UHGV virus genome: UHGV-1757948
Direction: 5' to 3' (one strand)
Length of the DNA: 20,276 bases
DNA from: a virus
Part shown: one piece after another, positions 1 through 20,276 of the stretch
Layout of the letters: every line of letters begins with the position of its first letter
Position numbering within the stretch: the first letter of the stretch is position 1
Translations under genes and position numbers: made by a program
The notes under the pieces: model-generated
The model's database searches: none
What the model saw: the letters and a program-made list of their open reading frames with translations, nothing else
Told to the model about the DNA's origin: nothing

Positions 1-85
1 AGTAAGATATAATCAAGAAGAGCATCTTCTGTATGTCAGCAACTATACTTGTAAAGCCGATGATAGCATACTTTATGAAATAAGT

Positions 86-3000
86 GTGGATTTAACAGAC
101 ACCCTGACCGTGTCTCAATCCTCATTCAGAGCACAGCTCGATTCCATAAAAACAGAGATACTTACATCCCTGACTTATGGCATGCGTGGTGACATTTTAG
201 CACAATGCGCGAAGTATTTTCTGCGGAAAGACAGTCCGGACACAGCCTTGGATATTATAACATTCCTCAAAGGGCTGCTTGTGGGAGACGGAGACTACGG
301 CATAGATGCGGACGGTACCGCACGGCTGAAGAAACTTCTTGCCGACGAAGCCACAATGAAAACGCTGACCGTGACAGGAAGGGCACATTTCTTCGAGCTT
401 GTCATAGATGAGCTGAACAGCGTCGGAGGTCAACTGATACTGTCCGCTGCTAACTGCACGGTACGCTCTGTCGAAAGAATAAGCGGAGCATGGCGTCTGT
501 GGTGGCTGGCGGAGGACAGCGACGGCAGAGCCGTGCAGAACATGTGGAAGGTCGGAGACCAGGCTCTGGCAATGACATCCAATCTTGCCGAGGGGACATC
601 ATATGATGCAGGAAACAGACTATGGTGGAGACTTGTCACGGCAACAGGGAGCGGAACACGGAACATTGACGGTGAGGACAGAAAGTGCCATTGGATTGAA
701 GTGTCTGAAGCCACGTGCGCGGCTGACAGCCTTGAGCCTGCAGAGGGTGACAGCGTTTGTCTGTGCGGACACCGTGGTGACGACACAGCGCGCAGCCATG
801 CGATAATAATAGCCGCCCACTCCACTCCGGATACCGAGCTGGAGAGTCCGTCATTCGCGCAATACAACGGAATCACAAGTTTTTCTCTAAGCCAGTACCG
901 CACGACATGGTTCGCGGCTAACGGCAATAAGATAAGAGGCGAGCTGGATGTGGACACTTCCGGTCTTGTCAGCTACACGCACCTTGCATGGGGAAACGGT
1001 CCGGACGACTGGACAAAGGACAAATCCCAGAGCACGGCAAAAGACTGGCTCATGCTCGGCATATGCACAGACCGCACGGAGAGCGACGTGGCTCTCGTCT
1101 ACAGCGACTATGCATGGTCAAGGATTAAAGGTACTGACGGAAAGACCACATACTTCCATGTGAAATATTCTTCAAACGAGAACGGAAATCCCATGACAGA
1201 GACGCCCAACCTCTACATCGGCACATACGTTGACTTCACTGAGGCAGACAGCAACGACCCCTCGGACTACACGTGGTCACGCTTCCAAGGATATGACGGG
1301 GAGCAGGGGATACCGGGGAAAAACGGTACGGACGGAAAGACAAGCTACCTTCACATCAAATATTCCGACGACGGGGGAAAGACGTTCACCGCCAGCAACG
1401 GTGAGACACCGGGTGCGTGGCTCGGGCAATGCGTAGACTTCAACTCATATGACCCGACAAGCGTTACCTCATATAAGTGGACACGGATACGCGGTGAGGA
1501 CGGAGCGGACGGAAGTGACGGTGAACCCGGCACGGACGGGCAGGACGGATTCTCGTGGGCACTTGACCCTGCCGCCATAACATTGGAGGCTGACAGTGAC
1601 GGTGTGGTGAGCATGCAGGATGCGACATCACGTCTGCGCGCATGGCTCGGCACGCGCGAGATGACTGTCACCATTACCGCCATAGAGCCAGTGCACTGTC
1701 TTGCGTCACGCAACGGGGCGCAGGTTACAATAACCGCAATAGGGACATATACGGCAGACTGGGGAGGTTCGGTGCCGTACGGAGCGGGATGGGTGCAGAT
1801 TACGGCACAGGCAACACTGGGAGGAGAGACCCGCAGTGTGAGCTGCCGCCTGTCCTTCACTGTATCGTCCATGGCACTCTCATCGCAGATTAAGGCTGAG
1901 ACGGACAGCATAAGCCTTAAAGTCGGCTATCTTGGGGCAAAGGACGGAAACATGGTGACCACTCCTGACATATTCCTGACAGGGAACGGGAACAAGACAT
2001 ACACAATCGGGGACATGTCAAGCCTGCGCGGAAAGACAATAACGGTATCATGCCTTGTCAAGACCGTATCCGCGGTTCCGGCGGCATCTGGCAACAGACG
2101 TATCGGCATGGAGCCCATGGTACGGTATGCCGACGGCAGCACGCAGTATCTCGGAACATGGAGGCAGATAACATCCACGGACACGTTCGAGGGACGCATA
2201 AGCTCCACACACAGGATACAGGATAAGGCTGTGGCGTCGGTAGAACAGTGTAACCTGTATATACAGGGCATATCATCAGGATACTCGTCCGTATCGCGTC
2301 CAAAGATAGAGACAGGTGCGGACGCGACAGACTGGGGACTCAGCGCGGAGGACAGGCTTAAAAGACCGAATCTTCTTCCAGGAACATCGGACTTCAGCCA
2401 ATGCACCGTACAGGATACCGTAGAGGCAGGAGCATACACGACACCTTACGGAGAAAAAATAAGCGTGGCACACGGTGTGAACGAAGCCGGGACATCATAC
2501 AAGGACGTCATCACATGGCGCAACGTGGTGCCCGAGCCGGGCGTACAGTATACGCTCTCATTCTGGGCGCGCGGCACAGGCAGCATCGGCTCGTACTTCT
2601 ATCCGAACTGCACCGACTGGGTCACAAGTCCGGGGACGAAGAACCAGACAGGTGTGACAGACGGATTCGTACAGTTCACGCTTGAAAGCGGATGGAACCG
2701 CTACCAGGTGACATGGAGCACACGCAACGATGTAAGCGGAGCGAAAAGTCTCATAGCGGCACGGCTCATGCCGGACAGTTCTGCACAGGGAGAGATCTGG
2801 ATATGCGGAGTGAAGCTGGAGAAAGGCAGCGAGGCGACAGACTGGCGTTCGGAGACAATCACGCACGACGAGCTGCAGGCGACAGGAATAGACATTGAGC
2901 ACAAGCGCATAAAGGTCACTGCCGACAACTTCGAGATACAGAACAACTCAGGCGAGACTGTCACCACTGTCGACGAGGCGGGCACCCTTACAGGTGTGAT

Positions 3001-3778
3001 GCTCCGCACTATGGACGAAGGACAGGGGCATGTGGAGATAAAGGGAGGACTGATTGAGGTAAAGAACCCTAACGGTGTGACCAACATCAAAATGGGATAT
3101 AACGGCTCATACATGGTACTGTCATATTATGACAATGACGGTACGTTCCTTTATGACCTCGGACCGTGGGGACTGTCCGGCAAGGATGTCTCGGAAGAAC
3201 GGTGGGAGACCAGCAGCAAATACGGACGCCTGCAGCTGACAGGGACCACATTCTCCACCGTAGGCGACATCGTTGGCAACAAACAGATAATGAACACCAT
3301 ATTCCAATATGGTCATGTGTACACGAAAACACCTTTGTACATGTATCTTGCAGGGCGCGTAAACGACACATATCTCAGCGGTGACTACGCCTCCACTCCG
3401 GAGATTGCAAGAGCCGCGAACGGCAGATGGTTCATGGAGCAGGGTAATGTGACCACGGCACAGGCTGTCACAGGAATGTGGGCGCAGGACAATCCGGAAT
3501 CGTTCATGATAGGCTCGCCTATGGACACACCGCCAATGGACTATACGCGATATGAAGATGACTATGCGGAAAAGGTGGATTTCTCCAGACAATGGTGCTC
3601 GCGCAATGTGTACAGATTCTCGAACATCGGAATCGTACAACCGGGAAGCGGCACCGTATACTACGGCAGCATGATAACGACAACAGCCGTATACATGAAT
3701 TATGACAGGGTGCAGATGATACAGATTAATCGCATTGACGATGATGACACGGACACGAACGGAAACATATATTTATGA
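86..3778 (+). CDS. Tail fibre / host-specificity protein with phage-tail-repeat-like modules, two collagen-like Gly-X-Y runs and a C-terminal lectin-like domain
   Basis: 1230-aa ORF. Three tandem ~60-aa modules (DYAWSRIKGTDGKTTYFHVKYS / DYTWSRFQGYDGEQG...SYLHIKYS / SYKWTRIRGEDGADG). Gly-X-Y runs GYDGEQGIPGKNGTDGKT and GEDGADGSDGEPGTDGQDG. C-terminal segment SFWARGTG...VKLEKGSEATDW recalls phage receptor-binding carbohydrate-binding domains. Start given as GTG at 86, but the frame is open to position 2, so the true start may lie upstream of the window; a different-frame ORF ends with TAA at 81-83. Confidence 0.8.
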   Translation: MDLTDTLTVSQSSFRAQLDSIKTEILTSLTYGMRGDILAQCAKYFLRKDSPDTALDIITFLKGLLVGDGDYGIDADGTARLKKLLADEATMKTLTVTGRAHFFELVIDELNSVGGQLILSAANCTVRSVERISGAWRLWWLAEDSDGRAVQNMWKVGDQALAMTSNLAEGTSYDAGNRLWWRLVTATGSGTRNIDGEDRKCHWIEVSEATCAADSLEPAEGDSVCLCGHRGDDTARSHAIIIAAHSTPDTELESPSFAQYNGITSFSLSQYRTTWFAANGNKIRGELDVDTSGLVSYTHLAWGNGPDDWTKDKSQSTAKDWLMLGICTDRTESDVALVYSDYAWSRIKGTDGKTTYFHVKYSSNENGNPMTETPNLYIGTYVDFTEADSNDPSDYTWSRFQGYDGEQGIPGKNGTDGKTSYLHIKYSDDGGKTFTASNGETPGAWLGQCVDFNSYDPTSVTSYKWTRIRGEDGADGSDGEPGTDGQDGFSWALDPAAITLEADSDGVVSMQDATSRLRAWLGTREMTVTITAIEPVHCLASRNGAQVTITAIGTYTADWGGSVPYGAGWVQITAQATLGGETRSVSCRLSFTVSSMALSSQIKAETDSISLKVGYLGAKDGNMVTTPDIFLTGNGNKTYTIGDMSSLRGKTITVSCLVKTVSAVPAASGNRRIGMEPMVRYADGSTQYLGTWRQITSTDTFEGRISSTHRIQDKAVASVEQCNLYIQGISSGYSSVSRPKIETGADATDWGLSAEDRLKRPNLLPGTSDFSQCTVQDTVEAGAYTTPYGEKISVAHGVNEAGTSYKDVITWRNVVPEPGVQYTLSFWARGTGSIGSYFYPNCTDWVTSPGTKNQTGVTDGFVQFTLESGWNRYQVTWSTRNDVSGAKSLIAARLMPDSSAQGEIWICGVKLEKGSEATDWRSETITHDELQATGIDIEHKRIKVTADNFEIQNNSGETVTTVDEAGTLTGVMLRTMDEGQGHVEIKGGLIEVKNPNGVTNIKMGYNGSYMVLSYYDNDGTFLYDLGPWGLSGKDVSEERWETSSKYGRLQLTGTTFSTVGDIVGNKQIMNTIFQYGHVYTKTPLYMYLAGRVNDTYLSGDYASTPEIARAANGRWFMEQGNVTTAQAVTGMWAQDNPESFMIGSPMDTPPMDYTRYEDDYAEKVDFSRQWCSRNVYRFSNIGIVQPGSGTVYYGSMITTTAVYMNYDRVQMIQINRIDDDDTDTNGNIYL
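1105..1558 (+). repeat. Intragenic tandem protein-module repeats (about three copies) including collagen-like triplet runs
   Basis: Repeated Y-x-W-S/T-R-I/F-x-G-x-DG ... S/T-Y-F/L-H-V/I-K-Y-S pattern read directly from the translation; Gly-X-Y runs at about 1288-1341 and 1492-1549. Confidence 0.55.
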
Positions 3779-3800
3779 TAAAAAAACAGGAGGACAGTAT

Positions 3801-3908
3801 ATGACATTGACAACATTGAACTTTTCCAAGACCGGAGGCTTGTGGCATGCGGAATGGACACATGGCGGTGAGGGAATATTACAGATAGACGGTGAGCCGG
3901 AACAGTAA
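3801..3908 (+). CDS. Small hypothetical protein (35 aa)
   Basis: ATG at 3801 preceded by a strong Shine-Dalgarno-like CAGGAGGA with about 8-nt spacing; ends TAA 3906-3908; sits between tail genes. Too short for the ORF track. Sequence MTLTTLNFSKTGGLWHAEWTHGGEGILQIDGEPEQ. Confidence 0.25.
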   Translation: MTLTTLNFSKTGGLWHAEWTHGGEGILQIDGEPEQ

Positions 3909-3924
3909 AGAAAGGAGACAGACC

Positions 3925-4578
3925 ATGAGACGTATAAGAATAGGAAACGACATCATTCTGCGCATAAGGCTTACACGCCGTGGCGGTGCAGAGAACCTCG
4001 AGGGAAAGAAAATAGGTCTTATGCTGCGCAACATTCTCGGCAGTGTGAGCCTTCTTGTAGTACAGTCAGGAGGGGAGCTGATAGCAGGATGGCAGGGCAC
4101 ACAGCAGCAGTGGACAGGTGCGTATACAGTGACACTCACAGAGGATTGGGGCGAGAACAACCGCAACACCGTGGATGAGGCATGCGCCTTCGAGCTTGTG
4201 TCAATAAGCAGCGACGAGGGTGTGGAGACCGGCACCGTGAACATCGAGCTTGACATGGACATCAGCGTGCCGGGCAACGGTCTGTCCGCCTATGAGATAG
4301 CCGTGCTGCACGGCTTTGAGGGCACAGAAGAAGAATGGCTGGAGAGTTTAAAGCCCGACACGAGTAATTTTGTGACAACCGAACAAGTAGCGGAAGACTA
4401 TCAGCCAAAGGGAGATTATGTTACAGAAGCACCTAAGGATGGGAAAAACTATGTACGGAAAGATGGAAGCTGGACTGAGTTTGCAGGAAGTGGAAAAGCT
4501 AATGCCTTTTTTTCGAATAATATCCTTAAATTTGAGAGCGGAGGAGCACAATTTAACAACAACATATTAATAATTTGA
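3925..4578 (+). CDS. Tail fibre protein with a conserved central motif and a phage-fibre-repeat C-terminus
   Basis: ATG at 3925 preceded by AAAGGAG. Contains LSAYEIAVLHGFEGTEEEWLESLK, a motif I recognise from phage tail fibre proteins, followed by an EDYQPKGDYVTEAPKDG repeat. Composition shifts from GC-rich to AT-rich at the motif. Confidence 0.7.
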   Translation: MRRIRIGNDIILRIRLTRRGGAENLEGKKIGLMLRNILGSVSLLVVQSGGELIAGWQGTQQQWTGAYTVTLTEDWGENNRNTVDEACAFELVSISSDEGVETGTVNIELDMDISVPGNGLSAYEIAVLHGFEGTEEEWLESLKPDTSNFVTTEQVAEDYQPKGDYVTEAPKDGKNYVRKDGSWTEFAGSGKANAFFSNNILKFESGGAQFNNNILII

Positions 4579-4580
4579 TT

Positions 4581-5315
4581 ATGTCAGAAAAAATTAGCCA
4601 AATTCAGATTAACGCCGACGTCAGAGATATAGAAGACGCGCAGGCATTACACAAAGGTGATAGTTTAGGCACAATAAATGGACAGTCTTTTAATGAAGGT
4701 AATGACTTAAACATTGAAGTTGGTACCAATGATTACAATGCCCTTAAAAACAAGCCACAAATAAACGGACATGAGTTGTCTGGGAATAAATCAGCAAAAG
4801 ATTTAGGCTTACAAGAAGCAGGTGACTATGTAACTCCCGAAGATATACCCGATGTGAGCGAACTGGCAACAAAGACAGAATTGGCAGAAGGACTGGAAGG
4901 CAAGCAGCCAAAGGGTGATTATGCCACAAAGGCAGAAATACCAGATGTGAGTGGATTTATTACCTCTTCACAAGCGGAAGAAAAATATCAGCCGAAAGGA
5001 ACTTATGTCACCACGACTGAACTATCTAAAAAGGCAGATAAAATCGCAACCGAAAATGTAGCCGAAACTACAAAGGAATTGCAACCGAACAAGTATTACA
5101 TATTTGGCGAAGTTGCCACACTTACCATAACTCTTGCAGCAGGAGAAGAAAATGTCCTTGCTGAATACATGTTTGAGTTTACAAGCGGCACAACTCCAAC
5201 AATATTGTCACTGCCCGAGGACGTTAAATGGATAGGTGAAAGCACGATTGAGGCAAGCAAGACATATCAAGTGAGCATCGTCAATAATATAGCAGTCATG
5301 GGAGGTGCAGCATGA
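4581..5315 (+). CDS. Tail fibre / receptor-binding protein with repeated Q-P-K-G-(D/T)-Y units
   Basis: ATG at 4581 (track start is TTG at 4575). Repeats GKQPKGDYATKAEIPDVSG and EKYQPKGTYVTTTELSKKADK, and a KPQINGHELSGNKSAKDLGLQ motif typical of phage fibre proteins. AT-rich. Stop overlaps the next start (ATGA at 5312-5315). Confidence 0.7.
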   Translation: MSEKISQIQINADVRDIEDAQALHKGDSLGTINGQSFNEGNDLNIEVGTNDYNALKNKPQINGHELSGNKSAKDLGLQEAGDYVTPEDIPDVSELATKTELAEGLEGKQPKGDYATKAEIPDVSGFITSSQAEEKYQPKGTYVTTTELSKKADKIATENVAETTKELQPNKYYIFGEVATLTITLAAGEENVLAEYMFEFTSGTTPTILSLPEDVKWIGESTIEASKTYQVSIVNNIAVMGGAA

Positions 5316-6001
5316 GCATATACAGACGCAGGCTTATGATAGCCAACACACTTAAAAAGAGTGACAGCAACATAAATTATCCTGGACTTATTGCAGCATG
5401 GTCGGCAGCAGGAAAGAGCAATGACGATGCTGATAGAAACGTGTTGCACGATTTGACGGGTAATGGGCTTGACATTACGCTGAACGGCTTTGCGTTCAAT
5501 ACAGAAGGAAGTGGCTATGGACATCCCGAATACCCCGATGCTCTTGTCTTTGACGGAGTGGATGATTACGGTATTAATGAGGAAATGCCGATATTGACTG
5601 ATTATACGGTTATTGTTAAGAGAGAAATATTTAGTGGCGGATTATATTCTCATGTAATCGGAAAACGTACAGGCTCTATACCGGGAGCTTTTTGGTTTGA
5701 AAGAGGTAAAGGAGATACTCATAGCTTTGGAATGGCTAATTCAATCAATATATTAAATGAAAGTATATCTTGGCAGTCCACGACAAGCTATAACGGGACA
5801 CCTATAGAAAAAGGTGAAGCTGAGGATATTCATGAATTAACGATAGGTGTAGCAAGCAAAACATATCCAGATTTTAGGGGTATGGCTTTCTACTCCGCCT
5901 ACCTCTTTGACCGCTCATTGGGTGAGCAGGAGATAAAGTCATTTATTAGAAAGTATATAGACGCAGACTATCTGTTACCGAGTGAACAAACAACAGAATA
6001 A
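5312..6001 (+). CDS. LamG / concanavalin-A-like lectin-domain protein (tail-associated)
   Basis: Segment NVLHDLTGNGLDITLNGFAFNTEGSGYGHPEYPDALVFDGVDDYG resembles Laminin_G_3-type jelly-roll domains; translationally coupled to the upstream fibre gene. Confidence 0.55.
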   Translation: MSIYRRRLMIANTLKKSDSNINYPGLIAAWSAAGKSNDDADRNVLHDLTGNGLDITLNGFAFNTEGSGYGHPEYPDALVFDGVDDYGINEEMPILTDYTVIVKREIFSGGLYSHVIGKRTGSIPGAFWFERGKGDTHSFGMANSINILNESISWQSTTSYNGTPIEKGEAEDIHELTIGVASKTYPDFRGMAFYSAYLFDRSLGEQEIKSFIRKYIDADYLLPSEQTTE

Positions 6002-6006
6002 AGAAT

Positions 6007-6663
6007 ATGAGATTTATTATAGCAACAATAGCACAAGCAAAGGCGCACGGAATTGAGATTATATCGACAATGCGCCAATCAGTGGATAAGACACAAGTAG
6101 TGTTCCACGAAGAATATGTAAAGAACATTGACGAATTTAATGCCTTAAAGAGGTATGAATTTGATGATGCTGAATTTACAGACCTTATGGCAAGTGAAGC
6201 ATGGACACACGGAGAAGATTATGTGCAGCCAAATGAGGACTTTGCAAAGGTATTAGCCATGCAGATATTGACAGCAGACACAAAGGCGCAGATAAACACC
6301 ATGTCGCTGTCTAACAACGAGGCTCTGAAAGTTAAGGAGTTTTATCCCGAATGGAAAGAAGGAATTGACGTCAACAAAGGCGAAAAGTACAACTGTGACG
6401 ATGACCTTTGGGAAGCACTTACAACGCATAAGACGCAGGCGAATTGGCGTCCGTCTTTGGAAACCGCATCTATATGGAAACATATTGACGAGGAACATGA
6501 GGGCACAGAGGACGACCCGATACCATACGCACCGCCTATGGAGTTGTTCAACGGTAAATATTACACGCAAGACGAGGTAAAATACAGGTGTACCCGTGAC
6601 AGCGGAATACCTTTGTCACAGAACCTGAGTGAACTTGTGGGATTATATGTGGAACTTGTTTAA
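6007..6663 (+). CDS. Hypothetical protein (218 aa), last gene of the AT-rich fibre cassette
   Basis: Long ORF with no competing frame, plausible amino-acid composition, no recognisable motif. Confidence 0.5.
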   Translation: MRFIIATIAQAKAHGIEIISTMRQSVDKTQVVFHEEYVKNIDEFNALKRYEFDDAEFTDLMASEAWTHGEDYVQPNEDFAKVLAMQILTADTKAQINTMSLSNNEALKVKEFYPEWKEGIDVNKGEKYNCDDDLWEALTTHKTQANWRPSLETASIWKHIDEEHEGTEDDPIPYAPPMELFNGKYYTQDEVKYRCTRDSGIPLSQNLSELVGLYVELV

Positions 6664-6680
6664 TTTAAAAACCAAAGACT

Positions 6681-6944
6681 ATGAAGGAAAAAGTTATCAG
6701 ATTCGTGACAAACAGATGGTTCGGCTTCGTGGCAGGACTGGTAATCGCAATGCTGTACATGTGGCAGGAACAGAGCCTCGGCAGCGTCAACGCGTGGATA
6801 ATGGGAATCATCACACCTATGCTCTTCGGAGCGTTCGCCGAGGTGGTGAGACATGTCACCACGGAGGACACGTACAAGTGGAAGAACCTGCTGTGGTGGC
6901 TCGCGGGAGCTGTCATTGGAGTAGTGGCGATGCTTGTGGTTTGA
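6681..6944 (+). CDS. Holin-like small membrane protein with three predicted TM segments
   Basis: 87 aa with hydrophobic stretches WFGFVAGLVIAMLYMW, AWIMGIITPMLFGAFA and LLWWLAGAVIGVVAMLVV; lies upstream of the endolysin. Confidence 0.55.
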   Translation: MKEKVIRFVTNRWFGFVAGLVIAMLYMWQEQSLGSVNAWIMGIITPMLFGAFAEVVRHVTTEDTYKWKNLLWWLAGAVIGVVAMLVV

Positions 6945-7026
6945 TTCCCGGCATCCAGGGCAGGGACTCATATGCCCTGCCCTATCATTTGACTTGATGT
7001 ATGTACGAATAAAAAAACAAGGGAGA

Positions 7027-7260
7027 ATGAACAAGATTATAATGTGGTTTAAGACAAGCAACCGATGGAAGCATCTGCTTGGCGGTCTGATTATCGGTAT
7101 GGGAGCGGATGATATATACTGTGCGGCATACGCAGGCATAGGCGTTGCGGCAGCCCTTGAACTGAAAGACAGGCAATGGGGCGGCAAATGGGACTGGACA
7201 GACTTCGGGCTGACAACAGCCGGAACAGTTGTGGGACAATGCATAAGGATGATGATATGA
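7027..7260 (+). CDS. Holin-like small membrane protein, paralog of the 6681 gene (possible holin/antiholin pair)
   Basis: Internal ATG at 7027 preceded by GGGAGA. N-terminus MNKIIMWFKTSNRWKHLLGGLIIGMG parallels MKEKVIRFVTNRWFGFVAGLVIAML of the upstream gene. Stop overlaps the next start (ATGA 7257-7260). Confidence 0.45.
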   Translation: MNKIIMWFKTSNRWKHLLGGLIIGMGADDIYCAAYAGIGVAAALELKDRQWGGKWDWTDFGLTTAGTVVGQCIRMMI

Positions 7261-7865
7261 ACGAGGTACAAAGCACATTGGAGGTCGCAAAAGGCATAAG
7301 CGACTATGGGATAATGATAGTCATCTGCGCGGTGTTCCTGCTGCTCGCCTCAGGTCTGATGATTGCGTGTTTCCGCTGGTTCAAATCAGCGATAAGCAAC
7401 ATAATATCCTACACTGACGAGCTGCGCGAGCTTAACGGAAAGCTGGAAAACAACAACCACGTCATGGTGACGATAGCGGAGGGACTGATGCCTGAGACAC
7501 AACTGCGGATAAAGAACATATCCGGAGCGTTCTTTGACCTTGCGGTGGAGAAAGTATGCAGACTCCTGAAGAAAATAAGGGAGGAGAACCATATAGCCGA
7601 CAAGGAAAGGACAAAGGCTAAGATACGCACCCTGCTGAGCAACATGTATGAGGACAGGAACAGCAAGTTCGACAATTTCCATTACCGTGGGAAAAAGCTC
7701 TCGGAGTACTGCAATCCGGAATGGACAGAATGGGTGGCGAAAGTAATAGAGGGAGAGCTGTACAATGAGAACGGTGCGAACAACGGAAGAGCCTACACCA
7801 ACGTCAGCGCAGTATATGACAATATAAAATTGGACTTTTATCACAGAATGACAGACCAGATATGA
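7257..7865 (+). CDS. Signal-anchor membrane protein of the lysis cassette (possible i-spanin-like or lysis regulator)
   Basis: Start taken at ATG 7257 (MNEVQ...) rather than the track start 7176. Single N-terminal TM segment IMIVICAVFLLLASGLMIACF followed by a charged, helical-looking domain; position between holin-like genes and endolysin. Confidence 0.45.
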   Translation: MNEVQSTLEVAKGISDYGIMIVICAVFLLLASGLMIACFRWFKSAISNIISYTDELRELNGKLENNNHVMVTIAEGLMPETQLRIKNISGAFFDLAVEKVCRLLKKIREENHIADKERTKAKIRTLLSNMYEDRNSKFDNFHYRGKKLSEYCNPEWTEWVAKVIEGELYNENGANNGRAYTNVSAVYDNIKLDFYHRMTDQI

Positions 7866-7895
7866 CGATAAACGCATTTTACAACATTATAAATC

Positions 7896-8489
7896 ATGGA
7901 AAAGTTTAAAGTTATACTTGATGCGGGACACGGAAGGGACACCGCAGGGAAACGTTCGCCTGACGGACGCCTGCTCGAATACGCATACGCCCGTGAGATT
8001 GCAGTGCGTCTTGAAAGGGAACTCAAGGCACGTGGATATGACGCGCAGCGCATTGTGCCCGAGGAAAACGACATCTGCCTGAAAGAGCGGTGCGAAAGGG
8101 CAAACAGAATTTATGCCGCGACAGGAAAGAAAGCGATACTTGTCTCAATACACTGTAACGCGGCTGGTGCCGACGGCAAATGGCATGACGCCAGAGGATG
8201 GTCGGCTTATGTCTCGCGCAACGCTTCAAAGAAGAGCAAAGAGCTCGCCTGCCGTCTGATTGACGCGGCAGAGACACAAGGACTGAAAGTCCGAAGATAC
8301 TCACAGGATGAGCCATATTGGACACAGAATCTCGCAATATGCCGTGACACAAATTGTCCCGCAGTCCTGACTGAAAACCTTTTTCAGGACAACCGGGAGG
8401 ACGTGGACTATCTGCTGAGCGAGAAAGGCAAGCGAACCATTGTGGAGCTGCACGTGGAAGGCATCATGGCGTACTTGGGGAAAGTGTGA
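7896..8489 (+). CDS. N-acetylmuramoyl-L-alanine amidase (Amidase_3 family) endolysin
   Basis: Amidase_3 signature segments VILDAGHGRDTAGKRSPDG, VSIHCNAAG and VLTENLFQDNREDVDYL (zinc-ligand and active-site regions); 197 aa; follows the holin-like genes. Confidence 0.9.
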   Translation: MEKFKVILDAGHGRDTAGKRSPDGRLLEYAYAREIAVRLERELKARGYDAQRIVPEENDICLKERCERANRIYAATGKKAILVSIHCNAAGADGKWHDARGWSAYVSRNASKKSKELACRLIDAAETQGLKVRRYSQDEPYWTQNLAICRDTNCPAVLTENLFQDNREDVDYLLSEKGKRTIVELHVEGIMAYLGKV

Positions 8490-8514
8490 GCTCGTTTCCA
8501 AAATGGAAATAACT

Positions 8515-8544
8515 GACGACAGTTGCAAATTCCGCAACCGTCGT
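8515..8544 (+). terminator. Hairpin after the endolysin gene (candidate terminator of the late operon)
   Basis: Inverted repeat ACGACAGTTGC - aaattcc - GCAACCGTCGT (10 of 11 bp paired) starting 26 nt after the amidase stop. No immediate T-run, so intrinsic-terminator status is uncertain. Confidence 0.3.
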
Positions 8545-8627
8545 AAAGGCGTTCTTTGACATTGTGGGTTGCCGTTAAAAATACAATATTTTCGAAAAAT
8601 TATATACAATTATTTTGGGAAATTATA

Positions 8628-8635
8628 TATCTTTG
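8628..8635 (+). promoter_or_regulatory. Possible Bacteroidota-type -7 promoter element (TAnnTTTG) in an AT-rich intergenic region
   Basis: TATCTTTG matches TAnnTTTG about 38 nt upstream of ATG 8673, flanked by direct repeats AAATTATATA (8597-8606 and 8619-8628). Could be chance in AT-rich DNA. Confidence 0.2.
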
Positions 8636-8647
8636 CACAATATAAGA

Positions 8648-8669
8648 AGCCCTTACGGCAATAAGGGCT
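8648..8669 (+). promoter_or_regulatory. Perfect 8-bp stem-loop immediately upstream of the 8673 start codon
   Basis: AGCCCTTA - cggcaa - TAAGGGCT; ends 3 nt before ATG 8673. Could be a 5'-UTR translational control element or a terminator if the gene actually starts at ATG 8709. Confidence 0.35.
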
Positions 8670-8672
8670 GAA

Positions 8673-9302
8673 ATGACAGACGGTGTGCCCGTCTTAAATT
8701 TAAATTATATGGCAAAGATAAATAATAATTTTGAGAAACGAAAACGCATCACGAAAAATGAAGCGTTGGAACTGCTAAAAGATTGTTATGAGGACATCTT
8801 CAAGGCGTATTACGCAGGTCTGGAAAATTACAATGAAGAAATAAATATGACCATACCTGAAGCAAGGACAAGGCTTGTAGGTCCTTTGCTTAACGCAAAA
8901 ATAACAGAGAGTTTCATTCTCACATTTCCCGAGAACTGGAACAAAGGCAAATACGGAAGGATAATATTCAGATGGAACGGTGTGCTCATGCTCATCAAGA
9001 AATTGAACAAGAATGACAAGCCGTCTTACATTCCGACAATACTTTCAGATTCGATTGTCAACCAATACCAATTACCGCTTTTCCAAGGCGATGAAGGCAA
9101 GGAAGAGCCGATATTGATTTTCGGATATACAAAGGACGGTTTCGGGCAGCTCGTAAACCCGAGAATTGTCTTGTATGACGATGGGGTTCAATGGACTGCC
9201 TATATGGAAGACGGTGTAAATATGCCGACTGCCAATACAGACACGCAGGAGATTATTGTCCGCCTGAAAAAGAAAGAGACAGGAGAAAAGAAGGCAGAAT
9301 AA
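8673..9302 (+). CDS. Hypothetical protein (209 aa) in the AT-rich accessory insert
   Basis: Long ORF with plausible composition and no recognisable motif. Alternative start at ATG 8709 (MAKINNN). Confidence 0.5.
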   Translation: MTDGVPVLNLNYMAKINNNFEKRKRITKNEALELLKDCYEDIFKAYYAGLENYNEEINMTIPEARTRLVGPLLNAKITESFILTFPENWNKGKYGRIIFRWNGVLMLIKKLNKNDKPSYIPTILSDSIVNQYQLPLFQGDEGKEEPILIFGYTKDGFGQLVNPRIVLYDDGVQWTAYMEDGVNMPTANTDTQEIIVRLKKKETGEKKAE

Positions 9303-9354
9303 CAGCAGGGCACACCGTCTGTTTTCAACAAACGACCTATAAAAGCAACGTCTT

Positions 9355-10410
9355 ATGAAATGTGAGCAGCTAACATTCGCAAGGGAATACAGGGGATTTA
9401 CGCAAACCGCACTCGCGGCAAAAGTCAAAGGGCTATCGCAATCCAACCTGTCAAAATATGAAAAGGGGTTTGGCGGGCTGTCAGACAACATGCTTAGTTT
9501 GATTATGTCCACGCTTGATTTTCCGATGAAATTCCTTGACATGAATATTGTGAACAAGGTTGACAGCAAGCATTACAGGAAAAAGGCAACCATAACCGTA
9601 AAGACACGCAACGAGATAGACAGGACAATATCCCTGATTGCGTATTGTTTTGATTGGCTTAGTGAATTTGTCGAGATACCTGACTATTCATTTGGATACT
9701 ACGACATGGACAACGGCATAAGCCCGGAGGAACTTGCCGGGCACATAAGGAACAAATACAGGCTCGGCATGTCGCCTATATCCGATATTTGCAATTTCCT
9801 TGAGCGCAATGGGGTATTCATTTACATGTGGGACAGTCCTAACGACGAGTTTGACGGGGTATCCCTGATAACTGACGCAGGCAATCATCTTATCATTGTG
9901 AACAGGAACAGAAGCAACGACAGGGTAAGGTTTACGCTTGCACATGAGCTGGGACACATACTGATGCACGAGTGCCCAAGTTTCCCGGTATTCAGCATTA
10001 GAGACAAGGAGAAAGAGGCGAACGCTTTTGCATCAGAGTTCCTTCTCCCCTCCCAGGCTGTCAGAAACGCCTTGCACAATGTCAGGCTCGGACAGTTCCC
10101 TGAGCTGAAACGGTATTGGCTTGTTTCCATGGCATCACTTTTGGAAAAGGCAAAAAACATAAACGCCATTGCAAGTGAGAAGTACAAGTCTATGAGAATG
10201 GAGTTCAGCAGACGCCATTGGAATAAGAAAGAACCTTACGAAGTGCCTATTGACAGCCCTACCGTCTTTGAGCAGGCATATAGGCTGGTATCGGACACAT
10301 TGGGGTATTCAATCAGCATGATTTCGGAAAGCACAGGCTTGCCCGAGGATGTCTTGATAAAGATATTCGGCAAATCTGCGAGGATAATATCATTAAAGCC
10401 ACTAATATAA
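9355..10410 (+). CDS. XRE-family HTH domain fused to an ImmA/IrrE (M78) zinc metallopeptidase domain
   Basis: N-terminal HTH (FTQTALAAKVKGLSQSNLSKYEKG) and central HEXXH motif within FTLAHELGHILMHE, typical of COG2856/Peptidase_M78; 351 aa. Confidence 0.85.
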   Translation: MKCEQLTFAREYRGFTQTALAAKVKGLSQSNLSKYEKGFGGLSDNMLSLIMSTLDFPMKFLDMNIVNKVDSKHYRKKATITVKTRNEIDRTISLIAYCFDWLSEFVEIPDYSFGYYDMDNGISPEELAGHIRNKYRLGMSPISDICNFLERNGVFIYMWDSPNDEFDGVSLITDAGNHLIIVNRNRSNDRVRFTLAHELGHILMHECPSFPVFSIRDKEKEANAFASEFLLPSQAVRNALHNVRLGQFPELKRYWLVSMASLLEKAKNINAIASEKYKSMRMEFSRRHWNKKEPYEVPIDSPTVFEQAYRLVSDTLGYSISMISESTGLPEDVLIKIFGKSARIISLKPLI

Positions 10411-10492
10411 CAATTATCTATTTTGATACAACACAGGCGGTGACCCACATATCAAGGGTTGCCGCTTTTTGTTTAATAAAAAATGAAAGAAC

Positions 10493-11002
10493 ATGGGAAG
10501 ATTTAAAGGATTGCTTGTGGTAGTATCGGTGTTGTTGACCGCATCATTATGCGTCAACATACTCCAGTGCAGTAATGCCGGAAAGAAAACAACGAATCAG
10601 GACACAGTACGGACTACATATATAGACACCATTCCGTTCTTGAATCCTGTACCCAAAGACAGTACGGTGATACGGTATGTTACGGAGACGTTGCCCGTGA
10701 CTTGCCGCAAAGACACGATATACGAAGAGAAGGGCGGGAATACAGGCGACAGCGTCAAGGTGACACTGCCTATAACTTCCAAAGTCTATAAGGACAGTAC
10801 CTATACCGCATACGTGAGCGGATTCCGCGCGAATCTTGACAGTATATTTGTATATCCGAGACACGAGACTGTAACTGTCACAAGGTACAAGGAAAGTCCG
10901 CGCCTTGGCGTCGGTATTGCCGCAGGTTACGGTATAGGGAAAGACATGAAACCGACACCTTTCATAGGAATATCCGTATATTATAGGCTTTGGCAGTGGT
11001 AG
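10493..11002 (+). CDS. Secreted or membrane-anchored hypothetical protein (169 aa)
   Basis: N-terminal hydrophobic signal-like segment LLVVVSVLLTASLCVNILQC and an aromatic C-terminus (YYRLWQW). Preferred over the Arg/Cys-rich antisense ORF 10547-11137. Confidence 0.45.
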   Translation: MGRFKGLLVVVSVLLTASLCVNILQCSNAGKKTTNQDTVRTTYIDTIPFLNPVPKDSTVIRYVTETLPVTCRKDTIYEEKGGNTGDSVKVTLPITSKVYKDSTYTAYVSGFRANLDSIFVYPRHETVTVTRYKESPRLGVGIAAGYGIGKDMKPTPFIGISVYYRLWQW

Positions 11003-11004
11003 TA

Positions 11005-11208
11005 TCAGCCATCTGGGAACAGTCTTTCGTAGAACTCTCCCTGCCGTCGCACCAAAGCTTCCCCATAGTCCAACCCGTAAACATCGGCATCGTGCCTTGC
11101 TATGCGTCGCACACGAGCCTGTGCCGAGCGCGGACAATGTATGGCAATCAGATGCTCTGCCTCGGCAAACAGACGGGCGGAGTATTCATCATTTGGCATC
11201 TGTGTCAT
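11005..11208 (-). CDS. Small hypothetical protein (67 aa)
   Basis: ATG at 11208 preceded on the minus strand by AAAAGGAGG with a 6-nt spacer; GC-rich. Confidence 0.4.
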   Translation of the reverse strand: MTQMPNDEYSARLFAEAEHLIAIHCPRSAQARVRRIARHDADVYGLDYGEALVRRQGEFYERLFPDG

Positions 11209-11599
11209 CAGATTCCTCCTTTTCTGAGTTTATAGATACGAACAATCTCTCGTAGTCATCACAACTGATTTCAAAGCAGTTCTGACTTATTACTCCGTCA
11301 GAATCCCCGAAAACGTAAAACGGGGTATACGGACTGTATGTCTTCAGGACACCCACATCCTTTTTGTTGTCCTGCCTGTGTCTGATATAGAACCAGTAAT
11401 GAGGTCTTTTGTAACCGACACACCATAGCAGCATAAGGACAAACAACAAGAAGAAAAAACAGAAAAACCATTTCGGCAGGAAAACGTCAATCAGAAAGAA
11501 TGTAACCCATGCCGTTACCATTACGGCGAAAGCCTCAAAAGATGTCTTGTAATCAAAATTTTTCATTTTCATAATATGTTTAATATTTCTTATTCCCAT
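11189..11599 (-). CDS. Small membrane protein with two TM segments
   Basis: Hydrophobic stretches FAVMVTAWVTFFLIDVFL and FFCFFFLLFVLMLLWCVGY. Start may be a downstream ATG (about 11572 or 11566), which would remove the overlap with the upstream gene. Confidence 0.45.
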   Translation of the reverse strand: MGIRNIKHIMKMKNFDYKTSFEAFAVMVTAWVTFFLIDVFLPKWFFCFFFLLFVLMLLWCVGYKRPHYWFYIRHRQDNKKDVGVLKTYSPYTPFYVFGDSDGVISQNCFEISCDDYERLFVSINSEKEESDDTDAK

Positions 11600-12134
11600 G
11601 CTTAAATGGGCGGAGTCTGTTATAGCGCATCTTCTGCTCGACGTAGAAGTCGATGTCGATATCGTTTTGGTGGCAGAATAAGATAATGAGGGCTACAGTG
11701 AGATTGATTTTTTCGCAAAGGGCTTCCTTATATAAACAAAGTCCCTCACAAAGATGGTACATGACGACGGGGAATGGCTCATTAATGAATTTTGCGTCTG
11801 AAGCAAGAAACTCGTCAACGTAATGCAGGGATATTCCGCGCAGTGCAGCCAAGTCCAAACAGCGTATGATGATGTCGCTAAGTTCATCCTCAACCGAGTT
11901 TTTGACGTGTGTCTCAAATTCATACTTAAATACAACGTCGTCATCGGCGTATGTTCCAAGTAATGCTTTGAAAAGGTCAATGTCCGTGTGCCTGTCCTTG
12001 CGGTCTGCCTGTACAGCTTCAGATATCTCAGTAATGATAAGCATCAAATAAGTTTCGTCAGGCAGTTCTTCATCGTGCCATCCGTGCGTCTTTGCGGTCT
12101 CAAAAACTGCTTTTGATAATTTAGTCAAATCCAT
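11580..12134 (-). CDS. MazG-like nucleoside triphosphate pyrophosphohydrolase (all-alpha NTP-PPase)
   Basis: Motifs LMLIITEISEAVQADRKD and EDELSDIIIRCLDLAALRGISL (metal-binding E-x-x-E/D helices) and C-terminal KMRYNRLRPFKHGNKKY, characteristic of phage MazG-like proteins. Confidence 0.65.
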   Translation of the reverse strand: MDLTKLSKAVFETAKTHGWHDEELPDETYLMLIITEISEAVQADRKDRHTDIDLFKALLGTYADDDVVFKYEFETHVKNSVEDELSDIIIRCLDLAALRGISLHYVDEFLASDAKFINEPFPVVMYHLCEGLCLYKEALCEKINLTVALIILFCHQNDIDIDFYVEQKMRYNRLRPFKHGNKKY

Positions 12135-12187
12135 ACTACTTATATTTTATTTTTAGGCATTTAATGCTTAGTGTTAATATCTGTATA

Positions 12188-12934
12188 TCACTGCGACGCG
12201 CACTCGCTTTCAAGCTCGTTCCAATCCTCGTCGGTAATGTATTTGCGGCATTCAGGATTAAGCTTCAACGCCTCATAGCCGACACGGTTGAGGAAACGCT
12301 CGCTCGTCAGCTTCTTCTCTATGATACGGAAGGCGAGCATGGCGTTGGCGTCCTTGTTCAGGTCTATGGTTATCCCGTCCTCGGTCTTGCATATCATGTC
12401 CGCAGCCTGCTCAAAATGGTAGAGGGTGCGTGACAGCCGCGCAGGATTCATGTATTTGTCAAAATGAATGCCGGGCGCGGCTTCGTCAGCCGTCTTTATC
12501 TGCACATCGTAAAGATGTACCGCGTATGCCAGAAGATTGCGGGCGGTCTCGACATAGGACTTAAGCTCCGTTTCGGTCTGCCTGTACTTGTCGAGCAGCG
12601 ACTTTATGGAGAAGCGCAGGATGTCGACATGCGGCTGTATGTCCTCCTCCACTGTGTCAAGATAGTCATAGAAGAGCTGCGTGCGGTCTCCGAAGTTCTG
12701 GATGTGAAGCTTCTCGTAGGCGTAGTACGCCCTCTCCGCTTCCCTGATGTGACGCTTCAGAGTGAAACGGTAGTACGGTGTCTTCCGTACTCTCTCTATG
12801 GCGTCGAACATTGTCTTGCCCGCCACTGTGTTGGCGGCTCCTATAACAAGGTTGACGAGTGAGTTGAGACGCTCGAACACCTCCATCGCGCGCTGGCTGC
12901 TCACTGCCGTAGCCTGTCGTACGTATGCTGTCAT
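12188..12934 (-). CDS. Hypothetical protein (248 aa), GC-rich
   Basis: Long ORF with plausible composition, no recognisable motif; stop/start overlap with the upstream gene at 12931-12934. Confidence 0.5.
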   Translation of the reverse strand: MTAYVRQATAVSSQRAMEVFERLNSLVNLVIGAANTVAGKTMFDAIERVRKTPYYRFTLKRHIREAERAYYAYEKLHIQNFGDRTQLFYDYLDTVEEDIQPHVDILRFSIKSLLDKYRQTETELKSYVETARNLLAYAVHLYDVQIKTADEAAPGIHFDKYMNPARLSRTLYHFEQAADMICKTEDGITIDLNKDANAMLAFRIIEKKLTSERFLNRVGYEALKLNPECRKYITDEDWNELESECASQ

Positions 12935-13191
12935 TGCTGACCTCCTTTCTTCAAATCATTCAAAGCCTTGTCATTGCAGCTTTTACAAAACAATTTATTG
13001 AGAGTTCCTTTTAGCATGACTAAATAGACATCATCGTCATCCTTGAACTTGCGGTTGCAATTAAAACAAAGCCTTTGAACATAAAGCCCTATACTTTCTC
13101 TCGACTTGCGGAACTGCCAGAATTTCAAGAATGGCTTATCAACAGCGTTTAGTACCTCGTATTCACGTTTGGTGATTTTCACTACTTTCAT
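12931..13191 (-). CDS. Small zinc-ribbon-like protein (86 aa)
   Basis: Two CxxC pairs (CFNC ... CKSC); ATGA overlap with the YopX gene. Confidence 0.45.
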   Translation of the reverse strand: MKVVKITKREYEVLNAVDKPFLKFWQFRKSRESIGLYVQRLCFNCNRKFKDDDDVYLVMLKGTLNKLFCKSCNDKALNDLKKGGQQ

Positions 13192-13562
13192 TTTATACCT
13201 CCTTTCAGTAGCTCTGGGTTGTCGTGGATGTTGCCGATTATCGTTGCTTTATCGGTAGGAAGGAAGCCTAATCTTTCAATACCTCCGATAAAAGAGCATT
13301 CAGAATCACTATATTCCACATCCACAATATCTCCGTCTGGAAATTGAATAATATCCCCTTCGTAAATCTCCTTCCCCTTTTTATCATACAAGCCTGTGAA
13401 CTGGCTTACGGTGGAGGGGGCGATTTCTCGTTTCCACACGGCATTAGAGCTGTCGCTCTTTTCGAGAATGTTGCAGTCTCCGTCCGCCCATATTAAAAGC
13501 GAACCATAGCACCACTCATCGTTTGCAAGGCGTTTGCCTCTGAACTTGATTGCTCGTTTCAT
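13188..13562 (-). CDS. YopX-family phage protein
   Basis: MKRAIKFRGKRL N-terminus, TGLYDKKGKEIYEGDII and C-terminal IIGNIHDNPELL are hallmark YopX motifs. Confidence 0.85.
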   Translation of the reverse strand: MKRAIKFRGKRLANDEWCYGSLLIWADGDCNILEKSDSSNAVWKREIAPSTVSQFTGLYDKKGKEIYEGDIIQFPDGDIVDVEYSDSECSFIGGIERLGFLPTDKATIIGNIHDNPELLKGGIK

Positions 13563-13870
13563 GACCGCACCTCCTTTCCGTCGGACAGAAGGTCGTCAAG
13601 ATAGGCGAACTTGTCAACCTCTCCCCATAATCGTTCAAACGACAGGTCGCGCAGGTCTTTGTAGACAGCGGCATTCCCGTTCTTGAATAAGACGAGTGTC
13701 TTGCGCTTAGGTTGGCAAGATACAGTGCCGTTGTGCCACACGGCGTTGATGCGCCAGTTGGCACCATCTATAAACCCATGTTCATAATACGGCACGTATT
13801 TTGGATTGAAGATGCTGTTGTCAATAACACAACTTTCTGTTGCCGCCTTTTCAATCTGTTCTCTTGTCAT
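13559..13870 (-). CDS. Hypothetical protein (103 aa)
   Basis: ORF with plausible composition; ATGA overlap with the YopX gene start. Confidence 0.45.
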   Translation of the reverse strand: MTREQIEKAATESCVIDNSIFNPKYVPYYEHGFIDGANWRINAVWHNGTVSCQPKRKTLVLFKNGNAAVYKDLRDLSFERLWGEVDKFAYLDDLLSDGKEVRS

Positions 13871-13903
13871 ATCTTATTTGTATTAATATTCTTTCCCTCC
13901 ATT

Positions 13904-14068
13904 TTATCTTGTGATTTTAGAGGAAATTTTCCTTGTATTTCCTTTGTTTTCCTTTGCCAAACACTCATTGCCACATCTTCTGCCCACGTCGTACTTATCG
14001 CACCATCCGTCTCCGTAGAAGCCTTCGTTAATGAAGTGGATACATGAGCCGCAGTGTCTTGCTTTCAT
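13904..14068 (-). CDS. Cys-rich micro-protein (54 aa), translationally coupled downstream of the PP-loop ATPase
   Basis: Hand translation MKARHCGSCIHFINEGFYGDGWCDKYDVGRRCGNECLAKENKGNTRKISSKITR; ATG overlaps the upstream TGA (ATGA at 14065-14068). Not in the ORF track (under 60 aa). Confidence 0.35.
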   Translation of the reverse strand: MKARHCGSCIHFINEGFYGDGWCDKYDVGRRCGNECLAKENKGNTRKISSKITR

Positions 14069-14982
14069 TTTTCGTCGTCTTTAAATTCAAATTTCTGTTG
14101 CAGGAACTCGTCAGCGTAGAACTGCTTGTAGCTCTTGTCGCTTATCCACCACCTAAAGCCTGTTTCAGCGTCGTTGAAATTGTGGTCGATATATCCGTTG
14201 TCTATCAGCCATTGGATTGTCTTTATCCAATTGCGTTTGACGTGCGGCCAGCGTTTAGCATCTTCCTTCTTTATCCGTGCGTTCGACATAGGGCAACAGA
14301 TGCAGCCAATGCGTGTATAACCCTCGTCGTAGAGTTCGCAGTGTGGTATGCCGTTCATGTTAAGGAACTCCCACACGTCGCGCTCCGTCCAATAGATTAT
14401 GGGCGATACAAGGATTTTGTCCTTACCGCCGACACACGCAACCATGCTCTCCTCATGTTCGCTCCATTGGTCAAAGGTTTCCTCATTGCGCTTGCCCTTT
14501 ATCTCTGTGGATATTTCCTCACGTTTTGCACGCCGTGCGCTTTCTTCTTTTCTCACACCGATAAGTGTCACCTTGCCAACGCCTGACGTTTCCTTGAACT
14601 CGGCACAACACCAACGCAAAGTCCTTGTCGGCAAGATGTGCTTTTTCTTCGCCATTTCGTAAATGCTCATCCGTGGTTTGATTAGCTCCACATCGGGGTA
14701 TTGCGTCTTGACGAAGCGGATGACTTCGGGCGGGTCTATGCTCGTAAGGTTCATGTGAGCCTTGAAGCGGACACCGGCCAGCTTTGCGACATGGTAGAGG
14801 CATTGGCTGTCCTTGCCGCCACTGAACGCAAGGTAAAAGCCGTTTTCGGGGTCGAGGCGCAACGCCATTTTCTCCGACTTCCGCAAAAGTTCGACGGAGT
14901 GTTCCAGCTTCCTTGCAAGCGGACGGCTTACCTTTGACATTACGGTGTCGTGGTCAAGCAGTATTATTTCACACGCTTTCAT
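14065..14982 (-). CDS. PP-loop ATP pyrophosphatase of the PAPS-reductase / DndC-like family
   Basis: PP-loop motif in LAFSGGKDSQCLYHV plus Cys clusters (WCCAEF, GCICCPMS) compatible with Fe-S or zinc binding; 305 aa. Confidence 0.8.
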   Translation of the reverse strand: MKACEIILLDHDTVMSKVSRPLARKLEHSVELLRKSEKMALRLDPENGFYLAFSGGKDSQCLYHVAKLAGVRFKAHMNLTSIDPPEVIRFVKTQYPDVELIKPRMSIYEMAKKKHILPTRTLRWCCAEFKETSGVGKVTLIGVRKEESARRAKREEISTEIKGKRNEETFDQWSEHEESMVACVGGKDKILVSPIIYWTERDVWEFLNMNGIPHCELYDEGYTRIGCICCPMSNARIKKEDAKRWPHVKRNWIKTIQWLIDNGYIDHNFNDAETGFRWWISDKSYKQFYADEFLQQKFEFKDDEK

Positions 14983-15107
14983 TTTGCCTTGTCTTTAAGT
15001 TTGAATATAAATTCCATCAGTTGTTTGTTCTGCTGGCGGTACCTGTCAACCTCGGCTTGCAGGAAGTCAATCTCGTTGTGGTACGCCTCACGCTCAAAGT
15101 CAGTCAT
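14979..15107 (-). CDS. Micro-protein (42 aa, helical-looking) coupled to the PP-loop ATPase
   Basis: Hand translation MTDFEREAYHNEIDFLQAEVDRYRQQNKQLMEFIFKLKDKAK; its TGA overlaps the ATG of the 14065-14982 gene (ATGA). Confidence 0.3.
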   Translation of the reverse strand: MTDFEREAYHNEIDFLQAEVDRYRQQNKQLMEFIFKLKDKAK

Positions 15108-15113
15108 CGTTCA

Positions 15114-15260
15114 CTAATCGTCTACAATGGCTTTTGCTAAACCGAAGAGAAGGATATATATTCCTAACATGAGCAGTACCCATGGGAAACTTGTCAACAT
15201 CCATATAGAGGCTGCCACGCAAAGTGCACCGGCATGGATGATTAGTTCAGTTCTGTTCAT
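15114..15260 (-). CDS. Micro-membrane protein (48 aa) coupled to the radical-SAM gene
   Basis: Hand translation MNRTELIIHAGALCVAASIWMLTSFPWVLLMLGIYILLFGLAKAIVDD; ATG overlaps the radical-SAM stop (ATGA at 15257-15260). Confidence 0.35.
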   Translation of the reverse strand: MNRTELIIHAGALCVAASIWMLTSFPWVLLMLGIYILLFGLAKAIVDD

Positions 15261-16162
15261 TGCTTCATATTTTTAAGTTTGTAACTATTCTCATTAAGCC
15301 ACTTTTGGAAATACCATAACTGACCGCATCCGCCACCTATATCGTCTTGCCCTGCCGGGTTAAATACTCTCGTATTAAAACCTACGTCATTCATCTTTGA
15401 ATTAAAGTCACGGATTAAGTCAAGTTGTCGCTGTATTGATGAATGTACACTTTCATCCTTTTCGCAAATAACAGACAAAGTGACCTCCCATATATCAGGG
15501 TTAAATAATTCAGAGAGCCTCATAGCATCTTCCATATCATTATTCCCGACATGTACGCAATAATTAAAGAAAGGCTTTCTTCCGACATAAGAAGCCCAAA
15601 ACTCACCCGTAGAAGCTATTTGCCGAAGTGTTGACGTATTCGTTGCTATAAGTTTCTTCCTTTTTTCATCTGTACTTTCATGTACTGAAAATTGAAGACC
15701 TACTTTATCTATTTCTTTCGATAGTGCAATAAAATCAGACATGTATAAATACATCATGTGAGGGGCAGAAGTGCTTACAAGAAGTTGTGCGTTTGGATAT
15801 TTCACATGTAGACTTTCTATTGCAGGCTGCAATGCCGAGTAGTTGTAAAAAGGCTCTCCCATGCTCATAAACATAATTTGGAACTTTTTAATGTCATCAG
15901 TGCGGCAATCAATAGTAGATAATGCCCCATCAATCTGTTGTATTATTTCGTCAGTAGAAAGATTTCTGACAAAAAATTTGCCTGTTCCGCAGAAAGAACA
16001 TCCAACTGGACAACCGCTTTGAACCGAACAACATATAACTGTCCTTTTTTTGTATTCTCCATATCTATAAAGAACAGTTTCAGCAATAGCATTTGGCTTG
16101 TCCCACTCAAACACGAATTTCTTTACATTCGTATCACTTGATTCAAATACTTTTGTTTTCAT
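15257..16162 (-). CDS. RlmN/Cfr-family radical-SAM methyl synthase, N-terminally truncated
   Basis: VICCSVQSGCPVGCSFCGTG holds the CxxxCxxC radical-SAM cluster plus the upstream RlmN Cys118-equivalent; MFMSMGEPFYN matches the MGMGEP motif; LLVSTSA matches the STSG region; C-terminal GQDDIGGGCGQL matches the Cys355 region (DIDAACGQL) of E. coli RlmN. 301 aa, about 70 residues shorter at the N-terminus than RlmN; markedly AT-rich relative to neighbours. Confidence 0.85.
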   Translation of the reverse strand: MKTKVFESSDTNVKKFVFEWDKPNAIAETVLYRYGEYKKRTVICCSVQSGCPVGCSFCGTGKFFVRNLSTDEIIQQIDGALSTIDCRTDDIKKFQIMFMSMGEPFYNYSALQPAIESLHVKYPNAQLLVSTSAPHMMYLYMSDFIALSKEIDKVGLQFSVHESTDEKRKKLIATNTSTLRQIASTGEFWASYVGRKPFFNYCVHVGNNDMEDAMRLSELFNPDIWEVTLSVICEKDESVHSSIQRQLDLIRDFNSKMNDVGFNTRVFNPAGQDDIGGGCGQLWYFQKWLNENSYKLKNMKQ

Positions 16163-16368
16163 TTGCCGTATGTTTTTGTTTTCTTGGGTTTGTAACTATC
16201 GGTTTCTTCGTCCCACTCCACGCAGTCGGGGCAGTAGAGTTTGCCGTCGATTTCTTCCCAATCGCACATCTTCGCCATATACCTTGCCATACCTTCACTA
16301 AATTCATAGCCATGCTTACTTCCGCACCCGTCGCACACGGCTTGGTACATCGTCACTTTCTGTTTCAT
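16159..16368 (-). CDS. Small zinc-ribbon protein (69 aa)
   Basis: CDGC ... CPDC pairs; stop overlaps the radical-SAM start (ATGA at 16159-16162). Confidence 0.5.
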   Translation of the reverse strand: MKQKVTMYQAVCDGCGSKHGYEFSEGMARYMAKMCDWEEIDGKLYCPDCVEWDEETDSYKPKKTKTYGK

Positions 16369-16370
16369 AA

Positions 16371-16652
16371 TCAGTAATATCTTATTACATCTTGATTCAT
16401 TAAAGCTTTCATAAAAGACTCCTTTTCTTCATCTGTGGCTTTCCTTACATTCGCACCCCAACAGAAGTTTCCCCATCCCGTACTTTTCTTGATTATACCG
16501 TCATTCCATCCAATCAAAATGCCGTATCCGTCACCATCTACATATCCGTTATGGATGAATACCCTTTGATTTTCGGGGTGGTATTTCGCAGATTCTTCAT
16601 TTGTTGGAATTCCATATAGGAACTCACCCACGTTATATTCACTTCTTTTCAT
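16371..16652 (-). CDS. Hypothetical protein (93 aa)
   Basis: ORF in the tightly packed operon; no recognisable motif. Confidence 0.45.
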   Translation of the reverse strand: MKRSEYNVGEFLYGIPTNEESAKYHPENQRVFIHNGYVDGDGYGILIGWNDGIIKKSTGWGNFCWGANVRKATDEEKESFMKALMNQDVIRYY

Positions 16653-16855
16653 ATCTTTACATATTGGCTACACGCCTGTTGGTTGCACTTAACTTTCTGT
16701 AAACAATTGAACGTGCGGTTACTCTTGCGCACACGGCAGTAGGATATTACTTTGCTTCCACATTCCCACCGCTGGCGGTGAATACAAGTGCGGCACGTTT
16801 CTAAGGTTGATTCTTGCGGCTGAATGGTGTCAGCATTGCTAAATAAATCACTCAT
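16649..16855 (-). CDS. Small Cys-rich protein (68 aa)
   Basis: Seven cysteines including CRTC and a CxxxxC spacing; 4-nt overlaps with both neighbours. Confidence 0.45.
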   Translation of the reverse strand: MSDLFSNADTIQPQESTLETCRTCIHRQRWECGSKVISYCRVRKSNRTFNCLQKVKCNQQACSQYVKI

Positions 16856-17673
16856 AGCAGATCCTTTGCTTCTTCAATCAGGTCACCAAATGTGTCTAAG
16901 AACTGGTCGCGGACTTCGGGGGTGGGGAAAGCCAATATCCGGCTCACCGTCCAATAAGAGTTCTTTTCTTTCTTATTTGCTTTGTAACTAATGCAATATT
17001 TCATTTTATCATCCGTCCAATACGGCTTCCACCCCAATTGCTTCCACCAGGCGTTGCGGCAGACGAGAAGCTGGCAGAGGGCGAGCATGGGCTTGCCGAG
17101 ACCTTGCGGCAACATGTTTCTGTCGCTATCACCAAACAGACGTCCGTCATCGGACAATTCGCTTATACTGCATTTATAAACTTCGCTATCTTCTTCTATC
17201 AATTCCACGTCATTGATGCTACACAGGCATTTCAGCCACGTCTTGGGCAACCCTTTCTTCTTCTCTTTCAGCACGATGTTGCCTCGTTCGTCCAGGTGGT
17301 CGAACTCCCAGCCGTCGGGGACTGTAATTGTCTTTTCGTTTGTTTCCATATCTTCTTTGTTTTGTTGTTTAACTTCGATGTCTACGGTGTTGTTGACTGC
17401 GTTGTAGTATGCGAACGGTTCTTTGGACAGGACAACAGGGAATTTCACTCCTGCATACCGCTGCACAATGTGGTCGTAAAGAGGGTAAGGGTCGCCGACG
17501 GGTTCGAGCTTCTTGCATTTCGCTTTCACCCAACAATCTCTATTTCCATAGAAACTTGCACAATTTAAATCTTTAAATGATGCACAATCTTTGCAATAAT
17601 CATACATATCATCTTTCACGCACTGGTACCACTCTCCGTTGTGCTCAAATATCTCTCCTATCTTCCGTTCCAT
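16852..17673 (-). CDS. Hypothetical protein (273 aa) with a Cys-rich N-terminus
   Basis: Long ORF; N-terminal CxxC-type cluster (YDYCKDCASFKDLNCASFYGNRDC). Confidence 0.55.
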   Translation of the reverse strand: MERKIGEIFEHNGEWYQCVKDDMYDYCKDCASFKDLNCASFYGNRDCWVKAKCKKLEPVGDPYPLYDHIVQRYAGVKFPVVLSKEPFAYYNAVNNTVDIEVKQQNKEDMETNEKTITVPDGWEFDHLDERGNIVLKEKKKGLPKTWLKCLCSINDVELIEEDSEVYKCSISELSDDGRLFGDSDRNMLPQGLGKPMLALCQLLVCRNAWWKQLGWKPYWTDDKMKYCISYKANKKEKNSYWTVSRILAFPTPEVRDQFLDTFGDLIEEAKDLL

Positions 17674-17675
17674 AG

Positions 17676-18230
17676 CTATTCTTGTTCTTGTTCGTTGTTT
17701 TCTTGCTTGTCATCTTCCTCTTCCTCATTGTCGGACATGAAGTAGGCCACGTCGTCAAAGGGGATGTTCTTGCGCTCCTTTTCGATTTTCACCGCCAAAA
17801 CATTTTTGAGGATGAAGTCTTTGAGGTCGGTGTAGTCGGAGGGGATGTAGCCGTTTTCCAAAATACGGATGTAAGCGTCGTCAATGTACTTGTCGATGTC
17901 GATGCGCGGGTGTTCCTCGGCAAGCTCTTTCTTGGCTCGGATAAGGCCGAGCAGGAGGGCATTCTTCTTTGCGCGGTAAGCCTTGTTCTTGGATATGTAG
18001 CGTATGTCTGCTATCTCGCGGTGCGACTCGATGGCGCACTCTATCCTCGCCTCGGATATGGCGCATTTGACACCGCTCTTCTTTTGGAGGTAATAGTGCC
18101 AAATTCCCCTGTCCTTATGCAGGCTTCGGGTGAGCAGCCTCGCACAGGCTATCCGTCCGTTGTGGAAGCGGACGAACAGGTGGTGAGGAAAGTCGCTGTC
18201 CGTGAAGACTTGTGCCTTTAATTGTTTCAT
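17676..18230 (-). CDS. Hypothetical protein (184 aa) with a strongly acidic C-terminal tail
   Basis: Basic N-terminal and central region, C-terminus DNEEEEDDKQENNEQEQE; function unknown. Confidence 0.5.
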   Translation of the reverse strand: MKQLKAQVFTDSDFPHHLFVRFHNGRIACARLLTRSLHKDRGIWHYYLQKKSGVKCAISEARIECAIESHREIADIRYISKNKAYRAKKNALLLGLIRAKKELAEEHPRIDIDKYIDDAYIRILENGYIPSDYTDLKDFILKNVLAVKIEKERKNIPFDDVAYFMSDNEEEEDDKQENNEQEQE

Positions 18231-18232
18231 AG

Positions 18233-18664
18233 CTATTCTGCCTTTGAGTTTTTGAAAATGTCACGTATCTGCCCGGCTACCTTTTCGGCTGCCTCACGGG
18301 TGCGGAAGTAGTTGCCTACGTCATGCAACACCATGTCAGACCGTTCTCCATAGTCCTTATATTGGAGGGTTGTAAAGTCATTGTTCACAATGTAATACAG
18401 ACCACCTTTCTCCGCCCTCCACCTCGGCAAGTCCTCGATGCACTTCTTCTCGGCGTTCCACCGCTTGCCCTGTTTGGCGAGAGCGTCGAAGAGGCGTCGC
18501 TTCTCTGCTTCGGTGGCGGGGTGGTAATAGTCGGTATACCCCCAACCTTCCTCACTGAAAACCGTTTGAAGACGTTGCCCGTGAAGTGCTGCGTAAGTCA
18601 TAATGCCTCCAATCTTATTAGTCCCGGCATAGATGGCGATTGTATCCATACCGTTAAATTTCAC
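18233..18664 (-). CDS. Hypothetical protein (143 aa)
   Basis: Track start is GTG at 18664; an ATG at 18649 (MDTIAIY...) is an alternative start. Confidence 0.5.
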   Translation of the reverse strand: MKFNGMDTIAIYAGTNKIGGIMTYAALHGQRLQTVFSEEGWGYTDYYHPATEAEKRRLFDALAKQGKRWNAEKKCIEDLPRWRAEKGGLYYIVNNDFTTLQYKDYGERSDMVLHDVGNYFRTREAAEKVAGQIRDIFKNSKAE

Positions 18665-18788
18665 CGTCTTTCGGCATGTAGCTCTTTACCAATCCAACGG
18701 TGACATTGAGTGTACCGTTGTCAACTTTAGCGTCAATTGTTCCCACTCTCGCGCCTTTCGGCAGCGTAATCCTGTATGTCTTTTTCAT
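18654..18788 (-). CDS. Micro-protein (44 aa)
   Basis: Hand translation MKKTYRITLPKGARVGTIDAKVDNGTLNVTVGLVKSYMPKDGEI; fills the gap upstream of the 18233 gene. Confidence 0.25.
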   Translation of the reverse strand: MKKTYRITLPKGARVGTIDAKVDNGTLNVTVGLVKSYMPKDGEI

Positions 18789-18815
18789 TTTCACTATTCT
18801 TTTAATTTACATTAA

Positions 18816-18953
18816 CTAACTATCCCTACCCCACTTCCACGCGGATATAAGGGCTCGGTAGACCATCTGCTTCTCATCCCTGTCGCAGAAGTCGAACGAT
18901 GCCGCCAGCTTAACGAGCCACAAGGAAGACGATGGGTGTGCTGTCTGTGTCAT
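18816..18953 (-). CDS. Micro-protein (45 aa) with a Shine-Dalgarno-like site
   Basis: Hand translation MTQTAHPSSSLWLVKLAASFDFCDRDEKQMVYRALISAWKWGRDS; GGGAGGA 8 nt upstream of the ATG, 5 nt after the stop of the repeat-protein gene. Confidence 0.3.
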   Translation of the reverse strand: MTQTAHPSSSLWLVKLAASFDFCDRDEKQMVYRALISAWKWGRDS

Positions 18954-18958
18954 GTCAA

Positions 18959-19675
18959 TCAGTCCTCCCTCACTTCTATAGGCTCACCGTCAACTAACTT
19001 ATACCAAGTGTCGGACTTTATTGTCTCTCCGTCTACCTTGAATGCCTTGACATCCTTTATAGGATACGTTTCTCCGTTCCAACTGTCACGTTCCGTAAGG
19101 ACTATCCAGCAGCCGAGAGCACCTTTCGCCTTGCTGCCCTTGCCTGTCACTATGGCAACAGAATCCTTACCATCAACACTTGCGGCGGAGCAGTCGCCCG
19201 TGTTGGTGGCGGCTGACCTGTAGCCCGTGTTGGTAGCAGCGGAGCAGTCGCCCGTGTTGGTGGCGGCGGAGCAGTTGCCCGTGTTGGTGGCGGCTGACCA
19301 GTCGCCCGTGTTCGATTGTTTATTATCATCCCATTTTACATGGTCCATGATGAACTTGACTCCTGCTTTAATCAGTCCCTGTAAGCCTATTTCGGCTTTG
19401 ATTTTCAAATGGGTACAACATATTTTATCAGGTTTAGACTTGTCAAAATCACCGCTGCCTTCAACTTCACAAAACCTGTTCGGTGTTCCCGTTTCGTCGC
19501 ACGGAGCGTAAAAGCCCAGCACATCCATAGGGCATTCGCAATAATGGAAACCGGTATTGCAGGCGACCGCCTTGTCTGTTGAATACTCCTTGCCGACTTC
19601 GTACTGGAAGCCGCGGCACTTCAGGTCTTTGTCAAAACCTTTATAGCCATGAATCGTTTCTGTCTCTTTTTTCAT
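18959..19675 (-). CDS. Hypothetical Cys-rich protein containing five tandem 9-aa repeats (SAATNTGxx)
   Basis: 238-aa ORF. The N-terminal domain carries many Cys and His (CRGF, CNTGFHYCECP, CDETG, CCTH). Central run WSAATNTGNCSAATNTGDCSAATNTGYRSAATNTGDCSAA is encoded by 27-bp tandem repeats. Confidence 0.6.
   Translation of the reverse strand: MKKETETIHGYKGFDKDLKCRGFQYEVGKEYSTDKAVACNTGFHYCECPMDVLGFYAPCDETGTPNRFCEVEGSGDFDKSKPDKICCTHLKIKAEIGLQGLIKAGVKFIMDHVKWDDNKQSNTGDWSAATNTGNCSAATNTGDCSAATNTGYRSAATNTGDCSAASVDGKDSVAIVTGKGSKAKGALGCWIVLTERDSWNGETYPIKDVKAFKVDGETIKSDTWYKLVDGEPIEVRED
19183..19317 (-). repeat. Five tandem copies of a 27-bp unit inside the 18959-19675 gene
   Basis: Anchor CCCGTGTTGGT (plus strand) recurs at 19197, 19224, 19251, 19278 and 19305, exactly 27 bp apart, with small substitutions between copies; in frame. 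Confidence 0.85.
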
Positions 19676-19687
19676 AGTTTTGAATTT

Positions 19688-19870
19688 TCATTTGTTACGC
19701 AACTGTATGAAGCCGTCGGCTTCGTATTTTTTCAGTTCGGCAAGTCCGTCATCCGTAACGGTGACGATATTCTCTCCGTTTACCGTCATGCCTTCTACGA
19801 TGCCGAACCGCTGCCGGATATTGTCTATGATGCGGGCGTTCTCCGTCACCCAGTAGATTGTAATTCTCAT
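19688..19870 (-). CDS. Small hypothetical protein (60 aa)
   Basis: Start taken at the internal ATG 19870 (MRITIYWV...), which is preceded by CAGGAG; the longer track ORF (to 19978) would overlap the upstream gene by 20 nt. Confidence 0.4.
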   Translation of the reverse strand: MRITIYWVTENARIIDNIRQRFGIVEGMTVNGENIVTVTDDGLAELKKYEADGFIQLRNK

Positions 19871-19958
19871 ATTGACTCCTGTTCTTCGTTTTCTACTTGC
19901 GCTATCGCGCGGAATATCTCGTAAACAACCTGTGGCACCATTGCGTTGCCCAACGCCT

Positions 19959-20276
19959 TTATGGATTCTGCCCGCCATCGAGGAAAGGTGATACCAGCCA
20001 GTCTGCCGGGAAACCCATCATCTCCTGTACAAACAAGGGATTGAGTCGGGAAGTCGCGCCATCGGCTTGCGGGCAGTTCTTCATAATTTCCGCCACAAGC
20101 CCGTGCCTGTTCTTCTGTGACGGTGGGAATGTGGAGTTTTTCCCGTTGGTCGCCTCCGGTGTCGGAAGCAGTCCGTGGAAATCCATGTAATCCATCAGAC
20201 CGTTCGGTCTTGTCTCCCCGTTCGCCCTGCTGTGGAACGTGTCGCCGCCCGCCGCCTTCAAATCCTTTACCCTCCC
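19959..20276 (-). CDS. C-terminal part of a larger protein, possibly DNA-methyltransferase-like (partial, runs off the window)
   Basis: The frame stays open from 20261 to the window edge, and the track start is only TTG. Motifs LLPTPEATNGKN and NPLFVQEMMGFPADW resemble C-terminal motifs I recall from phage DNA methyltransferase-like proteins. Identification is from memory only. Confidence 0.35.
   Translation of the reverse strand, partial: GRVKDLKAAGGDTFHSRANGETRPNGLMDYMDFHGLLPTPEATNGKNSTFPPSQKNRHGLVAEIMKNCPQADGATSRLNPLFVQEMMGFPADWLVSPFLDGGQNP

What the first reader, a model, noticed from the sequence alone, without database searches (positions are those of the whole stretch)
4290..6670. Sharp compositional break inside a tail-fibre gene at a conserved motif: likely receptor-binding module swap
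The 5' part of the 3925-4578 gene is GC-rich, like the upstream tail gene. Composition flips to clearly AT-rich exactly at the conserved SAYEIAVLHGFEGTEEEWLESLK segment and stays AT-rich through the next three genes (repeat-containing fibre protein, LamG-like protein, 218-aa protein) until the lysis cassette. Conserved linker motifs are known recombination points for exchanging distal fibre and receptor-binding modules, so this cassette was probably acquired from a different phage and may set host range.
Basis: partly seen in the sequence, partly recalled or inferred. Interest (0 to 1): 0.58.

Follow-up and report, generated by a model that had tools for sequence, protein, structure and literature searches.

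The report
Swapped tail-fibre tip cassette in phage
A gut phage carries an AT-rich block of tail-fibre tip genes joined to its GC-rich tail genes at a short conserved motif, and near-identical relatives carry different blocks joined at the same motif, so this is a clear but ordinary case of phages trading receptor-binding modules.

Summary
GC falls from 0.57 to 0.34 within about 300 nt. Third-codon-position GC falls from about 0.62 to about 0.33. The best change point is nt 4365 (support 4311-4413), just after the motif (nt 4285-4353). It is the largest or third-largest GC step in the window, depending on scale.

Phages with 95-98% identical flanks carry at least five unrelated distal fibre regions on the same N-terminal 120-aa anchor. 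Divergence starts inside or at the edge of the motif in every case (about nt 4281, 4302, 4314, 4346).

A lower-GC phage (GC 0.42) shares 91% nucleotide identity with part of the cassette. This points to a lower-GC donor pool.

The block is itself mosaic, not one acquisition. It encodes:
- a stub fibre ending in a T4-foldon-like segment
- a second fibre protein
- a concanavalin-A-like lectin-fold protein
- a 218-aa protein

The effect on host range is untested. This is a known kind of event. The mildly new point is that the junction motif is widespread across phages and has no named family.

The parts
2..3778 (+). Large tail protein gene. It is GC-rich backbone and is open to the left edge of the window, so it is 5'-truncated here.
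   Evidence: ORF call. The frame is open from nt 2. PHROG tail, tail-fibre and host-specificity families match. GC 0.539, GC3 0.615. 96-100% identical to L002-L004 and L085-L088, apart from an 1854-nt segment that they have and the window lacks.
3735..3908 (+). 57-aa remnant of a 469-aa gene that relatives carry between the tail gene and the fibre gene.
   Evidence: In-frame deletion between two copies of ACGGTGAGCCGGAA (L003 6762-6775 and 7998-8011). L096, another carrier of this cassette type, shows the same deletion junction; L098 and L099 have only a 35-44-aa ORF at this position.
3925..4284 (+). N-terminal anchor domain of the proximal fibre protein. The gene is 3892/3925-4578 (228 aa from GTG, 217 aa from ATG). 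This part has backbone composition.
   Evidence: GC3 0.626. 95-98% identical in proteins of 217, 553, 777 and 1222 aa. The domain lies at or near residue 1 in nearly all of the 150 hits listed (433 with E<=1e-3), in proteins of 81-1222 aa. The attachment role is inferred.
4285..4353 (+). Junction motif SAYEIAVLHGFEGTEEEWLESLK, where homology with relatives ends and composition flips.
   Evidence: Coordinates. Divergence onsets at about 4281, 4302, 4314 and 4346. It is an island of about 69% nucleotide identity between unrelated phages, against 26-29% in the flanks. It is present in 307 isolate phage records.
4411..4479 (+). T4-fibritin-foldon-like segment (GDYVTEAPKDGKNYVRKDGSWTE) near the C-terminus of the 228-aa protein. 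Probable trimerisation cap.
   Evidence: phmmer matches to foldon-tagged PDB chains and to fibritin itself, best E 1e-7. Pfam Fibritin_C E 0.0039, 17.7 bits, below the 21-bit cut-off.
4581..5315 (+). Second fibre protein (244 aa), a separate gene. It has YQPKGDY repeats and a conserved C-terminal beta-sandwich domain (about residues 155-241, nt about 5043-5303).
   Evidence: No frame allows fusion with the upstream gene. 450 homologues, many of them free-standing 142-250-aa proteins. AF2 pLDDT is above 90 for the C-terminal domain. Only weak fold matches, to phage fibre and tailspike parts. The same C-terminal domain ends the single-gene fibres of L003, L004, L005 and L104.
5312..6001 (+). 229-aa protein with a concanavalin-A-like (LamG-type) lectin fold. 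The ends are conserved and the middle varies. Candidate receptor-binding component.
   Evidence: AF2 pLDDT 88.8, pTM 0.86. Foldseek PDB top hits are the lectin-like domain of trypanosomal sialidases and the botulinum toxin binding domain, E 8e-8 to 1e-4. No Pfam hit. Relatives share 5163-5496 and 5887-6001 but not the middle.
6007..6663 (+). 218-aa protein, the last gene of the AT-rich block. Function unknown.
   Evidence: PHROG 27545 and 30034, both of unknown function. Weak match of residues 111-167 to the carbohydrate-binding C-terminal region of a chitin oligosaccharide deacetylase (3wx7, E 0.025). 97% identical in L003/L004. GC3 is 0.45-0.50 in every phage that carries it.
6664..6944 (+). 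Right boundary: homology with the L002-type relatives resumes here. It includes an 87-aa gene (6681-6944), the first gene of the lysis region, with GC-rich composition again.
   Evidence: blastn resumes at 6664 at 90-92% identity. GC3 0.713. An Amidase_3 endolysin lies at 7896-8489. The holin role of the 87-aa protein is inferred.

Best explanation
The window comes from a human-gut metagenome phage whose tail-fibre locus is modular.

A GC-rich backbone encodes the large tail protein and the first 120-130 residues of the fibre, presumed to be the virion-attachment domain. That domain ends in a 23-residue motif, SAYEIAV..GFEGTEEEWLESLK. Everything after the motif, up to the lysis genes, is an exchangeable cassette.

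In this phage the cassette consists of:
- a short shaft capped by a foldon-like trimerisation segment
- a second fibre protein
- a lectin-fold protein
- a 218-aa protein

The cassette has the synonymous-site composition of lower-GC phages from the same gene pool. It was most likely brought in by recombination within the motif. The motif is conserved at the DNA level even between otherwise unalignable phages, and it probably also marks a structural joint at which chimeras stay functional. The cassette has since been reshuffled at further short conserved segments.

Shown here: the composition break, the alternative cassettes on near-identical backbones, the clustering of junctions in the motif, and the folds.

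Inferred: the direction of transfer, recombination rather than selection as the cause of the clustering, the attachment role of the N-terminal domain, and receptor binding and host range.
For: Composition break: (GC3 0.62 to 0.33, change point nt 4365, LLR 57 against a permutation maximum of 10).

Alternative cassettes on the same backbone:

| Type | Loci or proteins | Distal region |
|---|---|---|
| A | window, L096, L097, L099, P0247 | 217/228-aa stub plus second fibre gene |
| B | L002, L085, L086 | 732-aa fibre, distal GC3 0.21 |
| C | L003, L004, L087, L088, P0244, P0245 | 553-1222-aa fibre, distal GC3 0.48 |
| D | L098 | distinct post-motif sequence, as in L104 |
| F | P0246 | 777-aa fibre |

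Junctions: ungapped mismatch maps show near-identity up to 4301 (L002, L086), 4313 (L003, L004, L087, L088), about 4280 (L085) and 4346 (L098), followed by saturation. Small polymorphic patches inside the motif are shared across cassette types. This is the pattern repeated recombination would leave.

Motif as a homology island: 62-83% nucleotide identity to 28 of the 29 unrelated phages tested (58% to the other; GC 0.29-0.67). Exact runs reach 17 nt in that comparison and about 29 nt against L104 in the dot alignment.

Donor pool: L104 has GC 0.416, tail-gene GC3 0.41 and fibre GC3 0.35. It shares 91% nucleotide identity with window 4934-5496 and 84% with 5997-6782. Elsewhere it aligns only with 232-1144 of the tail gene (88%) and with short patches. 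Gene by gene, cassette GC3 is alike in the window and in L104, despite backbones of 0.54 and 0.42 GC.

Whole family: the anchor domain lies at or near the N-terminus in nearly all listed hits. In the 13 representatives examined, the motif follows it and unrelated sequence follows the motif.

Not an assembly artefact: the type-A junction recurs in independent assemblies from five different samples.
Against: - Direction is not proven. No variant matches the backbone GC3 (the closest, type C, is 0.48 against about 0.6), so all distal regions may be imports or may simply evolve under different constraints.
- Part of the AT-rich block (the 218-aa gene and the ends of the lectin gene) is shared at 92-97% with type-C relatives. 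The block was therefore not acquired as one piece relative to them.
- Junction clustering could come from selection for chimeras that fold, at a domain boundary, rather than from a recombination hot spot. The data cannot separate the two.
- The host is unidentified. Two genome scans gave nothing usable.
- No receptor or adsorption data exist.
- The IMG/VR motif sample was drawn with the exact peptide FEGTEEEW as one scan pattern, which inflates the apparent conservation. The tblastn search does not have this bias.
Confidence: 0.82

Rival explanations
1. There was no transfer. The distal fibre genes are native, and they are AT-rich because of gene-specific constraints or an AT-biased mutational or diversifying process acting on receptor-binding genes.
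For: In every relative examined the lectin-fold gene is AT-rich (GC3 0.29-0.37). The 218-aa gene has an intermediate GC3 (0.45-0.50) whatever the backbone. Low GC is thus a property of these genes wherever they sit.
Against: Distal fibre regions on 95-98% identical backbones are not diverged versions of one another. They are unalignable, and their GC3 values are 0.21, 0.33 and 0.48. A 563-nt stretch is 91% identical to a phage whose backbone does not otherwise align except in a few segments. No diversity-generating-retroelement repeat pair was found.
Confidence: 0.07
2. The junction is an artefact: metagenome assemblers joined two different phages at the shared motif.
For: The window and all its relatives are metagenome assemblies. 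The break lies at a sequence shared by many phages.
Against: The same junction, with the same left and right flanks, was assembled independently in IMG/VR 3300045988, ENA ERZ917983, ENA ERZ28660569, Logan DRR748190 and Logan ERR14205139. Exact identity between variants in the motif is at most about 30 nt, shorter than the k-mers named in the contig titles (k127, k141). The backbone resumes on the far side of the cassette.
Confidence: 0.02
3. The swap is real, but the motif is only a structural domain boundary. Recombination happens anywhere (illegitimate or microhomology-driven), and only chimeras joined at this joint survive selection.
For: In the 13 family representatives examined the motif sits exactly between the conserved anchor and the variable distal part, even at 30-50% identity where DNA homology is gone. 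Another rearrangement in the same locus used only 14 nt of identity.
Against: The motif is an island of nucleotide identity with exact runs of 17-29 nt between high- and low-GC phages. Shared polymorphic patches inside it look like gene-conversion tracts. The two mechanisms are not exclusive.
Confidence: 0.3

Closest known systems
Distal tail-fibre locus of T-even phages (gp37/gp38): adhesin specificity swapped by recombination between conserved motifs (Tetart et al. 1996, 1998, as summarised in PMC3157838)
   Same: A conserved proximal part and hyperplastic distal parts. [quoted passage not shown] The result is chimeric fibres on an otherwise conserved virion (for the literature statement; for this locus).
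   Different: The motif is different: not the T-even conserved motifs and not the glycine-rich motifs of gp38. The proteins are unrelated. This is a gut metagenome phage of unknown host. The cassette spans four genes, and here the fibre is split into two genes. No host-range data exist.
Horizontal exchange of tail-fibre genes among unrelated phages (the P2, Mu, P1 and lambda fibre mosaics) and tailspike modularity with conserved N-terminal anchors (for example PMC10408124)
   Same: A conserved N-terminal attachment module joined to interchangeable receptor-binding modules. The modules are shared between otherwise unrelated genomes.
   Different: The P2/Mu/P1/lambda comparison rests on general knowledge and I did not test it here. 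Only the title and abstract of PMC10408124 were seen, in the result list. No sequence similarity to those proteins was found or sought beyond the PHROG, Pfam and PDB searches.
T4 fibritin foldon
   Same: Residues 174-196 of the 228-aa protein (GDYVTEAPKDGKNYVRKDGSWTE) align with the foldon [23 protein letters not shown]. Like the foldon, the segment lies near the C-terminus of a fibrous protein.
   Different: About 30 further residues follow it. The Pfam Fibritin_C score is below the curated cut-off. Trimerisation is not shown.
Branched or multi-protein fibres in which one fibre protein carries docking domains for others (T5-like DT57C LtfA/LtfB, PMC4728585; CBA120 TSP4 N-terminal domains, PDB 7rej)
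   Same: The fibre is built from several gene products. The conserved C-terminal domain of the second fibre protein is always followed by a gene whose product has a conserved N-terminus. The fold search gave weak hits to the TSP4 N-terminal region.
   Different: The fold matches are weak (E 0.1-0.4, TM about 0.2) and a docking role is speculation. Only the title and abstract of PMC4728585 were seen.

Membership tests
Mosaic phage tail-fibre locus with module exchange at a conserved motif | The proximal (anchor) part is conserved among close relatives. | tested here: met
   Window 3889-4301/4338 is 93-96% identical to L002-L004 and L085-L088. The N-terminal 120 aa are 95-98% identical in P0244-P0247.
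Mosaic phage tail-fibre locus with module exchange at a conserved motif | Otherwise near-identical genomes carry non-homologous distal parts. | tested here: met
   At least five distal types, in proteins of 217 to 1222 aa. The flanks are 95-98% identical on both sides.
Mosaic phage tail-fibre locus with module exchange at a conserved motif | Exchange junctions coincide with a short conserved sequence. | tested here: met
   Divergence onsets at about 4281, 4302, 4314 and 4346, inside or at the edge of the motif at 4285-4353. The GC3 change point is at 4365.
Mosaic phage tail-fibre locus with module exchange at a conserved motif | The distal module determines receptor specificity and host range. 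| not testable with these tools
   Only indirect evidence: a lectin-type fold for the 229-aa protein. The host is unknown.
T4 fibritin foldon (Pfam Fibritin_C) | Sequence match to the roughly 27-residue foldon at the end of a fibrous protein. | tested here: inconclusive
   phmmer E 1e-7 to 1e-3 against foldon-bearing PDB chains and fibritin. Pfam Fibritin_C scores 17.7 bits, below the 21-bit cut-off.
T4 fibritin foldon (Pfam Fibritin_C) | Forms a trimeric beta-hairpin propeller that nucleates trimerisation. | not testable with these tools
   No multimer prediction or experiment was available.
LamG / concanavalin-A-like lectin domain | Jelly-roll beta-sandwich fold of the ConA-like superfamily. 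| tested here: met
   AF2 model with pLDDT 88.8. Foldseek PDB hits to the sialidase lectin-like domain, the botulinum and tetanus toxin binding domains and a GH43 arabinanase accessory domain, E 8e-8 to 3e-4, TM (query-normalised) 0.45-0.58.
LamG / concanavalin-A-like lectin domain | Sequence membership in a curated LamG or Laminin_G family. | tested here: not met
   No Pfam hit even at E<=5, and no NCBIfam hit. It resembles the fold but is not a member of a named sequence family.
Diversity-generating retroelement target (Mtd-type variable fibre) | A template-repeat and variable-repeat pair, with a nearby reverse transcriptase. | tested here: not met
   The window has no direct repeat of 35 nt or more apart from short coding repeats. 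No reverse transcriptase appeared among the proteins scanned. The rest of the phage genome was not examined.
Invertible tail-fibre switch (Gin/Cin/Pin type) | Inverted repeats flanking alternative fibre C-termini, plus an invertase. | tested here: not met
   The only inverted repeat is a 15-nt, 87% pair, and none of 35 nt or more exists. All cassette genes are on one strand.

The most novel reading that the evidence does not exclude
The 23-residue motif SAYE[IV]A...GFxGTEEEWLxSL(K/T)G may be a universal joint of tailed-phage fibres.

What was observed:
- It has no Pfam or NCBIfam family, no solved structure detectable by sequence, and no hit in the searchable literature.
- It occurs in 307 isolate phage genomes, on Escherichia, Pseudomonas, Staphylococcus, Mycobacterium, Microcystis and crAss-like phages among others.
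- It occurs in many metagenome phages in quite different contexts: before collagen-like repeats, before coiled coils, and in tandem copies.

The reading is that this is a self-contained structural unit whose DNA-level conservation also makes it a portable recombination adaptor, one that lets distal fibre modules move between phages of different families, GC content and hosts.
Probability: 0.3. Interest if true: 0.6.

Novelty: new member of a known kind. Interest (0 to 1): 0.35.

Why it matters
Modular exchange of receptor-binding parts is the main way tailed phages change hosts, and this locus is a clean natural example from the human gut. Several interchangeable cassettes sit on one backbone, the junction is mapped to within a few tens of nucleotides, and a plausible donor pool is identified.

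In practice, the motif gives a natural splice point for engineering chimeric fibres in this phage group. The set of natural variants (types A, B, C, D and F) is a ready-made panel for linking fibre modules to host strains.

The motif is broadly distributed and has no annotated family. Defining it as a domain family would be worthwhile, because it could improve the annotation of tail-fibre genes, which are currently labelled inconsistently as sheath, assembly, fibre or hypothetical protein.

None of this changes current understanding of phage evolution.

Tried and rejected
- **Isolate phages, DNA.** A blastn search of 3700-6700 against 50,697 isolate phage genomes found no match. No cultured relative exists in that collection.
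- **Host identification.** The first found nothing. The second found only distant hits in metagenome bins of inconsistent taxonomy. Contig look-ups gave no organism names. No tRNA genes are present.
- **Word-indexed protein search.** Run with the anchor domain, it returned only 3 proteins. The exhaustive HMMER search was needed.
- **Is the motif a junction outside this family?** I compared the flanks of 48 motif-bearing loci. All pairs similar only upstream were from this family. All pairs similar only downstream were collagen-like low-complexity matches. The test was uninformative.
- **Frameshift fusion of the 228-aa and 246-aa genes.** Rejected: every frame has stops between them.
- **Retroelement or invertible switch.** Rejected: no suitable repeats.
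- **Function of the 246-aa C-terminal domain.** Fold searches gave only weak, generic hits to phage fibre parts.
- **Function of the 218-aa protein.** Only a weak carbohydrate-binding-module-like match, E 0.025.
- **Literature.** String searches for the motif found nothing.
Full report
**1. The observation**

The window is phage DNA throughout. It holds tail genes, a lysis region with an Amidase_3 endolysin, an ImmA/IrrE-HTH regulator and, on the minus strand, YopX, PAPS-reductase-like and radical-SAM-like genes. It has no tRNA genes.

GC falls from 0.567 (4051-4350) to 0.343 (4501-4800) in 300-nt windows. In 100-nt windows it falls from 0.61 (4225-4324) to 0.28 (4500-4599). Among all positions in the 20-kb window, this step ranks first at 300- and 500-nt scales and third at 200 nt.

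The shift is at synonymous sites. GC3 is 0.615 in the tail gene, 0.626 in the first 131 codons of the fibre gene and 0.609 in the motif. It is then 0.324, 0.344, 0.362 and 0.454 in the rest of the fibre gene and the next three genes. It returns to 0.713 in the first lysis-region gene.

A likelihood change-point analysis of GC3 places the break at nt 4365, with a support interval of 4311-4413. The LLR is 57.3, against a maximum of 10.4 in 2000 permutations. The motif SAYEIAVLHGFEGTEEEWLESLK occupies nt 4285-4353, so the flip lies at its 3' end.

**2. Comparison with relatives**

An IMG/VR contig is 99.96% identical to the window (L001/L079). Relatives from IMG/VR and other human-gut metagenomes share 95-98% nucleotide identity on both sides of the block but not within it. 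All fetched loci and representative proteins whose anchor domain is at least 95% identical to the window's (P0244-P0247) fall into these distal types:

| Type | Members | Distal region |
|---|---|---|
| A | window, L096, L097, L099, P0247 | 217/228-aa stub plus a separate second fibre gene |
| B | L002, L085, L086 | one 732-aa fibre, distal GC 0.29, GC3 0.21 |
| C | L003/L088, L004/L087, P0244, P0245 | 553-1222 aa, distal GC3 0.48 |
| D | L098 | post-motif sequence like that of L104 |
| F | P0246 | 777 aa |

Ungapped mismatch maps show sparse differences up to a sharp point, then saturation. The points are:
- 4301/4302 for L002 and L086
- 4313/4314 for L003, L004, L087 and L088
- about 4280 for L085
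- 4346 for L098

All lie in or at the edge of the 69-nt motif. Inside the motif, small polymorphic patches are shared across cassette types. For example, the 4302-4317 variant occurs in L096 and L099 (type A) and in L085 (type B). Repeated exchange within the motif would produce this pattern.

Against type B, homology resumes at 6664, three bases after the stop of the 218-aa gene.

Against type C only inner parts differ. Homology returns at 5163-5496 (82-88%), and at 5537 or 5887 onward (92-97%). The block is thus a mosaic with further junctions:
- at the YQPKGDY-coding repeats, about 4857-4989
- at the end of the conserved N-terminus of the lectin-fold gene, about 5496
- at the start of its conserved C-terminus, about 5881-5887

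**3. Source of the AT-rich DNA**

L104 is a lower-GC phage: locus GC 0.416, tail-gene GC3 0.41, fibre GC3 0.35. It has a single 396-aa fibre with the same architecture of anchor, motif, shaft and conserved C-terminal domain.

Its sequence is 91% identical to window 4934-5496 and 84% identical to 5997-6782. Elsewhere it aligns only with 232-1144 of the tail gene (88%) and with short patches. L005 (GC 0.41) and L080-L083 (GC 0.38-0.39) share parts of the cassette at 71-74% nucleotide identity, with short patches up to 89%.

Gene by gene, cassette GC3 is similar in the window and in L104 even though the backbones differ (0.54 and 0.42 GC). The cassette genes carry their own composition from backbone to backbone. 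This is what transfer from a lower-GC pool predicts. The direction of transfer remains an inference.

**4. The motif**

The anchor domain family is large: 433 representatives at E<=1e-3. In nearly all of the 150 listed, the domain lies at or near residue 1, in proteins of 81-1222 aa. In the 13 representatives examined the motif follows the domain, and what follows the motif is unrelated from one to the next: Ala-rich coiled coil, foldon-type shaft, NYYNKQEI repeats, globular domains.

Beyond this family, the motif occurs in 307 of 50,697 isolate phage records. These include Escherichia (100), Pseudomonas (65), Staphylococcus (25), Mycobacterium (22), Microcystis and a crAss-like phage. The genes are annotated inconsistently as fibre, spike, sheath, assembly or hypothetical protein.

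It also occurs in about 70 unrelated IMG/VR contigs, next to collagen-like repeats or coiled coils, or in tandem copies. That sample was drawn partly with the exact peptide FEGTEEEW, so its conservation is inflated.

At the DNA level the motif averages 69% identity with 29 unrelated phages of GC 0.29-0.67, against 26-29% for the flanks. Exact runs reach 17 nt in that comparison and about 29 nt against L104 in the dot alignment.

No Pfam or NCBIfam model covers it, no PDB chain matches it by sequence, and no searchable paper contains it.

**5. What the cassette encodes**

*The 228-aa protein.* It is anchor, motif and a short shaft. Residues 174-196 (GDYVTEAPKDGKNYVRKDGSWTE) match the T4 fibritin foldon, with best E 1e-7 against foldon-tagged PDB chains. 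Pfam Fibritin_C scores below its cut-off.

*The 244-aa protein.* Its gene is separate, because stops in every frame rule out a frameshift fusion. Its C-terminal 90 residues are a confidently predicted beta-sandwich. That domain also ends the single-gene fibres of types C, L005 and L104, and it occurs as a free-standing 142-250-aa protein in hundreds of contigs. Fold searches return only weak matches to phage fibre and tailspike parts.

*The 229-aa protein.* The model is good (pLDDT 88.8, pTM 0.86). Its fold is a ConA-like lectin jelly roll. The top PDB hits are the trypanosomal sialidase lectin-like domain, the botulinum and tetanus toxin binding domains and a GH43 accessory domain. Its N- and C-termini are conserved across relatives and its middle varies, which makes it a reasonable candidate for the receptor-contacting part.

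*The 218-aa protein.* It is conserved and of unknown function, with a weak carbohydrate-binding-module-like match.

**6. Mechanism and rivals**

Best explanation: modular exchange of the distal fibre cassette by recombination in the conserved motif, with lower-GC phages as donors, followed by further shuffling at other short conserved segments. My confidence is 0.82.

The rivals and why each ranks lower:
- **Gene-specific composition without transfer.** This is contradicted by unalignable alternatives on near-identical backbones and by the 91% match to L104.
- **Assembly chimera.** This is contradicted by the same junction in five independent samples and by exact identity between variants of only about 30 nt or less.
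- **Diversity-generating retroelement or invertible switch.** Neither fits, because no suitable repeats exist.
- **Selection at a domain boundary rather than a recombination hot spot.** This remains open and is not exclusive of the main explanation.

**7. Comparison with the known, and verdict**

[quoted passage not shown] 1996 and 1998). It is also the pattern known for tail-fibre and tailspike mosaics generally. The proteins and the motif are different, and the host is unknown.

I rate it a new member of a known kind, with interest 0.35. It is well documented and useful as a natural splice point and variant panel, but it would not surprise a specialist. The most novel reading still open is that the unnamed motif is a general, cross-phylum fibre joint and recombination adaptor (probability about 0.3).

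Noticed in passing
window 3735-3908: A 57-aa ORF is the remnant of a 469-aa gene that lies between the tail and fibre genes in relatives (L003 6608-8017). The window has a precise in-frame deletion between two copies of the 14-nt sequence ACGGTGAGCCGGAA. L096, another carrier of this cassette type, has the same deletion junction, and L098 and L099 have only a 35-44-aa ORF there. Presence of the 469-aa gene therefore correlates with cassette type.
   Followed up: partly
window 1144/1145 (inside the tail gene 2-3778): Relatives carry 1854 extra nucleotides (618 codons) here. The site is flanked by repeat units of about 286 nt (window 1135-1420 resembles L003 3138-3423 at 90-95%). The large tail protein therefore also varies by gain or loss of repeated domains. 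The gene is open to the left edge of the window.
   Followed up: partly
window 4411-4479: A segment closely resembling the T4 fibritin foldon (GDYVTEAPKDGKNYVRKDGSWTE) lies in a gut-phage fibre stub. It was found because it matches hundreds of engineered foldon-tagged vaccine antigens in the PDB.
   Followed up: partly
window 6922-7926: The genes between the 87-aa protein and the endolysin are replaced by unrelated genes in L002, L085, L086, L096 and L097, while the flanks stay 85-96% identical. This is a second exchangeable block, inside the lysis region.
   Followed up: no
window 19182-19316 (minus-strand gene 18959-19675, DUF7666): About five tandem copies of a 27-nt unit (80-89% identical) lie inside a coding region.
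   Followed up: no
window 8551-8850, 12900-13200, 13800-14100 and 15300-16200: Several other AT-rich patches (GC 0.32-0.39) with sharp edges, for example steps near 8463-8575 and 12914-12929. The whole genome is compositionally mosaic, not only the fibre locus.
   Followed up: no
window 4285-4353 and 307 isolate phage records: The junction motif is widespread in phages of Proteobacteria, Firmicutes, Actinobacteria and Cyanobacteria and in crAss-like phages. It has no Pfam or NCBIfam model, no PDB match by sequence and no hit in the searchable literature. The genes that hold it are annotated inconsistently.
   Followed up: partly
L107-L112 (distant relatives), gene at 4001-4429 and the next gene: In distant phages the conserved C-terminal fibre domain is a free-standing 142-aa protein, followed in five of six loci by a large 640-651-aa protein. 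This suggests a conserved pairing between this domain and the downstream protein.
   Followed up: no

What the first reader, a model, noticed from the sequence alone, without database searches (positions are those of the whole stretch)
8490..10410. AT-rich accessory (moron-like) cassette between the lysis module and the convergent early block: unknown 209-aa protein plus XRE-HTH/M78-peptidase fusion
After the endolysin there is a hairpin, an AT-rich intergenic region with direct repeats and a promoter-like element, then two genes whose composition is distinctly AT-richer than the late genes. The second is an HTH plus HEXXH metallopeptidase fusion (ImmA/IrrE type). Such fusions act as stress-sensing repressors or as the regulatory or antitoxin partner of two-gene toxin-antitoxin or abortive-infection modules. 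Its position is atypical for a lysogeny repressor and typical for a moron. The 209-aa partner has no recognisable motif and may be a novel effector.
Basis: partly seen in the sequence, partly recalled or inferred. Interest (0 to 1): 0.62.

Follow-up and report, generated by a model that had tools for sequence, protein, structure and literature searches.

The report
Phage-borne Rosmer-like toxin–antitoxin cassette with RNA control
A gut Prevotella/Segatella phage carries, inside its lysis genes, a mobile two-gene toxin–antitoxin-type (Rosmer-like) cassette with an uncatalogued partner protein, and comparison of about 150 related copies points to an undescribed RNA control layer around the putative toxin gene: a long-range mRNA helix and a predicted antisense RNA.

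Summary
Gene 1 starts at 8709 (197 aa, not 209). The AT-richness is within the window's normal range. The cassette lies inside the lysis module, not after it, because the lysis-linked DUF6808 gene follows it.

The 351-aa protein is a full-length match to RmrA, the HTH + M78 peptidase antitoxin of Rosmer defence systems (E = 5e-59). Gene 1 has no Pfam, PHROG, PADLOC, NCBIfam or PDB match. Its confident AF2 model has no significant structural neighbour.

The pair is inseparable: 75 of 75 gene-1 loci carry RmrA, and 79 of 80 RmrA loci carry gene 1. It occurs in three phage groups next to lysis genes, and in bacterial chromosomes, including marine Flavobacteriia. A sister phage has lost it.

New findings:
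- A 12–20-bp helix pairs the leader (8676–8690) with the sequence just after the toxin stop codon (9308–9322). There are 34 strong arm-sequence variants, with 17 G·U and 0 A·C.
- A convergent minus-strand promoter box sits on toxin codons 2–4.
- A minus-strand terminator shows wobble pairs valid only on that strand.
- Together the last two predict a ~70-nt antisense RNA.

Toxicity, defence and the transcripts themselves remain untested.

The parts
8516..8544 (+). Hairpin after the endolysin stop codon. It belongs to the phage backbone, probably the end of the late/lysis transcript, and is not part of the cassette core.
   Evidence: This region is replaced by a different hairpin in sister phage L018.
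8581..8628 (+). Two tandem 23-nt repeats, each reading ATACAAT-N11-ATTATAT. They are candidate operators O1 and O2 for the HTH of RmrA, and they abut and overlap the promoter.
   Evidence: The repeats were found. The ATACAA / TTATATA blocks are conserved from Bacteroidales to Flavobacteriia, although the proteins are only 40-55% identical. Binding by RmrA is an inference.
8628..8635 (+). Sense -7 promoter box TATCTTTG (Bacteroidota consensus TAnnTTTG) for the toxin-RmrA operon.
   Evidence: Invariant TATAT.TTTG in alignment A3. A plus-strand box falls in the -90..-61 bin in 59 of 66 unique loci, against 0-12 in the other 30-nt bins of the cassette.
8648..8669 (-). Hairpin 1 (AGCCCTTA/TAAGGGCT). 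Read on the minus strand and followed by a U-rich run, it is the predicted intrinsic terminator of the antisense RNA. It also lies at the 5' end of the sense mRNA.
   Evidence: Covariation: 7 of 8 pairs show compensatory changes. Among 24 distinct stems, plus-strand reading gives 216 Watson-Crick, 9 A.C and 1 G.U pairs, so the wobbles are valid only on the minus strand. The plus-strand A-run before the hairpin is nearly invariant. The scan lists it as a minus-strand terminator.
8638..8708 (-). Predicted cis-antisense sRNA of about 65-70 nt. It is complementary to the toxin mRNA leader up to about the AUG. The ends are approximate.
   Evidence: Defined by the conserved minus-strand -7 box and the minus-strand terminator. 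It folds as a 5' single-stranded A/U tail, a stem-loop and a terminator, z = -3.9. No transcript data are available, and there is no Rfam match.
8676..8690 (+). Left arm of the long-range mRNA helix (ACAGACGGTGTGCCC). It ends 18 nt before the toxin ATG.
   Evidence: Perfect 15-nt complement of 9308-9322. The helix is present in the MFE and centroid folds of 8642-9370. Covariation is documented.
8678..8694 (+). Local leader hairpin H2 (AGACGG-TGTGC-CCGTCT). It is mutually exclusive with the long-range helix.
   Evidence: It forms in the leader folded alone. All 6 of its pairs show compensatory changes, with G.U pairs in the sense reading.
8713..8720 (-). Minus-strand -7 promoter box TATCTTTG, lying on toxin codons 2-4. 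It is part of a 15-nt inverted copy of the sense promoter core (8712-8726 versus 8622-8636).
   Evidence: (repeat I2). An exact TAnnTTTG box lies at +4 to +25 of the ATG in 53 of 71 unique leaders, in two different reading frames. It falls in the 0..+29 bin in 50 of 66 loci, against 0-3 in most other bins.
8709..9302 (+). Gene 1: a 197-aa protein of an uncatalogued family, the putative toxin/effector (RmrT-like partner).
9308..9322 (+). Right arm of the long-range helix (GGGCACACCGTCTGT). It starts 5 nt after the toxin stop codon and ends 32 nt before the RmrA ATG. Its sequence is identical to the H2' region of the predicted antisense RNA.
   Evidence: The intergenic region folded alone has no stable structure, z = -0.04.
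9355..10410 (+). RmrA-type protein, 351 aa: XRE-family HTH, M78 (ImmA/IrrE) Zn-peptidase and a C-terminal region. Putative antitoxin and autorepressor.
   Evidence: Pfam HTH_3 at 3.7e-6 and Peptidase_M78 at 7.9e-18. PADLOC RmrA at 5e-59. phrog_2439 at 5e-75. NCBIfam spr1629-family antitoxin at 7.6e-32, below its cutoff. H197, E198, H201 and H205 are invariant across 15 lineages and E228 is nearly so.
10435..10474 (+). Intrinsic terminator after RmrA: a 12-bp stem followed by a U-run.
   Evidence: dG = -22.5 kcal/mol, z = -4.9. Homology with the cassette-less phage L018 resumes at 10456.
10493..11002 (+). Context gene: a DUF6808 protein with a signal-peptide-like N-terminus. It is a lysis-module-associated gene lying downstream of the cassette.
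   Evidence: Pfam DUF6808 at 3.4e-27. It adjoins the endolysin in L018 and L019-L024, and it precedes the cassette in L040.

Best explanation
Region 8581-10474 is a self-contained, horizontally mobile toxin-antitoxin/abortive-infection-type cassette of the Rosmer kind. A temperate Prevotella/Segatella phage carries it as a moron inside its lysis module.

Shown by sequence comparison:
- A 197-aa protein of an uncatalogued family is always followed, on the same strand, by an RmrA-type HTH + M78 peptidase with an intact zinc site.
- The pair carries its own conserved promoter with two operator-like repeats, and its own terminator.
- The mRNA contains a covarying helix that pairs the leader with the 15 nt just after the toxin stop codon. 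This helix competes with a local leader hairpin.
- A second, convergent promoter box on toxin codons 2-4, together with a minus-strand terminator, specifies a ~70-nt antisense RNA over the toxin's translation start region.

Inferred mechanism:
- RmrA represses the operon at the repeats and neutralises the gene-1 protein.
- The antisense RNA blocks toxin translation or triggers leader cleavage.
- The long-range helix has a 3' arm that is a sequence copy of the antisense RNA's recognition hairpin. It holds full-length toxin mRNA in an inert state, comparable to tac-fbi end-pairing in hok mRNA.
- When transcription of the cassette stops, for example on takeover by a superinfecting phage or on loss of the element, the labile RNA and protein antidotes decay. 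The toxin is then made and stops the cell.

The biochemical target of the toxin is unknown. Its basic, nuclease-like but acid-residue-poor fold suggests nucleic-acid binding.
For: RmrA identity:
- Full-length RmrA match and intact HEXXH.
- Rosmer biology: the antitoxin is a Zn-peptidase, toxins are diverse and often unannotatable, toxin-first order occurs in 58% of cases, and a phage-encoded example exists.

Pair and mobility:
- Obligate pairing: 75 of 75 and 79 of 80 loci.
- The only exception, L163, is a solo RmrA that keeps the promoter. No solo gene 1 was found in about 155 loci.
- Contexts span three phage groups and several chromosomes.
- Sister phage L018 has lost the cassette but keeps the operator remnant.

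Long-range helix:
- 154 loci gave 41 distinct arm pairs, of which 34 are strong (10-20 bp).
- Pair counts are 458 Watson-Crick, 17 G.U, 0 A.C and 4 other, under a scoring scheme blind to G.U.
- The 12-bp core is 94% Watson-Crick, against 22-32% when the register is slid, and 0 of 2000 permutations reach the observed value.
- The helix appears in both the MFE and the centroid fold, z = -4.2.

Antisense RNA:
- The minus-strand -7 box is sharply localised at the toxin start in 50 of 66 loci and in two reading frames.
- Hairpin 1 shows 9 A.C against 1 G.U when read on the plus strand, the mirror image of the long-range helix. It is followed on the minus strand by a conserved U-run.

H1 and H2 covary on an unfitted alignment: 13 of 14 pairs change on both sides, and 0 of 500 shuffles reach the observed score.
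Against: - There is no experimental or transcript evidence. Toxicity of gene 1, neutralisation by RmrA, the defence phenotype, the existence of the antisense RNA and the effect of the helix are all inferred.
- Gene 1 matches none of PADLOC's RmrT models, so current tools would not call this a Rosmer system.
- About 25% of leaders lack an exact minus-strand TAnnTTTG. Several of these clades carry one-mismatch variants such as TATCTTTC or TATCTTGC.
- In the window's own lineage the antisense terminator U-run is weak (UCUUAUAUU).
- The left arm ends 18 nt before the AUG, and H2 ends 14 nt before it. Neither structure obviously occludes the start codon, so how the helix changes translation is unclear.
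Confidence: 0.6

Rival explanations
1. The HTH-M78 protein is a prophage or ICE-type stress-sensing regulator. It would be an ImmR/ImmA- or IrrE/DdrO-like repressor-protease that controls induction or lysis timing. Gene 1 would be its regulated target or co-factor, not a toxin.
For: The M78/ImmA domain with an XRE HTH is the architecture of such regulators (background). Operator-like repeats overlap the promoter. The location is next to the lysis genes.
Against: The same pair, with the same promoter and RNA elements, sits in non-phage chromosomal sites. In Rasiella it lies between rlmH-like and housekeeping genes, and in S. copri in LPS/ATPase islands. A sister phage lacks it. It is not near an integrase or lysogeny module within the window. 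The elaborate RNA-level silencing applies to gene 1 only, and a solo RmrA exists while a solo gene 1 was never found. Both points fit a dangerous gene-1 product.
Confidence: 0.12
2. The inverted repeats bracketing gene 1 are DNA recombination sites of an inverton that flips the toxin gene as a phase-variable switch. On this view they are not an RNA helix.
For: There are perfect 15-nt inverted repeats 617 nt apart. Arms kept identical within an element but different between elements would also be expected from gene conversion at inversion sites. Invertons are common in Bacteroidales (own knowledge).
Against: All 17 transition-type mismatches in 34 distinct helices are G.U on the sense strand, and none is A.C. 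This asymmetry is expected for RNA and not for DNA. None of about 155 loci has gene 1 inverted relative to RmrA. No recombinase is linked to the cassette, and the arm sequences share no motif.
Confidence: 0.03
3. The long-range helix is an RNase III processing stalk, like those flanking rRNAs. It would excise the toxin cistron from the dicistronic mRNA, so that less toxin than antitoxin is made from a toxin-first operon. No hok-like inert pool or antisense competition is involved. This is an alternative for the helix's role only and is compatible with the toxin-antitoxin reading.
For: The helix is a 12-20-bp, near-perfect duplex, extendable to about 20-28 pairs with bulges. It closes exactly around the toxin ORF, 15-40 nt before the ATG (median 19) and 4-20 nt after the stop (median 8). 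There is precedent for 5'-3' UTR pairing cleaved by RNase III in icaR mRNA (PMC3868564, found).
Against: There are no processing data. Many of the helices are shorter than the roughly two helical turns preferred by RNase III (own knowledge). This model does not explain why the right arm duplicates the antisense RNA's hairpin, or why a competing local hairpin, H2, is conserved.
Confidence: 0.25
4. There is no antisense RNA. The CAAAnnTA motif at the toxin start would reflect N-terminal peptide or translation-initiation preferences. Hairpin 1 would simply be a 5' stabiliser of the sense mRNA.
For: The N-terminus reads M-x-(A/T)-K-(I/V/L) in many members. A-rich early codons are common (own knowledge). 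The U-run is weak in the window's own lineage. There is no transcript evidence.
Against: The motif occurs in two different reading frames, at +4/+7 and at +8. It is confined to one 30-nt bin. In the window it is part of a 15-nt inverted copy of the sense promoter. The wobble pairs of hairpin 1 are valid only on the minus strand, 9 against 1. The A-run before the hairpin is nearly invariant.
Confidence: 0.25

Closest known systems
RosmerTA (RmrT/RmrA) anti-phage toxin-antitoxin systems (Millman et al. 2022; NetFlax node D25, Ernits et al. 2023)
   Same: The antitoxin-type protein has an XRE HTH plus an ImmA/IrrE M78 Zn-peptidase and matches the RmrA profiles full-length. It forms a two-gene operon with an unannotatable partner. 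The order is toxin-first. The system is carried by phages as well as chromosomes; Gordonia phage Kita is the precedent.
   Different: The partner protein matches no catalogued RmrT model. Its host range is Bacteroidota. No RNA layer was mentioned in the Rosmer passages I read.
hok/sok type I toxin-antitoxin system (tac-fbi mRNA end-pairing plus Sok antisense RNA)
   Same: A long-range pairing between the toxin mRNA leader and the sequence 3' of the toxin ORF, supported by covariation. An alternative local 5' hairpin. A short cis-antisense RNA, transcribed convergently across the toxin translation-initiation region (predicted here).
   Different: The toxin here is a 197-aa soluble protein, not a membrane peptide of about 50 aa. 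The 3' arm is internal to a dicistronic mRNA and is followed by a protein-antitoxin gene. The phylum is Bacteroidota, which uses SD-independent translation (own knowledge). All RNA functions here are inferred.
Type II TA loci co-regulated by antisense RNAs (M. tuberculosis RelBE2 'type IIb', PMC9325379; aMEF/mazEF, PMC8749433)
   Same: A protein toxin and a protein antitoxin, plus a cis-antisense transcript.
   Different: The protein families are different. Going by their titles and abstracts, those systems show no conserved intramolecular mimic of the antisense RNA. Here the RNA elements are conserved across a whole family, down to 29% protein identity.
ImmR/ImmA (ICEBs1) and IrrE/DdrO repressor-protease regulators; spr1629-family Xre-COG2856 antitoxins
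   Same: An M78 protease domain combined with an XRE HTH, and autoregulated promoters. NCBIfam spr1629 gives a sub-threshold match at 7.6e-32.
   Different: The HTH and the protease are fused in one 351-aa protein. That protein is obligately paired with gene 1, is not linked to an integrase or an SOS-type module, and occurs as an autonomous two-gene unit.

Membership tests
RosmerTA | The RmrA component is an XRE-type HTH fused to an M78 (ImmA/IrrE) Zn-peptidase with HEXXH. | tested here: met
   Pfam HTH_3 and Peptidase_M78. 14 PADLOC RmrA models match at 5e-59 to 2e-31 over residues 3-343. H197, E198, H201 and H205 are invariant.
RosmerTA | The adjacent partner belongs to a recognised RmrT toxin family. 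| tested here: not met
   There is no PADLOC hit at E <= 0.1 for the window protein. None of 10 remote family members hits an RmrT model at E <= 0.01; the only hits are incidental (DpdF for P0176, a weak AriB for P0201). RmrT is defined by context and is highly diverse, so this result makes gene 1 a new partner family rather than excluding a Rosmer-like system.
RosmerTA | A conserved two-gene operon that moves as a unit. | tested here: met
   75 of 75 and 79 of 80 loci; a 40-70-nt gap on the same strand; diverse genomic contexts.
RosmerTA | The toxin is growth-inhibitory and is neutralised by RmrA, and the system protects against phages. | not testable with these tools
   The evidence is only indirect. 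One solo RmrA exists (L163) but no solo gene 1. RNA silencing is focused on gene 1.
Type I TA (hok/sok-like) | A small hydrophobic toxin peptide. | tested here: not met
   The AF2 model of the 209-aa ORF (197-aa protein plus the spurious N-terminal extension) is a globular alpha/beta fold with pLDDT above 90 in the core.
Type I TA (hok/sok-like) | A cis-encoded antisense RNA overlapping the toxin translation-initiation region. | tested here: inconclusive
   A conserved convergent -7 box and a minus-strand terminator with strand-specific wobble pairs are present. No transcript data are available.
Type I TA (hok/sok-like) | Long-range 5'-3' pairing of the toxin mRNA, supported by covariation. 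| tested here: met
   Its functional consequence was not tested.
Phage moron | An autonomous transcription unit (own promoter and terminator) that is present or absent among related phages and is dispensable. | tested here: met
   Promoter box and terminator. L018 lacks 8648-10455 but keeps 94-98% identical flanking genes. The deviant-composition criterion is only weakly met.
Lysogeny repressor / ImmR-ImmA-type induction module | Linked to an integrase or lysogeny switch, and restricted to mobile elements that it regulates. | tested here: not met
   The cassette is located in the lysis module. It also occurs at stand-alone chromosomal sites with housekeeping neighbours.
PD-(D/E)xK nuclease superfamily (for gene 1) | The alpha-beta-beta-beta-alpha-beta core with the catalytic D...(D/E)xK residues. 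| tested here: not met

The most novel reading that the evidence does not exclude
The cassette is a hybrid toxin-antitoxin system in which one large protein toxin is held in check by both a protein antitoxin (RmrA) and an RNA antitoxin. A built-in copy of the antisense RNA's recognition hairpin, placed just after the toxin stop codon, gates access to the leader. This would be a hok-like 'mRNA end-pairing' mechanism evolved independently in Bacteroidota, in a Rosmer-type phage-defence module, and conserved from gut Prevotella phages to marine Flavobacteriia.
Probability: 0.4. Interest if true: 0.85.

Novelty: new variant of a known kind. Interest (0 to 1): 0.72.

Why it matters
- Rosmer systems are among the least understood defence/TA systems. 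How the toxin is restrained and how infection releases it are both unknown.
- This family offers a compact partner protein found only in Bacteroidota in these searches, with no known fold neighbour.
- It also offers an RNA layer with sharply defined, mutable elements, which makes the release mechanism directly testable.
- If confirmed, these would be, to my knowledge, the first hok-type end-pairing and the first type I-like antisense control reported for a Rosmer system and for Bacteroidota.
- It would also be a phage-borne example that may shape superinfection exclusion among abundant human-gut Prevotella/Segatella phages.
- For annotation, the gene-1 family (118 clusters at 50% identity, all named 'hypothetical') could be added to defence-system catalogues as an RmrT-like partner.

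Tried and rejected
- DNA search of 7800-11100 against GenBank phages gave only one 159-bp weak hit, which was uninformative.
- A PDB sequence-profile search with the family alignment gave only chance hits, E >= 0.36.
- The Foldseek afdb50 library was unavailable. Foldseek against PDB and BFVD gave nothing below E = 0.1.
- Rfam gave no match on either strand of 8400-10600.
- A MAFFT alignment of artificially joined helix arms (A2) slipped register and was discarded. The pair statistics were computed on anchored arms in Python instead.
- The ~96-aa 'C-terminal half' proteins in the representative search (P0188, P0193) were examined as possible truncated toxins. They come from sub-1.2-kb, low-coverage contigs with contig-end or frameshift artefacts, so no conclusion was drawn.
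- The right arm plus a U-run as a long-range transcription terminator was rejected, because the U-run is not conserved (for example L051, L062, L066).
- A -33 TTTG element at canonical spacing upstream of the sense -7 box was not found by eye.
- DNA inversion was rejected on the wobble asymmetry and the absence of any inverted copy.
- Composition as evidence of foreign origin was judged weak.
Full report
**1. What is in the window**

The window is identical to IMG/VR contig UViG_3300045988_136180 (42.9 kb). Near-identical copies lie inside contigs of 120-560 kb, including an uncultured Prevotella MAG. The window is therefore part of a temperate Prevotella/Segatella phage.

The + strand carries, in order:
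- tail genes;
- a phrog_19698 membrane protein (7176-7865);
- an Amidase_3 endolysin (7896-8489);
- the two genes of the finding;
- a DUF6808 protein (10493-11002).

A convergent minus-strand block follows, starting with a 67-aa ORF and including a MazG-like pyrophosphatase.

**2. Checking the observation**

These features are all present:
- the post-endolysin hairpin at 8516-8544;
- the AT-rich spacer (GC 0.356);
- the two 23-nt direct repeats, 8581-8603 and 8604-8626;
- a Bacteroidota -7 box, TATCTTTG, at 8628-8635;
- the HTH_3 + Peptidase_M78 protein with HELGH.

Three corrections are needed.

First, gene 1 is 197 aa and starts at 8709, for three reasons:
- Homologues are 195-199 aa and align from M13.
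- Sister phages have ATT where the window has the 8673 ATG.
- The stretch 8676-8694 is occupied by conserved RNA elements.

Second, composition is a weak argument. Gene 1 has GC 0.407 and RmrA 0.454. Other late genes are 0.41-0.43 and one early gene is 0.366.

Third, the cassette lies inside the lysis module. DUF6808 directly follows the endolysin in sister phage L018. It adjoins the endolysin in the distant phages L019-L024. In phage group L040 it precedes the cassette.

**3. The proteins**

The 351-aa protein matches 14 PADLOC RmrA models full-length (5e-59 to 2e-31) and phrog_2439 (5e-75). It also gives a sub-threshold NCBIfam match to spr1629-family Xre-COG2856 antitoxins. Across 15 lineages (43-87% identical to the window protein), H197, E198, H201 and H205 are invariant and E228 is nearly so. 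The peptidase site is therefore maintained.

RmrA is the antitoxin of RosmerTA. In that family:
- toxins are diverse and often have no detectable homology;
- the toxin-first order is common (58%);
- a phage-encoded example has been validated.

Gene 1 has 124 close homologues, and a full profile search of 1.84 billion representatives gives only 118 clusters. Every named member is 'hypothetical protein', for example Segatella copri WP_217744757.1. Neither gene 1 nor 10 remote members hit Pfam, PHROGs, an RmrT model in PADLOC, or NCBIfam.

The AF2 model is confident: pLDDT 82 overall, above 90 across residues 20-180. It has three helices followed by a beta-beta-beta-alpha-beta-beta-beta unit. It has no significant structural neighbour:
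- Foldseek E is at least 0.12 against PDB and BFVD.

The insignificant top hits are consistently PD-(D/E)xK nucleases. The family has no invariant Asp or Glu. It does have many invariant Arg, Lys and aromatic residues: R23, R67, K93, Y94, R96, R100, K109, R164 and W174. I read it as a nucleic-acid-binding-like protein of unknown activity. It is not a virion protein.

**4. Neighbourhood analysis**

- Retrieval by gene 1: 75 of 75 loci carry the RmrA homologue 40-70 nt downstream on the same strand.
- Retrieval by RmrA: 79 of 80 viral loci carry gene 1 upstream.
- The exception, L163, keeps the operator/promoter. It runs straight into RmrA, with the toxin and its leader missing.
- No solo gene 1 was seen.

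The contexts are varied:
- the window's phage lineage;
- a Bacteroides phage, after a GH108 endolysin (L006-L009);
- a third phage group, after DUF6808 (L040);
- S. copri chromosomes, among glycosyltransferase and ATPase genes;
- a contig with KilA-N and HicB genes;
- the complete Rasiella sp. SM2506 chromosome, between CtaA, RlmH-like and sugar-nucleotidyltransferase genes;
- a Maribacter MAG and a TARA ocean contig.

Sister phage L018 has flanking genes 94-98% identical to the window's. It lacks window positions 8648-10455. It retains the two operator repeats, and its -7 box is damaged. It therefore looks like a deletion derivative.

**5. The promoter region**

An alignment of 20 divergent leaders shows two units of ATACAAT-N11-ATTATAT followed by TAT(C/A)TTTG. 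This region is far better conserved than the proteins, even in Flavobacteriia.

The plus-strand -7 box falls in one 30-nt bin in 59 of 66 unique loci. That RmrA's HTH binds the repeats and autoregulates the operon is an inference.

**6. A long-range mRNA helix (new)**

Positions 8676-8690 (ACAGACGGTGTGCCC) are perfectly complementary to 9308-9322. The two arms bracket the toxin ORF: the left arm ends 18 nt before the ATG, and the right arm starts 5 nt after the stop.

Equivalent helices occur at the same place in other lineages, with different sequences. Over 154 loci:
- there are 41 distinct arm pairs, of which 34 form 10-20-bp helices;
- those 34 cover 132 of the 154 loci;
- the left arm ends 15-40 nt before the ATG (median 19), and the right arm begins 4-20 nt after the stop (median 8).

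Under a scoring scheme that treats G.U like any other mismatch, the 34 helices contain 458 Watson-Crick, 17 G.U, 0 A.C and 4 other pairs.

For 23 anchored helices, the 12-bp core is 94% Watson-Crick. Slid registers give 22-32%. Every position shows 3-4 pair types. None of 2000 permutations reaches the observed pairing.

The G.U-only asymmetry shows that selection acts on the plus-strand RNA. This excludes a DNA inversion site. In addition, none of about 155 loci has gene 1 inverted.

The helix appears in both the MFE and the centroid fold of 8642-9370, z = -4.2. A local hairpin, H2 (8678-8683/8689-8694), uses the same 5' strand and covaries. The two structures are therefore alternatives.

**7. 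A predicted antisense RNA (new)**

A second TATCTTTG lies on the minus strand at 8720-8713, on toxin codons 2-4. It sits inside a 15-nt inverted copy of the sense promoter core.

An exact minus-strand TAnnTTTG lies at +4 to +25 of the ATG in 53 of 71 unique leaders. It occurs in two reading frames, so protein constraint does not explain it. It falls in one 30-nt bin in 50 of 66 loci, against 0-3 in most other bins.

Hairpin 1 (8648-8669) covaries. Its non-Watson-Crick pairs, read on the plus strand, are 9 A.C against 1 G.U. They are therefore wobble pairs only on the minus strand. This is the mirror image of the long-range helix and serves as an internal control for that analysis.

The hairpin is preceded on the plus strand by a nearly invariant A-run. 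On the minus strand this reads as a hairpin followed by a U-run, which is a canonical intrinsic terminator. It is weaker in the window's own lineage, where the run reads UCUUAUAUU.

Promoter and terminator together predict an RNA of about 65-70 nt, from about 8708 to about 8638. It is complementary to the toxin's initiation region, to H2 and to hairpin 1. It folds as an A/U tail, a stem-loop and a terminator, z = -3.9. There is no Rfam match, and I have no transcript data.

**8. Mechanism**

Shown by comparison:
- the obligate pairing of the two genes;
- the mobility of the cassette;
- the conserved promoter and operator-like repeats;
- the sense-strand helix;
- the antisense-strand terminator and promoter box.

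Inferred:
- RmrA acts as autorepressor and protein antitoxin.
- The antisense RNA acts as a second antidote, at the level of toxin translation.
- The helix is a cis element gating the leader. Its right arm is sequence-identical to the antisense RNA's H2' hairpin, so the two compete for the same site.

The closest mechanistic precedent is hok/sok, with its tac-fbi end-pairing, metastable 5' hairpins and Sok antisense RNA. The papers found include PMC9841398.

An RNase III 'processing stalk' that lowers the toxin:antitoxin ratio is a serious alternative for the helix's role. The precedent is icaR 5'-3' UTR pairing (PMC3868564).

Antisense RNAs in type II systems are known (PMC9325379, PMC8749433). 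The combination is therefore not unprecedented in principle. I found no report of it for Rosmer systems or for Bacteroidota.

**9. Verdict**

This is a moron-like, Rosmer-type TA/Abi cassette with a novel partner protein.

The system is best filed as a new variant of a known kind:
- a bona fide RmrA;
- an uncatalogued RmrT-like partner;
- a conserved, previously undescribed RNA layer.

The main uncertainties are experimental: toxicity, defence, the existence of the antisense transcript, and what the helix does.

Noticed in passing
window 10493-11002 (also L018 5001-5510, L019-L024, L040 3809-4276): The DUF6808 protein (phrog_26448) has a signal-peptide/lipoprotein-like N-terminus. It is consistently adjacent to the endolysin in several Bacteroidales phage groups, in either gene order. 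It is probably an uncharacterised lysis-module component, perhaps spanin-like or another envelope-disrupting accessory.
   Followed up: partly
L018 4740-5000 (IMGVR_UViG_3300045988_126137): This sister phage lacks the cassette but keeps both operator repeats, with a damaged -7 box (TATGCTAAAA). It looks like a scar of cassette deletion rather than an ancestral empty site.
   Followed up: yes
L163 2300-2520 (IMGVR_UViG_2537561632_000002): A solo RmrA homologue sits directly behind the conserved operator/promoter. The toxin gene, the leader hairpins and the long-range helix are all absent. This is an orphan-antitoxin derivative.
   Followed up: partly
window 8673-8708: The mechanical ORF start (ATG 8673) that gives 209 aa is spurious. 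It lies in the leader, overlaps the helix arm, and reads ATT in sister phages.
   Followed up: yes
protein cluster of window 9355-10410, members P0242, P0244, P0246, P0251: The 90%-identity cluster holding RmrA also lists 169-aa members that are in fact DUF6808 proteins. This is apparently a clustering artefact, possibly caused by a read-through or fused representative.
   Followed up: partly
L083 255-902 and L082: AT-rich, Flavobacteriia-like copies of gene 1 appear split or frameshifted on very short, low-coverage contigs. Whether they are real toxin pseudogenes or assembly errors could not be decided.
   Followed up: partly
window 4575-6663: A run of low-GC (0.41-0.43) late genes follows the 1230-aa tail protein. 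Related phages L010 and L011 differ in gene content in this region. This suggests a swappable tail-fibre or host-range region.
   Followed up: no
window 11580-12134 (-) and the 11005-11599 (-) ORFs: A MazG-like pyrophosphatase (phrog_9236, 2.5e-47) and two small ORFs open the convergent block. The 136-aa ORF has predicted membrane-like hydrophobic stretches. MazG varies between sister phages (61-68% identity) while its neighbours are 95-100% identical.
   Followed up: no
L001-L005 7872-9029 and L006-L008 about 10790-11630 (L008: 7027-7872): Chromosomal and phage copies of the cassette sit beside ATPase_2/AAA-family genes, a PDDEXK_9 protein and an Mrr_cat restriction-like gene. These are defence-island-like surroundings.
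   Followed up: no
P0016 (255 aa): One homologue is annotated as a fusion of the N-terminal 131 residues of gene 1 with an EamA (PF00892) domain, on a 2-kb contig. It is probably chimeric or mis-assembled.
   Followed up: no

Follow-up and report, generated by a model that had tools for sequence, protein, structure and literature searches.

A phage PP-loop protein of the PAPS-reductase fold with a conserved four-cysteine site, no reductase cysteine and a tendency to lie beside DNA-modifying genes

Introduction

Phage genes named 'PAPS reductase' or cysH are among the most often reported viral auxiliary metabolic genes (AMGs), and in 2026 such genes were still used to argue that phages of the gut and of bees assist the sulfur metabolism of their hosts (PMC13369170; bioRxiv 10.64898/2026.02.18.706556). 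The locus described here raises the question of whether a protein of this kind could carry out the CysH reaction at all and, if not, on what it may act. It lies in a stretch of 20,276 nucleotides (referred to as the window) of the virus genome UHGV-1757948, for which a first-pass annotation, made from the sequence alone, had proposed a PP-loop ATPase similar to PAPS reductase and DndC, with extra cysteine clusters, in a phage early operon.

The gene and its family

The gene corresponds exactly to the ORF listed in Table 1. The three motifs on which the first-pass annotation was based, SGGKDS, WCCAEF and GCICCPMS, were verified codon by codon on the nucleotide sequence; all of them are present in this ORF and are conserved in its homologues. 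The product has the PAPS-reductase fold as its single domain, not fused to any other, and is a predicted PP-loop ATP pyrophosphatase. Residues 51-231 match the Pfam family PF01507 (PAPS_reduct) with a score of 79.8 bits (cut-off 22.5), and the fold is that of the adenine-nucleotide alpha-hydrolases, PAPS-reductase type. The protein also matches phrog_424 (E=4e-39, 135.9 bits) over profile positions 134-363 of 460; the first ~130 positions of this profile have no counterpart in the protein, which starts at position 134.

Homologues are abundant, i.e., 4640 at E<=1e-5, and 3749 cluster representatives match at E<=1e-3. According to Pfam, the longer homologues carry PAPS_reduct alone, with an additional N-terminal HTH domain in one of them (P0216). 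The gene adds a new member to a phage family that is known, very common and biochemically uncharacterised; the earlier remark that phage copies are often annotated and rarely characterised is borne out by the membership in phrog_424 and by the published reports of phage 'PAPS reductases'. A nucleotide search of a phage collection gave a single match of 123 bp with 71.5% identity, so there is no close sequenced isolate. A cultured Bacteroides thetaiotaomicron strain (BFG-119) harbours a copy with 74% identity, on a circular element of 61.9 kb (NZ_CP103284.1).

Comparison with more specific profiles gave a different picture. None of the CysH cut-offs was reached (TIGR00434, 49.7 versus 165.1 bits; TIGR02057, 41.4 versus 254.2; NF002537, 49.4 versus 154), and these profiles match only the C-terminal half of the protein. 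The same was true of the APS reductase profile TIGR02055 (45.9 versus 235.3 bits), of the NCBIfam CysD profile (41 bits versus 195) and of the DndC profile TIGR03183 (15.1 versus 290.4 bits, E=0.008). In the PADLOC library DndC gave no match at E<=0.01; the top defence-library match was BrxP (57 bits; residues 48-269 to positions 134-352 of 779), and SspD matched with E=0.008. TtcA, TtuA and NcsA gave no family-level sequence match, QueC no profile match and DUF3440 no Pfam match. Thus, among the profiles that the first-pass annotation had named for comparison, PAPS_reduct passes and DndC, TtcA and QueC fail, and the label 'DndC-like' is valid for the superfamily and not for the family. Assignments to TtcA/TtuA and to QueC were rejected for lack of family-level support, and the suggestion of a 7-deazaguanine pathway found no support, as neither a QueC match nor FolE, QueD, QueE or DpdA genes were found.

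Table 1. Coordinates of the PP-loop gene, its motifs and the associated genes in the window
Feature	Position	Strand	Remarks
PP-loop / PAPS-reductase-fold gene, phrog_424	14065..14982	minus	305 aa
PP-loop SGGKDS, predicted ATP pyrophosphate-binding loop	residues 54-59, 14806..14823	minus	read from the sequence
Tandem C125-C126 in WCCAEF, predicted metal/Fe-S ligands; motif RxCCxxLKE	14605..14610	minus	invariance in homologues
C227-I-C229-C230 in GCICCPMS; family motif RxGCxxCP	14293..14304	minus	C227 and C230 predicted Fe-S ligands
54-aa Cys-rich ORF	13904..14068	minus	downstream; ATGA overlap with the PP-loop stop codon
42-aa coiled-coil-like ORF	14979..15107	minus	upstream; ATGA overlap with the PP-loop gene start
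48-aa hydrophobic ORF	15114..15260	minus	ATGA junction overlap
RlmN/Cfr-like radical-SAM gene	15257..16162	minus	two small ORFs upstream of the PP-loop gene
C5 DNA cytosine methyltransferase, C-terminal piece	19959..20261	minus	same operon; truncated at the contig end

A conserved four-cysteine site and the missing reductase cysteine

In an alignment of 60 diverse homologues, with 33-55% identity to the query, the residues S54, G55, G56, K57, D58 and S59 of the PP-loop and the cysteines C125, C126, C227 and C230 are invariant in 60/60 sequences, as are K130, R144 and R151. The distance between the PP-loop and the CC pair is 71 residues in 212 of the homologues that have both motifs. The PP-loop follows a predicted strand (49-52), and C125-C126 is placed at the N-terminus of a predicted helix (124-131), ahead of a strand at 138-140. 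The CxxC formed by C227 and C230 aligns with IGCEPCT of the Pseudomonas aeruginosa APS reductase (2goy), where Cys228 and Cys231 are [4Fe-4S] ligands, and also with IGCAPCT of the Mycobacterium tuberculosis enzyme (7lhr); RIGCICCP corresponds to the SxGCxxCT ligand signature of the APS reductases. The cysteine clusters had been described as extra, a view that does not hold, given that only four cysteines are conserved and that the CxxC matches known cluster ligands; when ligand conservation was checked, these four proved invariant, whereas C229, the third cysteine of GCICC, is variable. It is most likely that C125, C126, C227 and C230 hold a [4Fe-4S] cluster of the APS-reductase or DndC kind, as judged from this conservation.

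A residue-level mapping of C125/C126 onto Cys139/140 of APS reductase was tried, with an ambiguous outcome. HMMER, hhalign and global pairwise alignment put the CC pair and the ECCGIRKIEP segment of 2goy in different registers and none of them superposed the pairs; the phage pair may be shifted by several residues towards the C-terminus. The tandem-cysteine motif of the APS reductases is CCxxRKxxPL, and the phage protein has an invariant CCxxLKE.

Other differences separate the protein from the reductases. With Escherichia coli CysH (1SUR) it shares the fold and the blocks DPPE/FPET, GxRxxxSxxR and PIxxWT..VW.....Y..LYDxGY; however, CysH has the degenerate loop SSFGIQ, no Fe-S cysteines (none at the CxxC position) and a catalytic ECGLH tail, and the phage protein differs in all three respects. 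Its loop is of the canonical ATP type and aligns with NGGKDC in FAD synthase and with SIGKDS in CysD. The APS reductases (2GOY, 7LHR) carry a C-terminal ECG[LI]H cysteine and differ from the phage protein in this and in the PP-loop; the phage protein also has predicted N-terminal helices (11-43) and a predicted C-terminal helical extension (235-294) not present in them. Residue 230 is the last cysteine of the 305 residues. The catalytic C-terminal motif CG[LIV]H was detected in 0/270 homologues, and 145 of the 217 homologues that carry all three motifs have no cysteine whatsoever past the CxxC. A complete ATP-type SGGKDS together with the absence of a C-terminal catalytic cysteine argues that this is not a sulfonucleotide reductase; on these sequence features, the protein is probably an ATP-using Fe-S enzyme of the adenylyltransferase type, and neither a sulfonucleotide reductase nor a sulfur AMG.

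The operon and its phage setting

The ATGA overlaps at both ends of the PP-loop gene indicate a tightly packed operon. The gap between this gene and the radical-SAM gene is filled by the 42-aa and 48-aa ORFs, both of which are called as genes on database contigs. The 54-aa Cys-rich ORF was considered as a conserved partner and discarded, since it is found in the two closest relatives only; a seeming '54-aa cluster' at other loci is an ORF within the PP-loop gene. At the place of the truncated methyltransferase, a longer contig (L151) has a full-length PF00145 methyltransferase of 359 aa. The plus strand of the window encodes an amidase lysin and a regulator with HTH and Peptidase_M78 domains, and the minus strand YopX and a MazG-like pyrophosphatase; these genes, and a 100% identical locus on an IMG/VR viral contig, confirm the phage setting that had been proposed.

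Neighbouring DNA methyltransferases

The neighbourhood of the gene was analysed in 73 dereplicated loci, with Pfam counts over 248 close neighbours in 72 of them. DNA methyltransferase genes are dense close to the PP-loop gene, with 1.13 per 10 kb in the nearest 500 bp, and become sparse further away, with 0.09 per 10 kb at a distance of 3-5 kb. They occur within 1.5 kb in 15/73 loci, all on the same strand, and are of the DNA type, i.e., N6_N4 and C5. Directly beside the PP-loop gene, DNA methyltransferases and radical-SAM genes are each enriched more than 10-fold; nevertheless, 50/73 loci have neither of the two within 1.5 kb, which makes the association a tendency and not a rule. No universally conserved neighbour emerged, and the best BLAST cluster, an N6_N4 methyltransferase, is present in 10/73 loci. 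In NatCom_17901 the PP-loop gene lies between two DNA methyltransferases, in MetMV a DNA methylase is located two genes downstream, and the 61.9-kb element of B. thetaiotaomicron has a cytosine methyltransferase and an ASCH gene together with the PP-loop homologue. The C5 methyltransferase of the operon itself fits this pattern, and a position among methyltransferases in variable early regions is shared with the phrog_424 family in general.

In the known phosphorothioate (PT) systems, synthesis requires not only the PAPS-domain protein but also an NTPase of its own kind (DndD, SspC or BrxC), and the loci of DndC, SspD and BrxP contain the partner genes dndA/D/E, sspB/C and brxC. In contrast, none of these lies near the phage gene: DndA, DndD and DndE were absent from the window, from the longer contig and from the 248 close neighbours of the 72 loci, and neither an NTPase of the DndD/SspC/BrxC type nor a cysteine desulfurase or DndE was detected in the window or among these neighbours. 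A ParB-like partner was likewise missing from the 248.

The radical-SAM neighbour

The radical-SAM gene of the window matches TIGR00048 (RlmN) with 5.9e-28, under the cut-off, and an alignment of its product to RlmN (6fz6) covers both CxxxCxxC and the cysteine of the C-terminal CGQ. This RlmN/Cfr-like gene is N-terminally truncated here. A gene of this kind adjoins the PP-loop gene in 1/73 loci, i.e., only in the lineage of the window (likewise only there among the first 20 loci). In the reverse direction, a PP-loop homologue lies within 5 kb at 3/38 viral loci of the RlmN/Cfr-like gene and is missing at 35/38; on both counts, a specific pair of the two genes was rejected. Radical-SAM genes of several unrelated families (RlmN-like, PA0069/Rv2578c-like, mobile-pair A/DUF5131, B12-type and an unnamed cluster) are found within 1.5 kb in 11/73 loci, 7 of which have one within 500 bp. 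Close to the PP-loop gene they number 0.98 per 10 kb, against <0.1 beyond 1.5 kb, and four loci show the two genes abutting or overlapping. Accordingly, the proposal that this neighbour sets the substrate chemistry finds no support as regards a specific pair, and what is left of it is a weaker, general clustering with unrelated radical-SAM families.

Possible functions of the protein

The fold, the motifs, the missing reductase cysteine and the genomic association with DNA-modifying genes are observed. The Fe-S cluster, the use of ATP, the DNA target and an anti-defence role are what we infer from them, and the reading that we favour, with a probability of about one half, is that of an Fe-S PP-loop enzyme that acts on phage nucleic acid in counter-defence, with PT-type chemistry or interference as the leading candidate. 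ATP would dock at the PP-loop and AMP would be moved to an oxyanion of the substrate. The closest structural relatives act in this way: CysD uses sulfate as the acceptor, FAD synthase uses a phosphate, and DndC is proposed to follow the same scheme. Next to the loop, the Fe-S site would hold the activated group or deliver sulfur from a host cysteine desulfurase; phage nucleic acid would be the most likely target, and the role would be counter-defence, possibly by PT-type chemistry or by interference with host Dnd, Ssp or BREX type 4.

The position beside DNA-modifying genes suggests evasion of host defences by the phage, and several published observations agree with this. A Vibrio phage locus with a PAPS-domain::Dam fusion and a second gene of unknown function let the phage escape host Dnd (bioRxiv 10.1101/2021.05.05.442762); the protein studied here is not fused to a methyltransferase. 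PAPS-reductase genes have been located in Aca-regulated anti-defence operons (PMC13551039), and PT systems, above all the BrxP/BrxC of BREX type 4, are enriched in gut Bacteroidales (PMC12914056), among which this phage family has its host genera. DndC has an SGGKDS-type PP-loop and an Fe-S centre (PMC10853773), the latter being predicted in the phage protein, and DndC, SspD and BrxP act in DNA modification and phage-host conflict, a role proposed here for the phage protein; BrxP, with 779 aa, has further domains including DUF4007 and is aligned through its PAPS domain only. On the other side, none of the NTPases of known PT synthesis accompanies the gene, PT was undetectable in a Bacteroides strain with a PAPS-reductase gene beside an ATPase and no adjacent dndD (PMC12914056), and the 305-aa protein has no recognisable DNA-binding domain, which counts against a DNA target. 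The closest solved relatives act on small molecules, which also counts against it. The ambiguous register of the CC pair relative to APS reductase is a further point against the favoured reading.

The usual annotation, i.e., a phage CysH or APS reductase that boosts host assimilatory sulfate reduction, is very unlikely. It agrees with the database name 'phosphoadenosine phosphosulfate reductase', with the fold and with a CxxC typical of the APS reductases, and such phage genes are treated as AMGs in PMC13369170 and bioRxiv 10.64898/2026.02.18.706556; nevertheless, these papers contain no enzymatic test, the gene is placed in a replication/DNA-methylation module and not beside metabolic genes, an intact ATP-type SGGKDS occupies the site of SSFGIQ, no ECGLH or other conserved C-terminal cysteine exists in 270 homologues, and the scores are 49.7 bits versus 165 for CysH and 45.9 versus 235 for APS reductase. 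If the protein is an adenylyltransferase, its acceptor could also be small. The enzyme would then use ATP to adenylylate a soluble oxyanion or nucleotide, as in the formation of APS by CysD or of FAD by FAD synthase, and in the infected cell this would change the pool of a nucleotide, a cofactor or a signalling molecule. CysD requires CysN, a GTPase, and FAD synthase carries a fused domain of the molybdopterin-binding-like type. We consider such a substrate unlikely: neither CysD nor the PAPS domain of eukaryotic FAD synthase aligns a cysteine to the CxxC of the family, the relatives that do bear an Fe-S cluster act on sulfonucleotides or nucleic acids, and both the steep enrichment of DNA methyltransferases and the anti-Dnd phenotype of the PAPS-domain phage locus (bioRxiv 10.1101/2021.05.05.442762) would be left unexplained. 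An Fe-S thiolase of tRNA (or rRNA) like TtcA, TtuA or NcsA, perhaps retuning host translation together with the RlmN/Cfr-like RNA methylase, is distinctly improbable, because the protein resembles the PAPS-reductase clade far more closely than the thiolases, no match to the TtcA/TtuA sequence families extends past the PP-loop, the RlmN-like neighbour is not conserved and the methyltransferases nearby modify DNA (N6_N4, C5).

The clustering with radical-SAM genes could also reflect a pathway of two enzymes that jointly install one complex modification. Their enrichment beside the PP-loop gene and the four abutting or overlapping loci would agree with it, as would an in vitro report that, as cited in PMC10853773, claims the use of SAM in DndC-dependent PT formation. 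It is nonetheless very doubtful, given that 62/73 loci have no radical-SAM gene nearby, that the radical-SAM family of the window mostly occurs without a PP-loop gene (35/38 loci) and that DNA methyltransferases are equally enriched by position though they are not mechanistic partners; moreover, the radical-SAM families differ between loci, which is better explained by a shared 'modification island' than by one pathway. A regulatory, non-catalytic role, as proposed for the IbrA/YbdN 'co-activators of prophage gene expression', appears extremely unlikely. IbrA and YbdN share with the phage protein the link to mobile elements and a PAPS-reductase fold without the reductase cysteine, YbdN is a detectable relative (hhalign probability of 97%) and the homologue P0216 has an N-terminal HTH domain; however, YbdN aligns over 86 columns only and lacks the CxxC, its DUF3440 domain and its ParB-like partner (IbrB/YbdM) have no counterpart in the phage gene or its surroundings, and the invariant residues of catalytic type (the PP-loop, the four cysteines, K130, R144 and R151) would point to an active enzyme. 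Assignment to IbrA/YbdN was rejected as distant, partial and without the CxxC. The CasCysH of type IV-B CRISPR systems, likened by description only, is another PAPS-reductase fold linked to mobile elements and without the reductase cysteine.

A more daring form of the counter-defence reading is a DNA sulfur or adenylyl transferase that is self-sufficient or hijacks the host. Such an enzyme might produce PT, or another sulfur mark, without an NTPase of its own, e.g., by borrowing BrxC or SspC and a cysteine desulfurase from the host, or might take part in a new DNA hypermodification with variable radical-SAM neighbours; we hold it to be tentative and rather unlikely.

Implications

The intact ATP loop, the four-cysteine site and the lack of the catalytic cysteine in 270 homologues argue that a large family is unable to carry out the CysH reaction; it fits instead into a toolkit of DNA modification and anti-restriction. 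If this is true, many ecological inferences on viral sulfur cycling would need to be revisited. The copy with 74% identity in a cultured B. thetaiotaomicron strain leaves the question open to experiment. Since PT-based defences (BREX type 4, Ssp and Dnd) are common in gut Bacteroidales, the family is a candidate for a widespread counter-defence, and the version in which PT is made without an NTPase of the phage, if true, would explain how Bacteroidales phages slip past these systems.

The PP-loop gene and its phage setting

The window is the complete ENA metagenomic contig ERZ1310104 NODE_1063 (20,276 bp), and a viral contig in IMG/VR holds a locus 100% identical to that of the window. The PP-loop gene shows ATGA overlaps with its neighbours at both ends, the upstream ORF encoding 42 aa and the downstream one 54 aa; since its start and stop codons lie in these overlaps, the gene is placed within a tightly packed minus-strand operon. 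This operon also encodes a MazG-like pyrophosphatase, YopX, an RlmN/Cfr-like radical-SAM protein and a C5 DNA methyltransferase truncated by the contig end; a longer contig (L151) carries the full 359-aa methyltransferase (3900-4979) in the same operon, where it precedes the PP-loop gene by approx. 5 kb. Among the first 20 related loci, 10 (9 besides L001) have the MazG-like gene downstream of the PP-loop gene, with 38–67% identity. The two small ORFs that separate the radical-SAM and PP-loop genes both show ATGA overlaps and are called as genes in database contigs. The 54-aa ORF has cysteines at C6, C9, C23, C32 and C36 ('CGSC...C...C...C'), is confined to the two closest relatives, L001 and L002, and possibly encodes a small zinc- or iron-binding protein. 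The 238-aa protein of the minus strand contains a tandem peptide repeat, SAATNTGx, in about five copies ('NTGDWSAATNTGNCSAATNTGDCSAATNTGYRSAATNTGDCSAAS').

The plus strand of the window includes tail-fibre-like genes, an amidase lysin and a regulator with HTH and Peptidase_M78 domains. The regulator and the DUF6808 gene are located at the convergent junction where the end of the late/lysis plus-strand genes meets the end of the minus-strand operon, which suggests a temperate lifestyle. Assemblies with close relatives belong to Bacteroides, Parabacteroides, Prevotella and Paludibacteraceae, and Bacteroides thetaiotaomicron BFG-119 has a 74%-identical copy on a circular 61.9-kb element. The record of this element (NZ_CP103284.1, L150, 'plasmid unnamed1') is typed as a non-mobilizable plasmid; it contains terminase, DNA-packaging, YopX and VRR-NUC genes together with the PP-loop gene, and has the appearance of an extrachromosomal phage, or a phage-plasmid, in a cultured strain.

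Features of the PP-loop locus in the window
Feature	Position (nt)	Strand	Remarks
HTH_3 + Peptidase_M78 (ImmA/IrrE-like) regulator	9355..10410	plus	
DUF6808 protein	10493..11002	plus	follows the regulator
MazG-like nucleotide pyrophosphatase	11580..12134	minus	phrog_9236, 2.5e-47
Cys-rich ORF	13904..14068	minus	54 aa; ATG overlaps PP-loop stop codon
PP-loop gene	14065..14982	minus	305 aa
GCICCPMS, C227/C229/C230	14293-14304	minus	read from sequence
WCCAEF, C125/C126	14605-14610	minus	read from sequence
SGGKDS, residues 54-59	14806-14823	minus	read from sequence
Small ORF, charged/coiled-coil-like	14979..15107	minus	42 aa; between radical-SAM and PP-loop genes
Small ORF, hydrophobic/membrane-like	15114..15260	minus	48 aa; between radical-SAM and PP-loop genes
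RlmN/Cfr-like radical-SAM gene	15257..16162	minus	301 aa
DUF7666 protein (on database contigs)	18959..19675	minus	238 aa
C5 DNA cytosine methyltransferase, C-terminal fragment	19959..20261	minus	gene broken off by contig end

Family placement and conserved residues

The first-pass annotation had described the product as a DndC-like member of the PAPS-reductase superfamily with extra cysteine clusters. The PAPS-reductase fold is borne out by a score of 79.8 bits against Pfam PAPS_reduct (cut-off 22.5); the term DndC-like is appropriate at the superfamily level but not at the family level, where the score is 15 against a cut-off of 290. The protein is in fact far below all the named NCBIfam cut-offs, including CysH (49.7 versus 165), APS reductase (45.9 versus 235) and CysD (41 versus 195), and its top matches in this collection are uncharacterised archaeal PRK13795-type models. 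In PADLOC the top match is BrxP (57 bits), which aligns over its PAPS domain alone; the SspD match is marginal. The family is large: 4640 matches were obtained at E<=1e-5, and a search of a 50%-identity library at E<=1e-3 gave 3749 cluster representatives. The gene is a new member of a known and widespread phage family, whose members, as had been anticipated, are often annotated and rarely characterised: no enzyme assay of any of them was found in the literature searched, and a 2024 Thermus phage paper stated that such proteins 'deserve further investigation' (PMC11437467).

In an alignment of 60 members with 33–55% identity to the window's protein, the PP-loop noticed in the first reading (S54, G55, G56, K57, D58 and S59) is invariant, as are P118, C125, C126, K130, E131, G142, R144, S148, R151, P194, Y218, R224, G226, C227 and C230. 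Both cysteine clusters are therefore real, with an invariant CC pair (C125/C126) and an invariant CxxC (C227/C230), but C229, which lies in the second cluster, varies. All three motifs are present in 217 of 270 homologues, and the spacing from the PP-loop to the CC pair is 71 residues in 212 homologues. The AF2 model (pLDDT 89.3, pTM 0.86) is confident save for a loop at residues ~160–188, near which the match to longer homologues is also interrupted. The CC pair is placed at the N-terminus of helix 124–131, ahead of strand 138–140. No DndC, SspD or BrxP structure was among the structure matches to the model, and the N-terminal helices (11–43) and a C-terminal helical extension (235–294) fall outside the coverage of solved relatives (TM to the query ~0.45–0.5).

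A profile search of the PDB aligned the family motif 'RvGCilCP' with 'IGCepCT' of the Pseudomonas aeruginosa APS reductase, where Cys228 and Cys231 are cluster ligands, and with 'IGCAPCT' of the Mycobacterium tuberculosis enzyme, which agrees with an Fe-S-type site. For the CC pair and Cys139/140 of APS reductase, three alignment methods gave registers in which the two CC pairs do not superpose; for this reason the CC pair is described, at most, as an analogous tandem-Cys site. An Fe-S cluster has been reported in DndC (PMC10853773). The simplest explanation of four invariant cysteines in a cytoplasmic member of the clade is a predicted Fe-S cluster like those of APS reductase and DndC.

Phage PAPS reductases have been treated, without tests, as auxiliary metabolic genes (AMGs) of sulfur metabolism (PMC13369170; bioRxiv 10.64898/2026.02.18.706556), and the PHROGs match of the window's protein (phrog_424, 4e-39) does bear the name 'phosphoadenosine phosphosulfate reductase'. 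The features tested here speak against a sulfonucleotide reductase and contradict this assignment. Reductases of the clade have a degenerate loop and a required C-terminal cysteine that the window's protein lacks; Escherichia coli CysH shows 'SSFGIQ' in the place of SGGKDS, and a cysteine-free 'VGDTH' aligned to the CxxC. The motif CG[LIV]H was found in 0 of the 270 homologues, and 145 of the 217 with all three motifs are cysteine-free downstream of the CxxC.

Genomic neighbours of the family

A total of 107 loci (L001–L107) was gathered, of which 73 were left after dereplication by PP-loop protein identity (85%). No universal neighbour was found among these 73; the most frequent BLAST cluster, an N6_N4 DNA methyltransferase, is present in 10. 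A Pfam scan of the 248 ORFs on the same strand within 1.5 kb detected N6_N4_Mtase (8), C5 DNA_methylase (7), Radical_SAM (5) and VRR_NUC (3), as well as the replication and recombination proteins DnaB, SSB, DnaA-like, IstB, RusA and HNH; no match to ParB, to a cysteine desulfurase or to a DndD/E-like protein was seen among them. Distance from the PP-loop gene was used as an internal control of enrichment, with all ORFs of at least 100 aa as background.

Density of neighbouring genes (per 10 kb) with distance from the PP-loop gene
Distance (kb)	DNA methyltransferases	Radical-SAM-type	ORFs >=100 aa
0-0.5	1.13	0.98	19.2
0.5-1.5	0.69	0.30	12.5
1.5-3	0.22	0.055	11.9
3-5	0.09	0.09	9.5

Within 1.5 kb, a methyltransferase is found in 15 of the 73 loci and a radical-SAM-type gene in 11 (7 within 500 bp), while approx. 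50 have neither. Annotated phages show the same tendency: NatCom_17901 has a DNA methyltransferase on each side of the PP-loop gene, Methanosarcina virus MetMV has a DNA methylase two genes downstream, and on the B. thetaiotaomicron element both a cytosine methyltransferase gene and an ASCH gene are close by. In one related phage (L016:6974-8272) a gene for a 432-aa AAA_22 (ORC/Cdc6-like) ATPase comes after the PP-loop gene; this order, rare among the loci examined, recalls the pairing of a PAPS-domain protein with an NTPase in the Ssp and BREX type 4 systems.

The adjacent radical-SAM gene

The product of the radical-SAM gene matches the RlmN model at 5.9e-28, although its RlmN and Cfr matches are both below cut-off, and it is without the first ~70–110 residues of these proteins. 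It aligns with RlmN 6fz6 over 'CCSVQSGCPVGCSFCGTG' and 'GGGCGQ', hence it keeps the CxxxCxxC and both mechanistic cysteines (own stretches 'CCSVQSGCPVGCSFC' and 'GGGCGQL'). This putative C-methylating phage enzyme, with rRNA, tRNA and DNA as candidate targets, may merit separate study.

The suggestion that this gene may define the substrate chemistry is not supported as far as a specific pair is concerned. Proximity of radical-SAM-type genes, seen in the enrichment close to the PP-loop gene, could reflect a true two-enzyme pathway; the neighbours belong, however, to unrelated families: RlmN/Cfr-like in the window, PA0069/Rv2578c (SplB-like), 'mobile pair A'/DUF5131, B12-binding, an unnamed cluster of six loci ('TRGCPNKCKWC') and others (examples are L018:6565-7665, L047:5675-6511, L068:5787-6629, L099:3620-5011 and L009:4470-5423). 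Among the first 20 loci the RlmN/Cfr-like gene is restricted to the window's own phage, and in L002, a relative with 92% identity, another insert of 2.1 kb takes its place. Conversely, homologues of this radical-SAM gene are present at 38 viral loci, many in genomes of 90–355 kb, and at only 3 of these does a PP-loop homologue lie less than 5 kb away. The gene is not a dedicated partner and a two-enzyme pathway is unlikely; the general proximity of radical-SAM enzymes more probably means that they reside with the PP-loop gene in one nucleic-acid-modification island. An association of varied radical-SAM families with the phage PP-loop gene was not found reported in the literature searched.

Proposed function

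In the PP-loop superfamily, adenylating enzymes bind ATP through an intact SGGKDS loop such as the one present here, and the members of the PAPS-reductase clade that use ATP move AMP onto an oxyanion, i.e., CysD onto sulfate and FAD synthase onto phosphate. Together with the four invariant cysteines, these properties point to an ATP-dependent adenylyl-transfer step that would adjoin an Fe-S site. We favour, at a probability of about 0.5, an ATP-dependent, Fe-S-bearing, nucleic-acid-directed enzyme of counter-defence. In Vibrio crassostreae phages, transfer of a two-gene locus, formed by a PAPS-domain::Dam fusion gene and one gene of unknown function, led to escape from the host Dnd system (bioRxiv 10.1101/2021.05.05.442762; Piel et al. 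2022), and Aca-regulated anti-defence operons include PAPS reductases (PMC13551039).

Phosphorothioate (PT)-related chemistry is the leading specific candidate, as yet unproven; the 7-deazaguanine modification also proposed at first found no support. In Bacteroides, Parabacteroides and Prevotella, PT is made by BrxP and BrxC of the gut-enriched BREX type 4 systems; the synthesis requires both the PAPS-domain protein and an NTPase (PMC12914056). In the same study, PT was not detected in one Bacteroides strain with a PAPS-reductase gene beside an ATPase and no adjacent dndD, which argues against the phage protein making PT on its own.

These results matter mainly because sequence features that can be tested contradict the 'cysH AMG' label usually given to the family, and because the cultured B. 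thetaiotaomicron element offers an experimental route to this family.

Follow-up and report, generated by a model that had tools for sequence, protein, structure and literature searches.

Which molecule would be methylated by a phage-encoded relative of RlmN and Cfr that lacks the domain through which these enzymes are proposed to bind RNA? The question is raised by a gene located at positions 15257–16162 (minus strand) of a 20,276-nucleotide viral sequence, UHGV-1757948, hereafter the window. A check of the ORFs of the window gave exactly the ORF described in the original prediction, with an ATG start and 301 codons for amino acids. The window encodes a tail fibre, an endolysin and an HTH+ImmA-type regulator, and matches IMG/VR contig UViG_3300045988_136180 at 100%, so that the gene is indeed phage-borne, as had been claimed; DNA-level similarity between the window and GenBank phages is essentially nil.

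The protein retains the class-A catalytic core

Sequence and fold searches consistently ranked RlmN and Cfr first, by a wide margin. The best NCBIfam match is the RlmN model TIGR00048 (E = 5.9e-28, profile positions 73–342 of 355), and the Cfr models match with E-values of about 1e-19 to 1e-21; in the PDB, the sequence matches are confined to RlmN (6fz6, 3rf9) and Cfr (9p0p), with a large gap after them. The AF2 model of the protein (pLDDT 83.8, pTM 0.85) displays the RlmN-type core fold, i.e. a partial TIM barrel, a β-extension and a C-terminal segment, and its best nine Foldseek matches are without exception structures of the RlmN type (E = 3.6e-18 to 1.2e-13, TM about 0.7), the next family coming at 2e-5. 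The RlmN/Cfr relationship initially proposed is thus borne out, and neither profile nor structure comparison points to a different radical-SAM family. The profile search nevertheless qualifies it: the best matches are RlmN and Cfr, but the scores lie far below the curated cutoffs, with 97.8 bits versus 290 for TIGR00048, 76.6 versus 530 for NF000424 and 69.8 versus 550 for TIGR04432, and Pfam returns the generic Radical_SAM family alone (27.8 bits versus a 29.5-bit cutoff). Judging from these sub-cutoff scores and from the replacement of residues invariant in the canonical enzymes (see below), the protein does not qualify as an equivalog of either RlmN or Cfr, and for the same reasons a Cfr-like role in antibiotic resistance is not favoured.

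By contrast with these scores, the predicted catalytic machinery looks complete. All five mechanistic cysteines identified by eye in the original prediction survived proper alignment to E. coli RlmN, whether by family profile or by MAFFT: (i) Cys44 (16031–16033, minus strand, as for all features below), invariant in the close family, aligns with the resolving cysteine C118; (ii) C51, C55 and C58 of the CPVGCSFC sequence (15989–16012), the CxxxCxxC [4Fe-4S]/SAM motif, align with C125, C129 and C132; (iii) Cys279 (15326–15328) aligns with the methyl carrier C355. Likewise, MSMGEP (15851–15868) is the counterpart of the canonical MGMGEP, a SAM-binding motif of the 'GGE' type, its serine (S100) being specific to the short family to which the protein belongs, and the arginine equivalent to R114 is kept. 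The C-terminal motif that contains Cys279, FNPAGQDDIGGGCGQL (15317–15364), differs from its canonical counterpart in that F267, P269 and A270 replace R344, T346 and R347. The CxxxCxxC motif is kept in 30/30 short-family and 10/10 canonical representatives, while C279 and C44 are present in 27 and 25, respectively, of the 30 wider representatives and invariant in the close family. An auxiliary Fe-S cluster was also considered and rejected: although they never vary within the close family, C45, C86, C202 and C233 are not conserved in the wider one.

The comparison with the homologue present at locus L002 gives 142 codons with synonymous-only differences versus 55 with nonsynonymous ones. These are raw codon counts, which we preferred to NG86 dN/dS because dS is saturated (dN 0.11–0.38). 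Such a pattern indicates that the gene is under strong purifying selection in the phage. Altogether, the gene can be said to encode an intact, selectively maintained core predicted to be that of a class-A radical-SAM methyl synthase.

The N-terminal domain is absent and the substrate side is altered

The protein starts at the point where the helical N-terminal domain of the canonical enzymes would end. The alignments begin at position 73 of TIGR00048, residue 71 of Cfr and about residue 111 of RlmN, which leaves about 64 N-terminal residues absent with respect to Cfr and about 74 with respect to E. coli RlmN, in keeping with the roughly 70 originally estimated. The AF2 model confirms the absence of the domain, with strands predicted from residue 2 onwards (2–7, 13–21, 24–33 and 40–46); residues 1–43 (16034–16162) would form a β-sheet extension ahead of the radical-SAM core. 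The word 'truncated' therefore describes the protein only in part: the domain is lacking, but the short architecture is that of a whole conserved family and not the outcome of a deletion in one gene. Indeed, 50 residues precede the CxxxCxxC motif in the window protein and 42–63 in the short family, versus 98–127 in canonical-length relatives. The missing domain was proposed to bind RNA by Kaminska et al. (PMC2836569), and mutations within it reduced Cfr activity.

The side of the active site that faces the substrate is also different. Relative to E. coli RlmN, N172 is replaced by Q95, V174 by M97, R206/R207 by A125/Q126, the β5 glutamate by N200, the β6 asparagine by T228, R344 by F267 and K/R347 by A270, and each of these replacements is conserved in the short family. 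In the numbering of the window protein, the canonical N95/G100/A157/E200/N228/R267 set becomes Q/S/Q/N/T/F, and residues Q95, S100, A125, Q157, N200, T228, F267 and P269 constitute an active-site signature of the family. The change of the Arg–Arg pair (R206/R207 in E. coli RlmN, R184/R185 in Cfr) into Ala and Gln/Glu is of particular relevance to RNA binding, since R184 stacks on rRNA bases in the AlphaFold3 model (not a crystal structure) of the Cfr preprint from which our list of RNA contacts is drawn. The median pI of the short family is 6.2, compared with about 8–9 for canonical-length relatives, a difference that is suggestive only and that we did not retain as a discriminator. With one domain absent and the Arg–Arg pair and other invariant residues replaced, the sequences indicate that substrate recognition differs from that of canonical RlmN and Cfr.

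A third class-A branch that travels mainly with phages

The short family devoid of the N-terminal domain comprises more than 5,000 clusters and is found on 232 viral contigs. Besides phages, which include cultured phages of Salmonella, Vibrio, Stenotrophomonas and Aeromonas, its carriers are prophages and certain bacteria and archaea with reduced genomes. The same short length recurs in thousands of members, and pairwise identity remains at 47–68% across phyla, archaeal contigs included. These features define a third class-A branch of very large size and strong conservation, which travels mainly with phages. To our knowledge, only two activities are known for class-A radical-SAM methylases, those of RlmN and Cfr, both exerted on RNA; as a resistance determinant, Cfr is of clinical importance. 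The literature that we searched and the generic names found in GenBank, IMG and BFVD agree with the earlier statement that no phage homologue has been characterized. Note that databases label short-family proteins as 23S rRNA methyltransferases, without evidence.

Domain fusions were examined as potential proof of a nucleotide substrate and rejected as such, being rare; we keep them as weak support. Clustering at 90% leaves the rSAM–Nudix fusion (P0130) as a singleton, a further fusion (P0219) has a degenerate cluster motif, and an HD fusion (P0204) belongs to a more distant branch.

In the window phage, the gene is a recently acquired cassette

The gene is tightly packed with its neighbours. 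Upstream, a 69-residue zinc-ribbon-like ORF with a CxxC...CxxC arrangement (16159–16368, minus strand) has a stop codon that overlaps the start of the rSAM gene by 4 nt; downstream, an ORF encoding a 48-residue hydrophobic protein (15114–15260, minus strand) overlaps its stop by 4 nt. The same operon contains a gene of the PAPS-reductase family (14065–14982, minus strand), which is BrxP-like (Pfam PAPS_reduct, phrog_424, PADLOC BrxP 2e-16). None of the three turned out to be an obligate partner, each being found without the rSAM gene or the reverse. The zinc-ribbon ORF likewise immediately precedes the rSAM gene at L002 (75% identical) and is present at locus L169, where there is no rSAM gene; the 48-residue ORF adjoins the rSAM gene in 6/6 listed contigs with an identical rSAM protein, and a 41%-identical version of it exists in relatives lacking the rSAM gene; the PAPS-reductase gene gives way to other genes at L253 and is missing from L168. 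PADLOC defence-system models did not match the rSAM protein, the adjoining PAPS-reductase protein giving the only match, a partial one to BrxP, and membership of a defence system was dropped on that account. At the Rfam gathering threshold, the window and eight key loci showed neither NAD riboswitches nor other RNA elements.

The gene had been described as more AT-rich than its neighbours and hence as a recent acquisition, and both points are upheld. With a GC content of 0.366 and a GC3 of 0.311, it is the lowest of the 25 genes of the window (mean 0.458, s.d. 0.049; z = −1.9), and in the close relative L169, whose flanking proteins are up to about 98% identical, four small ORFs occupy the exact slot of the rSAM gene. 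In the window phage, the rSAM gene is thus a stand-alone, recently acquired low-GC cassette in a mosaic, translationally coupled early operon.

The short family is linked to NAD-salvage genes

We analyzed the genomic neighbourhood of the short family over 86 lineages, de-replicated by shared flanking gene content; de-replication by rSAM identity was abandoned because the family is so conserved that single linkage over-merged it. The neighbour families found in the largest numbers of lineages are NAPRTase (17/86), Nudix (13/86) and PncA (11/86), followed by NadE (9/86), NadD (7/86) and Prs-like (6/86), whereas no other real neighbour family occurs in more than four; the identity of the NAD genes was confirmed by Pfam. 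A core NAD gene lies within 8 kb in 23 of the 86 lineages and at 0/85 control phage loci, which came from small gut phages unmatched for genome size (Fisher P = 2.5e-8), and 14 of these 23 lineages have at least two such genes. The proportion of 23/86 also compares with a published whole-genome base rate of 5.4% (binomial P = 3e-6 to 1e-10). The only recurrent neighbours of the short family are thus genes of NAD salvage and reconstitution (NAPRTase/Nampt-family, PncA, NadD/NMNAT, NadE, Nudix/NrtR and Prs-like).

Individual loci show how close this association can be. In Ornithinimicrobium murale, the rSAM gene is part of a translationally coupled pncB–pncA–rSAM–nrtR operon with 4-nt overlaps. 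Locus L051 reads PncA–PncB–rSAM–NadE–...–NadD–CinA–NadK, and locus L054 reads NadA–rSAM–ARH–...–NadE–Nudix–Prs–NadD; a small second rSAM-like protein encoded in the L051 NAD operon had no informative PDB match. In the cultured Vibrio phage 496E54-1, Prs-like, NAPRTase-family and rSAM genes form a run, and at L077 the rSAM–Nudix fusion lies beside NAPRTase and NMNAT. The NAD-linked locus of Saccharibacteria (L013) looks chromosomal, with MetRS, FtsX and TatD as flanking genes. Three NAD routes are found beside the rSAM gene, namely the Preiss–Handler pathway, the Prs plus NAPRTase pair, and NAPRTase plus NMNAT.

The association is not general, though. NAD genes are absent within 8 kb in 63 of the 86 lineages (73%), including the window and its closest relatives, and none was found over the 30 kb examined, which comprise the 20-kb window and a further 10 kb of its source contig. 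In these lineages the enzyme would thus be independent of phage NAD genes, and in the window phage it would have to use metabolites supplied by the host.

In the literature searched, we found no mention of a link between rSAM and NAD genes, and the papers on NARP, on NrtR and on the survey of viral NAD–ADPr systems nowhere mention a radical-SAM component. The rSAM gene was also considered as a candidate for nrtX or nrtY, two uncharacterized genes regulated by NrtR (Rodionov et al. 2008); the named top matches of the short family include no member from Streptomyces, Frankia, Kineococcus or Proteus. The genomic link between the short rSAM family and NAD-salvage genes is what is new here, and our main new lead.

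What the short family may methylate

The reading that we prefer, to which we give a probability of about 0.45, is that the short family has a methyl-synthase core with altered recognition, and acts as an accessory enzyme in a virus–host conflict centred on NAD and ADP-ribose, with a nucleotide as its candidate substrate. The clusters of NAD genes hint at such a role in the fight over NAD. The catalytic steps can be deduced from the established RlmN/Cfr mechanism: a first SAM would methylate Cys279; a second SAM would be cleaved at the [4Fe-4S] cluster held by C51, C55 and C58, yielding a 5'-deoxyadenosyl radical; this radical would take a hydrogen from methyl-Cys279, and the resulting methylene radical would add to an sp2 carbon of an adenine-type aromatic N-heterocycle; finally, Cys44 would resolve the covalent adduct. 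The target of C-methylation would most likely be other than the canonical rRNA and tRNA sites, the leading candidate being the adenine ring of a NAD-, ADP-ribose- or ATP-type nucleotide.

A more specific version of this proposal, which we regard as improbable as it stands, would make the short family the first class-A methyl synthase acting on a free nucleotide, the target being the adenine or pyridine ring of NAD+, of ADP-ribose, or of a nucleotide derived from them with a signalling or precursor role. The modified NAD or ADPR species would escape, jam or re-route NAD-targeting immunity to the benefit of phages and some reduced-genome microbes, and expression could be controlled by ADP-ribose through NrtR. 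Against either version, enzymes of the RlmN type work slowly and would be ill suited to converting a millimolar pool of metabolite in bulk.

That the enzyme is instead an RNA adenine C-methyltransferase, acting at C2 or C8 of tRNA A37 and/or 23S rRNA A2503 to tune or protect translation, is quite conceivable, though we would bet against it. It might modify host or phage tRNAs against anticodon nucleases, or the ribosome, recognition being ensured by the surface of the core or by a partner protein. Every characterized homologue methylates RNA adenines, and the mechanistic cysteines and the R114-equivalent arginine are kept; however, the proposed RNA-binding domain (PMC2836569) is absent, the Arg–Arg pair, K/R347, R344, N172 and the β5 glutamate are all replaced, and the family is near-neutral when canonical enzymes are basic. 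The genomic context is similarly divided. tRNA genes lie within 8 kb of the rSAM gene in 26/86 lineages and within 1.1 kb in eight, versus about four expected; these include Gln and His isotypes, which are substrates of E. coli RlmN, but many of the adjacent tRNAs are Arg-UCU, Thr, Leu or Met, which are not known to be RlmN substrates, and jumbo phages and the vicinity of prophage ends are in any case rich in tRNA genes. In Stenotrophomonas phage ANB28 the rSAM gene is embedded in an array of tRNA genes, and in Salmonella phage Arash it has RNA ligase genes nearby. NAD is a cofactor of viral tRNA repair (PMC9503650), which would provide an indirect reason for the NAD link, except that the NAD neighbours are biosynthesis and salvage enzymes plus NrtR, not repair enzymes of the KptA/Tpt1 type.

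The NAD link could also reflect a common location in 'counter-defence islands' rather than a common chemistry, with the enzyme acting on an unrelated target (a host protein or another metabolite) or in NAD-independent anti-defence. Anti-defence genes do cluster, the window gene sits in a mosaic hotspot that exchanges cassettes, and the 63 lineages devoid of nearby NAD genes are in line with this explanation. It nevertheless seems distinctly unlikely to us, for the link holds at chromosomal-looking loci such as that of Saccharibacteria and with three different NAD routes, it involves tight operons with 4-nt overlaps, one of them including the ADP-ribose-responsive NrtR, and families unrelated to NAD recur in four lineages at most. 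It is very unlikely that the enzyme C-methylates adenines of the phage DNA to protect it from restriction. The early/replication module with its adjoining PAPS-reductase/BrxP-like gene, the C5 DNA methylase gene located upstream at L248 and the N6/N4 methylase genes present within a few kb at several related loci would fit such a function, but no DNA-modification gene is a conserved partner and the rSAM protein is devoid of a DNA-binding domain. Moreover, a radical enzyme that works slowly and stoichiometrically is ill suited to modifying a whole genome, and adenines methylated at C2 or C8 would be perturbed in their base pairing or in their anti conformation. Finally, the absence of an entire canonical domain and the scores far below family cutoffs might suggest what is left of a bacterial rlmN that was captured and is now decaying or non-functional; this is hardly credible given the conservation of the same length in thousands of members, the invariance of the catalytic residues, the strong purifying selection and the confidently predicted fold.

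Whichever substrate is retained, the third class-A branch would have kept methyl-synthase chemistry while discarding the RNA-recognition domain and remodelling its active site where the substrate is held. Its embedding in NAD operons, one with NrtR, which senses ADP-ribose, and others organized around putative gene pairs of the NARP pathways, ties it to NAD depletion and rebuilding, a very active topic in phage–bacterium conflict. A NAD- or ADPR-type nucleotide substrate, if true, would mean both a novel enzymology and an additional layer of counter-defence; a tRNA or rRNA substrate would mean a widespread phage tool for reprogramming translation.

Comparison with known systems

RlmN (TIGR00048; PDB codes: 3RF9, 3RFA and 5HR7), a dual-specificity C2-methyl synthase of 23S rRNA A2503 and tRNA A37, is the best match of the protein in both sequence and fold. 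The two have in common the partial TIM-barrel radical-SAM core with its N-terminal β-extension, the CxxxCxxC motif, the C118- and C355-equivalent cysteines, the GGE-type, STS and SxH motifs and the R114-equivalent arginine. Unlike RlmN, the short protein has a near-neutral charge and no helical N-terminal domain (about 74 residues); moreover, RlmN is encoded by a housekeeping gene, whereas the short family is borne by phages and mobile elements and linked to NAD salvage. Cfr (NF000424, TIGR04432; PDB code: 9P0P), the 23S rRNA A2503 C8-methyltransferase that confers PhLOPSA resistance, shares the class-A mechanistic scaffold, the alignment covering Cfr residues 71–342 and matching all of C105, C112, C116, C119 and C338; both genes are mobile. 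The Cfr N-terminal lobe carrying K27 and K35 is absent from the short protein, and the positions of R184/R185, which stack on rRNA in the model, and of the Cfr-specific S151/S153/Q329/F330 are occupied by other residues, invariant in the short family.

The genomic context, for its part, invites comparison with the pathways of NAD+ reconstitution. NARP modules are described as counter-measures to NAD-depleting immunity (bioRxiv 2024.02.11.579819, PMC13464706), with NARP1 consisting of Adps and Namat and NARP2 of Nampt and Nmnat, while the Preiss–Handler pathway relies on PncA, PncB, NadD and NadE. As described, NAD reconstitution does not need a methylation step. In phages, prophages and some cellular genomes, the short-family rSAM gene is nonetheless found in or beside such modules, one of these operons ending in the ADP-ribose-responsive NrtR, and, by family assignment, its Prs-like and NAPRTase-family neighbours are candidate counterparts of the Adps and Namat of NARP1.

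Relationship of rSAM to RlmN and Cfr

The ORF encoding rSAM, the RlmN/Cfr-like radical-SAM protein, occupies positions 15257–16162 on the minus strand of the window and specifies 301 residues from an ATG start, exactly as described in the original prediction. Pfam detects only a generic Radical_SAM domain, below threshold. The best NCBIfam model is that of RlmN (TIGR00048, E = 5.9e-28, profile positions 73–342 of 355), followed by the Cfr models, and the PDB sequence matches with E < 1e-8 are RlmN and Cfr chains only. An AlphaFold2 model built from 41 family sequences is confident (pLDDT 83.8, pTM 0.85); its nine best Foldseek matches in the PDB are all of RlmN type (E 3.6e-18 to 1.2e-13, TM ~0.7), the next radical-SAM fold lying thirteen orders of magnitude behind. 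All three comparisons put RlmN/Cfr first, in line with the family placement initially proposed. The catalytic cysteines also keep their predicted places in a family-profile alignment with E. coli RlmN (native numbering), where (i) C44 of rSAM aligns with C118, (ii) C51/C55/C58 with C125/C129/C132, (iii) C279 with C355, and (iv) MSMGEP with MGMGEP.

The alignment offset is 74 residues relative to RlmN and 64 relative to Cfr, close to the 70 or so missing N-terminal residues expected, and 50 residues precede the cluster motif versus 98–127 in canonical-length relatives. The N-terminal domain is thus indeed absent, but the term truncation is misleading, as the short length is shared by a whole family. 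A search of 5.8 billion proteins with rSAM gave 5,605 clusters at E ≤ 1e-5, the best 120 of which all comprise 292–319 residues and are at least 69% identical; exhaustively searching 1.84 billion representatives yielded 74 clusters at E ≤ 1e-30, beyond which matches grade into canonical-length RlmN/Cfr at ~100 bits. Orthologues with 47–68% identity lie on contigs assigned to Bacteroidota, Firmicutes, Actinobacteria, Proteobacteria, Saccharibacteria, Planctomycetes, Methanobacterium and Woesearchaeota, and others on 232 IMG/VR contigs, many of them 100–425 kb long. Copies that are ~50% identical are found in cultured phages: Salmonella phage Arash, Stenotrophomonas phages ANB28 and BUCTxx99, Xanthomonas phage JGB6, a set of 137-kb Vibrio phages and Aeromonas phage Ahp1. 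In databases, these proteins bear generic or inherited names ('radical SAM protein', 'hypothetical protein', '23S rRNA (adenine2503-C2)-methyltransferase', 'COG0820'), PHROGs assigns rSAM to a family of unknown function, and a PADLOC search with rSAM gave no match.

We aligned 30 representatives of this short family with 10 canonical-length relatives and the E. coli RlmN (Ec) and Cfr segments. The SAM/cluster scaffold is common to both groups. Canonical invariants are replaced in the short family: N172 by Q95, a Gly by S100, an Ala by Q157, the β5 Glu by N200, the β6 Asn by T228, R344 by F267, T346 by P269 and K/R347 by A270; Q157, N200 and F267 are also common to a wider clade devoid of the N-terminal domain. 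The conserved Arg–Arg pair (Ec R206/R207, Cfr R184/R185) is Ala and Gln/Glu. In an AlphaFold3 model of Cfr with rRNA, R184 is stacked against C2499 and U2500, and the N-terminal lobe touches the rRNA through K27 and K35 (bioRxiv 2025.09.18.677109). An RNA-binding role for the N-terminal domain was proposed by Kaminska et al. (PMC2836569), whose point mutations in it lowered Cfr activity. Short-family proteins are near neutral (median pI 6.2), canonical-length relatives mostly having a pI of 8–9. Altogether, the alignment suggests that the short family has conserved the chemistry and rebuilt substrate recognition.

A recently moved cassette in a mosaic phage

The window corresponds to ENA contig ERZ1310104 NODE_1063, and its rSAM gene is 100% identical to that of the 42.9-kb IMG/VR contig UViG_3300045988_136180. 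Its source is a phage, since the plus strand encodes a 1,230-aa tail fibre, an endolysin and an HTH+Peptidase_M78 regulator, after which the minus strand carries an early-type module with MazG-like, YopX, PAPS-reductase and DUF7666 genes. Sister contigs additionally carry VRR-NUC, C5 DNA methylase and DUF3127/DUF4494 genes, the last two families being typical of Bacteroidota. The rSAM operon is tightly packed: 4-nt overlaps join the rSAM start to a 69-aa CxxC...CxxC ORF and the rSAM stop to a 48-aa hydrophobic ORF, after which come a 42-aa ORF and the PAPS-reductase gene; no terminator-like site was found in the operon. These neighbours were rejected as obligate partners, each being found without rSAM, or rSAM without it.

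Of the 25 genes in the window, rSAM is the poorest in GC, both overall (0.366) and at third codon positions (GC3 0.311); other short-family members track local GC, from 0.35 to 0.64. In L169, a close relative whose flanking proteins are 78–99% identical (98% for the adjacent zinc-ribbon ORF), the exact rSAM slot, between the zinc-ribbon and membrane ORFs, holds four small ORFs of 49, 61, 62 and 101 aa (12972–13808). The slot is a cassette-exchange hotspot. The whole block is absent from L168, another related locus, and five contigs from different samples carry the rSAM gene without a single nucleotide difference, even where their flanks diverge. We conclude that rSAM entered this mosaic hotspot recently, as a cassette, which agrees with the recent acquisition initially deduced from its AT-richness.

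Other features of the region deserve mention. In L169, the 42-aa ORF is separated from the PAPS-reductase gene by two additional genes (190 and 96 aa). The PAPS-reductase-family protein (14065–14982, minus strand) displays RWCC and CICCP motifs and partially matches BrxP of BREX type 4 (PADLOC 2e-16); phages that are otherwise nearly identical may carry its gene, have others in its place or lack it. The adjacent genes for the HTH+Peptidase_M78 (ImmA/IrrE-type) regulator (9355–10410, plus strand) and a DUF6808 protein (10493–11002, plus strand) are both 100% identical in L168, where the early genes beside them are only 50–95% identical or absent, a strong mosaicism around a conserved regulatory core. 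Finally, a 248-aa ORF (12188–12934, minus strand), 97–99% identical in related phages and without a family match, has an unusually high GC for the window (0.539; GC3 0.71).

Association of the short family with NAD genes

ORFs were called in 159 loci and clustered, and the loci were de-replicated by shared flanking gene content into 86 lineages. The most frequent neighbours were NAPRTase (17 lineages), Nudix (13), isochorismatase/PncA (11), NadE (9), NadD-like (7), metallophosphoesterase (6) and Prs-like (6) genes; one spurious antisense ORF aside, every remaining family occurred in at most 4 lineages. Pfam confirmed these annotations and, among the neighbours, also revealed NADAR, ADP-ribosylglycohydrolase, NadA, CinA/PncC and NAD kinase. 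At least one core NAD gene lies within 8 kb of rSAM in 23/86 lineages, versus 0/85 unrelated phage control loci (1.13 Mb; Fisher P = 2.5e-8), which come from small gut phages unmatched for genome size; at least two such genes are present in 14/86 lineages. Relative to the published whole-genome frequency of the NAD+ reconstitution pathways NARP1 and NARP2 (5.4%), the binomial P is 3e-6 to 1e-10.

In several independent settings, the linkage is as close as that within an operon. The cultured actinobacterium Ornithinimicrobium murale (QLVD01000019.1, 8113–11718) has the order pncB–pncA–rSAM–nrtR, successive genes overlapping by 4 nt; NrtR is an ADP-ribose-responsive repressor of NAD genes (PMC2330246). 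Given the surrounding WhiB, dNMP kinase, GmrSD-like and IS21 genes, this is probably a prophage or mobile element with an ADPR-regulated NAD-salvage operon. A Bacilli MAG (L051) displays Nudix–PncA–PncB–rSAM–NadE–x–NadD–CinA–NadK, and a Woesearchaeota-binned contig NAPRT–PncA–NadA–rSAM–ARH–GNAT–NadE–Nudix–Prs–NadD. In Saccharibacteria, rSAM is divergently arranged inside an NAD cluster with chromosomal-looking flanks; in Vibrio phage 496E54-1, it accompanies Prs-like and NAPRTase-family genes; and on a phage-like contig, an rSAM–Nudix fusion (P0130, L077 2043–3449) precedes NAPRTase and NMNAT genes.

Several observations concern these and related loci. The L051 operon encodes, between NadE and NadD, a second, 233-aa radical-SAM-like protein (10824–11525, plus strand) with no informative PDB match. 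Fusions of RlmN-like cores lacking the N-terminal domain to HD or NUDIX domains are rare; in P0204 (L078 724–3003), the partner is HD/HD_assoc (dNTP-triphosphohydrolase-type), and a DUF7768 gene follows. In a gut jumbo-phage lineage (L083–L113; 94–183 kb contigs, sample 3300045988), a calcineurin-like metallophosphoesterase gene ends 3 nt before rSAM. Also present within 8 kb are a second metallophosphoesterase, a complete PncA/NAPRT/NadD/NadE/Nudix set, PolA and a ThyX-like gene. NAD cleavage by a calcineurin domain has been described as a defence in a recent preprint. An IMG/VR viral contig (L126) carries a full-length GOLLD RNA (894–1321, plus strand; Rfam RF02032, 211 bits) adjoining tRNA genes, ~6.7 kb upstream of a Nudix–NAPRTase–rSAM–Prs cluster. 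Rodionov et al. 2008 (PMC2330246, Table 1) list an NrtR-controlled operon of unknown function, nrtX–nrtY, in Streptomyces, Kineococcus, Frankia, Proteus mirabilis and Hahella. The rSAM family or its isochorismatase neighbour might be part of this operon, although none of the named rSAM matches comes from these genera.

In L011, L015, L108, L141, L144 and L161 (phage ANB28), rSAM is 60–800 nt away from tRNA genes (His, Arg, Gln, Thr and others), a weak enrichment relative to a uniform, unmatched expectation. In Salmonella phage Arash (L160, 70245–85117), the orthologue gp133c, annotated as hypothetical, has genes for two RNA ligases, a WYL-domain protein and a phosphoesterase in its vicinity, which points more to RNA repair than to NAD salvage.

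Possible function

RlmN and Cfr are established to use a two-cysteine methyl-synthase mechanism, which rSAM would be expected to retain because every required residue is conserved and under selection. With at most moderate confidence, we favour a non-canonical substrate connected with NAD/ADP-ribose metabolism, since the RNA-recognition apparatus is gone and the conserved genomic partners are only NAD biosynthetic or salvage enzymes and an ADPR sensor, not RNA-repair enzymes. These same two features argue against rSAM being an RNA methyltransferase, which is nevertheless a serious rival, as tRNA genes lie within 1.1 kb of rSAM in eight lineages and the ANB28 gene sits inside a tRNA array. Our confidence is further tempered because 73% of lineages, including the window phage, lack nearby NAD genes, the fusion evidence is thin, and RlmN-type enzymes are slow, which suits a scarce target better than an abundant cofactor pool.

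We rank three other explanations below an RNA substrate: that the NAD association reflects island co-location, that rSAM modifies DNA, and that the gene is decaying. As to the last, comparison with the 82%-identical copy in L002 reveals 142 synonymous-only versus 55 nonsynonymous codon differences, and more distant pairs have a saturated dS and a dN of 0.11–0.38; the gene is not decaying.

In the literature searchable here, the link between rSAM and NAD salvage or reconstitution is undescribed: a radical-SAM component is absent from the NARP1/2, NARP3 and aRES/Adpp papers, the viral NAD-ADPr survey of Iyer et al. and the NrtR paper (PMC2330246). This link makes the short family worth experimental attention. 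rSAM resembles RlmN and Cfr in its fold, its motifs and, presumably, its mechanism. Unlike their equivalogs, it scores below the curated cutoffs (98 bits against 290 for RlmN, 70–77 bits against 530–550 for Cfr), has no N-terminal domain and carries other residues at the canonical substrate-side positions; it therefore lies outside both, and we classify the short family as a third, mostly phage-borne branch of the class-A radical-SAM methyl synthases.

Follow-up and report, generated by a model that had tools for sequence, protein, structure and literature searches.

Locus, protein and gene neighborhood

The minus strand of the window (the whole 20,276-nucleotide stretch of viral DNA analyzed here) carries a complete gene for a DUF7666-family phage accessory protein of 238 amino acids, 100% identical to a database protein (P0006, from ENA ERZ1310104 NODE_1063). 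Pfam DUF7666 (PF24703) matches it at 110.6 bits against a cutoff of 27 (E = 5.3e-32; aa 8-104, profile positions 1-95 of 95), as the same HMM matches all 104 diverse relatives scanned, and PHROG 4433, labeled "function unknown," matches at E = 9.5e-84. A hit to NCBIfam YdhT, at 20 bits against a cutoff of 300, was disregarded. The protein consists of three parts, namely the DUF7666 domain, an array of SAATNTGxx nonapeptides, and a small C-terminal domain, which are laid out with the neighboring gene as follows.

18959..19675, minus strand: complete open reading frame (238 aa plus stop), DUF7666-family phage accessory protein (ORF list)
19688..19870, minus strand: upstream 60-aa open reading frame, co-oriented and separated from the gene start by 12 bp, PHROG 19578 (function unknown)
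19364..19654, minus strand: N-terminal DUF7666 domain, aa 8-104 (Pfam match; fold predicted confidently)
19340..19387, minus strand: predicted alpha-helix, about aa 97-112, joining the N-domain to the array (AF2 secondary structure, both models)
19190..19324, minus strand: tandem array of five 27-bp units, aa 118-162 (TRF and codon-register listing)
19298..19303, minus strand: variable codons D125 W126 of unit 1, NKQSNTGDW, aa 118-126, half-degenerate (register listing and family statistics)
19271..19276, minus strand: variable codons N134 C135 of unit 2, SAATNTGNC, aa 127-135 (same basis)
19244..19249, minus strand: variable codons D143 C144 of unit 3, SAATNTGDC, aa 136-144 (same basis)
19217..19222, minus strand: variable codons Y152 R153 of unit 4, SAATNTGYR, aa 145-153 (same basis)
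19190..19195, minus strand: variable codons D161 C162 of unit 5, SAATNTGDC, aa 154-162 (same basis)
19109..19189, minus strand: degenerate 9-mers SAASVDGKD, SVAIVTGKG and SKAKGALGC after unit 5 (register listing; AF2 strand every 9 residues)
18962..19108, minus strand: small C-terminal beta domain, aa 190-238, WIVLTER...KAFKVDG...WYKL (alignments, PHROG 27197, AF2)

A TRF scan of the whole window returned a period of 27 with 4.9 copies at 19182-19312, free of indels, with 84% matches and a score of 199; no other repeat in the window comes near it in strength. The codon-register listing places this repeat in frame within the open reading frame, in the register S-A-A-T-N-T-G-x-x, with four canonical units preceded by the half-degenerate first one. 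A preliminary description of this DNA had proposed five in-frame 27-bp units at 19183-19317 (135 bp, 5 x 27); TRF and the codon register bear out the units, and the coordinates are right to within a few bases of the register. Since the same architecture recurs in thousands of homologues, the array is not a chance feature. A unit of 27 bp means that copy changes keep the reading frame, so that the locus differs from phase-variable on/off loci, in which the unit is not divisible by three. Frameshifted arrays are present in some records (P0121, P0141 and fEg-Aba01) and may be sequencing errors. Degeneracy is progressive through the three 9-mers after unit 5, with the AF2-predicted strand-turn periodicity carried on into the C-terminal cap.

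This order of parts is typical of the family, in which alignments show an N-domain followed by an array of 8- or 9-residue units and a C-terminal KAKGxLGxWIVL...VDG...Y.L domain. Two or more units are present in 93 of 150 diverse DUF7666 representatives, and the C-terminal domain, modeled by AF2 at pLDDT 70-91, is kept along with the array across the family; PHROG 27197 matches the window protein at aa 140-235. With 4,120 cluster representatives at 50% identity (E <= 1e-3), DUF7666 is widespread among the temperate phages and prophages of Bacteroidota, Bacillota, and Proteobacteria, yet it has no described function, and our literature search found no paper or experiment on the family, on SAATNTG, or on ES18 gp53. 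Megablast against GenBank phages found no near-identical genome, and the only distant blastn matches among phages, to Vibrio and Salmonella phages, covered nothing but the repeat. No homologue was found in complete E. coli genomes, and no PADLOC defense model matched the window protein.

Within the N-domain, K12, G13, F14, C20, Q24, G28, Y31, C39, G42, F43, H44, C46, P49, Y56, V71, K84, and E95 are invariant family-wide. The preliminary description had called the region flanking the repeats rich in Cys and His and possibly metal binding. Cysteines are indeed abundant (12 in 238 aa, eight of them in the N-domain and three inside variable di-residues), but the protein has only four histidines. 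Conservation singles out C20, C39, H44, and C46, invariant in at least 147 of 151 sequences, from the other cysteines (48, 59, 69, 86, and 87), which are not. This quartet is compatible with a zinc site, as far as can be read from sequence, and no zinc-finger Pfam family matches the window protein. Structure prediction of this domain, which had been proposed as a check, was run, and fold searches point to an ADP-ribosyltransferase (ART)-like fold: the fold is predicted confidently, and the ART-like signal is weak but recurrent. Foldseek against the PDB gave nothing significant (best E = 0.9), and an N-domain profile searched against PDB sequences at E <= 10 recovered no ART; its best matches, malate dehydrogenase and RBM22 (E 0.07-0.7), were taken as chance. 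In a Pfam scan of 104 diverse members at E <= 1, DUF7666 was the only widely shared family, with no ART or PARP among the 25 most recurrent of 58 families. H44, Y56, and E95, invariant or nearly so, are candidate equivalents of the ART H-Y-E residues. A putative E-x-E catalytic motif (E70, E72) was discarded, as it is not conserved (ES18 has A-E-T-I there, and others also lack it). An Arr-like match was obtained independently by GenBank annotators for an Acinetobacter homologue (PMC7354433). In 5 of 150 diverse representatives, DUF7666 is fused to an A1S_2505_Nterm domain (E = 1e-42), which itself has sub-threshold Macro, TARG1, and ADP-ribose-binding matches. The N-domain is possibly an NAD+/ADP-ribose-handling, ART-like domain.

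In temperate phages, genes of this family sit in the early or lysogeny regions. In ES18, the homologue gp53 is the first gene past an N-like antiterminator in the P_L operon; in SEN22, the gene adjoins sieB and N; and in Acinetobacter phages, it has the cI/Xre genes on one side and xis/int on the other. In the window phage, it is found downstream of RecT, VRR-NUC, and DNA-methylase genes in the recombination/replication module, coming after a DNA methylase. The earlier designation as an early protein is plausible, inferred from the P_L position of gp53 and from this module. Such accessory regions are the usual home of antidefense, exclusion, and host-takeover genes. The upstream 60-aa open reading frame adjoins only 5 of 50 DUF7666 loci and is therefore not a conserved partner. 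More generally, neighbors are not conserved, which makes an obligate toxin-antitoxin partner (suggested in PMC7354433) unlikely. A role as RiPP precursor for a nearby radical-SAM gene was likewise set aside; the radical-SAM gene is separated from it by about 3 kb and is absent beside the homologues examined in ES18, SEN22, and the Acinetobacter phages.

Variation in unit number, di-residue diversity and predicted fold

The preliminary description had anticipated length variation between related phages, and the comparison of copy numbers in related genomes that it had proposed was carried out. Identical counts in all relatives were not seen; arrays run from 1 to about 24 units, which supports such variation. 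Applied to the 120 best homologues, a strict pattern counts 1-19 units and a looser one up to 20; protein length follows unit number (r = 0.95). Of 17 lineages with flanks at least 98.5% identical, 14 have differing arrays, which often agree at the terminal units and differ inside (e.g., in P0003, P0007, P0026, and P0031). A contig 99.6% identical to the window over about 10 kb (L084) has 10 units against the window's five, with di-residues NC NC NC NC DC GG NR NC DC NW compared with DW NC DC YR DC. Cultured Salmonella phages range widely (ES18, 11 units; SEN22, 22; ECO95, 4), sibling Acinetobacter phages also have unlike arrays, and finished or single-contig genomes contain 18, 20, and about 24 units.

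Most of these copy numbers come from short-read metagenome assemblies, which are prone to collapse or mis-join such arrays. The closest comparison sets two units in a near-identical contig against five in the window at 99.97% flank identity; because both contigs have about 3x coverage (2.74x and 3.45x, respectively, the latter from short reads) and nearly the same ends, the 2-unit "allele" and the window's count of five may be artifacts of assembly, such as a collapse. Moreover, 42 of 80 IMG/VR loci begin at a contig end that falls within the array. Assemblies of viral metagenomes often break there, and short-read copy numbers, the window's included, are not to be trusted.

The most striking property of the array, missed by the preliminary description, is that its two "xx" residues are a family-wide hypervariable di-residue on an otherwise homogenized scaffold. 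Counted over 1,311 units, invariance is about 85-100% at positions 1-7, position 8 is filled by D, N, or Y, and position 9 takes R, C, Y, Q, W, K, or H. Synonymous sites of the scaffold, which vary freely between arrays, differ in only 0-7% of unit pairs within arrays, compared with 64% for nucleotide 22 and 18-38% for nucleotides 25-27. The same variable pair follows other scaffolds in distant members (AGAQATG, ANAATNG, GHAAAQG, and others), including those with 8-residue units (SALTGGxx). Single-unit proteins are also most variable at this pair, and the "xx" positions of degenerate units vary among near-identical 197-aa relatives. Positions 8 and 9 co-vary, Y8 pairing with R/Q/K and avoiding aromatics and Cys, with a chi-square p-value whose significance is overstated by the phylogenetic nonindependence of unit counts. 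Residues within easy codon reach (His at position 8; Ser and Asn at position 9) are rare.

In the predicted fold, every 9-residue unit contributes a short beta-strand (A-A-T-N-T) and a tight turn (G-x-x-S), two units making one coil of a two-sheet, beta-roll-like solenoid. In the AF2 model of the 10-unit allele, the array has one strand per 9 residues at pLDDT 70-83, a confident result in one of five models only; in the 5-unit window protein, array pLDDT is 38-56. Judged from the predicted position of the turn, the variable pair would be exposed. Searched against the PDB, the array profile retrieved the Spt5 CTR and a VCBS-like "flagellin hook IN motif" protein, which we deemed compositional or periodic coincidences. 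Collagen and Gp5_C Pfam matches in relatives were likewise not read as trimer shafts, being explained by an 8-residue G-rich periodicity.

Readings of the array

We give roughly even odds (about 0.5) to a reading in which the repeat is the central module of the DUF7666 protein, a length-variable solenoid whose ladder of variable side chains serves as a recognition surface. Unequal recombination, slippage, or gene conversion would keep the units of an array near identical (concerted evolution), and the same processes would add or remove whole units in frame. Solenoid length would differ between close phages because whole units are gained or lost without breaking the frame. Meanwhile, the four nucleotides of the two turn codons would stay diverse within a restricted alphabet (D/N/Y, then R/C/Y/Q/W/K), so that variable side chains would line the solenoid edges like a ladder. 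The stack would run into the three degenerate units and the small C-terminal cap domain. The ladder may thereby act as a rapidly evolving recognition surface that tethers or directs the N-domain to a variable host or phage partner, a contact that would be timed early in infection or in the lysogen. With its two hypervariable residues per unit, the array is probably a fast-evolving binding surface. An arms race would be expected to leave just such a signature, namely a scaffold that is homogenized, a number of units that can change, and, in each unit, a hypervariable pair drawn from a conserved alphabet, and we infer that selection is the cause of the di-residue diversity, which could in principle also reflect relaxed constraint and unit shuffling without positive selection.

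As an alternative, the array would be a neutral spacer, a flexible or rigid linker whose length and two free residues drift by frequent slippage under weak selection. This is an unlikely reading with several observations to its credit, i.e., the low-complexity composition (S/A/T/N/G), the low pLDDT of the array in the 5-unit protein, the profile match to the disordered nonapeptide CTR of Spt5, the equal frequency of odd and even unit numbers, and the existence of functional-looking proteins with one unit only. A passive linker is nonetheless hard to reconcile with scaffold residues that are almost invariant or with a restricted alphabet at positions 8 and 9 that is conserved across phyla and scaffolds; the rarity of easily reached codons, the co-variation of the two positions, and the folding of the 10-unit model as a solenoid also speak against it.

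Rather than a surface for recognition, the array might offer short linear motifs, forming a platform of the polymerase-CTD type that is modified or bound many times. Its units could, for example, act as acceptors or decoys when the N-domain of the same protein or a host enzyme transfers ADP-ribose, with the variable pair setting the acceptor chemistry. ADP-ribosylation is known to occur on D, N, Y, R, C, K, Q, and H; the ART-like fold signal of the N-domain, the macro-like domain fusions of some relatives, and the CTD-like nonapeptide periodicity point the same way. To our knowledge, however, Trp, a frequent second residue, is not an ADP-ribose acceptor, the periodic strand prediction and solenoid matches favor a folded stack, and the ART assignment is itself putative. 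We therefore regard the motif platform as improbable.

Length variation is common in the shafts of trimeric beta-helical fibers, and the array could conceivably be such a shaft in a virion or surface fiber, comparable to YadA heads, gp5C needles, or tail fibers. This proposal fares poorly. The gene is found not with structural genes but in modules for early functions, recombination, or lysogeny; the protein is small (about 200-370 aa); and its N-terminus (MKKETETIHGYKGF...), read by eye, has no evident hydrophobic signal-peptide-like segment or membrane anchor. The Gp5_C and collagen matches reflect the 8-residue periodicity noted above, and NCBIfam labels the fused A1S_2505 family "non-structural."

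Could the variation in number and content stem wholly from collapse or mis-joining in low-coverage short-read assemblies? The coverage and shared ends of the 2- and 5-unit contigs, the 2-unit path being the shortest route through a de Bruijn graph, the IMG/VR contigs that begin inside the array, the ambiguity codes at di-residue codons in fLi-Aba03, and the frameshift in the fEg-Aba01 array would all fit. As a general explanation, it is very improbable, since collapse cannot make unit types that are missing from the other allele (the window versus its 10-unit counterpart), single-unit proteins are still variable at the pair, finished or single-contig genomes reach 18 to about 24 units, and the 11 units of ES18 come from a genome that was presumably Sanger sequenced. 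Finally, rewriting of the two codons by a diversity-generating retroelement (DGR) or similar mutator, which would suit variation so extremely localized (four nucleotides), was rejected as scarcely credible, given that no reverse transcriptase occurs among Pfam matches of the same phage (about 35 genes, 10 kb on each side), that variation is not adenine specific (nucleotide 23 is an invariant A between variable sites, and nucleotides 22 and 25-27 vary among G/A/T, T/C/A, G/A, and C/G/T), and that 20 or more target sites per gene would, as far as we know, be unprecedented for a DGR.

The variable solenoid remains our preferred reading. If the array is a specificity-determining surface, it would add a new, naturally occurring repeat protein to the scaffolds for programmable binding and offer a handle on a widespread phage-host interaction.

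Comparison with known systems

For the N-domain, the minimal H-Y-E ARTs (Arr, Tpt1/KptA, the PARP catalytic core, and AcrF11) are the nearest point of reference, with no significant Foldseek or profile match, and the three invariant cysteines of DUF7666 have no counterpart in ARTs. For the array, the RTX beta-roll (CyaA block V, alkaline protease, and AlgE R-modules) shares the nonapeptide period and has two strands and 18 residues per coil, a geometry to which the two 9-residue units per coil predicted here may correspond. RTX units, however, follow GGxGxDxUx with a calcium-binding Asp, whereas the window consensus, S-A-A-T-N-T-G-[DNY]-x, lacks the GG...D calcium-binding turn; no RTX Pfam match appeared for the window protein or in the scan of 104 members. 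Furthermore, the window protein is small, phage encoded, and probably cytoplasmic, and its hypervariable di-residue is absent from RTX repeats.

The left-handed beta-roll of YadA-like heads (Hep_Hag; BpaC, EibD, YadA, and UspA1) has a 14-residue period, and the YadA_head Pfam family matched only 1 of 104 members, at E = 0.085. Obligate trimerization, a membrane anchor, and a signal peptide characterize the trimeric autotransporter adhesins, and none of the three is seen in the window protein. VNTR surface proteins and the beta-solenoid antifreeze and ice-nucleation proteins have no variable di-residue, and the gut or temperate phage early gene context makes an ice-related or extracellular role implausible.

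A further likeness, in logic only, is to the repeat-variable di-residues (RVDs) of TAL effectors (TALEs) and, by extension, to PUF/PPR codes and LRR variable lymphocyte receptors (VLRs). As in TALEs, tandem units are near identical even at synonymous sites, two adjacent residues vary in each unit, and unit number and order are reshuffled by recombination. The folds are unrelated, a 9-residue beta unit as opposed to helical repeats of 33-35 residues, and where a TALE unit reads one DNA base, the window array is likened to it by its repeat pattern and not by nucleic-acid binding. Pressed further, the analogy yields a more speculative and rather doubtful proposal. DUF7666 proteins might form a modular recognition system in which unit number and di-residues spell out specificity for a polymeric or repetitive target (a nucleic acid, a glycan, or a host defense protein), in a logic akin to that of TALE RVDs or lamprey VLRs; the solenoid would deliver an ADP-ribose-handling N-domain to it, and recombination among units would reprogram that specificity in nature.

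An in-frame repeat array of variable length

Tandem Repeats Finder detected a single strong array in the window (19182-19312; period 27, 4.9 copies, 84% matches, 0 indels, score 199), contained in the minus-strand ORF 18959-19675. The preliminary description of in-frame 27-bp repeats encoding SAATNTGxx was right in both reading and coordinates, the units lying in frame within the 238-aa product of this ORF, a protein with 12 Cys and only 4 His residues.

19190-19324, minus strand (aa 118-162): five in-frame units, NKQSNTGDW, SAATNTGNC, SAATNTGDC, SAATNTGYR and SAATNTGDC
After the array, minus strand: three degenerate 9-mers in the in-frame reading, SAASVDGKD, SVAIVTGKG and SKAKGALGC

The number and content of these units vary among close relatives. 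The suggestion that the protein changes in length, to be checked by comparing copy number across relatives, was borne out in near-identical lineages, in the cultured phages ES18, SEN22 and ECO95, and in finished genomes. The 120 best homologues carry 1 to 19 units by the strict pattern (median, 11), and protein length follows unit number (r = 0.95). Complete proteins with flank identity of at least 98.5% and equal flank lengths fell into 17 lineages, 14 of which contain differing arrays. Within lineages, alleles often have terminal units in common and differ in internal ones, e.g., homologue P0003 (DC NC NM DC NM DW NM DR DW NW NC) and its allele P0031 (DC NC NM DC NM DW NW NC), as unequal recombination or slippage would be expected to leave them. 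A longer contig of the window phage, L084 (99.6% identity over ~10 kb), encodes ten units (NC NC NC NC DC GG NR NC DC NW) against DW NC DC YR DC in the window; contigs L081 and L082 (99.97% identity) differ by exactly 81 bp, which leaves two units (DW DC), and the end of another 99.97%-identical contig, L031, falls inside the array. Cultured Salmonella phages with the SAATNTG scaffold have 4 (ECO95, S.Kent), 11 (ES18) or 22 (SEN22) units, and finished or single-contig genomes have 18 (Paenibacillus oralis), 20 (a 2.4-Mb contig of a Clostridia MAG) and ~24 (a complete Mucilaginibacter chromosome).

Three sibling Acinetobacter phages have flanks 99 to 100% identical and differing arrays: one has ~16 units, another ~10 with ambiguity codes at di-residue codons, and the third a frameshift. 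In fLi-Aba03 (MT344105.1) the ambiguity codes fall exactly on the di-residue codons of the array (locus ~2880-3100), and in fEg-Aba01 the frameshift (~2880-3055) cuts the annotated protein to 195 aa; these anomalies reflect either population heterogeneity or assembly trouble. Two other homologues, P0121 and P0141, represent arrays translated in a different frame after a frameshift (e.g., '...NTGTCQPQVLMVRILLP' and a 'DDGxLCAL' repeat). Some of the truncations, at least, may be genuine, since P0121 occurs on 14 contigs.

An assembly artefact is an alternative explanation that has to be weighed, because ~42 of 80 IMG/VR loci start inside the array at a contig end (within L030-L080, e.g., L031:1-270; compare L098 and L099). 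Assemblers thus fail frequently here and the array is a systematic breakpoint, which could mimic terminal repeats in completeness calls; many of the array-broken viral contigs are 40- to 60-kb 'genomes'. The window itself is the whole ENA contig ERZ1310104 NODE_1063 of a tailed phage (20,276 bp, coverage 3.45). The two-unit contig (2.74x versus 3.45x) closely matches it in length and ends, may have been built from shared or overlapping reads, and represents the shortest path in the repeat graph; therefore, neither the two-versus-five comparison nor the window's count of five is secure. Variation of the arrays is nevertheless supported by differences in unit content, which collapse cannot create, by the cultured phages and finished genomes, and by divergence of the variable pair even among single-unit proteins.

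A homogenised scaffold with a hypervariable di-residue

Scaffold positions 1 to 7 (S-A-A-T-N-T-G) are ~85 to 100% invariant across 1,311 units of close homologues; position 8 carries D (580), N (375) or Y (313), and position 9 takes R, C, Y, Q, W, K or H. Residues in the pair depend on each other, Tyr at position 8 going with R, Q or K rather than with aromatics or Cys (1,346 units; the units are phylogenetically nonindependent, so the p-value is indicative only). At the DNA level (17 arrays, 127 units), just 0 to 7% of within-array unit pairs differ at scaffold synonymous sites, which vary freely between arrays (1.4 to 1.7 bits), whereas 64% differ at nucleotide 22 and 18 to 38% at nucleotides 25 to 27. 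This combination of homogenised synonymous sites and four diverse nucleotides indicates concerted evolution, with diversity at the latter maintained or repeatedly regenerated. A targeted mutator might be invoked as its source; a mechanism of the diversity-generating retroelement type is ruled out, because the substitutions are not adenine-specific and the Pfam matches within 10 kb on each side in this phage include no reverse transcriptase. The restricted hypervariable pair is family-wide, recurring in distant members on other nonapeptide scaffolds (AGAQATGxx, ANAATNGxx, GAASATGxx, GHAAAQGxx, SASQASGxx) and in 8-residue units (SALTGGxx, ANQVGGxx).

The array is predicted to form a beta-solenoid with two strands per coil and the variable pair in the turns. 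In the AF2 model of the window protein (50-sequence alignment), pLDDT is 82 to 94 over the N-domain and 38 to 56 over the array, yet a strand recurs every nine residues. For a ten-unit allele of the same lineage, the array reaches 70 to 83 in the best of five models, each modelled unit consisting of a five-residue strand (A-A-T-N-T) and a four-residue turn (G-x-x-S); the turn position would leave the variable pair exposed. Proteins listed beside this fold are EibD, SufB and Vag8 and, in a second group, MinC-C and the CAP C-domain. The predicted geometry resembles the nine-residue half-coil of the RTX beta-roll, but the RTX consensus is absent. The array profile (family alignment A1) also matched the Spt5 C-terminal nonapeptide repeats T/S-P-A-W-N-S/T-G-x-K/R (PDB 8qsz_Y, E 7e-7); we take this as a periodic or compositional resemblance, curious for the x-A-x-N-[ST]-G-x-x pattern in common.

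The DUF7666 family and its genomic setting

A DUF7666 domain (Pfam PF24703; 110.6 bits, cutoff 27) makes up the N-terminal 100 residues. PHROGs places the window protein in function-unknown families, PADLOC returned no match for it, and our literature search found no paper on DUF7666 or the repeat. An exhaustive HMMER search with the N-domain recovered 4,120 representatives of 50%-identity clusters at E <= 1e-3 and 1,601 at E <= 1e-10. Homologues occur in cultured temperate phages of Salmonella (ES18 gp53, SEN22, S107, S135, S137), Pseudomonas, Vibrio, Acinetobacter, Ralstonia, Blautia and Bacteroides, and in Bacillota and Bacteroidota genomes. The window repeat DNA (19182-19312) is 78 to 81% identical to arrays of Vibrio phage IKEMa6-1 and Salmonella phages SEN22 and GE_vB_TR, phages of other phyla whose flanking domains show only 37 to 50% protein identity; within the gene, conservation is highest in the repeat unit. 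GenBank labels some homologues 'c-type lectin precursor' (SEN22_35 of SEN22, S107, Bacteroides phage BF1-TP2), which looks like a propagated low-complexity BLAST artefact; the C-type lectin Pfam family was absent for the window protein and among the recurrent families of 104 relatives.

Among 150 diverse representatives, the invariant N-domain residues are K12, G13, F14, C20, Q24, G28, Y31, C39, G42, F43, H44, C46, P49, Y56, V71, K84 and E95; conservation does not extend to the window protein's remaining Cys. A weak, recurring ADP-ribosyltransferase (ART)-like fold signal lists PARP13, PARP4, PARP10, Arr, Tpt1/KptA, AcrF11 and TreTu, and the GenBank note for fEg-Aba01 records an Arr-like match reached independently by its annotators (PMC7354433). 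Against an ART assignment, Foldseek gave no significant match, no ART family stood among the 25 most recurrent of 58 Pfam families matched by 104 relatives or in the PDB sequence-profile search, and an apparent E-x-E motif is not conserved. We regard the ART-like reading as a lead, not a classification, with roughly one chance in three; a Cys3-His zinc site, in line with the metal binding proposed for the flanking domain, is equally possible. An A1S_2505_Nterm domain (NF049995, E 1e-42; 'phage non-structural protein') precedes DUF7666 in 5 of the 150 representatives (P0263, P0284, P0358, P0367, P0378) and in the Mucilaginibacter protein; it looks macro-like by consistent subthreshold matches to Macro (20.4 bits, cutoff 22), TARG1/OARD1 and ADP-ribose-binding proteins.

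The window encodes a tail-fibre-like protein and an ImmA/HTH regulator on the plus strand and, on the minus strand, genes downstream of DUF7666 in its own orientation.

86-3778, plus strand: 1,230-aa ORF, mosaic PHROG matches to tail-fibre, host-specificity and adsorption families
8581-8629: AT-rich tandem repeat with 2.1 copies of a 23-bp unit (ATACAATATTTTCGAAAAATTAT), intergenic, preceding ORF 8673-9302 and the ImmA/HTH gene 9355-10410
13188-13562, minus strand: YopX
14065-14982, minus strand: PAPS-reductase-like gene, 305 aa
15257-16162, minus strand: weak radical-SAM gene, 301 aa
16852-17673, minus strand: neighbouring 273-aa ORF, no PHROG match, Cys-rich N-terminus CVKDD..YCKDCASFKDLNCASFYGNRDCWVKAKC

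The 1,230-aa ORF probably encodes the phage's receptor-binding protein, the 23-bp repeat may be an operator or regulatory repeat, and the PAPS-reductase-like, radical-SAM and YopX genes may form a DNA- or nucleotide-modification module. The N-terminus of the 273-aa ORF looks more like a zinc ribbon or knuckle than any part of the DUF7666 protein does. In L084, the gene follows RecT, an FtsK/PDDEXK protein, VRR-NUC, a DNA methylase and a 60-aa ORF on the same strand and precedes small unknown ORFs and the radical-SAM-like, PAPS-reductase-like and YopX genes. The 60-aa ORF accompanies it at only 5 of 50 loci and neighbours are not conserved; the gene thus acts like an independent cassette. In the annotated P_L operon of ES18, the homologue comes directly after the N-like antiterminator; in SEN22 it adjoins sieB and N, and three Acinetobacter phages have it between cI/Xre and xis/int. 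It is therefore reasonable to infer an accessory gene of early or lysogeny-associated regions.

Proposed mechanism and known systems

Units would be gained and lost through unequal recombination or slippage, and the ladder of di-residues might constitute a fast-evolving recognition surface directing the conserved N-domain, possibly NAD+/ADP-ribose-handling, to a variable partner. The array could otherwise be a neutral spacer, a CTD-like motif array or a structural fibre. The DUF7666 array is a promising lead for experiments, short of an established new mechanism.

The window gene adds a member to a family that is catalogued but uncharacterised, and neither in-frame repeats of variable number nor beta-solenoids are new in themselves. 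What seems not to have been described before is concerted scaffold evolution together with a variable pair with a conserved alphabet, akin to the repeat-variable di-residues of TALEs, on 8- or 9-residue beta units that are widespread in temperate phages and possibly linked to ADP-ribose.
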